A DNA stretch of 64,000 nt from an uncultured Blautia sp. (GCA_934424575.1 CAKRXU010000008.1:7179-71178); one strand, 5' to 3'. Numbered from the stretch's first letter, positions 1-64,000 are shown. Notes: generated by a model from the sequence alone, not told the origin. Made by a program: numbers and translations.

Positions 1-302
1 TCTTCTGTTTCGTATCCTTCGTATGGATCAAAGTTCCAGTTTTCGATGTTACCGATACCAACAGTGTCGATATGAGCATCAAAAGCGATGATCTTGTCGC
101 CGGTTCCCATGTAACCGATCACGTTACCCTGCGGGTCAATTGTAACTTCGTCGAAGTTCAGTTTTTTCATTTCAGCTTCGATTGTCTCGATATGTTTTCT
201 TTCATCGCAGCTTTCTCCAGGATTCTTAACGATCGCTCTTAAGAATTTGGTCATATCCTCCTGATAATTCTGAGCAGCTTCTTTGATTTTGCCGTAATCC
301 AT
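1..302 (-). CDS. ygeY: YgeY-family M20 peptidase (selenium-metabolism-linked hydrolase); N-terminal ~100 codons, gene runs off the left edge
   Basis: Hand translation of the minus strand from ATG at 302: [100 protein letters not shown]. It has the HIDTVG metal-ligand motif and a GGGAGG SD (complement of 312-317). It is absent from the ORF track because it is truncated. Confidence 0.85.
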
Positions 303-410
303 TTTAAAATTCCTCCCATGTGTATATAGAAATTGTTTTAAAGTTCTTAATTATTTGATGATACTTACGGATTGTTCCGCAGTAAACTGCTCCCACAATC
401 CCTGGTATCA

Positions 411-1640
411 TCATTTGCTTAAAGACTCGTTTGTTCCGTACAGGCCATCCCATACGATCTCGCGGTAACGAACCGGATCAGTGTCACCCTCTGTGGAGAT
501 TACAAGAACGTTGGAGTTCTCATCCAGTTTCAGAGCTTCTTTGAGATCTTTTGCATCTTCGTCGTGAAGAGCAGTGAAGCACAGACCAAGCGGAACAGAT
601 CCAGATTCACCGGAAACGATGTGCGGGTCATTGCCGAGCGGGTTAGCATAGATTCTTGTTGCCTTGGCACTCATCCAGTCAGGGCAGGATGCGAATACAG
701 AAACATGGTTCCTTAAGATATCCCATCCGATCGTGTTTGCTTCGCCGCATGCGAGACCAGCCATGATCGTCTGAAGGTCGCCGCCTACATTTACAAGATC
801 TCCGGATTCTTTCATAGCGGAACGGTACAGGCAGTCAGCAGCACTTGCTTCGCAGACAACCATAACCGGCGGGTTTTCTTTGTATTTGTGAGCGAAGTAT
901 CCAACAACTGCTCCTGCAAGAGAACCAACACCTGCCTGAACGAATACGTGTGTCGGGCGGTCGATGCCGGCTTCTTTGAGCTGCTGGTCAGCTTCCATGA
1001 CCATAGTTCCGTAACCCTGCATGATCCATGACGGGATCTCTTCATATCCGTCCCATGCAGTATCCTGAACGATGATGCCGTGTTCTGTTTTGGCAGCCTC
1101 AGCTGCAGCCATTCTTACGCAGTCATCATAGTTGACTTCTTCGATGGTAACAGTAGCGCCTTCTTTGGCGATGTTGTCAAAACGTGTCTTGGTTGTGCCT
1201 TTTGGCATACGAACAACTGCTTTCTGTCCAAGACGTTTGGCAGCCCATGCAACTCCACGTCCGTGGTTTCCGTCTGTTGCTGTGAAGAAGGTAGCCTGTC
1301 CGAATTCTTTTCTTAATTCTTCGGAGGAGAGAACTGCATATGGAAGTTCGCTGATATCCTTACCAACTTCTTTAGCTATGTAACGTCCCATTGCGTAGGA
1401 ACCGCCAAGAACCTTAAAAGCGTTCAGTCCGAAACGATAGGACTCATCCTTGCAGTGGATGCTCTTAACACCCAGGTAGGATGCCAGTTCAGCAAGATCC
1501 TGAAGAGGAGTTACTGTATACTGTGGGAAACTTTTGTGAAATTCATTGGCTTTTTTCACGTTCTCCTCTGACATTAACTCGAGATGTTTATCGTCAGATT
1601 TGGCAACGTGATTGACAGTCCATTTTAAACCTTCTGTCAT
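411..1640 (-). CDS. dpaL: diaminopropionate ammonia-lyase (PLP-dependent, YgeX/DpaL)
   Basis: 409-aa ORF. The N-terminal region ...CKDESYRFGLNAFKVLGGSYAMG... and TATDGNHGRGVAWAA are typical of DpaL. GGAGGG SD lies upstream of the ATG at 1640. It is adjacent to ygeY, as in E. coli ygeX-ygeY. Confidence 0.9.
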   Translation of the reverse strand: MTEGLKWTVNHVAKSDDKHLELMSEENVKKANEFHKSFPQYTVTPLQDLAELASYLGVKSIHCKDESYRFGLNAFKVLGGSYAMGRYIAKEVGKDISELPYAVLSSEELRKEFGQATFFTATDGNHGRGVAWAAKRLGQKAVVRMPKGTTKTRFDNIAKEGATVTIEEVNYDDCVRMAAAEAAKTEHGIIVQDTAWDGYEEIPSWIMQGYGTMVMEADQQLKEAGIDRPTHVFVQAGVGSLAGAVVGYFAHKYKENPPVMVVCEASAADCLYRSAMKESGDLVNVGGDLQTIMAGLACGEANTIGWDILRNHVSVFASCPDWMSAKATRIYANPLGNDPHIVSGESGSVPLGLCFTALHDEDAKDLKEALKLDENSNVLVISTEGDTDPVRYREIVWDGLYGTNESLSK

Positions 1641-1799
1641 TGTAAAAACCCTCCTTAAAAAATTTATTTTGAACTCATAATTATTGCTTGTCTTTCATGT
1701 CTCTATCATACCATAAATAAAAGATTTTGCAATAGAAAATACAAAAATTTTTAGGTTTTTACAAAAAAAGTTAGAGTACCAGAAAAAAAGTGGTACCGA

Positions 1800-1828
1800 T
1801 TGAAATACAGGTGACCATATGGTAAAAT
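1800..1828 (+). promoter_or_regulatory. putative sigma-A promoter for the DUF1015 gene
   Basis: TTGAAA (1800-1805), 17-nt spacer, TAAAAT (1823-1828). The spacer contains the 10-bp palindrome ACCATATGGT. Confidence 0.45.
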
Positions 1829-1876
1829 AAAAATACATTTCATATAAGAAATTTAAAAGAACAAAGGAGAAAAGAT

Positions 1877-3121
1877 ATGGCTATTTTTCAGGCATTTCGT
1901 GCCCTGAGACCTGTTCCGGAAAAAGCGGCACAGGTGGCGGCACTTCCATATGATGTAGTGACACGGGAGGAGGCAGCAGTGATCGGAAGTCAGAATCCGG
2001 ATTCTTTTCTTCACGTGGACCGTGCAGAAATGGATCTTCCGGCAGATATTGACCTTTATGATCCGAAAGTTTATGACCGTGCCAGAGAAAATCTCATCAA
2101 TATGGAGAAGAGTGGAGTTCTGGTGCAGGACGAAGCACCGTGTTATTACATTTATGAACTGACTCGCAAGGGAAAGACCCAGACAGGTCTGGTCGGCTGC
2201 TGTTCCATAGATGATTATATGAATGATGTGGTCAAGAAACATGAGCTTACCAGAGAAGACAAAGAACAGGACCGTATCCATCATGTGGATGTGTGTGATG
2301 CAAATACTGGCCCGATCTATCTTGCATGCAAATATCCACAGGAACTTCTTGATCTGATGGAGAACTGGAAAGCTTCGCACACTGCAGCTTATGATTTTGT
2401 GGCAGAAGATGAGATTGGCCACCGTGTATGGGTGATCGACGGCGAAGCAGAGAAGAAGATGATCGCAGAGCAGTTTGGAAATATCCCTTCTATATATATA
2501 GCAGATGGACACCACAGAGCTGCCTCCGCAGTCAAAGTAGGACTCAAGAGGAGAGAGGAACACCCGGATTACGATGGAAGTGAAGAATTTAATTACTTCC
2601 TTTCGGTTGTATTCCCATATGATCAACTGACGATCCTTTCCTATAACAGAGTAGTACGGGACCTGAATGGTATGGATGAGCATGCATTTATTGCCAGCCT
2701 TAAATTTAATTTTGAACTGATGCTCATGCCGGGATTTCCATGTAAACCGGTTGAAAAGCACTGCATGGGAATGTACACGGGAGGTAACTGGTACCATCTC
2801 AAAGCCTGGGAGGATGTTTACGCAAAGAAGGACGTAGTAGGACAGCTTGATGTTTCAATCCTTCAGGAGAAGGTGCTTTCTCCGATCCTGGGTATTGGAG
2901 ACCCGCGTACAGACCAGCGGATCCGTTTTGTAGGAGGAAGTCACAAGCTTAAAGAACTGGCCGAGATTGCAGATAAGACAGGTGGGGTAGCATTTGCCAT
3001 GTACCCGACAGCGATGGAGGATCTGATGCAGATCGCAGATGAGGGAAAACTGATGCCGCCGAAATCCACCTGGTTTGAACCGAAACTTCGAAGCGGGCTG
3101 TTTATCCATAAACTTTCCTGA
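1877..3121 (+). CDS. DUF1015 domain protein (function unknown)
   Basis: 414-aa ORF beginning MAIFQAFRALRPVPEKAAQVAALPYDVV, the characteristic DUF1015 N-terminus. AAAGGAG SD. Confidence 0.8.
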   Translation: MAIFQAFRALRPVPEKAAQVAALPYDVVTREEAAVIGSQNPDSFLHVDRAEMDLPADIDLYDPKVYDRARENLINMEKSGVLVQDEAPCYYIYELTRKGKTQTGLVGCCSIDDYMNDVVKKHELTREDKEQDRIHHVDVCDANTGPIYLACKYPQELLDLMENWKASHTAAYDFVAEDEIGHRVWVIDGEAEKKMIAEQFGNIPSIYIADGHHRAASAVKVGLKRREEHPDYDGSEEFNYFLSVVFPYDQLTILSYNRVVRDLNGMDEHAFIASLKFNFELMLMPGFPCKPVEKHCMGMYTGGNWYHLKAWEDVYAKKDVVGQLDVSILQEKVLSPILGIGDPRTDQRIRFVGGSHKLKELAEIADKTGGVAFAMYPTAMEDLMQIADEGKLMPPKSTWFEPKLRSGLFIHKLS

Positions 3122-3183
3122 AGGCAGCTTCTGCAGCCGTAAGCATTATAACTATTTAAAACAAGAAAGAGGAGGATTTCATT

Positions 3184-4410
3184 ATGGGACTTATCAAAGC
3201 AGCATTAGGATCTGCCGGCGGTGTTCTGGCGGATCAGTGGAAAGAATACTTTTACTGTGAATCCATGCCGGCAGATGTACTGATCACAAAGGCACACAAG
3301 AAGGTATCCGGCAGATCGTCAAACAAACATGGTTCGGAGAATATTATTTCCAATGGTTCTGTGATCGCGGTCAGTGACGGACAGTGTATGCTGATCGTAG
3401 AGCAGGGAAAGGTCGTTGATGTATGTGCAGAGCCGGGAGAATATACATATGATACCTCCTCAGAACCGTCCATTTTCTGTGGAGGACTTGGTAAAGGTGT
3501 AAAGGAAGCTTTCCAGCAGATTGGCAAACGTTTTACTTTTGGAGGAGAGCCGCCGAAGGATCAGAGAGTTTATTTTGTGAACACCAAAGAGCTTGTCGGC
3601 AATAAATATGGCACACCAAATCCGGTTCCCTTCCGTGTGGTGGATATGAATATCGGGCTGGATATGGACATCACGATCAAGTGTTTTGGCGAATACAGCT
3701 ATCAGATCGCCAATCCGGTTCTCTTCTATACAAATGTCTGCGGAAATGTGGAGCAGGATTATACCAGAGATGAGATCGATGGTCAGCTCAAGAGCGAACT
3801 GATGACAGCTCTGCAGCCGGCTTTTGCCAAAATCTCAGAGATGGGAATCCGTTACAGTGCGCTTCCGGGACATACACAGGAACTTTCAGATGTACTGAAT
3901 AAAGTCCTGTCCGATAAATGGGATAATCTCCGCGGCATTCGCATCGTATCTCTGGGTGTATCCAGTGTGAAGGCTTCCGAGGAAGATGAGGCCATGATCA
4001 AGGAACTGCAGAGAAATGCTGTTTTCCGTAATCCTACAATGGCAGCTGCGCAGATGGTCGGTGCACAGGCAAGTGCAATGCAGTCAGCAGCATCCAATCA
4101 GAAGACCGGACCTGCAATGGCATTTGCTGCAATGAACATGGCGGCAAATGTCGGAGGAGCGAACGCACAGAATTTATTTACTATGGGACAGCAGCAGGCA
4201 CAGGCAGCACCGCAGCAGATGCAGCCGCAGTACCAGCAGGCTTCCAATGCAGTACCGAAGACGGAGTGGACTTGTGCCTGTGGTGCAGTGAATACCGGGA
4301 AATTCTGCTCTGAGTGTGGAAGTCCTCGTCCGGCAGGACCCTGGACCTGCAGCTGTGGAACGGTAAATACCGGTAAGTTCTGCCAGGAATGCGGCAAACC
4401 AAGACCATAA
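3184..4410 (+). CDS. SPFH/band-7-like 'virion core protein' family protein (YdjI-like) with two C-terminal zinc ribbons
   Basis: 408 aa. The N-terminus MGLIKAALGSAGGVLADQWKEYF is typical of the YdjI/COG4260 family. A Q/A-rich linker is followed by a tandem WTC(A/S)CG(A/T)VNTGKFC(S/Q)ECG(S/K)PRP. Confidence 0.8.
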   Translation: MGLIKAALGSAGGVLADQWKEYFYCESMPADVLITKAHKKVSGRSSNKHGSENIISNGSVIAVSDGQCMLIVEQGKVVDVCAEPGEYTYDTSSEPSIFCGGLGKGVKEAFQQIGKRFTFGGEPPKDQRVYFVNTKELVGNKYGTPNPVPFRVVDMNIGLDMDITIKCFGEYSYQIANPVLFYTNVCGNVEQDYTRDEIDGQLKSELMTALQPAFAKISEMGIRYSALPGHTQELSDVLNKVLSDKWDNLRGIRIVSLGVSSVKASEEDEAMIKELQRNAVFRNPTMAAAQMVGAQASAMQSAASNQKTGPAMAFAAMNMAANVGGANAQNLFTMGQQQAQAAPQQMQPQYQQASNAVPKTEWTCACGAVNTGKFCSECGSPRPAGPWTCSCGTVNTGKFCQECGKPRP

Positions 4411-4429
4411 AAGAAAGGGGGCAGATGTT

Positions 4430-5530
4430 ATGGATGATACTTTAAACTATAAATGCCCCAACTGTTCAGCAGGTCTTGCCTTTGACAGCAAGGCACAGAA
4501 GATGAAATGTGAATACTGCGGTAAGGAGTATTCACTGGATGAACTGGATAAGATCGAAGAACAGGCGGAAGATGTAAAGGAAGTTAAGGGGGATCACTGG
4601 GAGGGATTTGAACCGGAGCAGTGGCAGTCAGATGAGAAATCTAATATGGCTGTCTGGAGCTGTCCGTCCTGTGGCGCAGAAATTCTTGCAGAAAAAACGA
4701 CCGGCGCGACCGTGTGCCCTTATTGTGATAATCCGATGATTATGCCAAAGCAGTTTGCGGACAGCTACCGTCCGGACTACATCATTCCATTCAAAAAATC
4801 CAAGAAAGAAGCGATTGAAGCACTCAAGAACCACTATAAGGGAAAAACTTTGCTGCCAAAGGTATTCAAGGATGAAAACCATCTGGAAGAGATCAAGGCA
4901 GTGTATGTTCCATTCTGGCTGTTTGATCTGAATGCATCAGGTCGTTTCCGCTATGAAGCAACGAGGAATCGCTTCTGGGAAGATTCAGATTATAGATATA
5001 CAGAAACGAAGTATTATCATGTCGTACGTTCCGGAAAGATGAAATTTGAAAGAATTCCTGTAGACGGTTCTAAGGCTATTGATGATACCACAATGGAAGC
5101 GATCGAACCATATGACTATAAAGACCTGACAGAGTTCGACTTTTCTTATCTTTCCGGTTATATGGCAGATAAATACGACCAGGAGCCGGATGAACTTACA
5201 GAACGTGTCTATGAACGAATGGAGAAAAGCGTTAAAAACAGCTTTGAAAATACAGTTCGGGGCTATGCAACGATAGTTCCCAAACAGGAAAAAATCACAG
5301 TGACCAGAAAGGGAAAGGTTAAATATGCTTTGTTTCCGGTCTGGTTTTTGAATACGAAGTGGAATGGCAAAAATTATTCTTTTGCCATGAACGGTCAGAC
5401 AGGGCACCTGATCGGAGATCTTCCTGTGGCAAAGAATCTGGCGGTCAAATACTGGTTTAAACGCCATATCCCGCTGACAATTCTGGCAACAGCTGCAGTC
5501 ACACTTCTGCGTCTCTGGGGGGTGATATAA
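4430..5530 (+). CDS. zinc-ribbon membrane-anchored protein (YdjG-like)
   Basis: 366 aa. Two CxxC...CxxC ribbons (YKCPNCSAG...KCEYCG and WSCPSCGAE...VCPYCD). C-terminal TM segment IPLTILATAAVTLLRLWGVI. It starts 19 nt after the SPFH gene. Confidence 0.7.
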   Translation: MDDTLNYKCPNCSAGLAFDSKAQKMKCEYCGKEYSLDELDKIEEQAEDVKEVKGDHWEGFEPEQWQSDEKSNMAVWSCPSCGAEILAEKTTGATVCPYCDNPMIMPKQFADSYRPDYIIPFKKSKKEAIEALKNHYKGKTLLPKVFKDENHLEEIKAVYVPFWLFDLNASGRFRYEATRNRFWEDSDYRYTETKYYHVVRSGKMKFERIPVDGSKAIDDTTMEAIEPYDYKDLTEFDFSYLSGYMADKYDQEPDELTERVYERMEKSVKNSFENTVRGYATIVPKQEKITVTRKGKVKYALFPVWFLNTKWNGKNYSFAMNGQTGHLIGDLPVAKNLAVKYWFKRHIPLTILATAAVTLLRLWGVI

Positions 5531-6373
5531 ATGAGAAGATCAGGATGGATGTTAAAAGGAATGCTTTTATGTCTTGGCCTGGGACTGCTGGCACCTTTTT
5601 CGGTGTCGGCGGCGTCAGACACTGAGGTAACAGATACGGAAGAGCTGTCCTGGGTATTTGATGATTATGGACTTCTGGATGAGACAGAGCAGAAGGAACT
5701 GGATCAGGAACTGGGAGACATTTATGAAGAGTATGGTTATGATGCTGTGCTCCTGATCTCTCCGGATATTGGGGAGGAAGAAGACTACCGACAGTATGCG
5801 GCAGAGTTTATGCAGGAAAATGATATCGGATATGGCGATACATATGAGGGTATGTGCATTTTTCATCAGCCGGATGCCAGAAACATTACGATCGTATTCC
5901 GCGGTGAGACACAGTCGGATTTTTCTACAAATATCCAGGAAAAAATGCTCGACAAATGTAAGAAATATCTCAAAGCAGATGATCCGGTAGGCGGCTATCA
6001 GTCTCTGATCACGGATCTTCGAACAGGTCTTGACAGGATCTGTGAGGGAGAGACTGTGCGCCCGATGGATATCAGCGAACGTCCTTTTGAGATACAGTTT
6101 CTGATCGATCTGGTACTGTGTCTTCTGGTCATGGCGGTTCCGACCGGAGCTATGACCTGGACGCAGCTGCGTAAGATGAAAACGAGAGTACAGCAGGCAA
6201 ATGCAAATGCCTATACCGCACAGGGCGGACTGGATCTCAGTGAGAAGAGGGATATTTTCCTGTACAGCACAGTCAGCCAGACAGCCAAGCCAAAAGACAA
6301 TGATAATAACAATGATTCCGGCAGTTTTTCCAGTGGCGGAGAGAGCTTTTCCGGATCGAGCAGCGATTATTAA
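5531..6373 (+). CDS. TPM-domain protein (YdjH-like) with signal peptide, C-terminal TM and G/S-rich tail
   Basis: 280 aa. Signal-like N-terminus, a TPM-phosphatase-like core (YGYDAVLLISPDIG...GMCIFH), the TM segment FLIDLVLCLLVMAVPTGAM, and the tail SGSFSSGGESFSGSSSDY. The ATG directly follows the stop of the preceding gene. Confidence 0.75.
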   Translation: MRRSGWMLKGMLLCLGLGLLAPFSVSAASDTEVTDTEELSWVFDDYGLLDETEQKELDQELGDIYEEYGYDAVLLISPDIGEEEDYRQYAAEFMQENDIGYGDTYEGMCIFHQPDARNITIVFRGETQSDFSTNIQEKMLDKCKKYLKADDPVGGYQSLITDLRTGLDRICEGETVRPMDISERPFEIQFLIDLVLCLLVMAVPTGAMTWTQLRKMKTRVQQANANAYTAQGGLDLSEKRDIFLYSTVSQTAKPKDNDNNNDSGSFSSGGESFSGSSSDY

Positions 6374-6413
6374 AAACCAGGGGAAACCAGGTGCGCCCCT
6401 GGTTTCTTTTTTT
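6374..6413 (+). terminator. rho-independent terminator
   Basis: ACCAGGGG (6376-6383) pairs with CCCCTGGT (6396-6403), followed by TTTCTTTTTTT. Confidence 0.85.
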
Positions 6414-6544
6414 GAAATTGTACAAAATATACAAAAATAATTTGTCTCTTGCAAAAACTTTGTTTATACATTAAAATAAAGAAAAAGCTACAAACTACAG
6501 CCTGTCAAAATTGCATAAAGACTGTCAGTTGGGAGGTACAATTC

Positions 6545-7174
6545 ATGAATCAATGGTCGATGGTAAAACGATATTGCGTATTCGTTCTTGGAATGGTGTT
6601 CTGTGCATTGGGGATCAGCTTTGTTACACGTGCGGGACTGGGGACCTCACCGGTTTCTGGACTTCCGTTTGTTCTGAGTCTGATCACGGAAATTTCCATG
6701 GGAACATTTACGTTCCTCTTTAATATGCTGTTTCTGATCCTGGAGGCGGTCATCCGCAGAAAACTTGGATTCCTGCAGCTCCTTCAGATCCCGATGACTT
6801 TCTGCTTCAGTTTCTTTATTGACTGTTTTATGAACCTCATCCCGACACGGTTTGGCGGCCCCTGGCTTTCTTCTTTCGTATATCTTGTGATCGGGTGTGT
6901 GATCATGGCATTGGGAATCAGCCTGGAAGTTATTGCAGATGTGATCATGCTTCCTGCAGAAGCACTGGTACGTGCAATCGCACAGAAAACAAAGATCCGC
7001 TTCGGAAACGTCAAGGTATGTTTTGACAGTACCCTTACCATCCTTGCCATGATCGTCGCAATGCTGGCGTTCCACAAGCTGAATGGAGTCAGGGAGGGAA
7101 CTTTGTTCAATGCTCTGGTAGTAGGTCAGATCGTAAAATTATGGAGAAAATTATTCGAAAAAGCAGCGAAATAA
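6545..7174 (+). CDS. YczE/YitT-like (DUF6198) integral membrane protein
   Basis: The ORF-track start at 6449 is rejected. The ATG at 6545 has a GGGAGG SD. MNQWSMVKRYCVFVLGMVFCALGISFVTRAGLGTSPVSGLPFVLS matches the YczE-type N-terminus. Confidence 0.7.
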   Translation: MNQWSMVKRYCVFVLGMVFCALGISFVTRAGLGTSPVSGLPFVLSLITEISMGTFTFLFNMLFLILEAVIRRKLGFLQLLQIPMTFCFSFFIDCFMNLIPTRFGGPWLSSFVYLVIGCVIMALGISLEVIADVIMLPAEALVRAIAQKTKIRFGNVKVCFDSTLTILAMIVAMLAFHKLNGVREGTLFNALVVGQIVKLWRKLFEKAAK

Positions 7175-7193
7175 AAAAGCTGCTTTTTTTTTT
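7159..7193 (+). terminator. rho-independent terminator overlapping the stop codon
   Basis: AAAAGCAGC ... GCTGCTTTT hairpin followed by a run of 10 T. Confidence 0.8.
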
Positions 7194-7430
7194 GCCCCCA
7201 ATTATTCAAAAAATAAATGAAATGTCAAAAATACGACAAAAAAACAGAATAAAAACAAAAAAATATTGTCAGAATTTTGACAATGCACAGGCAAAAATAC
7301 AATACATAGGAAAAATGCACAAAGAAATACAGGAAAGATGTCGATTTGTTGAAGAAAAGTGCAATTGTATTTTGAAGTGCTTATGTTATAATTGCAACTG
7401 GTTAAAAACTTAAACGAGGGGGCGACAGCT

Positions 7431-8867
7431 TTGAAGAAATTAGTAACATTTTTTGGAATGCTGCTGACGATGCTGCTTGCTTGTCCGACAGGTGTATGGG
7501 CTGCCGGAGAAGAGACAACAGCGCAGGTGCCGATTTGGCTCTGCATTCCTTTTGCGGGACTTCTGCTCTGCATTGCGATCATGCCGCTTATTAAAGCAGA
7601 GTGGTGGGAAGCACATCAGCCGCATGTGGTACTTATGTGGATCATACTGATGGTAGTTCCTTTTGCAGTCGTTTATGGTGTGGGTGATGCCGCTGAGACA
7701 GTGCTTGACTGTATCATAAATGACTATCTTACTTTTATTATTCTCCTTTTTGGACTGTTCTGTGTATCCGGTAACATTACCATGGAGGGTGATTTTGCAG
7801 GTTCTCCACGAGTTAATGTATGCCTTCTGGCATTTGGTACACTGTTATCCAGCTGTATCGGAACAACAGGTGCCAGTATGCTGATGGTTCGTCCGGTGAT
7901 CAAGATGAATTCCTGGAGAAAGAGAAAAAGCCATATCATGGTATTCTTTATCTTTATGGTATCCAACATGGGCGGCTGCCTGACTCCAATCGGAGATCCG
8001 CCGCTTCTGATGGGCTTTATGCGAGGTGTTCCGTTCTTCTGGAGCCTGCATCTGCTCCCGGTACTGCTCTTTAACATGGTGATCATGCTGTTTGTGTTCT
8101 ATCATGTAGACAAACTTGCATACCGCAAGGATATCGCACAGGGCCGTAAACCGGACATCAGCAAGCCGGGTACAGAATTCCATATTGACGGACTTCACAA
8201 CATTATTTTCCTTATTATGATCGTGGCAGCAGTTATCCTGAGTGGTGTACTTCCGGGACTTTCTGCTTTCCAGGATGCAGAAGGGGCAGTTAAGGGGATT
8301 CACCTTCTGGGTGAAGTAACTCTGACCTTCCCGGCACTGATCGAGATCGTGCTGATCCTTCTGGCAGCGTTCTTATCTTTCAAGACAACAGACAAGAGTG
8401 TGCGCAGGAGAAACCATTTTACCTGGGGTGCGATACAGGAGGTTGCTGTACTGTTTATCGGTATCTTTATCACCATGCAGCCGGCACTGATGCTCCTTAA
8501 GGCAGTCGGACCGAATCTTGGTATCACCAAACCTCTGGAAATGTTCTGGGCGACCGGTGCACTGTCCAGTTTTCTGGACAATACGCCGACTTACCTTGTA
8601 TTCCTCACAACGGCAGGAACACTTGGTTTTACCAGCGGAATCGCAACGACGCTTGGCACTGTGCCGGTGAAACTGCTTTCTGCAATTTCCTGTGGTGCGG
8701 TATTTATGGGTGCGAACACTTATATTGGAAATGCACCGAACTTTATGGTCAAGTCTATTTCTGACGAGAACGGTGTCAACATGCCGTCCTTCTTCGGATA
8801 CATCCTGTGGTCACTGGTATTCCTTGTTCCAGTATTTATTCTGGACATGCTTGTGTTCTTTATGTAA
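7431..8867 (+). CDS. ion-transporter-superfamily permease (usually annotated sodium:proton antiporter; ArsB/NhaD/CitMHS-like)
   Basis: Polytopic ~478 aa. The track start at 7392 is a TTG. I prefer the TTG at 7431, which has a GAGGGGG SD about 9 nt upstream. The start is uncertain. Confidence 0.7.
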   Translation: MKKLVTFFGMLLTMLLACPTGVWAAGEETTAQVPIWLCIPFAGLLLCIAIMPLIKAEWWEAHQPHVVLMWIILMVVPFAVVYGVGDAAETVLDCIINDYLTFIILLFGLFCVSGNITMEGDFAGSPRVNVCLLAFGTLLSSCIGTTGASMLMVRPVIKMNSWRKRKSHIMVFFIFMVSNMGGCLTPIGDPPLLMGFMRGVPFFWSLHLLPVLLFNMVIMLFVFYHVDKLAYRKDIAQGRKPDISKPGTEFHIDGLHNIIFLIMIVAAVILSGVLPGLSAFQDAEGAVKGIHLLGEVTLTFPALIEIVLILLAAFLSFKTTDKSVRRRNHFTWGAIQEVAVLFIGIFITMQPALMLLKAVGPNLGITKPLEMFWATGALSSFLDNTPTYLVFLTTAGTLGFTSGIATTLGTVPVKLLSAISCGAVFMGANTYIGNAPNFMVKSISDENGVNMPSFFGYILWSLVFLVPVFILDMLVFFM

Positions 8868-8879
8868 GGAGGGAGAAGA

Positions 8880-9881
8880 ATGGCTGAAAGAATTGACAAA
8901 GAAATTTATACAAAACTTGCAAACCGTATCTACGACCTGGACGGTGAAGTTTACAGAGTCCTCGGTTCTTCTCTTGGACGTACGTTTACCGGAAACCGTG
9001 ATACAACGATCCGCACTTTGAGTATGCTGATGTATACAAAACCAGACGGACATCTGCTCAGAAGTGAACTTGCCCTGATCAGCAACATGGCACGTACCAT
9101 CAAGGACGCAGACGAGAAAAGCCGTCTGATGACAGAATATGATGAGATCCTTAAAGAGATCGAGCAGCTTCCGAATATGTTCGGTTCCACAGATATTGTT
9201 GATGCGGAACGTGTGGCGCTGAATCTTGCAGCGAGAAGGGAAAAAATTTCCGAAAATGACCATCTCGTGATCTGTATCAGCCGTACACAGGGAAGTGCAG
9301 GAAACGATATTGGATTTGAACTTGCAGACAATCTTCATATTAATTATTACGATGTGGAGATCTTTGACCAGGTACTGAAACGCCTTGAAGCAGAGAAGGG
9401 TGATGTACAGGATAAAGAAAATTTCACAGAGTTCAACAAATACGGCAAGAAATCACACGAGAGCTTCCGTACGAAACTCAAAGAACTGAACCGTTATCAC
9501 GGACTGAACAAGCAGGATGCGGTATTTTTCAATATGAGTGATCTGATCTGTGAACTTGCCCGGACAGAGGACTGTCTGATCATGGGACGCTGCGCCGATG
9601 CGATCCTCAAGAACAATCACATCCCGCACATCAGTATTTTTATCAGTGCTCCGATTCAGGTGCGTACACAGCATGTCATGGATGTCCGGAATATGGATAT
9701 GAAACAGGCAGTGCGCTTCCTCAAGAAAATGGATAAACAGCACCGTAAATACTACGAATTCTACACCGGAGAGAAGTGGGGAAAACCAGAGAACTACGAC
9801 CTCTGCATCAACAGCGCGAACTATGGTATCAAAGAGACGATCGACGTGATCAAACGACTTCTGAATCAGCAGACGCAGTAA
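8880..9881 (+). CDS. cytidylate-kinase-like family protein with an N-terminal ~125-aa domain of unknown function
   Basis: 333 aa. The C-terminal two thirds (VICISRTQGSAGNDIGFELADNLHINYYD...) resemble the Cytidylate_kin2 family. AAGGAGGGAG SD. Confidence 0.65.
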   Translation: MAERIDKEIYTKLANRIYDLDGEVYRVLGSSLGRTFTGNRDTTIRTLSMLMYTKPDGHLLRSELALISNMARTIKDADEKSRLMTEYDEILKEIEQLPNMFGSTDIVDAERVALNLAARREKISENDHLVICISRTQGSAGNDIGFELADNLHINYYDVEIFDQVLKRLEAEKGDVQDKENFTEFNKYGKKSHESFRTKLKELNRYHGLNKQDAVFFNMSDLICELARTEDCLIMGRCADAILKNNHIPHISIFISAPIQVRTQHVMDVRNMDMKQAVRFLKKMDKQHRKYYEFYTGEKWGKPENYDLCINSANYGIKETIDVIKRLLNQQTQ

Positions 9882-9886
9882 AATAA

Positions 9887-9945
9887 AAATATCCTGTGCA
9901 GATCTTGCCTTATCAGAAAGGCATCAGATCTGTACAGGATATTTT
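9887..9945. terminator. long bidirectional hairpin terminator
   Basis: AAATATCCTGTGCAGATCT (9887-9905) pairs with AGATCTGTACAGGATATTT (9926-9944). It lies between convergent genes. Confidence 0.8.
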
Positions 9946-9996
9946 ATTGCATTGCATATCGAGGAGGTGCCAGTGGCACGTCCGCTGATTTTTTGT

Positions 9997-10641
9997 TTAT
10001 TTGTTTACATCAATATAGCTGTACAGGGTGTACTTGGAAATGCCGAAATAATTGGCAACTTTATCCCCGGATTTGGTGATCAGGAAAGCACCGGAATCGT
10101 TGAGGAACTGGATCGCAGTGACCTTGTCCTCCTTATTCATAAGTGCGACCGGTTTGCCGACCAGGGCAACAGATTCCTCGATCAGATGGTCCAGAAGATC
10201 GTTGACGCTGTGCGTGATCTCCTTTGGTTTTTCTTCTTTGTTGACCGGTGTGATCAGAGAGTGTAGTGCACTTTCGATCATGGTCAGTTTGGTGATGTCA
10301 TAGTTGATGCCGAAAACATAATGAAGGCTTCCGTCATCATCACGAATGTAAGAAGTACTGCATTTCAGGATCTTGCCGTCGGCTGTCTTCATGAGATAGC
10401 CGGCATGGTCTTTGAGCTCTTCTTCTTTTGGCATTTTTTTGCTGTTGTGACGGATTACATCAAAAACGGCATTAGAGGGTCCGTCACCGATTCCGCGACC
10501 TGTTACATGTCCGTTTTCAATGTGGACGATGGAATGTTCCGGATCATTTGTCTTAAGGTCATGAATTACGATTTCACATTCCGGACCAAACTGAAAAGCC
10601 AGATCCCGCGCAATCTGTTTGAGTACAGTAAGTCGTCCCAT
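9997..10641 (-). CDS. YheO-like transcriptional regulator (PAS-like sensor plus C-terminal HTH)
   Basis: 214 aa. MGRLTVLKQIARDLAFQFGPECEIVIHDL... and the C-terminal YFGISKYTLYSYI HTH. GAGGAGGAAG SD. It is divergent from hyuA. Confidence 0.8.
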   Translation of the reverse strand: MGRLTVLKQIARDLAFQFGPECEIVIHDLKTNDPEHSIVHIENGHVTGRGIGDGPSNAVFDVIRHNSKKMPKEEELKDHAGYLMKTADGKILKCSTSYIRDDDGSLHYVFGINYDITKLTMIESALHSLITPVNKEEKPKEITHSVNDLLDHLIEESVALVGKPVALMNKEDKVTAIQFLNDSGAFLITKSGDKVANYFGISKYTLYSYIDVNK

Positions 10642-10873
10642 TGTTCTTCCTCCTCTTTTTAGAATTTTGTTGTTATAAATACTATATCACAATTTTTTTT
10701 CAATATAAAGTTTTTTTTGCCATACCTAAATATTATTGTATAAAGAAATAGATAGTGGTTGCTGAGAAGGGGAATTGGTGCTATATTTGTTGTAATAAGA
10801 TTGAACTGATGAAGAATTCGTCAGAAAAAATGCAGGGGTGCATCAACTTATGAATGACAAAGGGAGGTACACT

Positions 10874-12247
10874 ATGAAATATTTACTCAAAAATGGAACG
10901 GTAGTATCCGGAGAAAAATCGGAGAAACTCGATGTCCTGGTGGATGGAGAGAAGATCATAAATGTGGGAAAGGATCTTGAAGCAGGCGATGCAGAAGTGA
11001 TGGATGTCGAAGGAAAGCTTCTGTTCCCGGGATTTATCGACGGCCATACACATTTTGACCTGGAAGTGGCAGGAACTGTCACGGCAGACGACTTTGAGAC
11101 AGGAACAAGAGCTGCGCTTCTCGGAGGAACGACACTTGTCATTGATTATGCATCACAGGACAAAGGCGGTCACACTCTGAAAGAAGGTCTCGATAAGTGG
11201 CACAAAAAAGCCGATGGCAAATGCTCCTGCGACTATTCTTTCCATATGTCTATCGTAGAATGGAACGATGAGACAGAGGCGGAAGTACAGGATATGATCG
11301 ACCATGGAATCACCAGCTTCAAGCTTTACATGACCTATCCGGCAATGATCGTAAATGACTGCGATATGTATAAGATCCTCAAGAAACTTGGCGAATGTGG
11401 ATGTTTCGCCGGAGTTCACTGTGAAAACGCGGGTGTGATCGACGCCCTGATCTCCGAAGCGAAGAAAGAAGGACGTCTCGGACCGGAAAACCATCCGCTC
11501 GTAAGACCGGATACCATGGAAGCAGAGGCTGTCCACCGTCTTCTCGTGATCGCCAAAGAAGCCAACGCACCAGTCATGGTCGTTCACCTGACCAACAAGA
11601 AAGCTTACGAAGAGGTCATGAACGCAAGGAAAAACGGACAGGAAGTCTATGCAGAGACCTGCCCGCAGTATCTCCTTCTGGAAGACAGCGTATACTCCAA
11701 ACCGGACTTTGAGGGTGCTGTTTATGTATGTGCACCGCCGATCCGCAAGAAAGAAGATCAGGACTGCCTGTGGAAAGCTCTGGCAGACGAGGAGATCCAG
11801 ACGGTAGCGACAGACCAGTGCAGCTTCACTCTGGCACAGAAAGCCCTCGGAAAAGAGGATTTTACCAAGATCCCGGGAGGACTTCCGGGCGTACAGACAA
11901 GAGGAACCCTTCTCTATACTTACGGAGTTAAGACCGGAAAGATCACCCAGGAACAGATGTGCAAAGTCCTCTGCGAAAATCCTGCCAAACTGTACGGCGT
12001 ATATCCAAACAAAGGTGCGATCACAGCAGGAAGTGATGCGGATATCGTAGTCCTCGATCCATCGAAAGAAAGCGTGATCTCCGCAGCGACTCATGCATAC
12101 AATACAGACAATAACCCGTTTGAAGGCTTTAAGCTTGAATGCGGCATCGACAAAGTTTTTCTTCGCGGAAACCTCGCAGTCGAGGATGGGAAGCTTGTGA
12201 AAGAAAAACTCGGCAAATACATCGCCAGAGGCAAAAAACAGCTTTGA
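10874..12247 (+). CDS. hyuA: D-phenylhydantoinase / dihydropyrimidinase-family amidohydrolase (YgeZ/HyuA)
   Basis: The ATG at 10874 has a GGGAGG SD, so the track start at 10838 is rejected. MKYLLKNGTVVSG...PGFIDGHTHFDL carries the metal-binding HxH motif. Confidence 0.9.
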   Translation: MKYLLKNGTVVSGEKSEKLDVLVDGEKIINVGKDLEAGDAEVMDVEGKLLFPGFIDGHTHFDLEVAGTVTADDFETGTRAALLGGTTLVIDYASQDKGGHTLKEGLDKWHKKADGKCSCDYSFHMSIVEWNDETEAEVQDMIDHGITSFKLYMTYPAMIVNDCDMYKILKKLGECGCFAGVHCENAGVIDALISEAKKEGRLGPENHPLVRPDTMEAEAVHRLLVIAKEANAPVMVVHLTNKKAYEEVMNARKNGQEVYAETCPQYLLLEDSVYSKPDFEGAVYVCAPPIRKKEDQDCLWKALADEEIQTVATDQCSFTLAQKALGKEDFTKIPGGLPGVQTRGTLLYTYGVKTGKITQEQMCKVLCENPAKLYGVYPNKGAITAGSDADIVVLDPSKESVISAATHAYNTDNNPFEGFKLECGIDKVFLRGNLAVEDGKLVKEKLGKYIARGKKQL

Positions 12248-12271
12248 GAAGCTGCATATGAGGGGGAAGCC

Positions 12272-13354
12272 ATGAAAAATCTGATCGACAAACTGCATCA
12301 GGAGCAGATCCTGTCAGCAGAAGAATTCCGGACACTTCTGACAAAGCGTTCAGAAGAAACGGATCTGTATGCACGGGATCTGGCAGATCAGGTGCGGCAG
12401 CAGGTCTATGGAAACCAGATCTATGTACGTGGACTGATCGAGTTCACCAATTACTGTAAAAATGACTGCTATTACTGTGGAATCCGCAGGAGCAACCGAA
12501 ATGCCCAGCGTTACCGCCTGACAGAAGAGGATATCCTTGCCTGCTGTAAGGAAGGCTATGAGCTGGGATTCCGTACTTTTGTCCTTCAGGGAGGAGAGGA
12601 TGGATATTATACAGATGAGAAACTGACAGCCCTGATCCGTAAGATCAAAGGAGCCTACCCGGACTGTGCCCTGACACTTTCCATCGGGGAGAAATCCGAA
12701 GAAAGCTATCGTGCCTATAAAGAAGCCGGTGCAGACCGCTATCTTCTGCGGCATGAGACAGCGTGTGAAGAGCATTACCGTAAACTCCATCCGGAAGAAA
12801 TGTCCTGCGAAAACCGCAAAAACTGTCTTCGCACCCTCAAAAAACTGGGCTATCAGACAGGCGCAGGCTTCATGGTGGGTTCTCCTTACCAGACTATGGA
12901 TGATCTGGTAGAGGATTTCCTGTTTCTCAAAGAACTGAATCCGGAGATGGTCGGGATCGGACCGTTCATTGCACATCAGGATACTCCTTTCCATGATGAA
13001 AAGAGTGGAACACTGGAGGATACGCTCTTTTATCTGGCACTTCTCCGGCTGATGCTTCCGAATGTGCTTCTTCCGGCAACTACAGCACTGGGAACAATCC
13101 ACCCGAAAGGACGTGAACTCGGCGTAAAATCCGGCGCAAATGTTGTGATGCCGAATCTTTCTCCTGTTTCCGTGCGAAAGAAATACATGCTCTATGACGG
13201 AAAGATCTGTACCGGAGACGAGGCAGCAGAATGTCGTTTCTGTCTCAGCCGGCGTATGGAACTGATCGGCTGCCAGATCGTGACAGACCGCGGAGATTAT
13301 AAAGTTACTGTGAACGGAGTGAACAGTAACGATTACAAAAAAACCTTGCAATAG
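12272..13354 (+). CDS. hydE: [FeFe]-hydrogenase maturase HydE-type radical SAM enzyme
   Basis: 360 aa. Radical-SAM CKNDCYYCGIR (CX3CX2C) and HydE-like FVLQGGED / LLRHETA blocks. It starts 24 nt after hyuA with no visible terminator. Confidence 0.8.
   Translation: MKNLIDKLHQEQILSAEEFRTLLTKRSEETDLYARDLADQVRQQVYGNQIYVRGLIEFTNYCKNDCYYCGIRRSNRNAQRYRLTEEDILACCKEGYELGFRTFVLQGGEDGYYTDEKLTALIRKIKGAYPDCALTLSIGEKSEESYRAYKEAGADRYLLRHETACEEHYRKLHPEEMSCENRKNCLRTLKKLGYQTGAGFMVGSPYQTMDDLVEDFLFLKELNPEMVGIGPFIAHQDTPFHDEKSGTLEDTLFYLALLRLMLPNVLLPATTALGTIHPKGRELGVKSGANVVMPNLSPVSVRKKYMLYDGKICTGDEAAECRFCLSRRMELIGCQIVTDRGDYKVTVNGVNSNDYKKTLQ
13304..13331 (+). repeat. 28-nt hairpin-forming repeat, copy 1 (inside the last codons of hydE)
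   Basis: GTTACTGTGAACGGAGTGAACAGTAACG. The arms GTTACTGT/ACAGTAAC are self-complementary. Confidence 0.9.
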
Positions 13355-13375
13355 ATACCGCATATGGGGTATAGT
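13346..13375 (+). promoter_or_regulatory. putative promoter for the SH3 lipoprotein gene
   Basis: TTGCAA (13346-13351), 18-nt spacer, TATAGT (13370-13375). It is flanked by the two 28-nt repeat copies. Confidence 0.4.
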
Positions 13376-13384
13376 GGTCATATG

Positions 13385-13412
13385 GTTACTGTGAATGGAG
13401 TGAACAGTAACG
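13385..13412 (+). repeat. 28-nt hairpin-forming repeat, copy 2 (intergenic)
   Basis: GTTACTGTGAATGGAGTGAACAGTAACG. It differs from copy 1 by one C/T mismatch and lies 81 bp downstream. Confidence 0.9.
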
Positions 13413-13440
13413 CTGTATGCTATAAAGGAGGATTATTTTA

Positions 13441-13881
13441 ATGAAGAAATCCAGATTACTGATCGTGCTGGCTGGTCTGGCTGTTTTTGCATCCGGATGT
13501 GGTTTCAGTACCGGAGGAGAAGACTCTACTGTGACTGTGATTGAAGCGACTCCGACTCCGACTGTTACTCCTACACCGGAAGCAACTCCTACACCGACAG
13601 TTCCAGAGGCGACTCCAACTCCGGCTCAGGAAATAACACAGACAGCAAGTGGTGTAAATATCATAAAACAAAGTGCTACTTATTATGCTGTGCAGGGTGT
13701 AAATATCCGTACTGACTGCAGCACAGATGCGCAGATCATCAGGGGTACTAAAGTTGGCGAGGAATTACCAAGTACTGGTGTCAGCCAGGATGGACAGTGG
13801 ATTGAAGTAACAGTCAATGATACGACAGGTTATGTCAGTGCACAGTATGTTTCTGCAACAAATCCAACAGCAGCTCAGTAA
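13441..13881 (+). CDS. lipoprotein with Thr/Pro-rich linker and bacterial SH3 domain
   Basis: Lipobox LAVFASGC, a (T/E)PTP-type repeat linker, and a C-terminal SH3b-like segment (YAVQGVNIRTDCSTDAQIIRGTKVGEELPSTGVSQDGQWIEVTVNDTTGYVSAQYV). Confidence 0.8.
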   Translation: MKKSRLLIVLAGLAVFASGCGFSTGGEDSTVTVIEATPTPTVTPTPEATPTPTVPEATPTPAQEITQTASGVNIIKQSATYYAVQGVNIRTDCSTDAQIIRGTKVGEELPSTGVSQDGQWIEVTVNDTTGYVSAQYVSATNPTAAQ

Positions 13882-13886
13882 AGCGT

Positions 13887-13942
13887 AAAAACGCTGAACT
13901 TCTCAGGAGGTTTTTCTCTTAAAAGAAGTTCAGCGTTTTTTT
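13887..13942. terminator. bidirectional rho-independent terminator
   Basis: AAAAACGCTGAACTTCT (13887-13903) pairs with AGAAGTTCAGCGTTTTT (13924-13940). A and T runs flank both sides. Confidence 0.9.
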
Positions 13943-13964
13943 AATATTTTGTAAAGAAAAAAGA

Positions 13965-14444
13965 TTATTCTGGATAGATAAGGCGGTCCGGTCTGATATC
14001 GTAGAGAACCTCACGAAGATATTTATCGGCAAGATATTTTGCCATACCAAGATTCATGTCGAGGTAGTTTCCACAGTCTTTTGCAGAAGCACCAGGGATC
14101 TCGCCTTCAAAATCACGGATGAATTCAAACATTTCCGTCATGAGTGGCACAATGTCTTTTGATTCATAATCACCTGCAAGGAGAAGATAATTTCCGGTAC
14201 GGCAGCCCATTGGTCCCCAGTAGATGATCTTGCTGCCGAATTCTGCATGATTGCGGAGAAAAGTAGCTGCAAGATGTTCCATGGCATGGAGTTCTGCGGT
14301 GTTCATGACAGGTTCCTCATTAGGGGAAGTCATACGGATATCGAAGGTAGTGATGACCTGATCGCCAAGATAATCTTTGCGGGAAACATAGATTCCCGGC
14401 TGAAGCTTGATGTGGTCTATGGTAAAGCTTGCTATTTTTTTCAT
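13965..14444 (-). CDS. luxS: S-ribosylhomocysteine lyase
   Basis: 159 aa with the HAMEH metal motif and GCRTG. It looks like full-length LuxS. Confidence 0.95.
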   Translation of the reverse strand: MKKIASFTIDHIKLQPGIYVSRKDYLGDQVITTFDIRMTSPNEEPVMNTAELHAMEHLAATFLRNHAEFGSKIIYWGPMGCRTGNYLLLAGDYESKDIVPLMTEMFEFIRDFEGEIPGASAKDCGNYLDMNLGMAKYLADKYLREVLYDIRPDRLIYPE

Positions 14445-14653
14445 ATGTCTGGTTCCTTTCTGTATTTTGATGTAAAATCACTGATTCTTATTGTAGCAGA
14501 GCTTTGACATGCTTACAAGTGGTTGGTGGAAAATCCCCGGCATTGACTTTACATCCCTGTGATGTTAAACTGTTGCACAGGGAAAAAGTTAAAATAAAAA
14601 TCAAAAGCTGCAGGGGATGAGAGGAACAGCAGCGTCATAGGAGGAAGTTTATT

Positions 14654-15421
14654 ATGAAATCCAGAGTTTTGGCAGCAGTTTTCGCAGTTGTCCTTACGGC
14701 AGGTACACTTACAGGCTGTGGAAGTGCGAAGACATCCGATTCTGCAAAAACAGACAATACAAAAGAAGAAAGCACGAAAGAAGACGATACAAAAGAAGAA
14801 ACTTCTTCGGACGAGGAAGCAGAAGTAACACAGGAACCTGTAAGTGAGGAAGAAGCACTTGCAGCCGGTTTCAGCGATGGAAGCGACAGTGATGCAGCAG
14901 TCCTGGATACAAGCAAGGAACTGACAGGGATTCATCATGCAGGAATCGACATTAAGGACTATGGAAGTATTGAGGTAGAGCTGGACGCAGACACAGCCCC
15001 GATCACCGTAACAAACTTTGTGAAGCTTGCACAGGAAGGATTCTATGACGGACTGACTTTCTGGAGGATCATGGATGGTTTTATGATCCAGGGAGGTGAT
15101 CCGAAGGGGAATGGAACCGGTGGCTCTGGTGAGACAATTAAGGGAGAATTTTCCAGCAATGGAGTGAAGAATGATATTTCCCATACAAGAGGAACCATTT
15201 CCATGGCAAGATCCACCAGCCCGGACAGTGCAAGTTCCCAGTTCTTTATCGTACAGTCTGACAGCACATTTCTTGATGGCGACTACGCGGCCTTTGGTCA
15301 TGTGACAGAGGGAATGGATGTTGTAGATCAGATCTGTAAGGATGCAGATCCGACGGATGATAACGGAACGATCAAAGCGGATGAACAGCCGGTGATCGAG
15401 AGCATTCAGATCAAAGACTGA
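14654..15421 (+). CDS. lipoprotein peptidyl-prolyl cis-trans isomerase (cyclophilin type)
   Basis: Lipobox LTGCGS, an acidic linker, and a cyclophilin core (FWRIMDGFMIQGGDPKGNGTGGSG...SQFFIV). Confidence 0.9.
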   Translation: MKSRVLAAVFAVVLTAGTLTGCGSAKTSDSAKTDNTKEESTKEDDTKEETSSDEEAEVTQEPVSEEEALAAGFSDGSDSDAAVLDTSKELTGIHHAGIDIKDYGSIEVELDADTAPITVTNFVKLAQEGFYDGLTFWRIMDGFMIQGGDPKGNGTGGSGETIKGEFSSNGVKNDISHTRGTISMARSTSPDSASSQFFIVQSDSTFLDGDYAAFGHVTEGMDVVDQICKDADPTDDNGTIKADEQPVIESIQIKD

Positions 15422-15450
15422 TTTCAGTCTGAGCAGTAAAGGAAATAAAA

Positions 15451-15488
15451 ATGGCGGCAGAAACATGTAGGATCTGCTGCCATTTTGT
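15451..15488 (+). terminator. rho-independent terminator
   Basis: ATGGCGGCAGA / TCTGCTGCCAT stem with one G-U pair, followed by TTTTGT. Confidence 0.7.
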
Positions 15489-15505
15489 ATTAGTAAAGCG
15501 AGAAT

Positions 15506-16069
15506 TTACAGTTTTATGATCAGAACAGGGATTGGAGGATTGTTCGGACGGTTGTAATAATCGCTTCGGATGACAAGATATTTGTGTGGATCAAGAGAAG
15601 CGAGCCATGCAAGCACCGCGTCGCGTTCTTCAAATCCGGAATCACCGCCGCTGTAAATGCAGAGTGAGATCAGGCCGCCTTTTTTAAGAAGGGAAAGCCC
15701 CTGGGTCAGAGCTTCAATGCTGGTGTCGCCTTTTGTCGCTTTGGCGTGATCACCGCCGGGAAGGTAGCCGAGATTGAAGGTAATGCAGCTTACAGAATTT
15801 TCCTGGGCGTGCGTTTTCATCTGTGTATGGGATTCCAGAAGCAGAGTATAGTTGTCTGGTGCCCCCGCGCTGATGAGGCGTTCTTTTGTACTTTTTAATG
15901 CCTGTTTCTGGATATCAAAAGCAAGTACCCTGCCTTTTTCGCCGCAGAGCGTACTCAGAAGCAGGGTATCATTTCCGTTTCCCATCGTTGCATCAATACA
16001 GAGATCGCCCGGAGCGACCTGCTCTTTTATAAAACGCGCACACCATTGTGTGATCTGATAATTTTTCAT
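15506..16069 (-). CDS. mnmM: class I SAM-dependent methyltransferase, YtqB/MnmM type (tRNA mnm5s2U34 methyltransferase)
   Basis: 187 aa. IDATMGNGNDT, FNLGYLPGGD and NPPIPVLI blocks are co-linear with B. subtilis YtqB as I recall it. Confidence 0.8.
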   Translation of the reverse strand: MKNYQITQWCARFIKEQVAPGDLCIDATMGNGNDTLLLSTLCGEKGRVLAFDIQKQALKSTKERLISAGAPDNYTLLLESHTQMKTHAQENSVSCITFNLGYLPGGDHAKATKGDTSIEALTQGLSLLKKGGLISLCIYSGGDSGFEERDAVLAWLASLDPHKYLVIRSDYYNRPNNPPIPVLIIKL

Positions 16070-16238
16070 AAAGATCCAAGTCCTTTCTTATCGATTACTC
16101 CCATTATAATAAAAAACCGGCATGAAAACGAGTACAAAAAAAGAAACACAGCAAAAATTCATTGCAATTGTCGGTAAGGCTGTTATAATGTAACAGACAT
16201 GAAAACTGTGAAAAACTCATAAAAGGAAGGAAAATCTT

Positions 16239-17444
16239 ATGTTAAAGGGTAAAACCGTTCTTCTGGGAGTGACCGGAAGCATTGCGGCATACAAAATCGC
16301 ATATCTTGCAAGTGCACTGAAGAAACTTCACGCAGAGGTCCATGTGCTGATGACGAAGAATGCAACCAATTTTATCACACCGATTACATTTGAATCGCTT
16401 ACCGGAACGAAATGTCTGGTAGATACCTTTGACAGAAATTTTCAGTTCCAGGTAGAGCATGTTTCCATTGCAAAGAAGGCAGACGTAGTCATGATCGCAC
16501 CTGCCAGTGCCAACGTGATCGGCAAACTTGCACATGGGATCGCAGATGATATGCTGACAACAACGATCATGGCATGCAAATGCAAGAAATTCATTTCCCC
16601 TGCCATGAATACAAATATGTTTGAAAATCCGATCCTGCAGGATAATCTTAAGACGCTTGAGCATTATGGATACGAAGTGATCCAGCCTGCGAGCGGCTAT
16701 CTCGCCTGCGGGGACACCGGAGCCGGTAAGATGCCGGAACCGGAAACACTGCTTTCTTACATCTTGAGGGAGATCGCAGCGGAGAAGGATCTTGAGGGAA
16801 AAAAGGTTCTGGTCACAGCCGGACCTACCCAGGAATCCATTGATCCGGTGCGCTACATCACCAACCATTCTTCCGGCAAGATGGGCTATGCACTGGCAAA
16901 AGCAGCTATGCTCCGCGGCGCAGATGTCACTCTGGTCAGCGGACCATGCAGCATCACGCCGCCGCCTTTTGTGAAGGTGGTACCGGTCGTGACCGCGAAG
17001 GATATGTTTGATGCGGTGACTTCCGTAAGTGCAGATCAGGACATCATCATCAAGGCAGCAGCCGTGGCGGACTACCGCCCGAAGCAGGTTTTTGATGAAA
17101 AAATCAAGAAGCAGGACAAAGAAATGAGTATTGAACTGGAAAAAACGGACGATATTCTCAAATACCTGGGAGAACATCGTACCCCGCAGCAGTTCCTCTG
17201 TGGATTTTCCATGGAGACTCAGAACATGATCGGTAATTCCAGGGCGAAACTTGGTAAGAAACATCTGGATATGGTGGCAGCGAACAACCTCAAGGTTGCA
17301 GGCGCCGGTTTCCAGGGCGATACCAATGTACTGACCCTGATTACACAGGATGAGGACGTATCACTCCAGCTTATGAGCAAGGAGGATGCAGCCAATGTCA
17401 TCCTGGATAAGATCCTTTCTATCATGAAAGAAAGGGAACAGTAA
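16239..17444 (+). CDS. coaBC: bifunctional phosphopantothenoylcysteine decarboxylase / phosphopantothenate-cysteine ligase
   Basis: 401 aa. An N-terminal flavoprotein domain (LLGVTGSIAAYK) and a C-terminal CoaB domain (ITNHSSGKMG). Confidence 0.95.
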   Translation: MLKGKTVLLGVTGSIAAYKIAYLASALKKLHAEVHVLMTKNATNFITPITFESLTGTKCLVDTFDRNFQFQVEHVSIAKKADVVMIAPASANVIGKLAHGIADDMLTTTIMACKCKKFISPAMNTNMFENPILQDNLKTLEHYGYEVIQPASGYLACGDTGAGKMPEPETLLSYILREIAAEKDLEGKKVLVTAGPTQESIDPVRYITNHSSGKMGYALAKAAMLRGADVTLVSGPCSITPPPFVKVVPVVTAKDMFDAVTSVSADQDIIIKAAAVADYRPKQVFDEKIKKQDKEMSIELEKTDDILKYLGEHRTPQQFLCGFSMETQNMIGNSRAKLGKKHLDMVAANNLKVAGAGFQGDTNVLTLITQDEDVSLQLMSKEDAANVILDKILSIMKEREQ

Positions 17445-17539
17445 CCCGTTCACCAGGATGCGGGTAAATAAAATCACATACCCGCAGTTCCGCACCGTAT
17501 TGTATCCCCATGGAGGGAACGATAACAAGGAGGAAAAAC

Positions 17540-18178
17540 ATGAAAAGTAACAAATTTACCACATCACAGCTCACCATTCTTGGTCTGATGTCAGGAATCC
17601 TTTTTCTGATGGCGTACACACCACTTGGATATCTGAACATAGGACCTCTGGCAGTCACCTTTAATGTCATTCCGGTCGCAATCTGCGCGGTCGTTCTCGG
17701 ACCGACAGGCGGAGCCGTAGCCGGAGCCGTTTTTGGACTGACCAGTTTCTTACAGGCAATGGGAATCGGCGGTACCAGCGCACTGGGAGCAGCACTGTTT
17801 CAGATCAATCCATTTTTAAGTGCAGTTCAGTGTTTTGTACCTCGTATTCTTGATGGATTACTTATCGGTTTCATCTACAGAGGAATGAGAAAGAAAACAA
17901 ACGTATATGTATCCTGTGCTGTAACCGGATTCTTTTCCGCATTCCTGAATACCCTGTTCTTTATGACCGCACTGGTTGTAATGTTCGGAAACACAGAAGT
18001 GATCCAGAATCTCATGGGTGGAAGAAATGTGATCATTGGATGCTGTATGATGGTAGGTGTTAATGCGATCAGTGAGATGGTTTCTTCAACGATCATCACA
18101 GCAGCTGTAGGAACCGCACTTTCCAAAGCTCATCTGATCCCGGCATCTCAGATTGCAAAACCTGATACTGCCGCATAA
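17540..18178 (+). CDS. panT: ECF-transporter S component, probably pantothenate-specific (PanT)
   Basis: The ATG at 17540 has an AAGGAGG SD. ~212 aa, six TM segments. The substrate call rests only on its position between coaBC and coaX. Confidence 0.65.
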   Translation: MKSNKFTTSQLTILGLMSGILFLMAYTPLGYLNIGPLAVTFNVIPVAICAVVLGPTGGAVAGAVFGLTSFLQAMGIGGTSALGAALFQINPFLSAVQCFVPRILDGLLIGFIYRGMRKKTNVYVSCAVTGFFSAFLNTLFFMTALVVMFGNTEVIQNLMGGRNVIIGCCMMVGVNAISEMVSSTIITAAVGTALSKAHLIPASQIAKPDTAA

Positions 18179-18205
18179 AAAGCATATAGACAGGAATGAG
18201 AATAT

Positions 18206-18970
18206 ATGATTTTAGCCATTGATATCGGAAACACCAACATTGTAGTTGGCTGTATCGAAGAAGAGAAGATTTACTTTATAGAGAGGATTTCCACGAACCA
18301 CACCAAGACAGAACTGGAGTATGCGATCGACCTCAAGACGATCCTTGACATCCATCACATCAAACGTTCTGAGATCGAGGGTGCGATCATTTCTTCCGTA
18401 GTTCCGCAGATCACCAATGCAGCGAAGCTTGCGGTCGAAAAGATCCTCAAAAAAGAACCGATGGTACTGGGACCAGGGGTTAAGACAGGACTGAACATTG
18501 TTCTGGATAATCCGGGAGAGATGGGAGCAGACCGTGTGGCAGACGCAGTTGCGGCGCTGGCACAGTATCCGGTACCGCTGGTCATCGTGGATATGGGAAC
18601 AGCGACTACGATTTCTGTTCTGGATGATAAAAAACGTTATATCGGCGGAATGATCCTTCCGGGTGTACGGATCTCTCTGGATGCGCTGACTTCCAGAGCA
18701 TCACAGCTGAGCGGAATCAGTATTGAAGAGCCGAAACGGCTCATTGGAAGAAATACGGTAGACTGCATGAAGAGCGGTATCCTTTATGGAAATGCTGCTG
18801 CGGTGGACGGTATCGTGGACAGGATCGAAGAAGAACTTGGACAGAAAGTCACCGTGATCGCAACCGGTGGAATGTCCAAAAAGATCATTCCTCACTGTAG
18901 GAGAGAGATGATCTGGGACGGAGACCTGCTTCTCAAGGGACTTCAGATCATTTACGACAAGAACAAGTAA
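18206..18970 (+). CDS. coaX: type III pantothenate kinase
   Basis: 254 aa. MILAIDIGNTN and GADR/ATGG motifs. Confidence 0.95.
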   Translation: MILAIDIGNTNIVVGCIEEEKIYFIERISTNHTKTELEYAIDLKTILDIHHIKRSEIEGAIISSVVPQITNAAKLAVEKILKKEPMVLGPGVKTGLNIVLDNPGEMGADRVADAVAALAQYPVPLVIVDMGTATTISVLDDKKRYIGGMILPGVRISLDALTSRASQLSGISIEEPKRLIGRNTVDCMKSGILYGNAAAVDGIVDRIEEELGQKVTVIATGGMSKKIIPHCRREMIWDGDLLLKGLQIIYDKNK

Positions 18971-18985
18971 AAATCAGTAACTATA

Positions 18986-19033
18986 AAATCACTTCTTTTG
19001 ACTGTGTGAAACAGCAGAGGAAGTGATTTTTTT
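18986..19033. terminator. rho-independent terminator between convergent genes
   Basis: AAATCACTTC (18986-18995) pairs with GAAGTGATTT (19020-19029), followed by T7. Confidence 0.8.
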
Positions 19034-19048
19034 GTTCGAAAAAATTCT

Positions 19049-19930
19049 TTAGAATGCCTGTGCCATGTCCTCCGGGACGGGAGCGGTGAAGCACAGGTCT
19101 TTGCCGGTCAGTGGATGCCGGAAATTAAGCTGGAAAGAATGCAGAGGCTGTCTTTGGAAGCAGTCATAGACCGGATGATAGAGATAATCTGCCGGGAGTG
19201 GATGTCCGATGTGTCCCATATGTACCCGGATCTGGTGGGTGCGTCCTGTTTCCAGATGGATCTCCAGAAGGGAATGATCATTTCTGACGGCGAGCCGTTC
19301 ATAATGTGTGACGGCGGATTCCCCGTGCTCCAGGTCGATCTGCCGCTGGATCACGGAATCGGAAACACGCCCGATCGGGGCAGAGATCGTCCCGGATGGA
19401 GGGGTGACACCGCAGACAACTGCCAGATAGGTGCGACGGATCTCACGGTTTCGCATCTGTGAGGAAAGGATCGCGGCACTGAGCGCATTTTTGGCGAGGA
19501 TCAGTGCACCGGAGGTATCACGGTCCAGACGGTTGATGCAGCGGAACGGGCAGAGTTCGTCCTTTTGCTGAAAATAAAAGGCCGCGGCATTGGCGAGGGT
19601 GTTCGTATAATTTCCGATCGAAGGATGCACGGGCATATCCGCCGGTTTGTTCAAGATAAGAATATCTTCGTCCTCATAAAGAACGTTAAGTGGCAGCGGT
19701 GTGGGAACGATACCGTCCACAGATCCTGTTTCCATGACACGTACCCGAAAAAAGTCGCCCGCATGAAGAGTATCCCGTCCTCCGATGCGCACGCCGTTTA
19801 CAAGAAGAGCTTCTTTATCCGGCTTCATAGAAGTCAATATATGCCGGGAAAAACCTTTTGAGCGCAGAAATTCCAGCACCTGCATGCCGGCTTCCTGTGA
19901 TGTGACTGTATAGGTTAAGATTCTGTCCAT
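19049..19930 (-). CDS. RluA-family 23S rRNA/tRNA pseudouridine synthase with N-terminal S4-like domain
   Basis: 293 aa. Catalytic NRLDRDTSG and the HQIRVH motif. Confidence 0.9.
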   Translation of the reverse strand: MDRILTYTVTSQEAGMQVLEFLRSKGFSRHILTSMKPDKEALLVNGVRIGGRDTLHAGDFFRVRVMETGSVDGIVPTPLPLNVLYEDEDILILNKPADMPVHPSIGNYTNTLANAAAFYFQQKDELCPFRCINRLDRDTSGALILAKNALSAAILSSQMRNREIRRTYLAVVCGVTPPSGTISAPIGRVSDSVIQRQIDLEHGESAVTHYERLAVRNDHSLLEIHLETGRTHQIRVHMGHIGHPLPADYLYHPVYDCFQRQPLHSFQLNFRHPLTGKDLCFTAPVPEDMAQAF

Positions 19931-20146
19931 ATGGTTAGTTTCTCCAGTTTGTTTTTTTATCTGGCATCAGTATAGGGCAACAGGGAAAAAATTTCCACAG
20001 ATTTTGCAAAAATAAATGGAAAACAGAATCGCAATCTGGTATAAAATAAGGTAAATAGCGGTTACAGGGAATTTATGGTCCGCCGCTATAATAAAAAGGA
20101 AGATTTTTACATAAGCTGAAATACCTAAGGCCGGGGGAATGAGACA

Positions 20147-21589
20147 ATGAGTGAAGAAAAAAAGATCAGCAAAAAGACACTGAAGATCATCTTGGGAGTA
20201 TGCGTTGGTGCAATTGTGGCACTGGTGGTGGGATTTTTTGCCTATATTTACGTGGCAGATACGAATACACTGGGACGTAAGATCACAATCTATGGACTGG
20301 ATGTGTCGAAACTGGGCGTAGAAGATGCAAAGCAGAAGATCCTGACCACATTCCAGGATAAGAAGATTGTCTTTAAGGAAAACGGAGTGGATGTCTACAG
20401 TCTGACTCTGAAAGATCTGGGTTACAGCCTGGATGAGAATGATCTTACAGCACAGCTTACAGAACTTCAGAAGACGAGAGAAGCAAACCGTAAGATCTTT
20501 GCAGAACAGGAGAATGTAAATATCTCTTACAAAGTCAACAGGGATACCGCGCAGGAAAAGAGTGCACTGACAGCAGACCATTTTGGTGGCAGGGAACGTA
20601 CCTCTTCCACAAATGCGTCCATCCAGTATGATGACGCAAAGAAAGAATTTACGATTACCAGCGAGGTACAGGGTGACGAGATTGATGAAAGCCGTCTGAT
20701 GAGTTTTGTGGATCAGACGCTGGATGCGGATTTTACTTCTGGACTTCTTGATGCGGAAGCTGATATTACGATGGGTACAGAATGTTATCAGCTCCCGGAT
20801 GTTTCCGCAGATGAGGAGATGCAGAACAGGCTGACCAGCCTGAATGATCAGCTTCAGAAGTACAGAAGTACAACGGTTACCTACACATTTGGAAGCAGTA
20901 CCGAGACTCTGGATTCGCAGACGATCGATTCCTGGGTCACCATAGACGGAGAGAATATTGGAATCAACGAGGATTCTGCCAGAGCCTATGTGGAGAATCT
21001 GGCCAATACCTACAATACGATCTATGTGCCGCGAACCTTCCATACTTCTTATGGCAATGATGTGACGATCTCAGACAATGAGTTTGGATTCCGGATCGAT
21101 CAGGATGCGGAAGTTGCACAGCTTCTCGAGGACCTTAAGACTGGTACAGCAGTTTCCAGAGATCCGATCTACAGCAGTCAGGGAATGCAGCGCAACGGAA
21201 CAGATGATCTGGCAGGCAGTTATATAGAAGTCAGCCTGGATAACCAGCATCTGTGGCTTTACAAAGACGGTGCGCTTGTGACAGAAACCGATATCGTAAG
21301 CGGCGCTCCAACCAAGGGCAGAGAGACTTACCGTGGCGCATGGCCGATCGCATACAAGGCAAGCCCGTTTAATCTGAGCAGTTCCGAATACGGATACAAT
21401 GTCAAAGTAAACTACTGGATGCCATTCGTATATGGCCAGGGACTTCACGATGCATCCTGGCAGTCCTCTTTCGGAGGAACCCGCTACAAATCCGGCGCCG
21501 GCAGCCACGGCTGCATCAACCTCCCCGAAGACCAGGCAGCCCTGATCTACAATACGATCGATGGCGGGTATCCGATCATTATCTACTAA
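20147..21589 (+). CDS. L,D-transpeptidase (YkuD domain) with N-terminal membrane anchor and peptidoglycan-binding-like repeats
   Basis: 480 aa. TM segment ILGVCVGAIVALVVGFFAYIYV. The C-terminal YkuD catalytic motif is SHGCINL. Confidence 0.9.
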   Translation: MSEEKKISKKTLKIILGVCVGAIVALVVGFFAYIYVADTNTLGRKITIYGLDVSKLGVEDAKQKILTTFQDKKIVFKENGVDVYSLTLKDLGYSLDENDLTAQLTELQKTREANRKIFAEQENVNISYKVNRDTAQEKSALTADHFGGRERTSSTNASIQYDDAKKEFTITSEVQGDEIDESRLMSFVDQTLDADFTSGLLDAEADITMGTECYQLPDVSADEEMQNRLTSLNDQLQKYRSTTVTYTFGSSTETLDSQTIDSWVTIDGENIGINEDSARAYVENLANTYNTIYVPRTFHTSYGNDVTISDNEFGFRIDQDAEVAQLLEDLKTGTAVSRDPIYSSQGMQRNGTDDLAGSYIEVSLDNQHLWLYKDGALVTETDIVSGAPTKGRETYRGAWPIAYKASPFNLSSSEYGYNVKVNYWMPFVYGQGLHDASWQSSFGGTRYKSGAGSHGCINLPEDQAALIYNTIDGGYPIIIY

Positions 21590-21606
21590 AATTAAATTAT
21601 AGTAAA

Positions 21607-21646
21607 AAACGAACAGCCAGGAGTTTTTGCACTCCTGGCTGTTTTG
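21607..21646. terminator. bidirectional rho-independent terminator
   Basis: AACAGCCAGGAGT (21612-21624) pairs with ACTCCTGGCTGTT (21631-21643). It has an A-run before and TTTG after. Confidence 0.85.
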
Positions 21647-21650
21647 AGGT

Positions 21651-22154
21651 CTATTTCTGATTCTCTTTGAGTTTAAGGATTTCTTCTGCGCTTAGTCCGG
21701 AGAAATTAGAAATGTCTTCCAGAGAGAAACGGGAATCTTTAAGCATTTTCTTTGCGACTTGGATAGAACCCTGTTCCATACCCTGTTTGATAAGCTTTTC
21801 AGATGGTAATTCCAGTAGCTTGCCTCTCATAAAATCACCTAGCCTTTCTTTTACAGTTTCATTATCAGCAAAAATATAATCGGAAATACGTTCGATCAGA
21901 GCAATAAGATCACGATACGTGCATTCGTGTCCTTGAACCATGAATTCCTGATTCAGAAAATTTATAATAGAAGCATATTCTGACAAAAGCTGTTCCAGAA
22001 CTTCTGGGTTTTGAGAAGAATCCGGGCTTTTCCTTTCTGGTTATTATGTATTGTTATCATTCGTACTCAGGAAAAAATCCTCGTGGTATATTTTAACTCT
22101 CAGGTACAGTATACCTGGGAGAATTTATCTTTTGTAGAAAATAAAGTGATGCAT
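21651..22154 (-). pseudogene. remnant of an Rpn/YhgA-like (PD-(D/E)XK 'putative transposase') gene; only the C-terminal part is an intact reading frame
   Basis: The 111-codon frame (21651-21986) ends KQGMEQGSIQVAKKMLKDSRFSLEDISNFSGLSAEEILKLKENQK, which resembles Rpn-family C-termini. The frame opens right after TAATAA and has no upstream in-frame ATG or SD; the track 'M' is a TTG. About 170 nt upstream, a perfect GGAAGGAGG SD plus ATG (22154) opens only a 9-codon ORF. Confidence 0.4.
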
Positions 22155-22282
22155 CGATCCTCCTTCCTTTATGTTGTATTCAAAATTATGATAGCATGAG
22201 GATGATGGATTTGCAAGCTACTATGACCGAAGAGAACAGTAACATTATTTTATAGGCATTGCCCGAAAACAGGTGCATTTCG

Positions 22283-22311
22283 TTGACTTTTTTTATACAA
22301 AATAATATAAT
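22283..22311 (+). promoter_or_regulatory. consensus sigma-A promoter of the cbi operon
   Basis: TTGACT (22283-22288), exactly 17 nt, TATAAT (22306-22311), 28 nt before the cbiD ATG. Confidence 0.7.
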
Positions 22312-22338
22312 TAGTGAGCGGATACAAGGAGGAGATTT

Positions 22339-23514
22339 ATGGTACAGAAAAACGGACTGGAAGATTATTATGTGATCAGAAACCAGAAGAAATTACGTTT
22401 TGGTTATACGACTGGTTCCTGTGCGGCTGGGGCTGCCAGGGGAGCAGCACGACTTCTGCTTGGAGAGGATGAGATCAGTGAAGTGGAGCTGATGACTCCG
22501 AAGGGAATCCTTCTTCATCTGGAGATCCTGGACAGGAAACGAAGTGAGAACGCGGCAAGCTGCGCGGTCCGTAAGGATGCAGGAGACGATCCGGATACCA
22601 CAAATGGAATCCTGGTTTATGCGGAAGTTGAGAAATTTTTGATACGGTCAGATATGGAAGACCGCATCGTGATAGATGGAGGTATCGGAGTAGGACGGGT
22701 GACGAAGCCCGGGCTTTCCCAGAAGATCGGGGAGGCTGCGATCAATCCGGTGCCGAGAGCTATGATCTTACAGGCAGTCGAAGAAATTGCAGATCAGTAT
22801 CACTATGAGGGCGGACTCAAAGTGACGATCTCTGTGCCGGAAGGGGAGAAGATAGCCAGAAAGACCTTCAATCCCCGTCTGGGAATCGTGGGCGGAATAT
22901 CGATTCTTGGAACATCCGGTATCGTAGAGCCTATGAGTGAGAAAGCTCTGATCGACAGTATCCGGGTGGAAATGACACAGCATGCAGCAATGGGTGAGCA
23001 GTACATGCTTGTGACACCTGGAAACTACGGAGCCGATTATCTGAGGGAGCACATGGAGCTTCCTTTCGAAAAAAACATCAAATGCAGCAACTATGTAGGT
23101 GAGACGATCGACATGGCAGTAGATATGGGCGTGAAAGGGATTCTTTTTATCTCTCATATCGGCAAATTTGTCAAGGTTGCGGCAGGGATCATGAACACCC
23201 ATTCACACAGTGCAGATGCACGTATGGAGGTACTTTGTTCCAATGCCATCCGTGCAGGCGGGGATCTTGCATGTGCCAGATCCATTCTGCAGTGTAATAC
23301 CACAGACGAAGCATTGCGCGTCCTGGACGAAAACCACATTCTTAAGGAAACGATGAAGGAGATCACAGACAGGATCCAATTCTATCTGGACCATCGCTCC
23401 TACCAGCAGATCCTGCTTGGAGCAGTGATCTTTTCCAATGAATATGGATACCTCGGACAGACAGCAAATGCAGCGGAATTGATCGATAAAATTAGCAAAG
23501 GAGAAAAGGAATAA
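22339..23514 (+). CDS. cbiD: cobalt-precorrin-5B (C1)-methyltransferase
   Basis: 391 aa. The FGYTTGSCAAGAA motif and an AAGGAGG SD. Confidence 0.95.
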   Translation: MVQKNGLEDYYVIRNQKKLRFGYTTGSCAAGAARGAARLLLGEDEISEVELMTPKGILLHLEILDRKRSENAASCAVRKDAGDDPDTTNGILVYAEVEKFLIRSDMEDRIVIDGGIGVGRVTKPGLSQKIGEAAINPVPRAMILQAVEEIADQYHYEGGLKVTISVPEGEKIARKTFNPRLGIVGGISILGTSGIVEPMSEKALIDSIRVEMTQHAAMGEQYMLVTPGNYGADYLREHMELPFEKNIKCSNYVGETIDMAVDMGVKGILFISHIGKFVKVAAGIMNTHSHSADARMEVLCSNAIRAGGDLACARSILQCNTTDEALRVLDENHILKETMKEITDRIQFYLDHRSYQQILLGAVIFSNEYGYLGQTANAAELIDKISKGEKE

Positions 23515-24272
23515 TGGTTCATTTTGTAGGCGCAGGCCCGGGAGCACCGGACCTTATCACAGTCAGAGGAAAACAGTATCTTGAGGAGGCTGACGTTATC
23601 ATTTATGCGGGATCTCTCGTAAATCCACAGCTTCTCGAATACAGTAAGGACGTATGCACGATCCACAACAGTGCCAAGATGACACTGGAAGAAGTAATTT
23701 CTGTCATCGAAAACGCAGAGGCAGAGGGTAAGATGACCGTACGTCTTCACACCGGCGATCCGTGTATCTACGGTGCGATCCGTGAGCAGATGGATATTCT
23801 CGATGAGAAGGGGATTTCCTACGATTACTGTCCTGGAGTCAGCGCATTCTGCGGTGCAGCAAGTGCACTGAATCTGGAGTACACACTTCCGGAGATCTCG
23901 CAGAGCGTGATCATCACCAGAATGGAAGGACGTACACCGGTTCCGAGCAAAGAGAGCATCCAGTCTTTTGCGGCACATCAGGCAACCATGGTCGTATTCT
24001 TGAGTACCGGAATGCTCGAAGAACTGAGCAGACGACTGATCGAGGGCGGCTACACAGCAGATACACCGGCAGCGATCGTTTACAAGGCAACCTGGCCGGA
24101 TGAGAAGAAATTTGTCTGCACAGTCGGAACACTTGCACAGACAGCAGCAGAGAACAACATTACCAAGACTGCACTTATGATCATCGGAGATTCTGTCAAG
24201 GCAGCCCAGTACGACCGTTCCAAGCTTTATGATCCGGGATTTACCACAGAATTCCGTGAAGCGACCAAATAA
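23514..24272 (+). CDS. cbiF: cobalt-precorrin-4 C11-methyltransferase
   Basis: 252 aa beginning MVHFVGAGPGAPDLITVRG. TAATG overlap with cbiD. Confidence 0.95.
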   Translation: MVHFVGAGPGAPDLITVRGKQYLEEADVIIYAGSLVNPQLLEYSKDVCTIHNSAKMTLEEVISVIENAEAEGKMTVRLHTGDPCIYGAIREQMDILDEKGISYDYCPGVSAFCGAASALNLEYTLPEISQSVIITRMEGRTPVPSKESIQSFAAHQATMVVFLSTGMLEELSRRLIEGGYTADTPAAIVYKATWPDEKKFVCTVGTLAQTAAENNITKTALMIIGDSVKAAQYDRSKLYDPGFTTEFREATK

Positions 24273-24279
24273 GAACAAT

Positions 24280-25338
24280 ATGGATATTTCTATCATATGC
24301 TTCAGTCTTACCGGATTTCAGACAGCTCTGAAACTCCAGGAAGGACTGAAAGCACAGGGGTATCACACCGAACTTTACAAAAAGAGTAAATATCTGGAAG
24401 ATTCTGTTACAGAAAGTACAGGAAACTGGACAGCAGAGCATTTTCAGAAGGATGACGGGTTGATCTTTGTCGGAGCCTGCGGGATCGCCGTGCGCAGCAT
24501 CGCACCACAGGTTGCCAGCAAGAAATCAGACCCGGCAGTTCTTGTCGTGGATGAGTGCGGACAGTTTGTGATCTCACTTTTGTCCGGACACCTGGGCGGA
24601 GCGAATGAACTGAGCCTGAAAGCCGCACAGATCCTGAGTGCACAGCCGGTCGTGACGACAGCGACAGACCTTCATAAGCAGTTTGCTGTCGATGTTTTTG
24701 CCAAAAAAAACGGCTGCGAGATCCTGTTTATGAAGGCAGCGAAGGAAGTTTCCGCGGCACTGCTTGCAGGAGAGCCGGTGGGATTCTACAGTGAATTTCC
24801 ACTTGTGGGAGCACTTCCGAATGGACTGACAGAATGTGATGCAGAGGGAATTCCACTTGATGGGGGAAGCACCCCTGAGATCGGCGTTGCTGTCACGATC
24901 CACCCATCCTGTCTGCCGTTTGCCTCTACCACACAGGTCGTTCCACCGGCAGTCACACTCGGAATGGGATGCAGGAAAAATAAAGAAGCTGACATCATCC
25001 GAAGGGAAGCTGAGAACTGTCTGATGGAGTCAGATATCTACCGTCAGGCAATTGGAAATCTTGCAAGCATTTCCCTTAAAAAAGACGAGCCTGGGCTCAA
25101 TGCCCTGGCAGAGGAATGGAAGATCCCTTTTGTCACTTATACAGAAGAAGAATTAAAAGAAGTAAAAGGAGAATTTACTCCATCTGCTTTTGTCCGGACC
25201 ATCACAGGCGTGGAGAATGTCTGTGAGAGAAGTGCCGTGCTTGCATCCGGCAATGGCAGCCTTATCAGAAAAAAGACCGGGAGAGAGGGCGTGACGACAG
25301 CTCTGGGACTCCGGAAATGGGAGGTACATTTTGAATAA
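24280..25338 (+). CDS. cbiG: cobalt-precorrin-5A hydrolase
   Basis: ATG at 24280 (the track start at 24229 overlaps cbiF). GACGIAVRSIAP...LVVDECGQFVISLLSGHLGGAN is typical CbiG. Confidence 0.9.
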   Translation: MDISIICFSLTGFQTALKLQEGLKAQGYHTELYKKSKYLEDSVTESTGNWTAEHFQKDDGLIFVGACGIAVRSIAPQVASKKSDPAVLVVDECGQFVISLLSGHLGGANELSLKAAQILSAQPVVTTATDLHKQFAVDVFAKKNGCEILFMKAAKEVSAALLAGEPVGFYSEFPLVGALPNGLTECDAEGIPLDGGSTPEIGVAVTIHPSCLPFASTTQVVPPAVTLGMGCRKNKEADIIRREAENCLMESDIYRQAIGNLASISLKKDEPGLNALAEEWKIPFVTYTEEELKEVKGEFTPSAFVRTITGVENVCERSAVLASGNGSLIRKKTGREGVTTALGLRKWEVHFE

Positions 25339-26062
25339 AATATATGTTGTAGGAATCGGACCGGGAGGCTGTGACCAGATGACCGGTATAGCAATGGAAG
25401 CTCTGAAAAAAAGTGATGCGATCATCGGATATACCGTTTATGTGGATCTTGTCAAGGACACATTCCCGGACAAAGAATTCCTGACCACACCAATGAAAAA
25501 AGAAGTTGACCGCTGCGTTCTGGCATTTGAAGAAGCAATGAAGGGCAAAGTTGTTTCCATGATCTGCAGTGGAGATGCCGGCGTTTATGGTATGGCAGGT
25601 CTTATGTATGAAGTTGGCGTAAATTATCCGGAAGTAGAACTTGAGATCGTCCCTGGTGTCACAGCAGCACTTGGCGGGGCAGCAGTCCTTGGTGCACCAT
25701 TGATCCATGATTTCTGTCTTATCAGTTTAAGTGACCTTCTCACTCCGTGGGAAAAGATCGAGGCCAGACTTCTTGGTGCATCCCAGGCAGATTTTGTCAT
25801 CTGTCTCTACAATCCATCCAGCAAAAAACGTCATGACTATCTTCAGAAAGCCTGTGATCTGATGATGCAGTTCAAATCCCCGGACACTGTCTGCGGAACT
25901 GTCTGCAATATTGGACGTGAAGGAGAAGAATATCATCTGATGACTCTGAAGGAACTTCGTGACACACAGGTAGATATGTTTACAACCGTATTTATCGGAA
26001 ACTCTCAGACAAAAGAAATCAACGGCAAGATGGTAACACCACGAGGATACAGGAATGTATAA
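25331..26062 (+). CDS. cbiH: cobalt-precorrin-3B C17-methyltransferase
   Basis: TTG start at 25331 with a GGGAGG SD, overlapping the cbiG stop. (M)NKIYVVGIGPGG... Confidence 0.9.
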   Translation: MNKIYVVGIGPGGCDQMTGIAMEALKKSDAIIGYTVYVDLVKDTFPDKEFLTTPMKKEVDRCVLAFEEAMKGKVVSMICSGDAGVYGMAGLMYEVGVNYPEVELEIVPGVTAALGGAAVLGAPLIHDFCLISLSDLLTPWEKIEARLLGASQADFVICLYNPSSKKRHDYLQKACDLMMQFKSPDTVCGTVCNIGREGEEYHLMTLKELRDTQVDMFTTVFIGNSQTKEINGKMVTPRGYRNV

Positions 26063-28058
26063 AGTCATTGTATTTGCCGGGACGACCGAAGGATACGAGA
26101 TCAGTCGTTTCCTCGGTGAAAACCAGATCCCGGTGCTGGCATGTGTGGCGACAGAATACGGCTCCAGATCTCTCAAAGAAAGTTCCAGTCTGCATGTACA
26201 GGCGGGACGTCTCGATGAGAATGAGATGAAAGAGCTTTTTTTCAGAAAAAAACCGGAACTTGTTCTGGATGCGACACATCCTTACGCAGCAGAAGTGACA
26301 CGAAATATCCGAAAAGCCTGCGAGGAAGCAGAAGTTTCCTATACAAGGATCCTCCGTACAGGCAGCGAGCAGCAGAATGCTGCCTACGTTAAGGACACGC
26401 AGGAAGCAGCGGAGTACCTGAAGGGAACCACAGGAAACGTCCTTCTGACCACAGGAAGCAAGGAACTGGCGGCATTTACTTCCGTTCCGGATTATAAGGA
26501 GCGTTTGTTTGCGAGAGTACTGTCCCTTCCGTCCGTGATCGAAGCCTGTCAGGCACTTGGTTTTGAAGGCCGGAACCTGATCGCGATGCAGGGACCTTTT
26601 TCCATGGAACTGAATCAGGCGATGCTTACACAGTATGAGTGCAGATATCTGGTCACCAAGGATTCCGGCAAAGCAGGCGGCTTCCTTGAGAAGATCCAGG
26701 CGGCCGAAGCCTGTGGTGCAACTGTTGTGATCATCGGAAGACCTCTCGCAGAAGAGGGTCTGTCTCTGCGGGAATGCAGACATATGCTGATTGAGCGTTA
26801 CGGACTTACCAGGAAACAGAAAGTCACCCTTCTTGGAATCGGAATGGGAAGCCCAAAGACTCTGACACTGGAGGGACAGGAAGCTGTCCGAAACGCGGAT
26901 CTTATCGTAGGCGCAAAGCGAATGGTTGATGCTGTCCGACTTTCTGGACAGGATGTTTTTTATGAATATCGGAGCAAAGAGATCGCAGAGTATCTGATCG
27001 CACATCCGGAGTACACCAAAGTTGTAGTTGCACTTTCCGGTGACGTTGGATTTTACAGCGGGGCGAAGAAACTTGCAGAACTTCTCGGACCGGATACGGA
27101 AATGATCTGTGGGATCTCATCCGTGGTTTACTTCATGTCAAAGATCGGTCTGTCCTGGGACGATGCAAAAATCGTCAGCGCGCATGGCAAAGCCTGCAAC
27201 CTCATTTCCCTGATCCGCATGAACCGCAAGGTTTTTTCAATCCTCGGAACGGGTGACGGAGTGCGGAAACTGGCAGAAAAGCTTACATTTTACGGAATGG
27301 GCGACGTTATTCTTCATGTTGGAGAAAATCTTTCTTACGACAATGAGAAGATCCTGGCGAAACCGGCCAGAGAACTCGTTTCCTATGAAGGTGATCCTTT
27401 AAGTGTGATCTGTGCGTACAATTTAGGGGCAGAGCCGGAACTGGCAACTCATGGAATTCCAGACGAAGAATTTATCCGCGGCAAGGCACCGATGACCAAG
27501 ACAGAAGTGCGTACCGTTTCTCTCTCCAAACTGAGACTTCCAAAAGATGCCATCTGCTACGACATTGGTGCAGGAACAGGTTCTGTTTCTGTCGAAATGG
27601 CACTTCGCGCATCGGAAGGCGAGGTCTATGCGATCGAGAAAAAGGAGGATGCCCTGGCACTCCTTCATGAGAATAAGAAGAAATTTGCACTGGATCATAT
27701 GCACATCATTCCGGGAACTGCGCCGGAGGCATTTGAGGAACTTCCCGTGCCGACACACGCTTTTATCGGCGGATCTTCCGGAAACATGAAAGAGATCGTA
27801 GAGCTTCTGCTGAATAAGAACCCACAGGTGCGTATCGTGATCAACTGCATTACCCTGGAAACCGTGGGCGAGGCACTTGCCTGCATCCGTGGACTTGAGA
27901 AACAGGAAATTTATGAGTGTGAGAGCGAAGTCGTGCAGCTCTGTGCATCCAGATCCAAAAATATCGGACGCTACCATATGATGATGGGCGAAAACCCGAT
28001 CTATATCATCACGGTACAGGCACATGAGAAATGCAGGACACAGGAGGAAGAGGCATGA
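26055..28058 (+). CDS. cbiJ-cbiE-cbiT: three-domain fusion: cobalt-precorrin-6A reductase (CbiJ), cobalt-precorrin-7 C5-methyltransferase (CbiE) and cobalt-precorrin-6B C15-methyltransferase, decarboxylating (CbiT)
   Basis: 667 aa. The N-terminus MYKVIVFAGTTEGYEIS is CbiJ/CobK. From ~aa 256, KVTLLGIGMGSPKTLTLEGQEAVRNADLIVG is CbiE. From ~aa 465, IPDEEFIRGKAPMTKTEVRTVSLSKL...YDIGAGTGSVS is CbiT. Confidence 0.9.
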   Translation: MYKVIVFAGTTEGYEISRFLGENQIPVLACVATEYGSRSLKESSSLHVQAGRLDENEMKELFFRKKPELVLDATHPYAAEVTRNIRKACEEAEVSYTRILRTGSEQQNAAYVKDTQEAAEYLKGTTGNVLLTTGSKELAAFTSVPDYKERLFARVLSLPSVIEACQALGFEGRNLIAMQGPFSMELNQAMLTQYECRYLVTKDSGKAGGFLEKIQAAEACGATVVIIGRPLAEEGLSLRECRHMLIERYGLTRKQKVTLLGIGMGSPKTLTLEGQEAVRNADLIVGAKRMVDAVRLSGQDVFYEYRSKEIAEYLIAHPEYTKVVVALSGDVGFYSGAKKLAELLGPDTEMICGISSVVYFMSKIGLSWDDAKIVSAHGKACNLISLIRMNRKVFSILGTGDGVRKLAEKLTFYGMGDVILHVGENLSYDNEKILAKPARELVSYEGDPLSVICAYNLGAEPELATHGIPDEEFIRGKAPMTKTEVRTVSLSKLRLPKDAICYDIGAGTGSVSVEMALRASEGEVYAIEKKEDALALLHENKKKFALDHMHIIPGTAPEAFEELPVPTHAFIGGSSGNMKEIVELLLNKNPQVRIVINCITLETVGEALACIRGLEKQEIYECESEVVQLCASRSKNIGRYHMMMGENPIYIITVQAHEKCRTQEEEA

Positions 28059-29458
28059 AGATCCCGAGAATTCTTCTGGCAGCAGGCTCCAGCGGGAGCG
28101 GCAAGACCCTGATCACCTGCGGACTTCTTGAAGCACTGGTGGAGCGCGGTCTTAAGACGGCGTCCTTTAAATGCGGACCGGATTATATCGATCCGATGTT
28201 CCACAGCCGGGTGATCGGGACAAAGTCCCGGAATCTGGACACCTTTTTTACAAAACCAGAGGTGACAAAATATCTCCTGACCCGAAATGCCAGAGACTGT
28301 GAGATCGCAGTCATGGAAGGTGTTATGGGATTTTATGACGGCGTGGCGGGAACTACGACCAGAGCCAGTGCCTATGACCTTGCCAAAGTGACCGATACAC
28401 CGGTCATTCTGATCGTAAACAGCCGTGGGATGAGTGTATCCCTGGCTGCCTATGTCAAAGGTTTCCTTGAATATAAGAAGGACAGTCACATACAGGGCGT
28501 GATCTTTAATCAGATGTCCCCGATGCTCTATCCGAGGATGAAGAAACTTCTGGAGGAAGAACTGGGCATTGCAGTTCTGGGGTACGTTCCGAAGGTTGAG
28601 GACTGTGTGATCGAGAGCAGACATCTTGGTCTGGTCCTTCCGGATGAGATCCCGGAACTGAAAGACAGGCTTCATAAGCTTGCAGGCGTTCTGGAGGAGA
28701 CACTGGACATTGACCGGATCCTGGAACTGGCGGGTGAAGCACCAGATCTTCAGGATACAAAGCCGGAGTCAGTGTCCAATTTCAGACTCTCCGAGCCGGT
28801 GCGTATCGGAGTGGCAGAGGATGAGGCATTCTGCTTTTTCTATGCAGACAATTTCCGTCTTCTGGGCGAGATGGGGGCAGAGATTGTTCCATTTTCGCCG
28901 ATGGAAGATAAGCAGCTTCCAGATAATCTGGACGGGATTTTATTATACGGCGGCTATCCGGAATTAAACGGAAAAAAACTGGAACAAAATACCACAATGA
29001 AAGACATGATACGGGAAAAACTGAAAGCAGGGATGCCGTGTATGGCAGAGTGCGGAGGTTTTATGTATCTTCACGAGGAAATGGAAGGCATGGATGGGAA
29101 CTTCTACCAGATGACAGGAGTGATCCCAGGAAAAGCATACCGCACACCGAAACTTTCCAGATTTGGCTATGTGACACTGACACAGAAAAAGCCGGCTCTT
29201 GGAAAGGAAGATCTCGGAGAGATCCCGGCGCATGAGTTCCACTATTTTGATTCTGAAAACTGCGGCGGGGATTTTCATGCGGCGAAGCCAGAGAGTAAGC
29301 GTGGATGGGACTGTATCCATGGAACGGACACCATGCTGGCTGGTTTCCCACATCTTTATTATTATGGAAATCCCGAAGTACCGAAGGCATTTCTTAAAAA
29401 ATGCCTCGCATACAAAAAACAACGATGTTCCTGCAAGCAGGAAGGTCAGGAAGAGTGA
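28055..29458 (+). CDS. cbiA: cobyrinate a,c-diamide synthase
   Basis: ATG at 28055 in an ATGA overlap with the fusion gene. MKIPRILLAAGSSGSGKTLITCGL, and a C-terminal GATase domain (ECGGFMYL). Confidence 0.95.
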   Translation: MKIPRILLAAGSSGSGKTLITCGLLEALVERGLKTASFKCGPDYIDPMFHSRVIGTKSRNLDTFFTKPEVTKYLLTRNARDCEIAVMEGVMGFYDGVAGTTTRASAYDLAKVTDTPVILIVNSRGMSVSLAAYVKGFLEYKKDSHIQGVIFNQMSPMLYPRMKKLLEEELGIAVLGYVPKVEDCVIESRHLGLVLPDEIPELKDRLHKLAGVLEETLDIDRILELAGEAPDLQDTKPESVSNFRLSEPVRIGVAEDEAFCFFYADNFRLLGEMGAEIVPFSPMEDKQLPDNLDGILLYGGYPELNGKKLEQNTTMKDMIREKLKAGMPCMAECGGFMYLHEEMEGMDGNFYQMTGVIPGKAYRTPKLSRFGYVTLTQKKPALGKEDLGEIPAHEFHYFDSENCGGDFHAAKPESKRGWDCIHGTDTMLAGFPHLYYYGNPEVPKAFLKKCLAYKKQRCSCKQEGQEE

Positions 29459-30435
29459 CAAATGTGATCTATCATACGATAGCCCTGGCAGCAGGGTTTT
29501 TACTTGATCTGATATTTGGAGATCCCAGGTGGCTGTATCATCCGGTCTGCCTGATTGGAAATCTGATCTCCGTTCTTGAAAAGGGAATCCGCAGGATCTT
29601 TCCGAAGACAAATGCAGGAGAACTGGCTGGCGGAGTTGTGGAAACGATTCTCGTCTGTCTGTTTTCCTTTGGCGTGCCGGCTGTGCTCCTGTCTCTTCTG
29701 TACGGACATTTCCCGGTGGCGGGTGTGATCCTGGAGACATTCTGGTGCTACCAGCTCCTTGCGACCAGATCGTTAAAGGATGAGAGCATGAAGGTCTATG
29801 ACCGGCTGGTAAACGGTACGATCGAGGAGGCACGCTATGCAGTTTCCATGATCGTAGGACGTGACACCCAGGAGCTCACCGATACAGGTGTCACAAAGGC
29901 AGCCGTAGAGACTGTGGCAGAGAACTGTTCTGACGGTGTGATCGCTCCGATGATCTATATGGCGATCGGCGGCGCACCACTGATGTTTTTCTATAAAGGG
30001 ATCAATACCATGGATTCCATGCTTGGCTACAAAAATGACAAGTATCTGTATTTTGGAAGATGCAGTGCCAAGCTTGATGATGTGGCAAACTTTTTTCCGG
30101 CAAGGATCTCCGGCTGGCTGATGGTTGCGGCGGCTTTTGTCTGTGGAATGGATGGCAAAAACGCAGCAAAGATCTACCGGAGGGACAGAAGGAACCATGC
30201 AAGCCCGAACTCTGCACAGACAGAGGCGGCAATGGCAGGAGCGCTTGACGTACAGCTTGCCGGCAATGCCTACTATTTTGGCAAATTATACGAAAAACCG
30301 ACGATTGGAGACCCGATCCGCGCTGTGGAACCGGAGGATATCAGACGTTCCAACCGTCTGATGTATGGAACTGCTTTTCTTGGCATTCTGATCTGTCTTA
30401 TCATCCGCATCGCCGTCGGGTTCTGGATCCTGTAA
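29455..30435 (+). CDS. cbiB: adenosylcobinamide-phosphate synthase
   Basis: LLDLIFGDPRWLYHPV is a CbiB/CobD hallmark. The start is uncertain: GTG at 29455 or 29464. The track start at 29401 lies inside cbiA. Confidence 0.85.
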   Translation: MTNVIYHTIALAAGFLLDLIFGDPRWLYHPVCLIGNLISVLEKGIRRIFPKTNAGELAGGVVETILVCLFSFGVPAVLLSLLYGHFPVAGVILETFWCYQLLATRSLKDESMKVYDRLVNGTIEEARYAVSMIVGRDTQELTDTGVTKAAVETVAENCSDGVIAPMIYMAIGGAPLMFFYKGINTMDSMLGYKNDKYLYFGRCSAKLDDVANFFPARISGWLMVAAAFVCGMDGKNAAKIYRRDRRNHASPNSAQTEAAMAGALDVQLAGNAYYFGKLYEKPTIGDPIRAVEPEDIRRSNRLMYGTAFLGILICLIIRIAVGFWIL

Positions 30436-30465
30436 TACCACAACAGGCAGCAAAGGAGAAATGAA

Positions 30466-31542
30466 ATGAAACACGTACATGGGGGAAATATCTATACTTA
30501 CAAAAACTGTCTTGATTTTTCTGCAAACTGTAATCCCCTTGGAACACCGGAGAGTGTCAAGCAGGCAGTCCGGGACAGTCTGGATCATCTCAAAGACTAT
30601 CCGCAGGTGGGATACGCGCCGCTGAAAGAAGCAATCGCTGCCTATGAGGATGTCAAACCGGAACATATCATCTGTGGAAATGGTGCGGCGGAGCTGGTCT
30701 TTTCACTGTGTCATGCACTCAAACCAAAGAAAGCCCTGATCCCGGTTCCGACATTTGCGGAATATGAGCAGGCACTTGAGAGTGTCGGTGCAGAGGTGGA
30801 GCATGTGCTCCTTAAAGAGAATGAGGAATTCCGGATCCAGGATAGTTTTATTGACTGGCTGCACAAAGATCTGGATATGATTTTTTTATGTAATCCAAAT
30901 AATCCGACAGGGATGCTTGCAGACAGGGAATTTCTGTTTAAACTGCTCCGTGTCTGCCGGGAAATGGGAATTTTTCTGGTAGTGGATGAATGTTTTCAGG
31001 ACTTTATCCGGGAACCGGGACAGTACAGTCTCAAGGCGCAGCTTCCGAGATATCACAATCTGTTTCTTCTCAAAGCATTTACAAAGCGTTATGCGATGGC
31101 GGGTGTGCGTCTTGGATATGGAATTACGGAAAATAAGGAACTTCTTGAAAAGATGACGCAGGCTACACAGCCATGGAATATCTCGATTCCTGCACAGGCG
31201 GCAGGAATTGCAGCACTGAAAGAAACAGAATACGTTGAAAAAGCGAGAACTCTGATTTTTGAGGAATCTGAATTTCTGAGCAAAGAATTATACAAACTTG
31301 GAATGGATGTTTTTCCTTCACAGGCAAATTATCTGTTTTTCAAGGGTCCGGAAAATCTTTTTGAGATCTGTGTGGCGCAGAATGTTCTGATCCGCGACTG
31401 CAGTAACTATCCGGGACTTGGTAAGGGATTTTACAGAGTGGCAGTACGTACCCATGAGGAAAATGAGCGTCTGATCCAGGCAATCCATGACGGCCTCATG
31501 GAAGCAAGAAAGAAAGCACAGGAAGAAGAGGGGGAGGAATAA
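30466..31542 (+). CDS. cobD: L-threonine-O-3-phosphate decarboxylase (PLP)
   Basis: 358 aa beginning [10 protein letters not shown]..., with a class I/II aminotransferase fold. Confidence 0.9.
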
Positions 31543-31543
31543 G

Positions 31544-33067
31544 ATGGCAAAAGCGATCATGGTGCAGGGAACGATGTCAAATGCGGGCAAAAGCCTTCTG
31601 GCAGCGGGACTCTGCCGTATCTTTAAACAGGATGGATACCGTGTGGCTCCCTTTAAGTCACAGAATATGGCATTGAATTCCTTTATCACAAAAGAAGGAC
31701 TGGAGATGGGAAGAGCACAGGTCATGCAGGCAGAGGCAGCCGGGATCGAACCGTCCGTCCTTATGAACCCAATCCTTCTGAAACCGACCAATGATGTGGG
31801 TTCTCAGGTCATCGTAAATGGTGAGGTACTTGGCACTATGAGTGCCAGAGATTATTTTAAATATAAGAAAAAACTTGTTCCGGACATCATGAAAGCATTT
31901 GATGCACTTGCGGCAGAAAATGATATCATCGTGATCGAGGGTGCAGGAAGCCCTGCAGAGATCAATCTCAAAAAAGAGGATATCGTAAACATGGGAATGG
32001 CGAAGATGGCCAAAGCACCGGTCCTTCTGGTCGGAGATATCGACCGCGGCGGCGTGTTTGCGCAGCTTTACGGAACCGTGGAGCTTCTGGAAGAAGACGA
32101 GCGAAAGATGATAAAGGGCCTGATCATCAACAAATTCCGCGGGGATAAGACGATCCTTGATCCCGGCGTGGAGATGCTGGAGAGCAAATGCAGGATTCCG
32201 GTTGTCGGTGTCGCACCGTATCTCAACATTCAGGTGGAGGACGAAGACAGCCTGACAGAGCGTTTTGACCGGCCGCAGGAAGTTGGGATGATCGATATGG
32301 CAGTCATCCGTGTGCCGAGGATCTCCAATTTCACAGATTTTAATCCGCTGGAGAGCATACCGGGAGTTTCTCTTCGCTATGTACAGCATCCGTCCGACCT
32401 TAAGAATCCGGATGTGATCTTCCTTCCGGGAACAAAGAATACAATGGATGACCTTAAGTGGCTCCGTGAGAGCGGAATGGAGGCTCTGATCCTCAAGGCG
32501 GCAGCTTCCGGCACCCTGATCTTTGGTGTCTGCGGCGGCTATCAGATGCTGGGCGAGACCTTAAGTGATCCGCACGGTGTGGAAGCAGGAGGCTCCATGC
32601 GTGGAATGGGACTTCTGCCAATGGATACCGTATTTGCGGAGAAAAAGACAAGGACACAGGTTACCGGACGTTTCCTTTCCCTGGAAGGCGATTATGCACC
32701 GCTTAAAGATATCGAATTTACAGGATATGAGATCCATATGGGCGAGAGCACCTGGAAAGAGGGCGCGTCTGCCAGCACCTTTACGAAGGATACCGTGACA
32801 GGAAATGAGAAGAGAGAAGGTACGTTCTACCACAATATCTGCGGTACTTATGTGCATGGAATCTTCGACAAGGAAGAAGTTGCACTCGGTCTCGTAAAAG
32901 CGGTCGGCGACAAAAAGGGAATCGATGTATCCGAGATGGAAGGCGTGGATTTTGCGGCATTTAAGGAGACACAGTATGACATCCTGGCAGCAGAACTGCG
33001 GAAACATCTGGACATGAAAAAAATCTATGAGATACTGGACGAGGGAATCGAGGAGGAAAAAGCCTGA
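31544..33067 (+). CDS. cobQ: cobyric acid synthase
   Basis: ATG at 31544 directly after the cobD stop. [17 protein letters not shown] and a GATase-like C-terminus ([10 protein letters not shown]). Confidence 0.95.
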
Positions 33068-33708
33068 TGAAAGTAGAACTTGAAAATGTAAAACCGATGG
33101 ATATCGAGAAGAGAAGCTTTGAGATCATCACGGAAGAACTCGGGGATACCCAGCTGATCCCGGGAACAGAACTGGTGGTGAAACGCTGCATCCATACAAG
33201 TGCAGATTTTGACTATGCCAGAAATCTCTGTTTTTCACCAGATGTCATCGAGAAGGCAATGGAAGCAATCAAAAACGGAGCCTGCATCGTCACAGACACA
33301 CAGATGGCAAAATCCGGTATTAACAAACGTGCTCTTGCCCGCTATGGCGGTGAGGTCTACTGCTTCATGTCTGACGAAGATGTTGCAAAGATCGCAAAAG
33401 AAAACGGAACCACAAGAGCGACAGCCAGCATGGACAAAGCTGCTGCTCTCGATAAAAAGCTGATCTTCGCGATCGGAAATGCACCGACGGCACTGGTGCG
33501 TCTCTATGAACTGATCGAGGACGGCAAACTGGATCCGGAACTGATCATCGGTGTTCCGGTAGGATTTGTCAATGTGGTGCAGTCCAAGGAACTGATCATG
33601 CAGTCCGGAGCACCGTATATCGTTGCAAGAGGACGCAAGGGCGGCAGCAATATCGCAGCCTGCATCTGCAATGCACTTTTGTACATGATCGACAATCGAA
33701 GGGATTAA
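33067..33708 (+). CDS. cbiC: cobalt-precorrin-8 methylmutase
   Basis: 213 aa. Start overlaps the cobQ stop by 1 nt (TGATG). VKRCIHTSADFDY and GNAPTAL motifs. Confidence 0.95.
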   Translation: MKVELENVKPMDIEKRSFEIITEELGDTQLIPGTELVVKRCIHTSADFDYARNLCFSPDVIEKAMEAIKNGACIVTDTQMAKSGINKRALARYGGEVYCFMSDEDVAKIAKENGTTRATASMDKAAALDKKLIFAIGNAPTALVRLYELIEDGKLDPELIIGVPVGFVNVVQSKELIMQSGAPYIVARGRKGGSNIAACICNALLYMIDNRRD

Positions 33709-33757
33709 AGAAAAACACCTGTTCCAGAGAAAAGGAGGGACAGGTGTCAGGTGATCA

Positions 33758-35068
33758 TTATTTATTAAGAAGTTCTTTCAGGAGCCGGCATGCCGGGGCA
33801 AAATCGTCTGCGGGGATCGAGGAACAGGAAAGCAGGAGCGTGATCGTGTCTGCGCCTTCCTCGAGGATCAGCAGATCGAAGCCCTTCATGCGGGTTTCTT
33901 TTTTTAATTCCAGGCCGGTCCGGGCGTAGGAAACCGTCAGTGCGAGGCTTGTTCCGGCGGCACCTGTCTGGATCGTACAGTCATTGCCAAAGGTGTTTCG
34001 CACTTCGTTTTTCAGTTTTTTGAGTTTCTGTGCGTAGAGTTTCTTGAGCTTTTTGGTCTGTGAAGTCAGGTGACCGTCGCGGATAAACTGGCAGAGTGCG
34101 ATCTGCTCGGCCTTGGAGGCAGTCTGGCTGTAGCGGTCTGCGACAGCAGCGTATTTTCTGGAAAGATCCGGCGGCAGGACCATGAAACTTAAGCGGATCG
34201 ACGGAAGCAGCAAACGGGAAAAGGACCCGATATAAACAACTCCATGTCCGCCGGCAAGGTTAAAAAGGGACGGGGTCGGCCGCTGAAAATTGACGAATTC
34301 ATTCTCAAAGTCATCCTCGATGATCAGGCTGCCCTTCTGAGCTGCGTAATGTACCAGTTCCATACGGCGGCTGACCGGCATGATCTCGCCCCATTTGGTC
34401 ATATGGGCAGGAGAAACGTAGATGACATCACAGTCCTTGTTACGGTATCGCACGTCAAAACCATAACCTGCAAAGATCGTGCTTCCCTGCACAAAAGAAG
34501 CATTCGGGAAAGAAACGGACTTTCTGTCCCGGATCAGAGGACAGAGAAGGTTCAGAAGACTCTGCACACCGGCTCCGATCACGATATCATCGGCAGAACA
34601 GTTGACATTCCTGCGCTGTCGGATATAGTCAGCGAGCACCTGACGGAGATCCGCCTCGCCCTGCGGTTCGCCGTAAGAGAGAAGACGGTCACTCTGGCGC
34701 AGCGCACTCTTGATATAACGCTGCCACAGATCGAAGCGAAAGCTTTCCCGGTCGACACCGTTGGAAGCAAAATCATACTGCACCGGCGGAAGATCTGCAT
34801 GCCAGGAAGCGGTGGACACTGGTTTCTGGTCGGCGATACTGGTCACGTAGTAACCGCTCTGGGCACGGGCGACGATATAGCCGTCTGCAGCAAGCTGAAG
34901 GTAGGCATTCTCGATCGTGGTGCGGCTGAGTTTCAGTTCTGTGGAGCATTTACGCAGGGAAGGCATACGGCTTCCGGCAGGAATGCGATGCTCCATGATC
35001 AGATTTTTGTAATGGTCGTATACCTGGAGATACAGGCTTTCTTTGGTGGAATGGAATGCTAGACTCAT
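33758..35068 (-). CDS. pdxR: MocR/PdxR-type regulator (GntR wHTH fused to an aminotransferase-like domain)
   Basis: ATG at 35068 with a GAGGGGA SD. The N-terminal wHTH is LPSLRKCSTELKLSRTTIENAYLQLAADGYI. It has a large fold-type-I PLP domain and is divergent from a pyridoxal kinase gene. Confidence 0.75.
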   Translation of the reverse strand: MSLAFHSTKESLYLQVYDHYKNLIMEHRIPAGSRMPSLRKCSTELKLSRTTIENAYLQLAADGYIVARAQSGYYVTSIADQKPVSTASWHADLPPVQYDFASNGVDRESFRFDLWQRYIKSALRQSDRLLSYGEPQGEADLRQVLADYIRQRRNVNCSADDIVIGAGVQSLLNLLCPLIRDRKSVSFPNASFVQGSTIFAGYGFDVRYRNKDCDVIYVSPAHMTKWGEIMPVSRRMELVHYAAQKGSLIIEDDFENEFVNFQRPTPSLFNLAGGHGVVYIGSFSRLLLPSIRLSFMVLPPDLSRKYAAVADRYSQTASKAEQIALCQFIRDGHLTSQTKKLKKLYAQKLKKLKNEVRNTFGNDCTIQTGAAGTSLALTVSYARTGLELKKETRMKGFDLLILEEGADTITLLLSCSSIPADDFAPACRLLKELLNK

Positions 35069-35172
35069 AAACTGTCCCCTCAAAAATGAATAAAAGTGGT
35101 TATTTTTATAAATACACTTAGGTGCTATTCTAAATCAGAATATGACAAAAAGCAAGACAAGGAGACAATACT

Positions 35173-36039
35173 TTGAAGAAAATTGCAGTTCTCAATGACC
35201 TGTCCGGGATGGGAAAATGTTCCCTGACAGCAGCGATACCGGTGATCTCGGTGATGGGGGTGCAGGCATGTCCGCTTCCTACTGCTATTTTGAGTGCACA
35301 GACCGGTTTTCCGTCTTATTATTGTGATGATTATACAGACCGTATGGATATCCTGATGGATGAATGGCAGAAGATGGATTTTCATCCGGATGGCATTTAT
35401 ACAGGATTCCTGGCCGATGCTGCACAGGCAGACAAGGCAGTGGATTTTATACAGAGATTTAAGAAAAAAGAAACAAAAGTCCTCGTTGATCCGGTCATGG
35501 GTGATGACGGGGAGGAATACCCGATCTATACAGAAGAACTGTGCGAAAAGATGAGAATGCTTGTCAGAGAGGCTGCAGTGATCACTCCGAATATCACGGA
35601 AGCGTTACTTCTTCTTTATGGAAGAGAAAAAATGCATACAGAATGGCAGAAGATTTCTGAATTTTCAGGAGAGGAACTTCTGGGATATGTCCAGACGATT
35701 GGCAGCCTGCTTACAGAGAAATTTGATGTGGAAGCCGTGATCACGGGCATCAGCCATGAAGAAGATGGTGCGAAGTACATCAGCAACCTTATCTGCAAAA
35801 AAGCAGCGCAGACCTGGGTGACAACAAAGAAAGAGGGCGGCAGCTATTCTGGTACGGGAGATCTGTTTGCCTCGATCTTGAGCGCAGGGATGGTCAAGGG
35901 GACTGATACCGCTGCCTCCGTACAAAAGGCGGTGAATTTCCTTACAAAAGGAATTCATGATGCTGTAGAAGAAGGAACAGACCGAAATGAAGGAATCTGT
36001 TTCGAGACTTATCTCTATGAACTTGCAGATGTAAAATAA
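35173..36039 (+). CDS. pdxK: pyridoxal/pyridoxamine kinase (ribokinase superfamily)
   Basis: TTG start with an AAGGAG SD. (M)KKIAVLNDLSGMGKCSLTAAIPVISVMGVQ...DPVMGD...GTGDLFAS. Confidence 0.85.
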   Translation: MKKIAVLNDLSGMGKCSLTAAIPVISVMGVQACPLPTAILSAQTGFPSYYCDDYTDRMDILMDEWQKMDFHPDGIYTGFLADAAQADKAVDFIQRFKKKETKVLVDPVMGDDGEEYPIYTEELCEKMRMLVREAAVITPNITEALLLLYGREKMHTEWQKISEFSGEELLGYVQTIGSLLTEKFDVEAVITGISHEEDGAKYISNLICKKAAQTWVTTKKEGGSYSGTGDLFASILSAGMVKGTDTAASVQKAVNFLTKGIHDAVEEGTDRNEGICFETYLYELADVK

Positions 36040-36128
36040 CAGAAAAATACCCGTCGGTGGTCGCAGTCGATCGATCCGGCGGGCATTTTTTTCTTAAAGA
36101 TTCTTGTAACTGTGAGGGTACTGAACAG

Positions 36129-36860
36129 TTACAGATTCTTTTTCTTATAGATAAACCAGGAGGCGATCCCTGTAAATACCAGAAGGTAAACAAGCAGGAT
36201 CACAATTCCCGAAAATGCAAAGCCTTCACCGGCAGAAATGCTTCGGATCATATGGCTTGTTTGGGAAAGCGGGAGCGCGGCTACAAACTTTCCGATAAAG
36301 CCAGGAAGCTTCTCAGTGGAGAAGAAGGTATTGCAAAGATAAGCCATCGGCATGATGATGTAGTTGGAAAAACGTGGTACATCGGCGTGGTTTTTTGCAA
36401 GGAAAGAAACAACCACTCCGATCGCAGAAAAGACTGCTCCGTTTAAGAACATCACCAGGAAGGACCATCCATTGAAGATCAGTCCTGTGTCGATCGGCAG
36501 AGTCAGGATCAGGATCACACCTCCGGCATAAAATCCACGGAGACTTCCTCCGATGATCTGGCCGGCAATAAACTGCCACAGAGGAGTCGGTGAGATCATG
36601 ACCTGGTCAAATGCTTTTTCGTACAGTCTCTGTACGTTCAGGTTCTGGGCGATCGCATTGAAACTTCCGTTCATAGTCGTCAGAGATACGACACCGGGGA
36701 TCAGGAAATTCAGATAAGGCTGTCCGTGGGACGTTGTCTGGATCCCCATTCCAAATACGACAAGATACATCAGAGGCGCGATCATGGCAGCCAGGGTGAT
36801 CTTGTAGAAATCTCTGCGGAATTCTACCCATTTTTCCCATAAAATCGTTATAATTCCCAT
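36129..36860 (-). CDS. ABC-2-type transporter permease
   Basis: 243 aa with six TM segments and an ABC-2 signature layout. GGGAGG SD, 13 nt after the ATPase gene. Confidence 0.8.
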   Translation of the reverse strand: MGIITILWEKWVEFRRDFYKITLAAMIAPLMYLVVFGMGIQTTSHGQPYLNFLIPGVVSLTTMNGSFNAIAQNLNVQRLYEKAFDQVMISPTPLWQFIAGQIIGGSLRGFYAGGVILILTLPIDTGLIFNGWSFLVMFLNGAVFSAIGVVVSFLAKNHADVPRFSNYIIMPMAYLCNTFFSTEKLPGFIGKFVAALPLSQTSHMIRSISAGEGFAFSGIVILLVYLLVFTGIASWFIYKKKNL

Positions 36861-36873
36861 AATTGACCTCCCT

Positions 36874-37719
36874 TTATGACGGCATCAGATGACGGCCGGC
36901 ACGTTCCACAAATACATCTTCCAGTGTGGTCTCACGAAGAGAAGCCTGTCCCGGGATGCCGGACAGATAATCAATAGCTTCCTGACGGCTGTGGAAATAG
37001 CGGCTGACGGTATTTCCATCCGGTCCGGGCTCATCGATCGTGTAGGCTCCAAGACTCTCGATCAGTGCGGAAGGTGTGCTGACTTCCTCAAGCTTACCGT
37101 GATCCATCAGGGCAACACGGTTGCAGAGGTTCTGGGCTTCTTCCATATAGTGTGTGGTCAGAAGAATCGTCAGGTTTTTGCCGTTCAGCTTGCGGAGAAG
37201 GTTCCACATCTGTCGTCTGGAAAGCGCGTCCATTCCGGCGGTCGGCTCATCCAGAAGAAGGATCTCCGGATCTGTAAGAAGGGCACGGCAGACCATCAGT
37301 TTACGCTTCATACCGCCGGAAAGCTTGCGGACGGTACGCCTGCGGAATTTGATCAGGTCACAGAACTCCAGAAGCTCCTCTGTACGCCGTTTGATCTCCT
37401 TGCGCGGCATAAAATAAAGCCTGCCCTGATATTCCATGATCTCGTCCATGGTCATATCCTGGCGCATGGAATATTCCTGAGTGATCACGCTGATCTTGCG
37501 TTTCAGGTCCGGGCGGTTTCGTTTCAGTGTCTGACCATCGATCAGGATCTCTCCCTTTGTAGGAAGGAGCAGGGTGGACAGAAGACTGATCGTCGTTGTC
37601 TTTCCCGCACCGTTTGGACCAAGAAGACCGAAAAACTCTCCCGTTTCAATCTTGAGATCCAGGGAATCCACGGCTGTGAAATTATCAAATGTCTTGGTCA
37701 GATTTCTGGTTTCGATCAT
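36874..37719 (-). CDS. ABC transporter ATP-binding protein (ABC-2/DrrA-like)
   Basis: Walker A GPNGAGKTT, signature LSGGMKRK, Walker B LLLDEPTAG. The ATG lies 2 nt after the cbiL stop, and the SD AAAGGAG lies inside the cbiL 3' end. Confidence 0.9.
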   Translation of the reverse strand: MIETRNLTKTFDNFTAVDSLDLKIETGEFFGLLGPNGAGKTTTISLLSTLLLPTKGEILIDGQTLKRNRPDLKRKISVITQEYSMRQDMTMDEIMEYQGRLYFMPRKEIKRRTEELLEFCDLIKFRRRTVRKLSGGMKRKLMVCRALLTDPEILLLDEPTAGMDALSRRQMWNLLRKLNGKNLTILLTTHYMEEAQNLCNRVALMDHGKLEEVSTPSALIESLGAYTIDEPGPDGNTVSRYFHSRQEAIDYLSGIPGQASLRETTLEDVFVERAGRHLMPS

Positions 37720-37721
37720 TT

Positions 37722-38408
37722 TTATTTTTTCTCCTTTGCGATGATCAGGGAATAATATCCTGCATCATCCGGAATCTCCTCAACACTTCTGTAAATATGT
37801 TCTTCTGGCATACCGCAGTTTTCGACCATCAGGACGTCACGGTCGCTCTTTGCGAGGATTTCCTTGACCTGGTTCATCTTTTTACCGGATTTCATCAGTA
37901 CATAGTTGCCGGATTCGCTGAGGTCGCTGTCCAGGCGGTGAACAGCCGGCACGATATGAAGCTGCTCATTCCATTCGGAAAGAGAAATGTTCAGGCGGGC
38001 AGCAGCAGCACAGAAAGAAGTGATCCCGCTCACCAGCTCTGTGTGATATCCGTCAGCCTCCACACGGTGCTGCAGATAGGAAAAAGTAGAGTATACACAA
38101 GGATCTCCAAGTGTCAGGAAAACAATGTTTTTGCCCTGGTCGAGATATGCTTCCAGTGTTTTGGCTCCTTTTGCGTGGTTTTCTTCGAGTTCTTTTGCAT
38201 CGTGTGTCATCGGCATGTAGATCGGAAGAAGTTCTTTTTCTGCTAATTCCGGTACAGCCTGAACTGCGATCTTGTAGGCAACGGTTTCCTTAACGTCAGC
38301 TCCCGGTACTGCGATCACCTCATTCTCGCGGATCATGCGGACTGCCTTCAGTGTCATTAATTCCGGATCCCCAGGTCCGACTCCTACGCCATATAATGTT
38401 CCTTTCAT
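37722..38408 (-). CDS. cbiL: cobalt-precorrin-2 C20-methyltransferase
   Basis: 228 aa beginning MKGTLYGVGVGPGDPELMTLKAVRMI. Confidence 0.9.
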   Translation of the reverse strand: MKGTLYGVGVGPGDPELMTLKAVRMIRENEVIAVPGADVKETVAYKIAVQAVPELAEKELLPIYMPMTHDAKELEENHAKGAKTLEAYLDQGKNIVFLTLGDPCVYSTFSYLQHRVEADGYHTELVSGITSFCAAAARLNISLSEWNEQLHIVPAVHRLDSDLSESGNYVLMKSGKKMNQVKEILAKSDRDVLMVENCGMPEEHIYRSVEEIPDDAGYYSLIIAKEKK

Positions 38409-38468
38409 TAGTAAAAAACCTCCTGATATTTAAAAATATTGATTGATATAATTACTCACATTCTTTTT

Positions 38469-38520
38469 ATTATACTAAAAGCTTATATAGTTTGCAATGT
38501 GTGATTTGCTGTGCTATAGT
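38469..38520. promoter_or_regulatory. back-to-back divergent promoters sharing one palindromic -35 hexamer
   Basis: TTGCAA (38492-38497) is its own reverse complement. On the plus strand, 17 nt then TATAGT (38515-38520). On the minus strand, 17 nt then TATAAT (complement of 38469-38474). Confidence 0.5.
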
Positions 38521-38562
38521 ATTTTTCAGAAAAGAAAGAGATGAAACGGAGTTTGAAGTACG

Positions 38563-39114
38563 ATGCATAAATATAAGAAATTTTTGACAGTCTGTTCTCT
38601 GGCAGCACTATTATCTTCCTGTACTGTGCCATTTGTCTGTATGGCGGCAGCAGACACGGCAGAAACACAGGCAGTAGAATTTGACAAAGAAGATGGAGAA
38701 TATTCCATCCAGGTAGATCTGGAGGGTGGAAGCGGCAAGGCGAGCGTGACTTCTCCGACACTTTTTACTGTGAAGGACGGAATGGGATATGCACAGATCC
38801 AGTGGAGCAGTTCCAACTATGACTACATGATCGTGGACGGAGAGAAATATCTCCCGACAAATGAGGAGGGCATGAACTCTGTATTTGAGATCCCGATCCT
38901 CACACTTGATGAGGCAATGCCGGTGATCGCAGACACCACGGCGATGGGAGCACCTCACGAGATCGAATATACGCTGACTTTTTATTCCGATTCCATCGGT
39001 TCCAAGAGCCAGCTTCCGCAGGAGGCAGCCAAGAGAGTCGTTGGCGTTGCAATGGTGATCATCGTTGGCGGTGGGATCCTGAATTATTTTGTCAACAAAC
39101 GCAACAGATGTTAG
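38563..39114 (+). CDS. small cell-surface protein: signal/lipobox N-terminus, ~120-aa beta-rich Met-containing domain, C-terminal TM anchor
   Basis: 183 aa. LLSSC lipobox-like signal, core EYSIQVDLEGGSGKASVTSP...YAQIQWSSSNYDYMIVDGEKY..., then VVGVAMVIIVGGGILNYFV plus a basic tail. I cannot assign a family with confidence. Confidence 0.6.
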   Translation: MHKYKKFLTVCSLAALLSSCTVPFVCMAAADTAETQAVEFDKEDGEYSIQVDLEGGSGKASVTSPTLFTVKDGMGYAQIQWSSSNYDYMIVDGEKYLPTNEEGMNSVFEIPILTLDEAMPVIADTTAMGAPHEIEYTLTFYSDSIGSKSQLPQEAAKRVVGVAMVIIVGGGILNYFVNKRNRC

Positions 39115-39136
39115 GGACAGTCTAACAAGCATTAAG

Positions 39137-39174
39137 GAGATTTGGCACTAAGGGATGGTGCCAAATCTCTTTTT
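39137..39174 (+). terminator. rho-independent terminator that also carries copy 1 of the 27-nt mtl palindrome (candidate MtlR operator)
   Basis: GAGATTTGGCAC (39137-39148) pairs with GTGCCAAATCTC (39158-39169). The loop is 9 nt and T5 follows. Confidence 0.8.
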
Positions 39175-39181
39175 CTATTTC

Positions 39182-39211
39182 TTGAAAAGTACAATGGTTT
39201 TTCGCTATAAT
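39182..39211 (+). promoter_or_regulatory. putative mtlA promoter
   Basis: TTGAAA (39182-39187), 18 nt, TATAAT (39206-39211). Confidence 0.6.
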
Positions 39212-39336
39212 GAACTCATCAAGAAGAGAGTAACTGGCCGGTTACACCTCAGAAAAAAAGAGTAAAAGAAAATGAAACTGACGGAAAAAGAGAAGGAAAT
39301 CCGTCCACTAAAAAATCAAAATGAGGTGTAAACACA

Positions 39337-40734
39337 ATGAAAGAAAAAGTTCAGGTATTTGGAAGGTTTTTGAGCGGAATGGTCATGCCGAACATCGGCG
39401 CATTCATCGCATGGGGGCTCATCACAGCGCTTTTTATCGAGACAGGATGGTGTCCGAATGAGAAACTCGCACAGTTTGTAACTCCGATGTCAACCGTACT
39501 GCTGCCGCTTCTGATCGCATACACTGGCGGTTCTGCCGTAGCAGGACAGCGCGGCGGCGTGATCGGTGCGATCGCGACCATGGGTGTGATCGTCGGTTCT
39601 GACATCCCGATGTTCATCGGTGCCATGATCGTCGGACCGCTGGCTGCATGGATCATCAAGAAATTTGACAAAGCAGTTGAGGGTCACATCAAAGCCGGCT
39701 TTGAAATGCTGGTAAATAACTTTTCACTTGGTATCATCGGTGCGATCCTTGCATGTCTTGCCATGTATGGAGTTGCCCCGCTCGTAACAGGAATGAACTC
39801 CGTTATGAGAGCCGGTGTAGATGTCTTTGTTTCACACGGACTTCTTCCGCTGGCAAGTATCTTTATCGAACCTGCAAAAGTATTATTCTTAAACAACGCG
39901 ATCAACCACGGGATCTTATCCCCAATGGGAATCCAGCAGGTAGAGGAAACGGGAAAATCTATTTTCTTCCTGCTTGAAGCAAACCCGGGGCCGGGACTTG
40001 GAATCCTGCTTGCTTACTGTATCGCAGGCAAAGGAAATGCGAAGAGCTCTGCACCTGGAGCAGTGATCATCCATTTCCTCGGCGGAATCCATGAAATCTA
40101 TTTTCCGTACATCCTTATGAACCCGCTGCTTCTGATCTCTGTCATCGCAGGCGGCGCAAGTGGAATCTTCTGCTTCAACTTATTTAACGTAGGTCTTACT
40201 GCACCGGCTTCACCGGGAAGTATCATCGCGATCATGATGATGGCAGAAAAACACAGCTATTTTGGACTGATCGTCGGTGTTGCAGTGGCAGCACTTGTCT
40301 CTTTTGCAATCTCCGTGCCGATCCTCAAATTCATGGGCAAGGATACATCTCTGGAAGATGCACAGCGTCAGAAAGATGCCATGAAAAAACAGGCAAAAGG
40401 AATTGCAGCAGAAACAGCAGCCACTGTACCGGCAGCAAATACAGGAAAAGTAACAAAGATCGCTTTTGCATGCGATGCAGGAATGGGCTCCAGCGCAATG
40501 GGCGCAACGGTCCTCAAGAAAAAACTTGCAGCAGCAGGTCTTGAGGGAATCGAAGTTATCCACACACCGGTATCCAGCATCCCGGCAGATGTACAGATCG
40601 TTGTCACACATGAGGAACTGGGAGAGCGCGCAGCACACAGCAATCCGAATGCAGAGCGCATCCTGATCACAAACTTCCTTGCCGCACCGGAATATGCAAC
40701 ACTGGTAGAAAATCTGAAAAAGAGAAATTTATAA
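39337..40734 (+). CDS. mtlA: PTS mannitol-family transporter subunit IICB
   Basis: 465 aa. MKEKVQVFGRFLSGMVMPNIGAFIAWG, GGIHEIYFPY, and the EIIB Cys motif FACDAGMGSSAMGA. Confidence 0.9.
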   Translation: MKEKVQVFGRFLSGMVMPNIGAFIAWGLITALFIETGWCPNEKLAQFVTPMSTVLLPLLIAYTGGSAVAGQRGGVIGAIATMGVIVGSDIPMFIGAMIVGPLAAWIIKKFDKAVEGHIKAGFEMLVNNFSLGIIGAILACLAMYGVAPLVTGMNSVMRAGVDVFVSHGLLPLASIFIEPAKVLFLNNAINHGILSPMGIQQVEETGKSIFFLLEANPGPGLGILLAYCIAGKGNAKSSAPGAVIIHFLGGIHEIYFPYILMNPLLLISVIAGGASGIFCFNLFNVGLTAPASPGSIIAIMMMAEKHSYFGLIVGVAVAALVSFAISVPILKFMGKDTSLEDAQRQKDAMKKQAKGIAAETAATVPAANTGKVTKIAFACDAGMGSSAMGATVLKKKLAAAGLEGIEVIHTPVSSIPADVQIVVTHEELGERAAHSNPNAERILITNFLAAPEYATLVENLKKRNL

Positions 40735-40907
40735 ATTATAGATGCCCTCTAAAATTTTAATATAACCGCAACATATCCCACACGTTAGTTATGCGCCTTA
40801 AATGGAGCGAATTGACGGGTGGGATTGTTGTATGATAAAATTATTTACAGAACAAAAACGGGTAGCAGACAGGCGGCGGGGAAATCTGTCTGACGCGGGG
40901 GAACGTT

Positions 40908-42431
40908 ATGAATGTGATACAGAAAACAGGAAAATTTTATTCAAGGATCATCATGAAAAATATCGGCACTTTTGTCTTTATCGGTCTTTTGTCCGTGGTA
41001 TTTCAGACCAAGGGATGGTTTCCGAATGAAGATATCTATGCGATCTCGCAGGTCGCCTATCGCTATGTCCTGCCATGTATGATCGCCTATGAAGGAGGAA
41101 ATCTTCTCAGTGACTCTTTTGGAGGGCTGGCGGCAGTTATGGCACTCTGTGGGATCCTCGTGCGGGATCCGGAGGCAGGGATCTTTGGGGCGATGGTCTC
41201 AGCTCCACTCGGAGGATACCTCTGGAAAAAAGAGCGGGAATTTCTGGAGCGGGACTGTTTCGCAGAGACCAAGATGCTGTTCCGAAATTTGCTCCTGGGG
41301 CTTACCGGGGCGGTTCTTGCGGTCGGGGAATATTATCTTCTGGCAGAAGCAGTGACTGTCTTTGCAGTAGCAGCCGGCAGCTGCATCGGATGGATCATGG
41401 AGCATGGCTATATCGCAGTCCTGAATGTCCTGATCGAGCCGGCGAAGGTTTTTTTCCTGAATAATATCATGAACCATGGGATCCTCGTTCCGCTGGGGAT
41501 GAGCCAGGCAGAGCAGACGGGAGGTTCGCTCCTTCTCCTTCTTGAGACGAACCCGGGACCGGGACTTGGGATGCTGCTTGGACTGCTTTTATACAAAAGA
41601 AAAAATGTCAAACGCCGTCAGGAATTGGCGACAGCTGCATTTACACAGGCGATCGGAGGGATCCATGAAGTTTATTTTCCCTTTGTACTTGCGGATCTGG
41701 GCCTTCTGCTTCCATTGATCGTGGGTGGTGTTGCGGGAAGTATCTGGTTTTCCGTTTTTCACTGTGAGACAGCGGGCGTGATCTCGCCGGGAAGTGTTCT
41801 GACCATTCTGATCATGGCGGGAAGAAACAGTATGCTGCCGGTGCTTGGAGGAATCCTTGTTTCTACGGCTGTGTCCGGCGTTGGTAGCTATCTGTATCTG
41901 TGCTGGAGAGGTGAGGGGAAAGAAAAGCTGCAGCCAGAAGCTATGAAGACAGATGGTGCACAGAATGTAGTGCAGTTGAAAACAATGGAGCCAGAAGTAT
42001 TGCAGCCAGAAATACCGGAGAGTGAGAAGCAGGAAGAACTTGAGAAAGAAAATACAGAAATGTCCGGGTCGGAGCGTGAAGTGGAAACTGCATCAGAACA
42101 GGAGGAGAAACCCATGCCGGATAATATTTACCAGAACTTACATAAAATAGGCTTCGTCTGTGACGGAGGAATGGGCTCCAGCGCAATGGGAGCGGCTCTG
42201 TTCCGACGCGCACTCAAAACAGCCGGTATCACTGGGATCCAGGTGGAAGTTTATGCTGCAGACCTGATCGAAGAGGACATTGATCTGATCGTCTGCCAGA
42301 AAGAATTTTATGCGCTGAACCCACAGCTGCATGAGAAAGCCTGTCATGTGATCGCCGGATTTACCGACAGAGAAGAATACACAAAACTGATCCAGTGCAT
42401 CCAGGATGCACAGAATGGGGGAACAAGATGA
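40908..42431 (+). CDS. second, divergent PTS mannitol-family EIICB paralogue with a long acidic IIC-IIB linker
   Basis: 507 aa, co-linear with the first (GGIHEVYFPF; FVCDGGMGSSAMGA) but clearly diverged. The ~70-aa E/Q/K-rich linker is encoded at ~41910-42125. ATGA overlap with mtlR. Confidence 0.8.
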   Translation: MNVIQKTGKFYSRIIMKNIGTFVFIGLLSVVFQTKGWFPNEDIYAISQVAYRYVLPCMIAYEGGNLLSDSFGGLAAVMALCGILVRDPEAGIFGAMVSAPLGGYLWKKEREFLERDCFAETKMLFRNLLLGLTGAVLAVGEYYLLAEAVTVFAVAAGSCIGWIMEHGYIAVLNVLIEPAKVFFLNNIMNHGILVPLGMSQAEQTGGSLLLLLETNPGPGLGMLLGLLLYKRKNVKRRQELATAAFTQAIGGIHEVYFPFVLADLGLLLPLIVGGVAGSIWFSVFHCETAGVISPGSVLTILIMAGRNSMLPVLGGILVSTAVSGVGSYLYLCWRGEGKEKLQPEAMKTDGAQNVVQLKTMEPEVLQPEIPESEKQEELEKENTEMSGSEREVETASEQEEKPMPDNIYQNLHKIGFVCDGGMGSSAMGAALFRRALKTAGITGIQVEVYAADLIEEDIDLIVCQKEFYALNPQLHEKACHVIAGFTDREEYTKLIQCIQDAQNGGTR

Positions 42432-44533
42432 AGTTAAGTAATATTTCGCCCCGAGTCAGCCAGATCCTGCAGATTCTGCTGGAACAGAATGCACCGATCT
42501 CTGTGAAAGCACTTGCAGAGCAGATGAATTTAAGCAAGCGCACGATCCAGAGGGAGATGGATTCTGTCAATGCGATTCTTAAGGGATACGAAATTATATT
42601 GAATTCCAAAACAGGAGTCGGAGTCTGGCTTGAAGACAGCGAGGACAAAAAACAGGAGCTGCGGCAGGATCTGTCGATGGATGACCGTCTGGATGTCAGC
42701 AACCGTGAAGAACGCAGGAAGCGTCTGACGCTTGAGATCCTCAAGGAAAAAGAACTCCGCAAACTGTTTTATTACAGCAGCCGTTTCCAGGTAAGTGAGG
42801 CGACGATCAGTGCAGATCTGGAGGCAATCGAAGGGTGGCTGACCAGATACGGGCTCCGGATCACGCGCAAGCCGGGAAGCGGGATTTCCATTTCCGGAAG
42901 TGAAGAAGCATACCGCCGCGCGATTCGTGCATTTATCAACGAAAATATCGATACGCATATGCTGAGAGAAGCCTACGAGTCTACAGAGAGTGACGCAGAG
43001 GGTTATGCATCGCTGCAGTACGGAGATATCGGTAAGATCTTGAATGATGATATCGTGAAGCGTGTGATCGCCTGCCTGTCAGGGATGGACAATACCCGTG
43101 TGATGACTCTGACAGAGAGTTCCTATGTCGGTCTGGTGATCCATATTGCGATCGCGATCAACCGGATCCTCAAGGATGAGGTGATCGACACGGATGCATC
43201 CTGGCAGCAGGGACTTGTGGAGGATGCAGATTATCACCTTGCAGAGCAGATCGTAGAAGAGCTGGAGGAAGAGTTTGAGATCGAGATCCCGGCAGTGGAG
43301 GTTTCCTATATCTGCCTGCACGTCAAGGGAGCAAAGCATGAAAAGATCCAGTGGGACGGACAGAAGATCAATGCGATCGAGAACAGGGAACTCCGGGGGC
43401 TTCTTAATGAAATGGTGGATGCTTTTGACCCGGAGAGTGCATATCTTCTGAAGCAGGACGAAGAATTTATCCAGGGGCTTCTCGCACACTTGCGTCCGAC
43501 TCTGATCCGTCTGGATCATGGCATGCAGATCCAGAATCCGGTGCTGGATGATATCAAACAGAACTATGCAGATATCTACCAGAAATGCCTGAATGTTGCC
43601 AAAGTGCTGGAACACTTTACCGGAAAGCAGGTTCCGGAGGAAGAGACAGGATTTTTGACAGTACATTTCGGCGCGGCTATGGTGCGTCAGGAAGGACGCA
43701 AAGAAGAAATCCGTCAGGTGGATATTGGAATTGTCTGCTCAAGCGGGATCGGTATTTCTCGTCTGATGCTGTCGAAGCTGAATAAGCTGTTTGGTGACCG
43801 CGTAAATCTTACTGCCTATGGAAAAAACGACATTACTTCTTATGTACAGGGAAAAACAGACTTTTTTGTATCCAGCCTTCCAATCGAAAAAGCAGAGATC
43901 CCGGTGATCCATGTCAATCCGCTTCTGAATGAGGAGGACATTGACCAGATCCGCAAGATGATCTACCAGTATCAGCGGATGCCAGGGAAACATAAGCAGG
44001 AAGATCTGTTTTCCGTGCAGCTTGATCAGATCAACCAGATGGCGGCACAGATTAATATTGTGATCAAGGATATGGAGCTTTTTCATGTAGATGTGGATAT
44101 TACCTTTGAGGAACTTCTGCATCAGATCGGAGAGAGGCTTTCTCCGTATTCCGACCGAAGCCAGATCATTCAGGAAGACCTGATGAGACGGGAGCAGGTG
44201 TCTTCGCAGATCTTTGCGGAGTTTGGCTTTGCGCTTCTTCATACCAGGACGAAGGGTGTGACGCGCCCGGTATTTGCCGTGTGCATGCCGGAGGAAAATG
44301 TGGCATTTAAAGACCCGTATTTCAAACAGATCACGGTGGCTTTTGTCATGCTGGTACCGGACGATGAGCTGGTAAAGATCAACAATGACATCATGGGACA
44401 CATCAGCGGCATGCTCATCGAAGAACCGGAATTTATGGAGGTCGCAGAGCAGGGCGACAAGGAGCAGATCCGCACGCTGCTGTCCAAACATCTAAAACAA
44501 TATTTCAGGAAATATCTTTCAGGACTGTCATAA
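42428..44533 (+). CDS. mtlR: PRD-containing transcriptional activator of the MtlR family (HTH, Mga-like, PRD1, PRD2, EIIB-Gat-like, EIIA-Mtl-like)
   Basis: ATG at 42428 (the track start at 42395 is rejected). The HTH is ISVKALAEQMNLSKRTIQREM. The EIIB-like Cys is in IGIVCSSGIGISRLM. ~700 aa, as for MtlR. Confidence 0.85.
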   Translation: MKLSNISPRVSQILQILLEQNAPISVKALAEQMNLSKRTIQREMDSVNAILKGYEIILNSKTGVGVWLEDSEDKKQELRQDLSMDDRLDVSNREERRKRLTLEILKEKELRKLFYYSSRFQVSEATISADLEAIEGWLTRYGLRITRKPGSGISISGSEEAYRRAIRAFINENIDTHMLREAYESTESDAEGYASLQYGDIGKILNDDIVKRVIACLSGMDNTRVMTLTESSYVGLVIHIAIAINRILKDEVIDTDASWQQGLVEDADYHLAEQIVEELEEEFEIEIPAVEVSYICLHVKGAKHEKIQWDGQKINAIENRELRGLLNEMVDAFDPESAYLLKQDEEFIQGLLAHLRPTLIRLDHGMQIQNPVLDDIKQNYADIYQKCLNVAKVLEHFTGKQVPEEETGFLTVHFGAAMVRQEGRKEEIRQVDIGIVCSSGIGISRLMLSKLNKLFGDRVNLTAYGKNDITSYVQGKTDFFVSSLPIEKAEIPVIHVNPLLNEEDIDQIRKMIYQYQRMPGKHKQEDLFSVQLDQINQMAAQINIVIKDMELFHVDVDITFEELLHQIGERLSPYSDRSQIIQEDLMRREQVSSQIFAEFGFALLHTRTKGVTRPVFAVCMPEENVAFKDPYFKQITVAFVMLVPDDELVKINNDIMGHISGMLIEEPEFMEVAEQGDKEQIRTLLSKHLKQYFRKYLSGLS

Positions 44534-44550
44534 ACGGCAGTCCTTTTTTG
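44521..44550 (+). terminator. rho-independent terminator after mtlR
   Basis: AGGACTG (44521-44527) pairs with CAGTCCT (44538-44544), followed by T6. The stop codon sits in the loop. Confidence 0.8.
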
Positions 44551-44578
44551 CTGTTATAGAGCGTCTTTTTTCTTCAAT

Positions 44579-44605
44579 TTTGGCACTAAGGGATGGTGCC
44601 AAATC
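44579..44605 (+). promoter_or_regulatory. copy 2 of the 27-nt mtl palindrome (candidate MtlR operator)
   Basis: TTTGGCACTAAGGGATGGTGCCAAATC is identical to 39141-39167. It ends 14 nt before the -35, exactly as copy 1 does. Confidence 0.65.
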
Positions 44606-44619
44606 CCCCTTTCTTTAAA

Positions 44620-44649
44620 TTGAAATTTCCCATTTGCCATGTGTATAAT
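44620..44649 (+). promoter_or_regulatory. putative promoter of mtlF-kinase-dehydrogenase unit
   Basis: TTGAAA (44620-44625), 18 nt, TATAAT (44644-44649). Confidence 0.6.
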
Positions 44650-44728
44650 AAAGTCACAAAGAGGAAAGCAAAAACAAATCGGAACTTCAAAAAATAGAAA
44701 ATGAAAAGAATTCAGGGAGGTAACTTAC

Positions 44729-45217
44729 ATGTTTTTTAAATCAAAAAAAGAGAAAGCTCAGAAAGCAGAAACAGCACCGGTGATCGAAAAGAAAGAACTT
44801 CTGTACCGTGAAAACATTCGCACAGGCTGCGCACCGGCGACAAAGCAGGAAGCAATCCTGGCAGCAGGAAAGATGCTTGTAGAAACAGGTTATGTAGAAC
44901 CGGAATATGCAGAGGCGATGCTCGAGAGAGAAAAGACATGTTCCACATTCATGGGAAACGGACTTGCTCTTCCACATGGTGTTGAAGCAGCAAAGAAGAG
45001 AGTTTTACAGTCAGGGATCTCCGTACAGACCTTCAAAGAACCGATTGACTGGGACGGCAATCCGGTTCGCATCGTGATCGGGATCGCAGGAGTCGGAGAT
45101 GCACATCTCGACATCCTGGCACAGATCGCAGAAGCAATGCTTGATGAAGAAGTGAGTGCAAACATCGCAGATTATGACGCAGATAAAATTTACAAAGTCC
45201 TCACAGGAAAGGAGTAA
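44729..45217 (+). CDS. mtlF: PTS mannitol-family EIIA component
   Basis: 162 aa. The phosphorylatable His is in GNGLALPHG, with an IVIGIAG block and a ~25-aa N-terminal extension. Confidence 0.85.
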   Translation: MFFKSKKEKAQKAETAPVIEKKELLYRENIRTGCAPATKQEAILAAGKMLVETGYVEPEYAEAMLEREKTCSTFMGNGLALPHGVEAAKKRVLQSGISVQTFKEPIDWDGNPVRIVIGIAGVGDAHLDILAQIAEAMLDEEVSANIADYDADKIYKVLTGKE

Positions 45218-45221
45218 AGAA

Positions 45222-46151
45222 ATGATCATAACAGTAACAATGAACCCGGCGATCGACAAGACCGTAGAGATCGAACAGCTCGTGCCAAACGGACTGAACC
45301 GCATCCAGAAGGTAGAATACGATGCCGGAGGAAAAGGAATCAACGTTTCCAAAACGATCCACGAACTTGGCGGTGAGAGCCTTGCGATGGGATTCCTCGG
45401 AGGAAATGCAGGAAAGACGATCGAGAACGTACTTACATCCTGGGACATCCAGCACGATTTTATCTGGGTGGAAGGCGAGACAAGAACCAACACCAAAGTT
45501 TTTGAAAAGAGCGGCGGTGTGACAGAATTAAATGAGCCAGGACCGGTCATCAGCGAAGCACAGGTGGAAGAACTGATCCAGAAAATCTGTGAGCACACAG
45601 ACAAAGAAACACTGGTCGTTCTCGCAGGAAGCATTCCAGCAGGTGTCGACAAAAACATTTACGCAGCGATCACAGAGCGTGTCCATGAAAAAGGCGGTTC
45701 CGTCCTGATGGATGCAGACGGAGAACTGTTCCGCAATGCGCTGAAAGCATCTCCGGACATCATCAAACCGAATCAGGTAGAACTGGAAGAATACATCGGA
45801 GCAGATTACAAGCTTTCCATGGGAGAACTCAAAGATCTGGCAGAAAAATTCCAGAACAACGGAATCAAAACCGTAGCGATCTCCATGGGAAAAGGCGGTG
45901 CGATGATCGTAAGAGACAAATTTGCGGCAAGATGCCCGGCATTATCTGTCAAAGCACACTCCACCGTAGGAGCCGGAGATGCAATGGTAGCAGCCCTTGC
46001 ATATTCCTGGGACAAAAAACTCGGTGATGAAGAAACCGTAAGACTCTGCATGGCAACTTCCGCAGGAGCCGTGACAACAGTCGGAACAAAACCGCCGGCA
46101 AGAACAGTTGTAGATGAACTGATCCCGCAGGTGGAGATGGAACTCCTGTAA
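45222..46151 (+). CDS. 1-phosphofructokinase-family hexose-phosphate kinase (PfkB/FruK/LacC family)
   Basis: ATG at 45222 with an AGGAAAGGAG SD. MIITVTMNPAIDKT, DAGGKGINVS and GAGDAMVAAL motifs. Specificity (fructose-1-P versus tagatose-6-P) cannot be read from the sequence. Confidence 0.85.
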   Translation: MIITVTMNPAIDKTVEIEQLVPNGLNRIQKVEYDAGGKGINVSKTIHELGGESLAMGFLGGNAGKTIENVLTSWDIQHDFIWVEGETRTNTKVFEKSGGVTELNEPGPVISEAQVEELIQKICEHTDKETLVVLAGSIPAGVDKNIYAAITERVHEKGGSVLMDADGELFRNALKASPDIIKPNQVELEEYIGADYKLSMGELKDLAEKFQNNGIKTVAISMGKGGAMIVRDKFAARCPALSVKAHSTVGAGDAMVAALAYSWDKKLGDEETVRLCMATSAGAVTTVGTKPPARTVVDELIPQVEMELL

Positions 46152-46225
46152 GGAGCAGTTTACTGCGGAACAATCCGTAAATATGGAGTAAATATAATAG
46201 AAAAAATAGAAAAGGAGATTTTATC

Positions 46226-47491
46226 ATGAAAACAAAAGCAGTGAGAATGTATGGAACAAGAGATTTAAGACTGGAAGAGTTTGAATTACCGCAGATTAAA
46301 GACGACGAGATCCTCGTAAAGATCATGAGTGACAGCATCTGCATGTCCACCTACAAACTGGCAGAGCAGGGCAAGAAACACAAAAGAGCACCACAGAACA
46401 TCGACACCAACCCGATCATCATCGGACATGAATTCGCAGGCGTGATCGTAGAAGTCGGTGAAAAATGGAAAGATCAGTTCAAACCGGGAATGAAATTTGC
46501 ACAGCAGCCGGCACTGAACTACAAAGGAAGCCTTGCATCTCCTGGATATTCCTATGAATACTTCGGTGGAGCCTGCACTTACTGCATCATCCCTCACGAA
46601 GTTATGGAACTTGGCTGCCTGATGCCATACGAAGGTGACAGCTTCTTCGGAGCTTCCCTCGGTGAGCCGATGAGCTGTATCATCGGAGGATACCACGGAA
46701 ACTATCACACAAACAAACGTAACCATGACCTTTCCGTAGGAACAAAAGCAGGCGGCGATATCATCATCCTCGGCGGCTGCGGACCGATGGGACTTGGTGC
46801 AGTCAGCTACGGTATCCAGATCGAAAACCGCCCGAAACGAATCGTCGTAACAGACATTGATGATGCCAAGATCGAGCGTGCAAGAGAGGTTATCCCGGAA
46901 GCAAAAGCAGCAGAAAACGGCGTAGAACTTCTTTATGTAAACACCGCAAAAATGGCTGATCCGGTCGAAGAATTAAAAGCGATCACCGGAGGCAAAGGCT
47001 ATGATGATGTATTCGTATACATTCCAAACAGAGCGGTTGCAGAAATGGGTGACAAGCTCCTTGCATTCGATGGCTGCATGAACTTCTTTGCAGGCCCGAC
47101 AGACAACCAGTTCAAAGCAGAGATCAATCTGTACAACTGCCATTATACAAGCACACATATTCTCGGTACTACAGGTGGAAACAACGATGACCTGATCGAA
47201 GCGAATGAACTGGCTGCCAAAGGAAAGATCGAACCGGCAGTTATGGTAACACATGTCGGCGGTATCGACAGTATCGCAGAGACAACCCTGAACCTGCCAA
47301 AGATCCCGGGCGGCAAGAAGTTAAGCTATACACAGTTCAACATGCCGATGACAGCAATTGAAGATTTTGGAAAACTCGGCGAGACCGATCCACTCTTCAA
47401 GAAACTGGACGAGATCTGCAAAGCAAACCGCGGTCTGTGGAGTGCAGAAGCAGAGAGAGTATTATTCGATCACTTTGGTGTGGAATACTAA
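46226..47491 (+). CDS. large (421-aa) zinc-dependent medium-chain dehydrogenase, L-sorbose-1-phosphate-reductase (SorE)-like
   Basis: MKTKAVRMYGTRDLRLEEFELPQIKDDEILVKIMSDSICMSTYK...NPIIIGHEFAG...LGGCGPMGLGA. Its length and N-terminus match my recollection of enterobacterial SorE rather than MtlD or GatD. Confidence 0.7.
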   Translation: MKTKAVRMYGTRDLRLEEFELPQIKDDEILVKIMSDSICMSTYKLAEQGKKHKRAPQNIDTNPIIIGHEFAGVIVEVGEKWKDQFKPGMKFAQQPALNYKGSLASPGYSYEYFGGACTYCIIPHEVMELGCLMPYEGDSFFGASLGEPMSCIIGGYHGNYHTNKRNHDLSVGTKAGGDIIILGGCGPMGLGAVSYGIQIENRPKRIVVTDIDDAKIERAREVIPEAKAAENGVELLYVNTAKMADPVEELKAITGGKGYDDVFVYIPNRAVAEMGDKLLAFDGCMNFFAGPTDNQFKAEINLYNCHYTSTHILGTTGGNNDDLIEANELAAKGKIEPAVMVTHVGGIDSIAETTLNLPKIPGGKKLSYTQFNMPMTAIEDFGKLGETDPLFKKLDEICKANRGLWSAEAERVLFDHFGVEY

Positions 47492-47514
47492 AAACAGATA
47501 AAAAATATATTTTT

Positions 47515-47546
47515 TGCCGGCGGGAATTTCCAGCCGGCATTTTTTA
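47515..47546 (+). terminator. rho-independent terminator
   Basis: TGCCGGC (47515-47521) pairs with GCCGGCA (47533-47539), followed by T6. Confidence 0.85.
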
Positions 47547-47634
47547 TATGGAATTAAGAAAATTTAAGAAAATATTCAGAGAAAAGTAATATTATTATGT
47601 AAAAATGATAAGAGCAAAGGCAGGTGAACAAGTA

Positions 47635-49155
47635 ATGGATAATGTACTAAAATATTTAGAAAAAACAGCAGAGAAATTTCCAGAAAAGACAGCTGTTGAT
47701 GATGGAGATCAGCAGTTTACATATCAGGAACTTCTGGAGCGGGCAAGATGCTTTGGACGCTCTTTTCTGGACAAGACAACTCCGGGCAGACCGGTCGCGA
47801 TTCTGAGAGAAAAAGGCTCAGAAGTTCTGGCGGCTATGTTTGGAGTTGTTTATGCAGGATGTTTTTATGTAATGATCGATCCGGAGCAGCCACTTGAAAG
47901 ACTGAAAGACATCCTTGCAGTCCTGGATACAGATCTGGTAGTCACAGACGGCAGATACAGGCATCAGCTTGACGATGCGGGTTATCAGGGACAGATCTAT
48001 CTTCTGGATCAGGAATGTGCAGAAAATCCTCTTACAGAGCAGGATATGGAGAAACTGAAAGAAAGACGCTCCGGGGCAAAGAATACAGATCTTTTGTATG
48101 GTATTTTTACTTCAGGTTCCACGGGCAAACCGAAATGTGTTGCAGTCAACCATCAGTCAGTTATTGACTTTATCGGTCATTTTACGAAGCAGTTCCAGAT
48201 TACAGAGCAGGACCGTATTGGCAATCAGGCACCGTTTGATTTTGATGTTTCCGTAAAGGATATTTATTCTGCGATCATGACAGGCGCGACTCTGGTGCTG
48301 GTTCCGAAGAAACTGTTTGCACTTCCTCCGAAACTTCTTGATTACCTTTGTGACAAAAAGATCACAGTTATGATATGGGCGGTTTCAGCTCTCTGTCTGA
48401 TCTCATCGCTCAAAGGTCTGAAATATAAGATCCCGGAAGATGCAAGGATGATCATGTTCAGCGGTGAAGTTATGCCGGTGAAGCAGATGAGACTCTGGCA
48501 GCAGGCTCTCCCGCAGACCAAATTTATCAATCTGTATGGACCATCAGAAATTACCTGTAACTGTACATGGTATCCGGTACAGAGAGAATTTCAGGATGGC
48601 GAAGTGATCCCGGCAGGCAGGGCTTTTGATGGAAGAACGGTATTTCTCCTTGATGAGGCTGGTGCAGAGATCACGGAAGCCGGCAAAACAGGTGAGATCT
48701 GTGTTGCAGGTGAGTCACTGGCAGATGGTTACTATCATAATGAAGAGGAAACTGCACGCAGGTTTGTTCAGGGGACGATCGCTTCTACCGGACAGAATAC
48801 AAGATATTATAAGACAGGTGATCTTGGATATTATGGCGAGGATGAGAACCTGTATTTTGCCGGAAGAAAAGATTTTCAGATCAAACATATGGGACACAGG
48901 ATCGAGCTGGAAGAGATTGAAAGAGCTTTTGAGAAACTTGACGGAGTTTCAAGATGCTGCTGTCTGTTTGACAAAAAACGTAACAAACTTCTGGGATTTT
49001 ATACTGGCGACAGCGAAGAAAAAGAAGTTCATCAGGAACTCAAACGTTATCTTCCGTTATACATGATCCCAGCAAAGATCCGCAGGATCGAAAAGATGCC
49101 TCTGAATAAAAATGGCAAGATCGATCGCAAATATCTTGCTCAGGAATGGGAGTAA
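47635..49155 (+). CDS. stand-alone amino-acid adenylation enzyme (DltA / NRPS A-domain-like carrier-protein ligase)
   Basis: ATG at 47635 with an AGGTGA SD. Motifs FTSGSTGKPK, NLYGPSE, YKTGDLG, GRKDFQIKHMGHRIELEEIE, PLNKNGKIDRK. FDFDVSV carries the alpha-amino-binding Asp. Confidence 0.85.
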   Translation: MDNVLKYLEKTAEKFPEKTAVDDGDQQFTYQELLERARCFGRSFLDKTTPGRPVAILREKGSEVLAAMFGVVYAGCFYVMIDPEQPLERLKDILAVLDTDLVVTDGRYRHQLDDAGYQGQIYLLDQECAENPLTEQDMEKLKERRSGAKNTDLLYGIFTSGSTGKPKCVAVNHQSVIDFIGHFTKQFQITEQDRIGNQAPFDFDVSVKDIYSAIMTGATLVLVPKKLFALPPKLLDYLCDKKITVMIWAVSALCLISSLKGLKYKIPEDARMIMFSGEVMPVKQMRLWQQALPQTKFINLYGPSEITCNCTWYPVQREFQDGEVIPAGRAFDGRTVFLLDEAGAEITEAGKTGEICVAGESLADGYYHNEEETARRFVQGTIASTGQNTRYYKTGDLGYYGEDENLYFAGRKDFQIKHMGHRIELEEIERAFEKLDGVSRCCCLFDKKRNKLLGFYTGDSEEKEVHQELKRYLPLYMIPAKIRRIEKMPLNKNGKIDRKYLAQEWE

Positions 49156-49160
49156 TGGTT

Positions 49161-50336
49161 ATGCAGACAAAAGAACTGGAAAAGGCAGCAGGATTTGGGA
49201 CACCACTTTATGTATTCCATGAAGAAGAACTGAAAGAAACCACCGGACGTCTGCAGGCGACACTGGGTAAGGTCGCAGGTCTTTGTTATGCAATGAAAGC
49301 GAATCCTTTCCTTGTAAAGATAATGGAGCAGCTTGTTGACCGTATTGAGGTCTGTTCCATGGGAGAATTTGCAATCTGTGAGGAACAAAAAATAGCACCA
49401 GAGAAAATTCTGGTATCAGGCGTCCTCAAAAAGGCAGAAAAGCTCAATGCAGTTCTGGATAAATATGGGAATTCCTGTATGTATACAGCAGAATCCATGC
49501 AGCAGTTTGAGCTCCTGAAAAACTGGTCAATGGAACATAAGCAGGAGATTTCTGTATTTCCAAGACTCACCAGTGGAAATCAGTTTGGAATGGATCAGAA
49601 AACAATAGAAAAGCTGGTCGAAAACAGACAGGAGTATCCATTCCTTAAAATCCGGGGAATTCATTATTTTTCCGGTACACAGAAACGTTCTGTCAGCAAA
49701 ATCCAGAAAGAACTGGAAAAGCTGGATGTCTTTCTTGGTGAACTGAAAGAAAAATATAGATTTGAGCCAGAAGAACTGGAATATGGTCCGGGTCTGCCGG
49801 TTTCTTATTTTGATCCCTCAAAAGAAATTGGAGAAGAGGGGCTTATGGAGATCGTCCGGACAGTGGAACAGATGCATTTTTCCGGAAAGATCACTTTTGA
49901 GATGGGAAGAGCTTTTGCGGCAGACTGTGGTTATTATCTCACAAAGATCATGGATGTCAAATCAAGTGATGACAAAAACTATTGCATTACGGATGGTGGG
50001 ATCCATCATCTTAATTATGACGGGCAGATCAGAGGAATGTATGAACCTCCTATGGAAATCCTTGCCAAGGAGCGACAGGGAGAAGAAAAGAACTGGACGA
50101 TCTGCGGAAGCCTTTGTACAGTAAATGACATCATGGTGCAGAAACTGGCCATTACAGAGCCAAAACCAGGAGATATACTGGTATTTAAAAGAACGGGAGC
50201 GTATTCTTCGATGGAAGGAATGCTGTTGTTCTTAAGTCACAGCCTTCCTAAAATTCTGCTGTATAATAAAGAAGAAGGTTTCAGACAGATAAGAAAAGCT
50301 TATCAGACTTATAAATGGAATATGGAGGAAAAATAA
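49161..50336 (+). CDS. fold-type-III PLP-dependent decarboxylase (Orn/DAP/Arg decarboxylase family 2)
   Basis: PLP Lys in CYAMKANPF, plus EYGPGL and CGSLCTVNDI motifs. ~392 aa. The start is ambiguous (49146, 49155 or 49161); I chose 49161 because GGGAG lies 8 nt upstream. Confidence 0.8.
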   Translation: MQTKELEKAAGFGTPLYVFHEEELKETTGRLQATLGKVAGLCYAMKANPFLVKIMEQLVDRIEVCSMGEFAICEEQKIAPEKILVSGVLKKAEKLNAVLDKYGNSCMYTAESMQQFELLKNWSMEHKQEISVFPRLTSGNQFGMDQKTIEKLVENRQEYPFLKIRGIHYFSGTQKRSVSKIQKELEKLDVFLGELKEKYRFEPEELEYGPGLPVSYFDPSKEIGEEGLMEIVRTVEQMHFSGKITFEMGRAFAADCGYYLTKIMDVKSSDDKNYCITDGGIHHLNYDGQIRGMYEPPMEILAKERQGEEKNWTICGSLCTVNDIMVQKLAITEPKPGDILVFKRTGAYSSMEGMLLFLSHSLPKILLYNKEEGFRQIRKAYQTYKWNMEEK

Positions 50337-50338
50337 CA

Positions 50339-50566
50339 ATGGAAACTTTACTTGAAATCTTAAATGATATTGATGAAACTGTAGACTGGGAAAACGAAAC
50401 AGCACTGATCGATGATCGTATCCTGGATTCTTTTGGTGTGATCAGCCTGATCTCTGAACTGGAAGATCAGTTTGAGGTTGAGATCGATGCATCCGAAATT
50501 ATTCCGGAGAATTTCAATTCTGCAGATGCTATGTGGAAAATGATCCAGAGATTACAGGAAAACTAA
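50339..50566 (+). CDS. acyl/peptidyl (D-alanyl-type) carrier protein
   Basis: 75 aa. ATG at 50339 with a GGAGGA SD. The phosphopantetheine Ser is in LDSFGVISL, and the helical layout is DltC-like. Confidence 0.8.
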   Translation: METLLEILNDIDETVDWENETALIDDRILDSFGVISLISELEDQFEVEIDASEIIPENFNSADAMWKMIQRLQEN

Positions 50567-50574
50567 ATATAACA

Positions 50575-50611
50575 CGCAAAAACGAAGGGCTGGTTTCAGT
50601 GAAACCAGTCC
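50575..50611 (-). terminator. terminator of bioA (hairpin overlaps the bioA stop); may also stop the convergent cassette
   Basis: The minus strand reads GGACTGGTTTC act GAAACCAGCCC followed by TTCGTTTTTG. Confidence 0.65.
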
Positions 50612-51780
50612 TTCATTACGTCAAAGATCTGAATCAGTTCCCCGTCGGAGATCACATAAGGGACCATAGAATACATATAGTTTAAGAACGGTCTGCAGAA
50701 GACACCACGTTCATAGGCAAACTGCTGGAAGCCTTCCAGGGTCTTGGGATCGTGGACTTCCACGCAGGTACAGCCGCCCATGACACGGACTTCTTTGATG
50801 CGTGGGTCAGAGAAATTTTTCATTTCCTGACGGGAGATCTGTTCGATATGCCGGATCTTGCTCATATAATCGTCACGCTCAAAGATTTCAATTCCCTTAA
50901 GTGCAACTGCACAGGCAAGTGGATTTCCCATAAAGGTCGGACCGTGCATCAGGGCAAGGCGGTCATCGTCGCTGTAAAAAGCGTCAAAGACTTTGTGGTT
51001 TGCGACCGTGACAGCATGTCCGATATAACCTCCGGTCAGGGCTTTTCCGAGAACCAGGATGTCCGGAAGGACAAGGTCTGCCACAAAGCGGTTTCCGGTA
51101 CGGCCAAATCCAGTAGCAACCTCGTCAAAGATCAGAAGTACATCATACTGATCACACAGTTCTCTGGCACGTTTCAGGAAAGAAATATCATACATCCGCA
51201 TGCCGCCGGCACCCTGAAGGAGCGGTTCTACGATAAAGCAGTTCAGCCTGTCGTGGTAAAGTTCAAATGCTTCCTCAAGCGCCGGGATTTCTGTCGGGAT
51301 ATGGACAACGCCTTCTTTTTTGTCAAAAGCGAAATGATAATCTTCGTCATCGCCGACTTCCATTGCCTTGAAGGTGTCTCCGTGGTAGGCATGTTCCAGA
51401 GCCAGCACCAGAGGGCGTTTTCTTCCCTGATTAGTGTTGTACTGGAGAGCCATCTTAAGAGAAACTTCTACTGCAACACTTCCTGAGTCGGAAAAGAAGC
51501 AGTAGTCCAGGTCACCCGGAAGAAATTCCTGGAGTTTATCAGAAAGTTTTTCTACCGGCTCATGGGTAAGACCGCCGAGCATTACATGGCAGAAATGGTC
51601 AGCCTGTTCTTTGATGGCGTTGGTCAGTTCCGGATGTTTGTAGCCGTGGATCATGCACCACCAGGAAGAGATCGAATCGATCAGTTTCTGGTCTTTGGTG
51701 TAGAGATACACGCCTTCTGCATCCAGGATCTTATAAGGTTCTTTCATTGTTTTCATCTGTTCATAAGGATACCATATCAT
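50596..51780 (-). CDS. bioA: adenosylmethionine-8-amino-7-oxononanoate aminotransferase
   Basis: 394 aa. MIWYPYEQM...SSWWCMIHGYKHPEL...SDSGSVAVEVSLKMALQY is co-linear with E. coli BioA. Confidence 0.95.
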   Translation of the reverse strand: MIWYPYEQMKTMKEPYKILDAEGVYLYTKDQKLIDSISSWWCMIHGYKHPELTNAIKEQADHFCHVMLGGLTHEPVEKLSDKLQEFLPGDLDYCFFSDSGSVAVEVSLKMALQYNTNQGRKRPLVLALEHAYHGDTFKAMEVGDDEDYHFAFDKKEGVVHIPTEIPALEEAFELYHDRLNCFIVEPLLQGAGGMRMYDISFLKRARELCDQYDVLLIFDEVATGFGRTGNRFVADLVLPDILVLGKALTGGYIGHAVTVANHKVFDAFYSDDDRLALMHGPTFMGNPLACAVALKGIEIFERDDYMSKIRHIEQISRQEMKNFSDPRIKEVRVMGGCTCVEVHDPKTLEGFQQFAYERGVFCRPFLNYMYSMVPYVISDGELIQIFDVMKDWFH

Positions 51781-52475
51781 CTGATCTTCACCTCGTCATA
51801 AAGTGCACTCAGCACATCTGCATCTGTCTCAAGTTCTGTGGCATTGTCCTGTACCTTCGCAAGCACAGGAAGCCCTGTCATATGTTCACACATGAAAATA
51901 TTATCTTCTTCCATGATGTTTCCCGGATGGTAATGATTAAAAATGATGCCCTTAAGCGGAAGGTTGTGTGCCTTCATATATTCGAAAGTCAGGACAACAC
52001 TGTTGATCGTGCCAAGGCCGGCATCGGCAACAAGGATACTGGAAAGCCCAAATTCCCGGATTACATCTTCAAGCTGGATCTTGCACTCATCAAAACAGAG
52101 AGGGCAGAGGATTCCGCCGCTTCCTTCCATCGTGATGTAGTCATAGTTTTCTGCGACTTTTGCAAAACCTTCGCGGACAACAGCGAGGTCAACAGGATTT
52201 CCTTCCACGCGGGAGGCAAGGTGTGGTGACCAGGCATTTTCGTACACATAAGGGCACATTTCGCCAAGCGGCTGTGAGATTCCAGACATCTGCCGTACAA
52301 AAAGTGCATCACCCGGGATCAGGCTTCCGTCTGGCCGGCGGTCATTTCCACTCATGGCTGCCTTGTAATATGCAGGATTCTTGCCTGTCTGTGCAAGTTT
52401 TTTTACGATCAGTCCGGCGATGAAGGTTTTGCCGATGTCTGTACCGGTTCCGGTGAGAAAAATTGCTTTGCTCAT
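51777..52475 (-). CDS. bioD: dethiobiotin synthase
   Basis: 232 aa with the P-loop GTGTDIGKT. ATGA overlap with bioA. Confidence 0.95.
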   Translation of the reverse strand: MSKAIFLTGTGTDIGKTFIAGLIVKKLAQTGKNPAYYKAAMSGNDRRPDGSLIPGDALFVRQMSGISQPLGEMCPYVYENAWSPHLASRVEGNPVDLAVVREGFAKVAENYDYITMEGSGGILCPLCFDECKIQLEDVIREFGLSSILVADAGLGTINSVVLTFEYMKAHNLPLKGIIFNHYHPGNIMEEDNIFMCEHMTGLPVLAKVQDNATELETDADVLSALYDEVKIR

Positions 52476-52482
52476 TTTTACT

Positions 52483-53466
52483 TTACACTTCCTTCCAGTA
52501 TTCAGGAGTCACGTCACGTCCCATGTCAGCGAGCATCTGGCGGTCGCTTCGAATCGTCGCGCAGGCAACGGTGGTCAGCATGTTTCCGGTGATGGAAGCG
52601 GAAGCTCCGGCCTTGAAAGCAGTTTCTCCGTCGTTGGTGAGAAGAGCGCGTCCGGCAGCGAGACGGATGTTTGCCTCCGGGTTGATATAGCGGAAGAAAG
52701 CGATCGTGCGGAGGATATCTGGCTCAGAAAGTTCCGGAAGATGTTCCAGTGGAGTTCCCGGGATCGGCATCAGGGCGTTGATCGGGATGGAATCAATACC
52801 AAGTTCGGCAAGGCTGATCGCCATATCCAGACGGTCTTCCCAGGTCTCCCCCATGCCGATGATGCCGCCGGAGCAGGCACACATGCCCTCAGCTTTGACT
52901 TTTTTGAGGGTTTCGATCTTCATGTCGTAAGTGTGTGTGGTGCAGATGTTCGGGAAATTTCTGCGGGAAGTCTCGATGTTGTGATGGTAGCTGGTCACGC
53001 CTGCTTCGTGAAGACGGTGAAGCTGTTCTGCGGAGATAAATCCCATGGAAGCACAGAGGTCGATCTTGCATTCTTTATGCATAGTCTCATAAGCATGGAT
53101 CGCCTGGTCGAATTCTTTTCCTGTCAGAGCTTTTCCGGCGGTGACGATGGAAAAACGGTCAACACCTTCGGACTCGTTCATCTTACAGGCTTCGAGGATT
53201 TTTTCCTCCGGAAGAAAATCGTAAACTTCGCAGGAAGTGTGGTGGTGTGCGGACTGTGCACAGTATTTACAGTCTTCCGGGCATCTGCCGCTGCGTCCGT
53301 TGATGATCGAGCAGAGGTCTACTTTGTCTCCGATACAGGCCTTGCGGATGCGGTCTGCACCTTCGCATAATTCATCCAGATCGCAGGTGAGAAAGAAGGA
53401 AAGATCATCCTCTCTTGTGATCCTGCGTCCGTCAATGATTTCCTGGGCTAAAGTAAGTGGGTTCAT
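52483..53466 (-). CDS. bioB: biotin synthase (radical SAM)
   Basis: 327 aa with CPEDCKYCAQ (CX3CX2C). Confidence 0.95.
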   Translation of the reverse strand: MNPLTLAQEIIDGRRITREDDLSFFLTCDLDELCEGADRIRKACIGDKVDLCSIINGRSGRCPEDCKYCAQSAHHHTSCEVYDFLPEEKILEACKMNESEGVDRFSIVTAGKALTGKEFDQAIHAYETMHKECKIDLCASMGFISAEQLHRLHEAGVTSYHHNIETSRRNFPNICTTHTYDMKIETLKKVKAEGMCACSGGIIGMGETWEDRLDMAISLAELGIDSIPINALMPIPGTPLEHLPELSEPDILRTIAFFRYINPEANIRLAAGRALLTNDGETAFKAGASASITGNMLTTVACATIRSDRQMLADMGRDVTPEYWKEV

Positions 53467-54053
53467 TTTGCTGTCTCCTCCGTATGTAATAAAGTTGTAT
53501 TGGAATCAGAAAGGTACTGGATCACGACCGGACGGACACGTCTGGCAATGATGGCACCAAGGATGCTTAAAGCGATGTCACCAGGTACTGCAAGAAGGAA
53601 GCAGTAGAGGATGAGCGGCCAGATCCCGATCGGTGTGTTGATCACATAATTGCAGATCACGTAGTAGTAGATCATGCCGCAGGCATAGACGATCATAAGT
53701 CCCGCCAGGTTTGCGAGCAGGTAGCGGAAGATCGTCTTTTTCTTCAGATGTTCTGCGATACGTCCTGTCACGTAAGTTCCGAGGCAGAAACCGATGATAT
53801 AACCAAAACTCGGCTTAAAGACATACCAGAGACCGCCGCCCTCGGAGAAGATTGGAAGCCCTGCAAGTCCAAGAAGCATGTAGGCAACGACAGAGATCGT
53901 TCCCCGCTTCGAACCAAGCAGCAGCCCGGCAAGCATCGTAAACAGATACTGCAAAGTAAAAGGAACCACCGGCACCGGGATCTTGATAAAAGCCCCCGCC
54001 GCGATCAGCGCAGTAAAAAGACTGCAGTAGATTAAAGTTTTCGTCTTTGACAT
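53463..54053 (-). CDS. bioY: biotin ECF-type transporter S component
   Basis: ATG at 54053 with a GGAGG SD (the track start at 54113 is rejected). MSKTKTLIYCSLFTALIAAGAFIKIPVPVVPFTLQ. ATGA overlap with bioB. Confidence 0.9.
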   Translation of the reverse strand: MSKTKTLIYCSLFTALIAAGAFIKIPVPVVPFTLQYLFTMLAGLLLGSKRGTISVVAYMLLGLAGLPIFSEGGGLWYVFKPSFGYIIGFCLGTYVTGRIAEHLKKKTIFRYLLANLAGLMIVYACGMIYYYVICNYVINTPIGIWPLILYCFLLAVPGDIALSILGAIIARRVRPVVIQYLSDSNTTLLHTEETAK

Positions 54054-54085
54054 TTGTAAACCTCCAAAATCTTTATGGTTTACAA
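54054..54085. promoter_or_regulatory. BirA-type operator 1 (covers the bioY SD)
   Basis: TTGTAAACC (54054-54062), 14 nt, GGTTTACAA (54077-54085): a perfect 9-bp inverted repeat. Confidence 0.65.
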
Positions 54086-54113
54086 TTTTAAAAGAAAGAA
54101 CGTAGATTGTCAA
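54085..54113 (-). promoter_or_regulatory. bio operon promoter
   Basis: Minus strand: TTGACA (complement of 54108-54113), 17 nt, TAAAAT (complement of 54085-54090). Confidence 0.6.
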
Positions 54114-54137
54114 CTTAAAAAATAAAAAAGTTTACAA
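54107..54137. promoter_or_regulatory. BirA-type operator 2 (overlaps the -35)
   Basis: TTGTCAAC (54107-54114), 15 nt, GTTTACAA (54130-54137): an imperfect copy of operator 1. Confidence 0.5.
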
Positions 54138-54268
54138 TTGTATTGAAAGGAAAACAACGATTTTAAAGAAAGTCAGGATTTCGTAAAAAGTGGTCAAAAT
54201 ATGGCTGGTATTTTTCTGGAAAAGATATTATGATAAAATTCCAAGTTATATTTTACAGGAGAAAAGGT

Positions 54269-55450
54269 ATGAGACCATCATTCAAAAGAACCATGTACGC
54301 CTGCTTCGTAGGCTACATCGTGCAGGCAATCGTCAACAATTTTGTTCCATTGCTGTTCGTAACATTCCAGAAAAGCTACCAGATCCCGCTGTCAAAGATC
54401 ACACTGCTGATCACGATCAACTTTATGATCCAGCTTCTGATCGACCTTCTGTCAGCCGGATTTGTAGATAAGATCGGATATAAAGCATCGGTAACGATCG
54501 CACATATCTGTTCGGCGATCGGTCTGTTTTTGCTGACGATTCTTCCGGAAATTACGGCAGATCCGTTTACCGGCATTCTGATCGCAGTTGCGATCTACGC
54601 GATCGGCGGAGGACTTCTGGAGGTACTGATCAGCCCGATCATCGAGGCCTGCCCGACAGACAACAAAGAAAAAGCAATGAGCCTTCTGCATTCGTTTTAT
54701 TGCTGGGGACATGTGGGAGTCGTTCTGATCTCCACGATCTTCTTCAGTACTTTCGGAATCGCAAACTGGAAGATTCTTGCACGTATCTGGGCGATCATCC
54801 CGGTACTCAACGGAATCGTATTTCTGACTTCTCCGATCTATTCCCTGCATGAAGAAGGAGAGAAGGGACTTTCTATCAGAGAACTCTGCTCCATGAAGAT
54901 CTTCTGGGTCGTGATGCTGATGATGACCTGTGCAGGAGCGAGTGAGCAGGCAGTGAGCCAGTGGGCATCTACTTTTGCAGAAGAAGGACTGAAAGTCAGC
55001 AAGACGATCGGAGACCTTGCGGGTCCGATGGCATTTGCAGTCCTGATGGGACTTGCAAGACTTCTTTATGGAAAATACGGAGAGAAGATCGATCTGAAAC
55101 GCTTTATGACCTACAGCAGTATCCTCTGCGTGATCTCTTATCTCTGCATCGCTTTCGTTCCGGTTCCGATGCTCAGTCTCGTCGGCTGTGCTGTCTGCGG
55201 ATTTTCCGTAGGGATCATGTGGCCGGGAACATTCAGCATTGCATCGGCATCCATCAGAGGCGGCGGTACCGCAATGTTTGCATTACTTGCTCTCGCAGGA
55301 GACCTCGGCTGCTCCGGCGGTCCGACACTTGCCGGTTTCGTATCCAGCAGTGTGGGTAATAATCTGAGGATGGGTATCCTCGCGGCGATCGTATTCCCGG
55401 TGCTTCTGCTTATCGGGATTCAGATATGTAAGAAAAGCCAGAAGAACTGA
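54269..55450 (+). CDS. MFS transporter, substrate unknown
   Basis: ATG at 54269. ~393 aa with 12 predicted TM-like hydrophobic stretches. Confidence 0.75.
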   Translation: MRPSFKRTMYACFVGYIVQAIVNNFVPLLFVTFQKSYQIPLSKITLLITINFMIQLLIDLLSAGFVDKIGYKASVTIAHICSAIGLFLLTILPEITADPFTGILIAVAIYAIGGGLLEVLISPIIEACPTDNKEKAMSLLHSFYCWGHVGVVLISTIFFSTFGIANWKILARIWAIIPVLNGIVFLTSPIYSLHEEGEKGLSIRELCSMKIFWVVMLMMTCAGASEQAVSQWASTFAEEGLKVSKTIGDLAGPMAFAVLMGLARLLYGKYGEKIDLKRFMTYSSILCVISYLCIAFVPVPMLSLVGCAVCGFSVGIMWPGTFSIASASIRGGGTAMFALLALAGDLGCSGGPTLAGFVSSSVGNNLRMGILAAIVFPVLLLIGIQICKKSQKN

Positions 55451-55490
55451 ATAAAAAACGATAAGATCTGACAGAAAGATGTTATACAGA

Positions 55491-55592
55491 AAAAGTCTGG
55501 ATGTCTGAGACAAAAACTGCTTCAATGTTTTATAAATGACATTGAAGATGACAGTACATAGTCTCAGAATCCAGACTTTTTTGATGCTGAAA
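55491..55592. terminator. long compound bidirectional terminator
   Basis: The outer stem is AAAAGTCTGGAT..CTGAGAC with GTCTCAG.ATCCAGACTTTT. The inner hairpin is CTTCAATGT...ACATTGAAG. T6 follows. Confidence 0.8.
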
Positions 55593-55594
55593 TA

Positions 55595-56398
55595 TTACAT
55601 AGAAGCAATCGCCTCGCGTGCATGCTCCACAAACATTGCACGGATTCCTGGATATTCGCCAAGTCCCTTCAAAACAGGACAGACTTCAAATCCGGCTTCC
55701 CTAAACTGACAGACCCAGGAATCCGGGGAATCTCCAGCCATATCGTTATGTGCATGATCGCCCGCTACGATCATAAACGGTGTCATATAGATCTTGGATG
55801 GCTGGAAAGCAGTTACCTCTCTGACAAGATCCTGGATTGTTGGTTCTGCCTCCACTGTTCCGATGAAGACGTTGGAGTATCCTGAAGTTTTAAACTTCTT
55901 ATCCAGTCCTGCATAAACAACATTGACCTGATGCGTGGTTCCATGACCCATAAGTACCAGGGCTTCCGGATCTTTCAGATCAGAAAATTCAGAATTTACA
56001 GCTTCGATCGCTTTCTGCTCATCCTCCGGTGAGGTCAGAAGAGGAGTACCGAAGACAATTTTGTCAAAAGATTCTTTATAAGAAAGAACTTCTTCCTTCA
56101 TAACATGATTCTCGATACCATCCAGGATATGTGTCGGCTGCACAGCCACTTCCCGGATCCCGTCTGCGATCATCTGTTCCATGGCTTCTTTTACCGTAGG
56201 AACGATATAATTGTCCCTTTTCTTAAGAACAGAGATGATCATCTTGCTGGTCCATGCACGATAGATTCGATGATTGCCAAAAGCATCGGCAATATCCCGC
56301 TCAATCTTTTCTATGGTAGCTTTCCTGGAGGCTTCATAACTGGTTCCGAAGCTCACGACCAGGATCGCTTTATCTGTCTGCTGATTCATAAAATGCAT
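55595..56398 (-). CDS. cbiK: class II sirohydrochlorin chelatase, CbiK type (cobaltochelatase; ferrochelatase role not excluded)
   Basis: 267 aa. ILVVSFGTSY...RAWTSKMII...GHGT...MIVAGDHAHNDMAGD...GLGEYPGIRAMFVEH is co-linear with Salmonella CbiK. The start is 56398 or 56389. Confidence 0.85.
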   Translation of the reverse strand: MHFMNQQTDKAILVVSFGTSYEASRKATIEKIERDIADAFGNHRIYRAWTSKMIISVLKKRDNYIVPTVKEAMEQMIADGIREVAVQPTHILDGIENHVMKEEVLSYKESFDKIVFGTPLLTSPEDEQKAIEAVNSEFSDLKDPEALVLMGHGTTHQVNVVYAGLDKKFKTSGYSNVFIGTVEAEPTIQDLVREVTAFQPSKIYMTPFMIVAGDHAHNDMAGDSPDSWVCQFREAGFEVCPVLKGLGEYPGIRAMFVEHAREAIASM

Positions 56399-56478
56399 TC
56401 TCCTAAAGGTTTATTTTCCGCGTATAAATGGATTATACAATACCGCGAAAAAAAGTTCAATTTTTTTCCAAAAACCTA

Positions 56479-56507
56479 TTGACATTTCGGGTAAAAAGGA
56501 ATAACAT
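56479..56507 (+). promoter_or_regulatory. putative cysK promoter
   Basis: TTGACA (56479-56484), 17 nt, TAACAT (56502-56507). Confidence 0.55.
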
Positions 56508-56581
56508 ACTAAACATATCAAAGAGGTATGTTAATAAAAACAAACACGAATAAATAAGAAAACAGAAAGGCGGTAAACACC

Positions 56582-57514
56582 ATGGCAAACATTTATAAAG
56601 GAACACTTGGACTGATCGGAAACACTCCACTTGTAGAAGTAACAAATGTAGAGAAGGAACTCGGACTGGAAGCAACCATCCTTGTGAAACTCGAGTACTT
56701 CAACCCGGCAGGAAGCGTCAAGGACAGAATCGCCAAAGCGATGATCGAGGATGCTGAAGCAAAAGGAATCCTCAAGGAAGGATCCGTGATCATCGAGCCG
56801 ACATCCGGAAACACAGGAATCGGTCTTGCATCCATCGCAGCAGCGAAAGGATACAGAATCATCCTCACCATGCCGGAGACCATGAGTATTGAGCGTAGAA
56901 ACATCCTGAAAGCATACGGCGCAGAACTGGTTCTGACAGAGGGAGCCAAGGGAATGAAGGGTGCGATCGCCAAAGCAGACGAACTTGCCAAAGAAATCCC
57001 GAACAGCTACATCCCGGGACAGTTCGTAAACCCGGCAAACCCGGCAGCACACAAAGCAACGACAGGTCCTGAGATCTGGAACGACACAGACGGAAAGGTA
57101 GACATCTTCGTAGCTGGTGTCGGCACAGGCGGAACACTTACAGGAACAGGTGAGTACCTCAAAGAACAGAACCCGGACATCAAGATCGTAGCAGTAGAGC
57201 CTGCAACTTCCCCGGTACTTTCCGAAGGAAAAGGCGGCCCGCACAAGATCCAGGGTATCGGAGCCGGATTCGTTCCGGAAGTCCTCAACACACAGGTTTA
57301 TGATGAGATCATGCCGATCGACAACGAAGTATGCTTCACAACAGCGAAACTTCTTGCCAAGAAAGAAGGCGTTCTCGTAGGTATCTCCTCAGGAGCAGCT
57401 CTCTACGCAGCAATCGAACTTGCCAAACGTCCGGAAAACAAAGGAAAGACGATCGTAGCACTTCTTCCGGATACAGGTGACAGATATTACTCAACAGCAC
57501 TGTTTACAGAGTAA
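56582..57514 (+). CDS. cysK: cysteine synthase A (O-acetylserine sulfhydrylase)
   Basis: 310 aa with the PLP Lys in NPAGSVKDR and the TSGNTG loop. Confidence 0.95.
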
Positions 57515-57604
57515 GAAATTTCATATACAATAGACAGTCGGAAGGAAAAGTTTCTTCCTTCCCCCACAAAAAATCAAAAAAACAGAAAAGAGGATCAGAT
57601 TATT

Positions 57605-58915
57605 ATGGGTGAAAAGATCACAAGAGAAAACAGAAAATTCAAATTCGAAACACTTCAGCTCCACGTAGGACAGGAACAGCCGGATCCGGTTACCGATGCA
57701 AGAGCAGTTCCAATCTACCAGACATCTTCTTATGTATTCCGTAACTGCGATCATGCAGCAGCTCGTTTCGGACTTGCAGATGCAGGTAACATCTACGGAC
57801 GTCTGACAAACCCGACAGAGGACGTTTTTGAGAAGAGAATCGCAGCACTTGAAGGCGGCACAGCAGCACTTGCAGTAGCTTCCGGTGCAGCAGCAATTAC
57901 ATACACAATTGAAAACCTTGCGCAGAACGGAGACCACATCGTAGCAGCAAAGAACATCTATGGTGGAACAACAAACCTTCTGGAGCATACCCTTCCAGCA
58001 TATGGAATCACAACAACATTCGTAGACATCTTCAACCTTGAAGAAGTAGAGAATGCGATCCAGGACAACACCAAAGCACTTTACATCGAGACTCTTGGAA
58101 ACCCGAACTCTGATGTTGTTGATGTTGAAGCTTGCGCTGAGATCGCTCACAGACATCAGATCCCGCTCGTTGTAGATAACACATTCGCAACACCATACCT
58201 TGTAAGACCGATCGAGTACGGCGCAGACATCGTTGTTCATTCCGCAACTAAATTCATCGGTGGACATGGAACAACAATCGGTGGTGTCATCGTTGAAGGC
58301 GGCAAATTCGACTGGGAAGCTTCCGGTAAATTCCCGTCCCTGACAGAGCCAAACCCGAGCTACCATGGAATCAGCTTCACAAAAGCATGCGGACCAGCTG
58401 CATTTGTTACAAAGATCCGTGCGATCCTTCTTCGTGACACAGGTGCAACGATCTCTCCAGTAAGCTCCTTCATCTTCCTTCAGGGTCTTGAGACACTGTC
58501 CCTGCGTGTAGAGCGTCATGTAGAGAACGCACTCAAAGTTGTTCAGTACCTGAACAATCACCCAATGGTAGAAAAAGTACATCATCCGTCTGTAACAGAT
58601 GATGAAAGCCAGAAAGCTCTGTATGCAAAATACTTCCCGAATGGCGGTGGATCTATCTTCACATTCGAGATCAAGGGAGATGCACAGACAGCCAAAGACT
58701 TTATCGACAACCTGGAACTGTTCTCTCTGCTTGCAAACGTAGCAGATGTTAAATCACTGGTTATCCATCCGGCAACCACCACCCACAGCCAGTGCACAGA
58801 AGAAGAGCTTCTGGATCAGGGTATCAAACCGAACACGATCCGTCTTTCTATCGGAACGGAAAACATCGACGATATCATCCAGGATCTGGACGAAGCTTTC
58901 AAGGCAATCCAGTAA
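57605..58915 (+). CDS. metY: O-acetylhomoserine aminocarboxypropyltransferase / sulfhydrylase
   Basis: 436 aa. TLQLHVGQ...YGRLTNPT...[11 protein letters not shown] (PLP Lys). Confidence 0.9.
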
Positions 58916-59359
58916 TTGAAATTTTGCAAAAAAACCAGATATGGTCTCACTGCGCTGATGGACCTGGCTGCACAGCCGTCCAGCACACCGGTAGCCCTGA
59001 AAACCATAGCTGAGAGAAATGACATTTCTCTGCAGTTTCTGGAACACATATTTGCCTCGTTCCGCAGAACAGGCATAGTAAAAAGTGTCAAAGGCTCCCA
59101 GGGAGGATATAATCTGGCGAAGGCTGCTGACGAGATCACTGTTGCATCCGTGGTGGAAGCTCTCGAAGGAAGCTACCACCTCGAAGATGAGGATGTTGTG
59201 GCGGAAAACAGCTATAAAGGAATCTCAGATACGATTCAGAAGCTGGTGGTGGATACCGTCAATCAGGAACTCGATCAGATTCTGTCAAACTTGACTTTGG
59301 CACAAATGAGCGGATATTATTCCGATCATTACGAAAAACAGGAAATGTACTATATCTGA
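58916..59359 (+). CDS. cymR: Rrf2-family transcriptional regulator, CymR-like (no Fe-S cysteine triad)
   Basis: TTG start immediately after the metY TAA. (M)KFCKKTRYGLTALMDLA...LQFLEHIFASFRRTGIVKSVKGSQGGYNL. No Cys residues where IscR-type proteins bind the cluster. Confidence 0.7.
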   Translation: MKFCKKTRYGLTALMDLAAQPSSTPVALKTIAERNDISLQFLEHIFASFRRTGIVKSVKGSQGGYNLAKAADEITVASVVEALEGSYHLEDEDVVAENSYKGISDTIQKLVVDTVNQELDQILSNLTLAQMSGYYSDHYEKQEMYYI

Positions 59360-59360
59360 A

Positions 59361-59405
59361 AAACTCCGGAGGTTTGAGGCGATGCCCTGGCCTCCGGTTT
59401 TTTTA
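59361..59405 (+). terminator. rho-independent terminator
   Basis: CCGGAGG (59366-59372) pairs with CCTCCGG (59391-59397), followed by T8. Confidence 0.85.
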
Positions 59406-59429
59406 TCGACTTCAAGAGGAAATACACAT

Positions 59430-60506
59430 ATGTCTATCAAAAAGATCGCAGAAAAAGCAGGAGTATCTATCTCAACCGTTTCCAGAATCCTTAACCGTCC
59501 TGACTACAAATGTTCGATTCCCGGCCTTCGGGAAAAAGTCTGGGCGATCGCCATGGAAATGAATTACGTCCCAAACGAGGCGGCAAGAAATCTCAAAAAA
59601 GGCAGGCAGTCCAGAGACAGCCGGATCTGGTACGTCAATGTACTGATGACAAGAACTGATGAGTCAAGGACGGATCCTTTTTTTACAGAACTTCTCCGCG
59701 TGGTGGAGAGCGAGATCCACGAGCACAACTGCATCCTCTCCAAAGTCTGGTATATGCCGCTTTTTTCCGATGACCGAAAATGCCGGCGGGAAAATCTTGA
59801 CCAGATCATCCAGGGAATGTATACTGAGACGGAGGGAAAACAGGACGGCTTGATCGTGATCGGCCGATGCAATCCTGTGGCCCTTAAGAAACTAAATCAG
59901 AAATACCGGAGCGTAGTGTCAGTCAACCGTAATTCCACCAATTATGAGGTGGATGAAGTGTTGTGTGACGGCAGAAAGATCGCGGCGATGGCAGTGGAAC
60001 ATCTGATCTCACTGGGACACCGGAATATCGGGTATGTCGGAAACTGTCGAAACGAGGACCGTTACAATGGCTATCTGGACACTCTTAAGAGAAATAACCT
60101 GGATGTGATCCCGGAGTATGTCGTGGAGACGAACCAGACAGAGAAGGAAGGCTACGAAGCGATGGAGCAGCTTCTTAAGGCTGACGACTGTCCGACAGGA
60201 ATCTACTGCGCCAATGACATTACGGCTGTCGGAATGCTGAAATATCTGGGACGCTGCAGGAATCTTTATTTTACGCCGTCGATCATAGCGAGTGACGATA
60301 TCGAGGAAGCGCAGTACACGAAGCCGATGCTGACAACTGTAGGACTTCCGAAGGAAGAGATGGGGAAATTTGCCCTCTACCTTCTTCTCGACCGCATGAA
60401 AGGCGGACACAGCGGTGTCGTGCGTATGGAACTTTCCGGCCACCTGATGATCCGGAACAGCTGCTCCCACGTTTCCGAGAGCACCTGGAGCGATTACTGT
60501 ATATAA
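59430..60506 (+). CDS. LacI-family transcriptional regulator (orphan; no adjacent sugar operon)
   Basis: ATG at 59430. MSIKKIAEKAGVSISTVSRILN HTH with a periplasmic-binding-protein-like core. Confidence 0.85.
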   Translation: MSIKKIAEKAGVSISTVSRILNRPDYKCSIPGLREKVWAIAMEMNYVPNEAARNLKKGRQSRDSRIWYVNVLMTRTDESRTDPFFTELLRVVESEIHEHNCILSKVWYMPLFSDDRKCRRENLDQIIQGMYTETEGKQDGLIVIGRCNPVALKKLNQKYRSVVSVNRNSTNYEVDEVLCDGRKIAAMAVEHLISLGHRNIGYVGNCRNEDRYNGYLDTLKRNNLDVIPEYVVETNQTEKEGYEAMEQLLKADDCPTGIYCANDITAVGMLKYLGRCRNLYFTPSIIASDDIEEAQYTKPMLTTVGLPKEEMGKFALYLLLDRMKGGHSGVVRMELSGHLMIRNSCSHVSESTWSDYCI

Positions 60507-60537
60507 GATAAGAAATTTTTTATTAAGGAAGAAGCAT

Positions 60538-61689
60538 ATGTGTATTAGAACGATTGAAGAATTACAGGAAGATACAAGGGAAAAACAGATCATAGACATC
60601 CGTGACAAGGCAGATTTTGACAAGGAAACCTATCCGGGGGCTGTCAACATCTACTGGGAAGAATTAGAAGAGCATATGGACGAGATCCGCAAGGACTGTC
60701 CGGTTTACCTGCTTTGTTATACCGGGCAGAAGAGTGAGGAAATTGCGCAGGAACTGAATGAACAGGGGTATGAAGTATACAGCATCAAGAACGGCTACCG
60801 CGCATGGCTCAAGATCAAACTCAGCAAAATGATGGCGGATCACAACGCGGCAGAACAGCGCACAAAGGACATCGAGCGCAGCATCATCAAGAAATTCCGC
60901 AAGCCGATCTGGAGGAGATTTACCAAGGTAATCCGTGAGTACGAGCTTGTGCAGGACGGAGACAAGATCGCAGTCTGTATCTCAGGCGGCAAGGACTCCA
61001 TGCTGATGGCGAAGCTGTTTCAGGAGCTTTCCCGCCACGGCAAGAAGAACTTTGAGGTCGTTTTTCTGGTAATGAACCCGGGCTATAATGAGATCAATTA
61101 CCAGACGATCAAGGATAATGCAAAGATCCTGAATGTGCCGATCACAGTTTTTGAGTCGGATATTTTTAATATCGTTGCAGCAGAAGAGCAGTCACCGTGC
61201 TATCTCTGCGCGAGAATGAGAAGAGGCTATCTCTACAGCAAAGCCAAAGAACTGGGCTGCAACAAGATCGCGCTCGGTCATCATTATGATGATGTCATCG
61301 AGACGATCCTGATGGGAATGCTCTACGGCGCGCAGGTTCAGACCATGATGCCGAAGCTTCACAGCACGAACTTTGAGGGAATGGAGCTGATCCGCCCGCT
61401 GTATCTGATCCGTGAGGCAGATATCATTCACTGGGCGAATTACAATGACCTTCATTTCATCCAGTGTGCATGCCGTTTTACAGAGCACTGTGCATCCTGC
61501 GGTGGTACTGAGAAGGGCTCCAAGCGTGCGGAGATCAAGGAACTGATCCATGAACTTGCCAAGAAGGATCCGGTCATTGAATATAATATTTTCCGAAGCG
61601 TGGAGAATGTCAACCTGAATACCGTCATCGGATACAAGCAGGATGGCGTGAGACACAATTTCCTTGACACTTACGATGAACAGAAATAA
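60538..61689 (+). CDS. rhodanese domain fused to a TtcA-family PP-loop tRNA thiolation ATPase
   Basis: 383 aa. The rhodanese active-site loop is LLCYTGQKS. The PP-loop is CISGGKDS. The Fe-S ligand pairs are PCYLCARMRR and CACRF...CASCGG. Confidence 0.85.
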   Translation: MCIRTIEELQEDTREKQIIDIRDKADFDKETYPGAVNIYWEELEEHMDEIRKDCPVYLLCYTGQKSEEIAQELNEQGYEVYSIKNGYRAWLKIKLSKMMADHNAAEQRTKDIERSIIKKFRKPIWRRFTKVIREYELVQDGDKIAVCISGGKDSMLMAKLFQELSRHGKKNFEVVFLVMNPGYNEINYQTIKDNAKILNVPITVFESDIFNIVAAEEQSPCYLCARMRRGYLYSKAKELGCNKIALGHHYDDVIETILMGMLYGAQVQTMMPKLHSTNFEGMELIRPLYLIREADIIHWANYNDLHFIQCACRFTEHCASCGGTEKGSKRAEIKELIHELAKKDPVIEYNIFRSVENVNLNTVIGYKQDGVRHNFLDTYDEQK

Positions 61690-61700
61690 AAATATAAAAT

Positions 61701-61776
61701 AAAAAAGACCATCGATACAGACTGCTGTAACTCCTGGCGTACAGGGGAACAGGTGCTGTGTTGGCGGTCTTTTTTG
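61701..61776 (+). terminator. probable terminator (long imperfect hairpin)
   Basis: AAAAGACC (61703-61710) pairs with GGTCTTTT (61766-61773). The loop has internal pairing, and a T-run follows. Confidence 0.55.
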
Positions 61777-61910
61777 CTGCCTGATCAATGCCCGGCCAGT
61801 GCCGGAGAAACATCTGTGCAAACGTTTTCTAAAAAACATATTTAAAAAGTATGTTTATTGGTATATAATGCCTTTAACATAAAAAAAGAAAACAACAGGG
61901 AGTGGCAGAA

Positions 61911-62933
61911 ATGACAAAGAAAAAACTGAGAAGCCTGTGTCTGGCAGCAGTACTTGGAATTGCAGCTTTTACCGGAGTCTGTTCCTACGATGCAGGGGCA
62001 GGATCCGATGTACATATCATCAATGTTTCCTACGATCCAACGAGGGAACTGTATGAATCCTATAACAAGATCTTTCAGGAACACTGGAAGGAAGAGACAG
62101 GTCAGGATGTGGACGTGATCCAGTCTCATGGCGGTTCCGGCAAACAGGCACTGGAAGTCATCAACGGCCTGCAGGCAGACGTGGTGACACTGGCGCTGGA
62201 ATATGATATCAATGCGATCCAGGATGCAGGAATGATCGATGAAGGATGGAAAGAAGAACTTCCGGACGACAGTGCTCCCTACACTTCCACGATCGTATTT
62301 CTGGTAAGAAAAGACAATCCGAAAAATATTCAGGACTGGGATGATCTGATCCGTGACGATGTTGATGTGATCACACCAAACCCGAAGACTTCCGGTGGAG
62401 CCCGCTGGAACTACCTGGCAGCCTGGGCATATGCGCAGAAAGCTTATAATAACCAGGAAGACAAGATGGAAGAATTTATCAAAAAATTATACCAGAATGT
62501 ACTTGTTCTGGATTCCGGCGCAAGAAGCGCAACCACTTCCTTCGTGGAGAACGGACAAGGAGATGTCCTGATCGCCTGGGAAAACGAAGCATTTCTTTCT
62601 GTACAGGATGATCCGGATGAATTTGAGATCATTAATCCGAGCATCAGTGTACTGGCACAGCCGTCTGTGGCAGCGGTCGATGAAGTGGCAGAGAACCGCG
62701 GCACAGAGGACATCGCAAAAGAATATCTGAACTATCTTTATTCTGATGATGCACAGAGGATCGCGGCAGAAAATTATTACCGCCCGGTCAACGAGGAGAT
62801 CCTCAAGGAATACAGCGATGTGTTTGACCTTACGATGGAGTTAAAAACGATCGACGATTTTGGCGGCTGGCAGGAAGTGCAGGAGAAACATTTTGCAGAC
62901 GGCGGGATTTTTGATCAGATCTACGGCAACTAA
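61911..62933 (+). CDS. cysP: sulfate/thiosulfate ABC transporter substrate-binding lipoprotein
   Basis: ATG at 61911 with an AGGGAG SD (the track GTG at 61902 is rejected). [11 protein letters not shown]...[10 protein letters not shown] is a Sbp/CysP hallmark. Confidence 0.9.
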
Positions 62934-62951
62934 AATACGAGGTGAACGATT

Positions 62952-63788
62952 ATGAAAAAAAGTAAAAAAAGAGTGATCCCGGGATTCGGACTGACCATGG
63001 GCGTGACGATCACTATGCTCAGTATCGTGGTTCTGATCCCGCTGGCGTCTCTTGTTGTGTATTCTTCGCAGCTTGGACTGAGAGAATTTTTTGAAGTCAT
63101 TACAAGGAAGAGAGTCCTGTCCAGTTTTTATGTCAGCTTCATCACCGCACTGGGCGCATCCCTTGTCAACGCCGTGATGGGACTGATCCTTGCGTGGGTT
63201 CTGGTACGTTATGAATTCCCGGGCAAACGGATCATGGACGGTATGATCGAACTTCCATTCGCGCTGCCGACCGCAGTTGCCGGCATCTCTTTGACTTCCC
63301 TGACATCAGACCAGGGACTCATCGGAAGTTTTTTTGCAAAATTCGGCATCAAGATCGCCTACACGAAACTTGGGATCACATTTGCACTGATCTTTGTAGG
63401 AATTCCGTTTGTCGCAAGAGCAGTGCAGCCGGTCCTTGAAAAGCTGGACGGTTCTTATGAAGAAGCAGCAAGAGTCATGGGTGCGAAGCCTGGATATATT
63501 TTTCGAAGAGTCATTCTTCCGGAACTTCTTCCTCCGCTTCTTACCGGTACAGGACTGGCGTTCGGACGCTGCCTTGGAGAATACGGAAGCGTTGTATTTA
63601 TCGCAGGAAACAGACCTTACGAGACTGAGATCACACCACTCATCATCATGTCAGAACTTCAGGAATTCGATTACAAAAGCGCAACTTCGATCGCTCTCGT
63701 CATGCTGATCGCATCGTTCCTCATCCTGTTTCTGATGAATCTGATGCAGGCACGCAATTCAAAAAGACTGAGAGGAGGCAACGTCTGA
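62952..63788 (+). CDS. cysT: sulfate ABC transporter permease
   Basis: 278 aa with an EAA-loop region (EAARVMGAKPGYIFRRVILP). Confidence 0.9.
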   Translation: MKKSKKRVIPGFGLTMGVTITMLSIVVLIPLASLVVYSSQLGLREFFEVITRKRVLSSFYVSFITALGASLVNAVMGLILAWVLVRYEFPGKRIMDGMIELPFALPTAVAGISLTSLTSDQGLIGSFFAKFGIKIAYTKLGITFALIFVGIPFVARAVQPVLEKLDGSYEEAARVMGAKPGYIFRRVILPELLPPLLTGTGLAFGRCLGEYGSVVFIAGNRPYETEITPLIIMSELQEFDYKSATSIALVMLIASFLILFLMNLMQARNSKRLRGGNV

Positions 63789-64000
63789 TGAAAAACAGAG
63801 AAAATGAATCAAAGATCGTAAAATATCTTCTGATCGGGATCAGCGTTTTATTTCTTTTTGTGATGCTGGTACTCCCGCTGTTTGTCGTAGTCACAGAAGC
63901 TCTCAAAAAAGGCTGGGAAGTCTATGTAGAAGCGGTGACAGACTCTTATACGATCGCCGCATTGATGCTGACACTGAAAGCAACCGTGATCGCAGTCGTA
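63788..64000 (+). CDS. cysW: sulfate ABC transporter permease, N-terminal ~70 codons (cut by the window edge)
   Basis: ATGA overlap with cysT. Hand translation: MKNRENESKIVKYLLIGISVLFLFVMLVLPLFVVVTEALKKGWEVYVEAVTDSYTIAALMLTLKATVIAVV. Confidence 0.8.
   Translation, partial: MKNRENESKIVKYLLIGISVLFLFVMLVLPLFVVVTEALKKGWEVYVEAVTDSYTIAALMLTLKATVIAVV

Follow-up and report, generated by a model that had tools for sequence, protein, structure and literature searches.

An adenylase, decarboxylase and carrier gene triad of Blautia as the probable cytoplasmic half of a five-gene Dlt-like envelope-acylation operon

Results and discussion

The lowest-GC 3 kb of the 64-kb window (the whole stretch of DNA analyzed herein) comprises, between two hairpins, the genes for an amino-acid adenylase, a fold-III PLP decarboxylase, and a carrier protein. 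This triad probably represents the cytoplasmic portion of an operon of five genes for Dlt-like envelope acylation, of which the MBOAT and SGNH genes have been lost in the window lineage while the three remaining genes are still selected and exchanged. Such a five-gene system was not found described in the full-text literature on MBOAT/Dlt systems with decarboxylase or carrier proteins and on the exosortase-associated triad, and this cell-envelope aminoacylation operon, which is common in gut Lachnospiraceae, is apparently undescribed.

Layout and boundaries of the triad

As summarized in Table 1, the three open reading frames lie where a sequence-only reading of the window had placed them, with the same gaps of 5 nt (adenylase to decarboxylase) and 2 nt (decarboxylase to carrier). 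The adenylase ATG at 47635 is preceded by the Shine-Dalgarno sequence AGGTG and is consistent with the length of the homologues, which are also of 506 aa. The decarboxylase start has GGGAG 8 nt upstream, and an alternative start at 49155, in a TAATG overlap, would give a protein of 393 aa. Both hairpins proposed in that reading to bound the cassette folded far better than shuffled sequences, with -19.5 kcal/mol (z -3.9) for the left one (47515-47539) and -22.7 to -24.1 kcal/mol (z -5.6 to -6.5) for the right one, which was also scored as terminator-like. The latter is the sole hairpin after the carrier gene, and its U-tract is present on the bioA strand only. As had also been stated, a transferase is lacking: tblastn with the MBOAT and SGNH proteins of the relatives described below gave zero matches across the 64 kb.

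Table 1. Positions of the triad and its boundaries in the 64-kb window
Feature	Position	Strand	Basis or remark
Intrinsic terminator of the upstream PTS/PfkB/ADH genes	47515..47546	+	Left cassette edge; hairpin then U-run
Left recombination breakpoint; 5' region of the cassette itself, with putative promoter	47554..47634	+	Identity step, sequence read
Adenylase, free-standing amino-acid adenylation enzyme, 506 aa	47635..49155	+	TIGR01733
Fold-III PLP decarboxylase, 391 aa	49161..50336	+	Pfam domains, PDB matches, model fold
Carrier protein, 75 aa, Ser in LDSFG	50339..50566	+	PP-binding
Deletion junction and right recombination breakpoint	50567..50595	.	Alignment with L009 and L006
Hairpin ending convergent bioA, overlapping the bioA stop codon	50584..50614	-	Fold energy

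The genes bioA, bioD, bioB, and bioY adjoin the cassette. An Rfam scan of 46000-52000 returned only a chance-level RcsR1 match (E 0.12), and neither a riboswitch nor a T-box from which the amino acid might be identified. Two small upstream ORFs, one for a low-complexity lipoprotein of 136 aa and one for a protein of 183 aa that matched no family, were excluded from the system; neither occurs consistently across loci.

The GC content of the cassette was 42.6% versus 47.0% on average in the window (sd 1.8% among stretches of equal size), the lowest of any such stretch in the window, and GC3 was 40-42% in its genes versus 49-60% in the neighboring ones. The AT-richness pointed out earlier is therefore real, but its extent is smaller than the hand-counted 40-42% versus 52-60%. 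At the left edge, the identity to the related loci L006 and L018 drops from 94.7% to 83.7% at approximately 47554-47565, and a right-hand step is located at 50564-50579. The flanks share 95-98% identity with Blautia intestinihominis loci and the cassette is a divergent allele with 84% identity; such an allele set in nearly identical flanks points to acquisition by recombination, and the mosaic thus supports the horizontal acquisition previously suggested from base composition. The three-gene allele occurs in two different genomic backgrounds, and has been exchanged between Blautia backgrounds by recombination. A plasmid search gave no match. A phage search matched two faecal contigs labeled 'UNVERIFIED Bacteriophage sp.', one of which carries the full five-gene operon and looks bacterial.

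The adenylase and the carrier protein

The adenylase contains an AMP-binding domain and scored 342.4 bits with TIGR01733 (cut-off 317.4). Together with the invariance of Asp235, the alpha-amino-binding residue, and Lys517 among its homologues, this score identified it as an NRPS-type amino-acid adenylation domain, in line with the initial assignment. The possibility of a DltA orthologue, which had been held against that assignment, was not borne out by the DltA models, with 296 bits for TIGR01734 (cut-off 559.85) and 305 bits for NF003417 (cut-off 476); judged from these comparisons, the enzyme is DltA-like in architecture and distinct from DltA.

The specificity code read from a HMMER alignment to LgrA was D-V-K-V-M-S-L-C-N-K, in which position 278 is good to within one residue. 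Among 82 homologues, positions 235, 239, 301, 330, 331, and 517 were invariant, positions 236, 278, and 322 were conserved in 79-81, and position 299 was Met in 59 and Leu in 19. The Lys located four residues past the Asp, whose place in the code had been given by eye, corresponds in this alignment to position 239. Considering that both Lys239 and Asp235 are invariant, the loaded substrate most likely retains an acid group as well as an amine. Glu domains that activate the alpha-carboxyl likewise have Lys at position 239, and the carboxyl activated by the adenylase cannot be read from its sequence. An alpha-linked Glu could not undergo alpha-decarboxylation.

The carrier protein scored just over the cut-off of PP-binding (21.1 versus 20.8 bits), and far below those of the DltC models NF003464 (34.2 versus 68 bits) and TIGR01688 (22.5 versus 52.35 bits). 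DltC and VinL-type ACPs were among its best PDB matches, with approximately 26-28 bits. The Ser of DSFG, recognized earlier as the phosphopantetheine-attachment site, was invariant in 79 carrier homologues.

The decarboxylase

Both Orn_Arg_deC_N and Orn_DAP_Arg_deC were found above cut-off in the decarboxylase, and its first two PDB sequence matches, LysA (105 bits) and BtrK (99 bits), were nearly equal. The best fold matches of a structural model of moderate confidence (pLDDT 79, with the active-site loops 281-293 and 347-361 poorly predicted) were SbnH, BtrK, and LysA, with TM scores of 0.78-0.82 (0.82 for BtrK). The PLP-binding Lys, as assigned previously, is invariant among the homologues, as are the His, ExGR, Cys, and GAY residues. 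The two domains, key residues, and fold place the enzyme in the fold-III DAPDC/BtrK/SbnH decarboxylase clade.

In DAPDC, the Glu following the catalytic Cys binds the distal amine of DAP (PMC8277567). This position was occupied by Thr in 83 of the 85 sequences compared and by Ser in the other 2, and the C-E-S/T of LysA is replaced by L-C-T in the decarboxylase, as in BtrK. With this substitution and a score of 167 bits against the lysA model (cut-off 297.9), the enzyme is not the LysA that the sequence-only reading had named as a possible objection. That reading had also suggested decarboxylation on the carrier, which is reasonable since BtrK is the second-best solved relative. The close linkage of the decarboxylase and carrier genes and the acid-binding Lys in the adenylase pocket lend this idea further indirect support.

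The label 'alanine racemase' given to the decarboxylase by some sources, the 27.7 bits obtained with Ala_racemase_N, and the first rank of LysA among the PDB matches would fit an enzyme that acts on a free substrate before the adenylase, either as a decarboxylase (e.g., DAP to Lys) or as a racemase supplying a D-amino acid, so that the adenylase loads the product in the way that alanine racemase feeds DltA. We regard this order of events as unlikely, given that the architecture is that of a two-domain decarboxylase with both Pfam domains and that the best folds are all decarboxylases. Furthermore, the invariant Lys239 of the adenylase disfavors a basic substrate such as Lys and favors the presence of an acid group at loading, and the Thr in place of the distal-amine Glu and the low lysA score argue against conversion of free DAP.

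The five-gene operon in relatives

The loci of relatives were collected from the best 80 of 299 matching species genomes and from metagenome contigs; among these best 80, the closest match showed 89% identity, the window's own species being absent from that set. In nearly all loci with enough downstream DNA, genes for an MBOAT and a protein of approximately 330 aa directly follow the carrier gene, giving the order adenylase, PLP decarboxylase, carrier, MBOAT, and SGNH protein, which is kept even in a relative with 38% decarboxylase identity. The hosts are Lachnospiraceae such as Blautia, Mediterraneibacter, Schaedlerella, and Roseburia lenta. The description of the cassette as self-contained, with an acceptor enzyme to be sought, was consequently not supported.

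The only PDB and NCBIfam match of the relatives' MBOAT was DltB (TIGR04091, 142 bits versus a cut-off of 375). WRRWH is conserved, and all of the complete MBOATs (79/79) end in [VI][DE][LM]IYA[GN]F (...LIYAGF), an ending that matches FxYxxF, the acyl-shuttle motif known in DltX and other MBOATs (PMC12148441). Sequence and profile searches with the fifth protein gave no PDB or NCBIfam match. Its GDS and D..GDH motifs are invariant, and nearly every significant fold match of its model (pLDDT 92) was an SGNH protein, DltD and PatB among them. The relatives thus carry the components of an MBOAT-SGNH polymer acyltransferase, both genes of which are deleted in the window. An envelope context is suggested by an OmpR-type two-component system, which was located downstream in 32 of 65 loci, with DedA-PssA-Psd in between in 10 of the 32.

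Loss of the membrane half and selection on the triad

At the junction in Table 1, the relatives hold 2.6 kb that encode the MBOAT and SGNH proteins; when aligned with L009 and L006, the window shows a clean deletion. The identical junction is found in the loci L096 and L097, with mismatches scattered on both sides of it, and one contig with the same junction has a more divergent flank. In the window lineage, a single clean deletion took out exactly the genes for MBOAT and SGNH.

For the three genes, comparison of the window with L096 gave 115 synonymous and 34 non-synonymous differences (dS 0.21, dN/dS 0.07), and dN/dS was 0.05-0.075 among five-gene lineages. In addition, the window proteins showed zero changes at 223 family-invariant columns, and all three ORFs were intact in six independent contigs. 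The triad has been under strong purifying selection since the deletion and is no dead remnant, as the post-deletion dN/dS indicates.

These data bear directly on the proposal that the triad is non-functional and awaits decay after loss of the transferases, which we consider rather improbable. A loaded carrier should indeed be useless without the membrane half, and other strains carry lesions of independent origin: L038 lacks both MBOAT and SGNH and has a few changes at otherwise invariant columns, and a 167-nt deletion runs through the carrier and MBOAT genes of L002. Such recurrent lesions suggest that the system is often lost, and the window allele could be on the same path. Decay is nevertheless contradicted by the six contigs with intact ORFs, by a post-deletion ratio over 149 substitutions equal to that of complete operons, by the unchanged invariant columns, and by the presence of the allele in two genomic backgrounds.

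The alternative that the cassette is self-contained by design, was horizontally acquired without ever having had its own transferase, and delivers a decarboxylated aminoacyl-carrier to some acceptor enzyme appears quite improbable. Under this scenario, basal and widespread three-gene forms would be expected, and the opposite was observed: the four deep Blautia alleles at the bioA site are nearly equidistant (dS 0.8-1.1), the other three being five-gene alleles, the more distant outgroups are also five-gene, and the alignment at the junction shows MBOAT and SGNH to be precisely deleted. The 64 kb lacking a transferase, the atypical composition of a mosaic insert, and the purifying selection on a triad with no transferase in cis are the observations in its favor.

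Proposed function

For the favored reading, a truncated Dlt-like operon, we infer the reaction order, substrate, acceptor, and outlet as follows. The adenylase would activate an acidic amino acid, most likely Asp or Glu via the side-chain carboxyl, and thioesterify it to the holo-carrier. The BtrK-like decarboxylase would then strip the free alpha-carboxylate of the tethered residue, affording a beta-alanyl or gamma-aminobutyryl thioester. In complete operons, the DltB-like MBOAT would move the acyl group across the membrane to the Tyr of its own C-terminal ...LIYAGF, and the membrane-anchored SGNH protein would pass it to a hydroxyl of an envelope polymer, adding positive charge as D-alanylation does. 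Because the three-gene allele is under strong purifying selection, the loaded carrier must remain useful in strains having this form; most simply, we assume, it would serve a transferase encoded elsewhere in the genome.

Meso-diaminopimelate, attached through one end and decarboxylated at the opposite one to a lysyl thioester, is a very unlikely substrate for such on-carrier chemistry. The Thr or Ser in place of the DAP-recognizing Glu speaks against it, as the corresponding E315T substitution in T. maritima DAPDC removes most of the DAP activity (PMC8277567), and BtrK carries the same L-C-T. What would fit is that the decarboxylase resembles LysA and BtrK equally closely, that Lys239 could bind the distal carboxylate, and that a lysyl ester would bear two positive charges.

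In its fullest form, the proposal is a second carrier-dependent MBOAT/SGNH pathway beside Dlt, in which an omega-aminoacyl group derived from on-carrier decarboxylation of Asp or Glu is esterified to an envelope polymer, and the triad is kept through a second outlet (another transferase or a metabolic use); we offer this combination tentatively, as possible rather than probable. Dlt-mediated D-alanylation is the textbook means by which Gram-positive bacteria lower the negative charge of their surface and withstand cationic peptides. The operon resides in abundant human and animal gut commensals, and could alter how they respond to bile, phages, and the defensins of the host. Strains differ in whether they have the membrane half, and alleles are exchanged between Blautia backgrounds, as would be expected of a surface trait under fluctuating selection; a triad kept under selection without its transferases presents a concrete, testable puzzle. 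MBOAT/SGNH pathways other than Dlt have been stated to lack a carrier protein (PMC12148441), so that the operon family would be the second carrier-dependent one; on-carrier decarboxylation, which it would add, is elsewhere known solely from antibiotic and lipopeptide biosynthesis.

Comparison with known systems

The system resembles Dlt in that a free-standing adenylase loads a small carrier and in that the relatives possess a DltB-type MBOAT and a membrane-anchored SGNH protein with an acyl-Tyr motif. It differs in that every component falls below the Dlt equivalog cut-offs, the specificity code is another one with a pocket Lys, an extra PLP decarboxylase gene separates the adenylase gene from the carrier gene, the relatives' MBOAT has the shuttle motif fused at its C-terminus (79/79) and not on a DltX microprotein, no DltX-like ORF having been noticed, and the MBOAT and SGNH genes are missing from the window. 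An ordinary D-alanylation system, or a part of biotin synthesis, is hardly credible despite the DltA and DltC models being among the better matches and the bio genes lying next door, since the DltA and DltC scores are about half of the cut-offs, Dlt has no decarboxylase, and the link to biotin was rejected on the grounds that bioA adjacency is confined to one Blautia clade, with convergent genes, and that other genera carry the operon in unrelated contexts.

On-carrier decarboxylation has precedents in BtrK, VinO, and BolN (PMC7857480, PMC11284099, PMC7756342). In VinN/VinO/VinL (vicenistatin), FlvN (fluvirucin), and BolO/BolN/BolC (bolagladin), an aspartate-type amino acid is loaded by its beta-carboxyl on a free-standing ACP, and in the Vin and Bol systems a PLP decarboxylase removes the alpha-carboxylate on the carrier to give a beta-alanyl-type thioester (PMC11284099, PMC7756342). 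The same three-protein logic appears here, and VinL-type ACPs recur among the carrier matches; however, those systems supply the polyketide or non-ribosomal assembly lines of Actinomycetes and Burkholderia, whereas the partners in gut Firmicutes relatives are MBOAT and SGNH proteins. VinN binds the carboxylate with Ser299 and Arg331; the window adenylase has an invariant Ser at code position 301, Asn at 331, and Lys at 239, which may or may not be the counterparts of these residues.

The butirosin system BtrI/BtrJ/BtrK, cited earlier as the precedent, shares a DAPDC-clade fold-III decarboxylase that acts on carrier-tethered Glu, with the sequence score, TM score, and L-C-T given above. Although its on-carrier logic remains reasonable, the ligase BtrJ is an ATP-grasp enzyme and not adenylate-forming, and the product enters an aminoglycoside side chain. 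The closest precedents are thus the Vin and Bol systems, in both of which an adenylase works together with a PLP decarboxylase and a free-standing ACP.

An AMP-forming ligase and a fold-III decarboxylase also co-occur in the exopolysaccharide loci associated with exosortase A. Both models match the window proteins, but far below the cut-offs (TIGR03098, 193.6 versus 592.35 bits; TIGR03099, 167.6 versus 478.45 bits), and that pair comes from Proteobacteria with PEP-CTERM systems; to our knowledge, its function has also never been tested. An MBOAT with a fused C-terminal acyl-Tyr motif and an SGNH partner is further found in PatA/PatB, AlgI/AlgJ/AlgX, and WssH/WssI, which use acetyl-CoA as the donor and are stated to work without a carrier protein (PMC12148441), whereas the five-gene operon joins the fused motif to a carrier-protein donor.

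Gene content and boundaries of the triad

Three ORFs on one strand span 47635-50566 of the window. The first product matched the AMP-binding family and the NRPS adenylation-domain model TIGR01733 (342 bits, cut-off 317), the second carried the domains Orn_Arg_deC_N and Orn_DAP_Arg_deC, and the third a PP-binding domain. The DltA and DltC models scored at about half of their cut-offs on the window proteins, and the lysA model gave 167 bits on the PLP enzyme against a cut-off of 298. For the PLP enzyme, a TAATG-overlapping start at 49155 is a possible alternative to the start listed in the table. The GC content of the cassette (42.6%) was the lowest of any stretch of that size within the window (mean 47.0%, sd 1.8%, windows of equal size), and its GC3 was 40-42% as compared with 49-60% for the neighbouring genes. 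The description in the sequence-only reading, namely the three genes, their families and the bounding hairpins, was accurate, except that the GC contrast was smaller than had been counted by hand.

Features of the cassette and its surroundings in the window
Feature	Position	Strand	Remarks
183-aa gene	38563-39114		
8.4-kb island	39316-47565		between 183-aa gene and cassette
Hairpin ending upstream genes	47515-47539		-19.5 kcal/mol, z -3.9, followed by U-run
Adenylate-forming enzyme, 506 aa	starts 47635	+	ATG likely start; AGGTG Shine-Dalgarno
Fold-III PLP enzyme, 391 aa	starts 49161	+	GGGAG 8 nt upstream of start
Carrier protein, 75 aa	ends 50566	+	start 2 nt past PLP-enzyme stop
bioA terminator hairpin	50584-50614		z -6.5; U-tract absent on cassette strand

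A five-gene operon in the relatives

The cassette had been regarded as self-contained, which did not hold in its relatives. In each contig looked up that encodes a relative of the decarboxylase, genes for an MBOAT protein (~530 aa) and, overlapping it downstream, a ~330-aa protein having no Pfam match lay directly 3' of the triad. This gene pair was seen in Muricomes sp. OA1, in contigs with the Blautia liquoris protein and in a 69%-identical lineage, as well as in L006 and L009, two Blautia loci syntenic with the window and continuing on their right side as bioA-bioD-bioB-bioY. A scan for decarboxylase relatives using one genome per species matched 299 genomes, and the best 80 of these, which were examined, were almost all Lachnospiraceae, including Blautia, Mediterraneibacter, Schaedlerella, Sporofaciens, Extibacter, Merdimonas, Roseburia lenta, Suipraeoptans and others. 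When the loci were searched by tblastn with the five proteins, the order adenylase-decarboxylase-carrier-MBOAT-SGNH (the last being the ~330-aa fifth protein) was found in nearly all of those having enough downstream DNA; the clear exceptions were two, the window lineage and the locus L038, and a third locus, L002, had a short internal deletion. No MBOAT or SGNH homologue was present in the entire 64-kb window.

A complete five-gene operon accompanied by a response regulator was also found at 9810-15264 of L098 (MT836540.1), with 38% identity in the decarboxylase and 38-49% over the operon. This record from human faeces is labelled 'UNVERIFIED: Bacteriophage sp.' and is probably a bacterial contig. 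The MAGs of Candidatus Blautia stercoripullorum and Ca. Blautia merdavium each carried two copies of the operon on separate contigs (L052/L053 and L061/L063), and thus the window organism, too, could conceivably have another copy elsewhere in its genome.

The MBOAT and SGNH proteins

DltB was the sole match of the relatives' MBOAT in both NCBIfam and the PDB. The protein retains the WRRWH catalytic-His motif, and all 79 complete MBOATs terminate in [VI][DE][LM]IYA[GN]F, an ending that fits the acyl-shuttle hexapeptide FxYxxF, which is located on the microprotein DltX in Dlt and fused to the C-terminus in PatA-type MBOATs (PMC12148441). The fifth protein combines an N-terminal helix with an invariant GDS and a D..GDH block, and sequence and profile searches gave no match for it in the PDB or NCBIfam. 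Its AlphaFold model was of high confidence (pLDDT 92, pTM 0.89), and the significant fold matches were almost all SGNH/GDSL proteins, DltD and PatB among them. These motifs, matches and predicted folds thus indicated that the complete operon is an MBOAT/SGNH acyl-transfer system fed by a carrier protein.

An OmpR-type response regulator and a histidine kinase were encoded downstream in 32 of 65 loci, and in 10 of these 32, DedA, PssA and Psd genes lay between the operon and the two-component system. In L001, for example, genes for DedA (VTT domain), a PssA-like CDP-alcohol phosphatidyltransferase and phosphatidylserine decarboxylase at 13971-16142 separate the SGNH gene from the two-component system, and nine further loci were alike. 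Such neighbours would link the operon to phosphatidylethanolamine synthesis, and the whole context fits envelope remodelling.

Substrate class and proposed reaction mechanism

HMMER alignment to LgrA gave the adenylase code D235 V236 K239 V278 M299 S301 L322 C330 N331 K517, in which position 278 is placed to ±1 residue only. Among 82 distinct homologues (50-100% identity), eight positions were invariant or nearly so and position 299 varied conservatively (Met in 59, Leu in 19), and thus the family appears to have a single fixed substrate. Judging from Asp235, this substrate has an amino group, and the Lys at the pocket floor, as found in Glu-activating NRPS codes, points to an acidic group; taken together, the loaded residue would still bear a carboxylate.

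The best sequence matches of the decarboxylase were LysA (105 bits) and BtrK (99 bits), and the best fold matches of its model, which is of moderate quality (pLDDT 79) with weak active-site loops, were SbnH, BtrK and LysA (TM 0.78-0.82), which places the enzyme in the DAPDC/BtrK/SbnH clade. The members of this clade other than DAPDC decarboxylate an amino-acid moiety joined to something larger (PMC7857480). In DAPDC, the Glu following the catalytic Cys binds the distal amine of DAP, and the E315T substitution in the Thermotoga maritima enzyme loses most of the DAP activity and favours substrates lacking the distal amine (PMC8277567). Since the corresponding residue was Thr in 83 of 85 family sequences, as in BtrK, DAP was counted against as the substrate.

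For PLP-dependent alpha-decarboxylation, one carbon must bear both an amino group and a carboxylate that are unblocked, and therefore the tether must use another carboxyl. On the basis of homology, invariant residues and this chemical logic, we propose that in the complete operon Asp or Glu would be loaded through its side-chain carboxyl, and decarboxylation on the carrier would yield a beta-alanyl or gamma-aminobutyryl thioester. The MBOAT would then move the acyl group onto its own C-terminal Tyr, from which the SGNH protein would hand it to a polymer hydroxyl. The VinN/VinL/VinO system likewise combines a non-alpha tether, with 3-methylaspartate attached by its beta-carboxyl (PMC11284099), and decarboxylation on the carrier; BolO/BolC/BolN converts isoaspartyl-ACP to beta-alanyl-ACP (PMC7756342), and BtrJ/BtrI/BtrK, with the same tether arrangement, gamma-glutamyl-ACP to GABA-ACP. 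The likeness to these systems would lie in the on-carrier decarboxylation, but they feed an assembly line, whereas the five-gene operon would feed an MBOAT/SGNH pair. The likeness to Dlt would be in the mode of action, although the window proteins came out as non-members in every Dlt test run, and that to the exosortase-A-associated ligase and decarboxylase was weak (194 bits for the ligase, cut-off 592, and 168 bits for the decarboxylase, cut-off 478). Apart from Dlt, MBOAT/SGNH pathways have been stated to have no carrier protein (PMC12148441, 2025), and a full-text literature search found no published description of the five-gene operon.

Deletion in the window lineage and parallel losses

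Alignment of the window with L009 and L006 revealed a precise 2.6-kb loss from the MBOAT start through the SGNH stop, leaving 29 nt between the stop codons of the carrier gene and bioA. The bioA terminator hairpin, which takes in the last codons and the stop codon of bioA, is kept in all Blautia relatives, and the right deletion end lies ~17 nt upstream of it. The three-gene form also occurred in three contigs ~99% identical to the window (L011-L013) and in two at 96% (L096 and L097). The junction was identical in the window, L096 and L097 with mismatches scattered on either side, and the deletion therefore predates their divergence. Since then, the triad has diverged by 115 synonymous changes (dS 0.21) and 34 non-synonymous ones, and its dN/dS of 0.07 was indistinguishable from the 0.05-0.075 between five-gene alleles; the window proteins also kept all 223 family columns with a conservation of 97% or more. 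The triad does not appear to be decaying, and the window holds a truncated but selected allele of the five-gene family.

At 8487-13524 of L038, the adenylase, decarboxylase and carrier genes are intact, and 105 nt separate them from the two-component genes (response regulator, histidine kinase) usually found after the SGNH gene; exactly the MBOAT and SGNH genes are missing, an independent loss. The L038 record is named 'Prevotella sp. CAG:279', the bin looks like Lachnospiraceae, and a few changes occur in columns invariant elsewhere in the family. L002 comes from a strain with 99.8% identity to Muricomes sp. OA1. A 167-nt deletion at 11257 (L001 11257-11423) has taken out the Ser-containing part of the carrier together with the start of the MBOAT gene, and amounts to a strain-level knockout of the system. 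Judging from these three cases, the carrier-to-SGNH portion of the operon has evidently been lost repeatedly.

Mosaic structure of the locus

On both sides, the window flanks were 94.6-98% identical to L006 and L018 (Blautia intestinihominis CLA-AA-H95), whereas 47554-50564 was only 83.7% identical, the identity stepping directly past the upstream terminator and directly past the carrier stop. Against L006, dS was 0.19 for bioA (50596-51780) and 0.94 for the adjoining triad (47635-50566), a sharp shift within a few tens of bases. L096 showed the reverse pattern, being 94.9% identical to the window in the cassette and 87% in the left flank. These converse patterns indicated that the three-gene allele has moved between Blautia backgrounds via homologous recombination. 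The horizontal acquisition proposed from the sequence alone was thereby supported by the identity steps, although what took place was the replacement of one allele by another at a conserved site and not the gain of a new island. A plasmid search gave no match.

The 8.4-kb island, encoding PTS EIIC/IIB, a PRD regulator, EIIA, a PfkB kinase and a zinc-type alcohol dehydrogenase, was present in the window and L006/L018 and absent from L009, L016 and L096; in these last three loci, the adenylase gene comes directly after the 183-aa gene. All four combinations of island presence or absence with the three- or five-gene state were observed.
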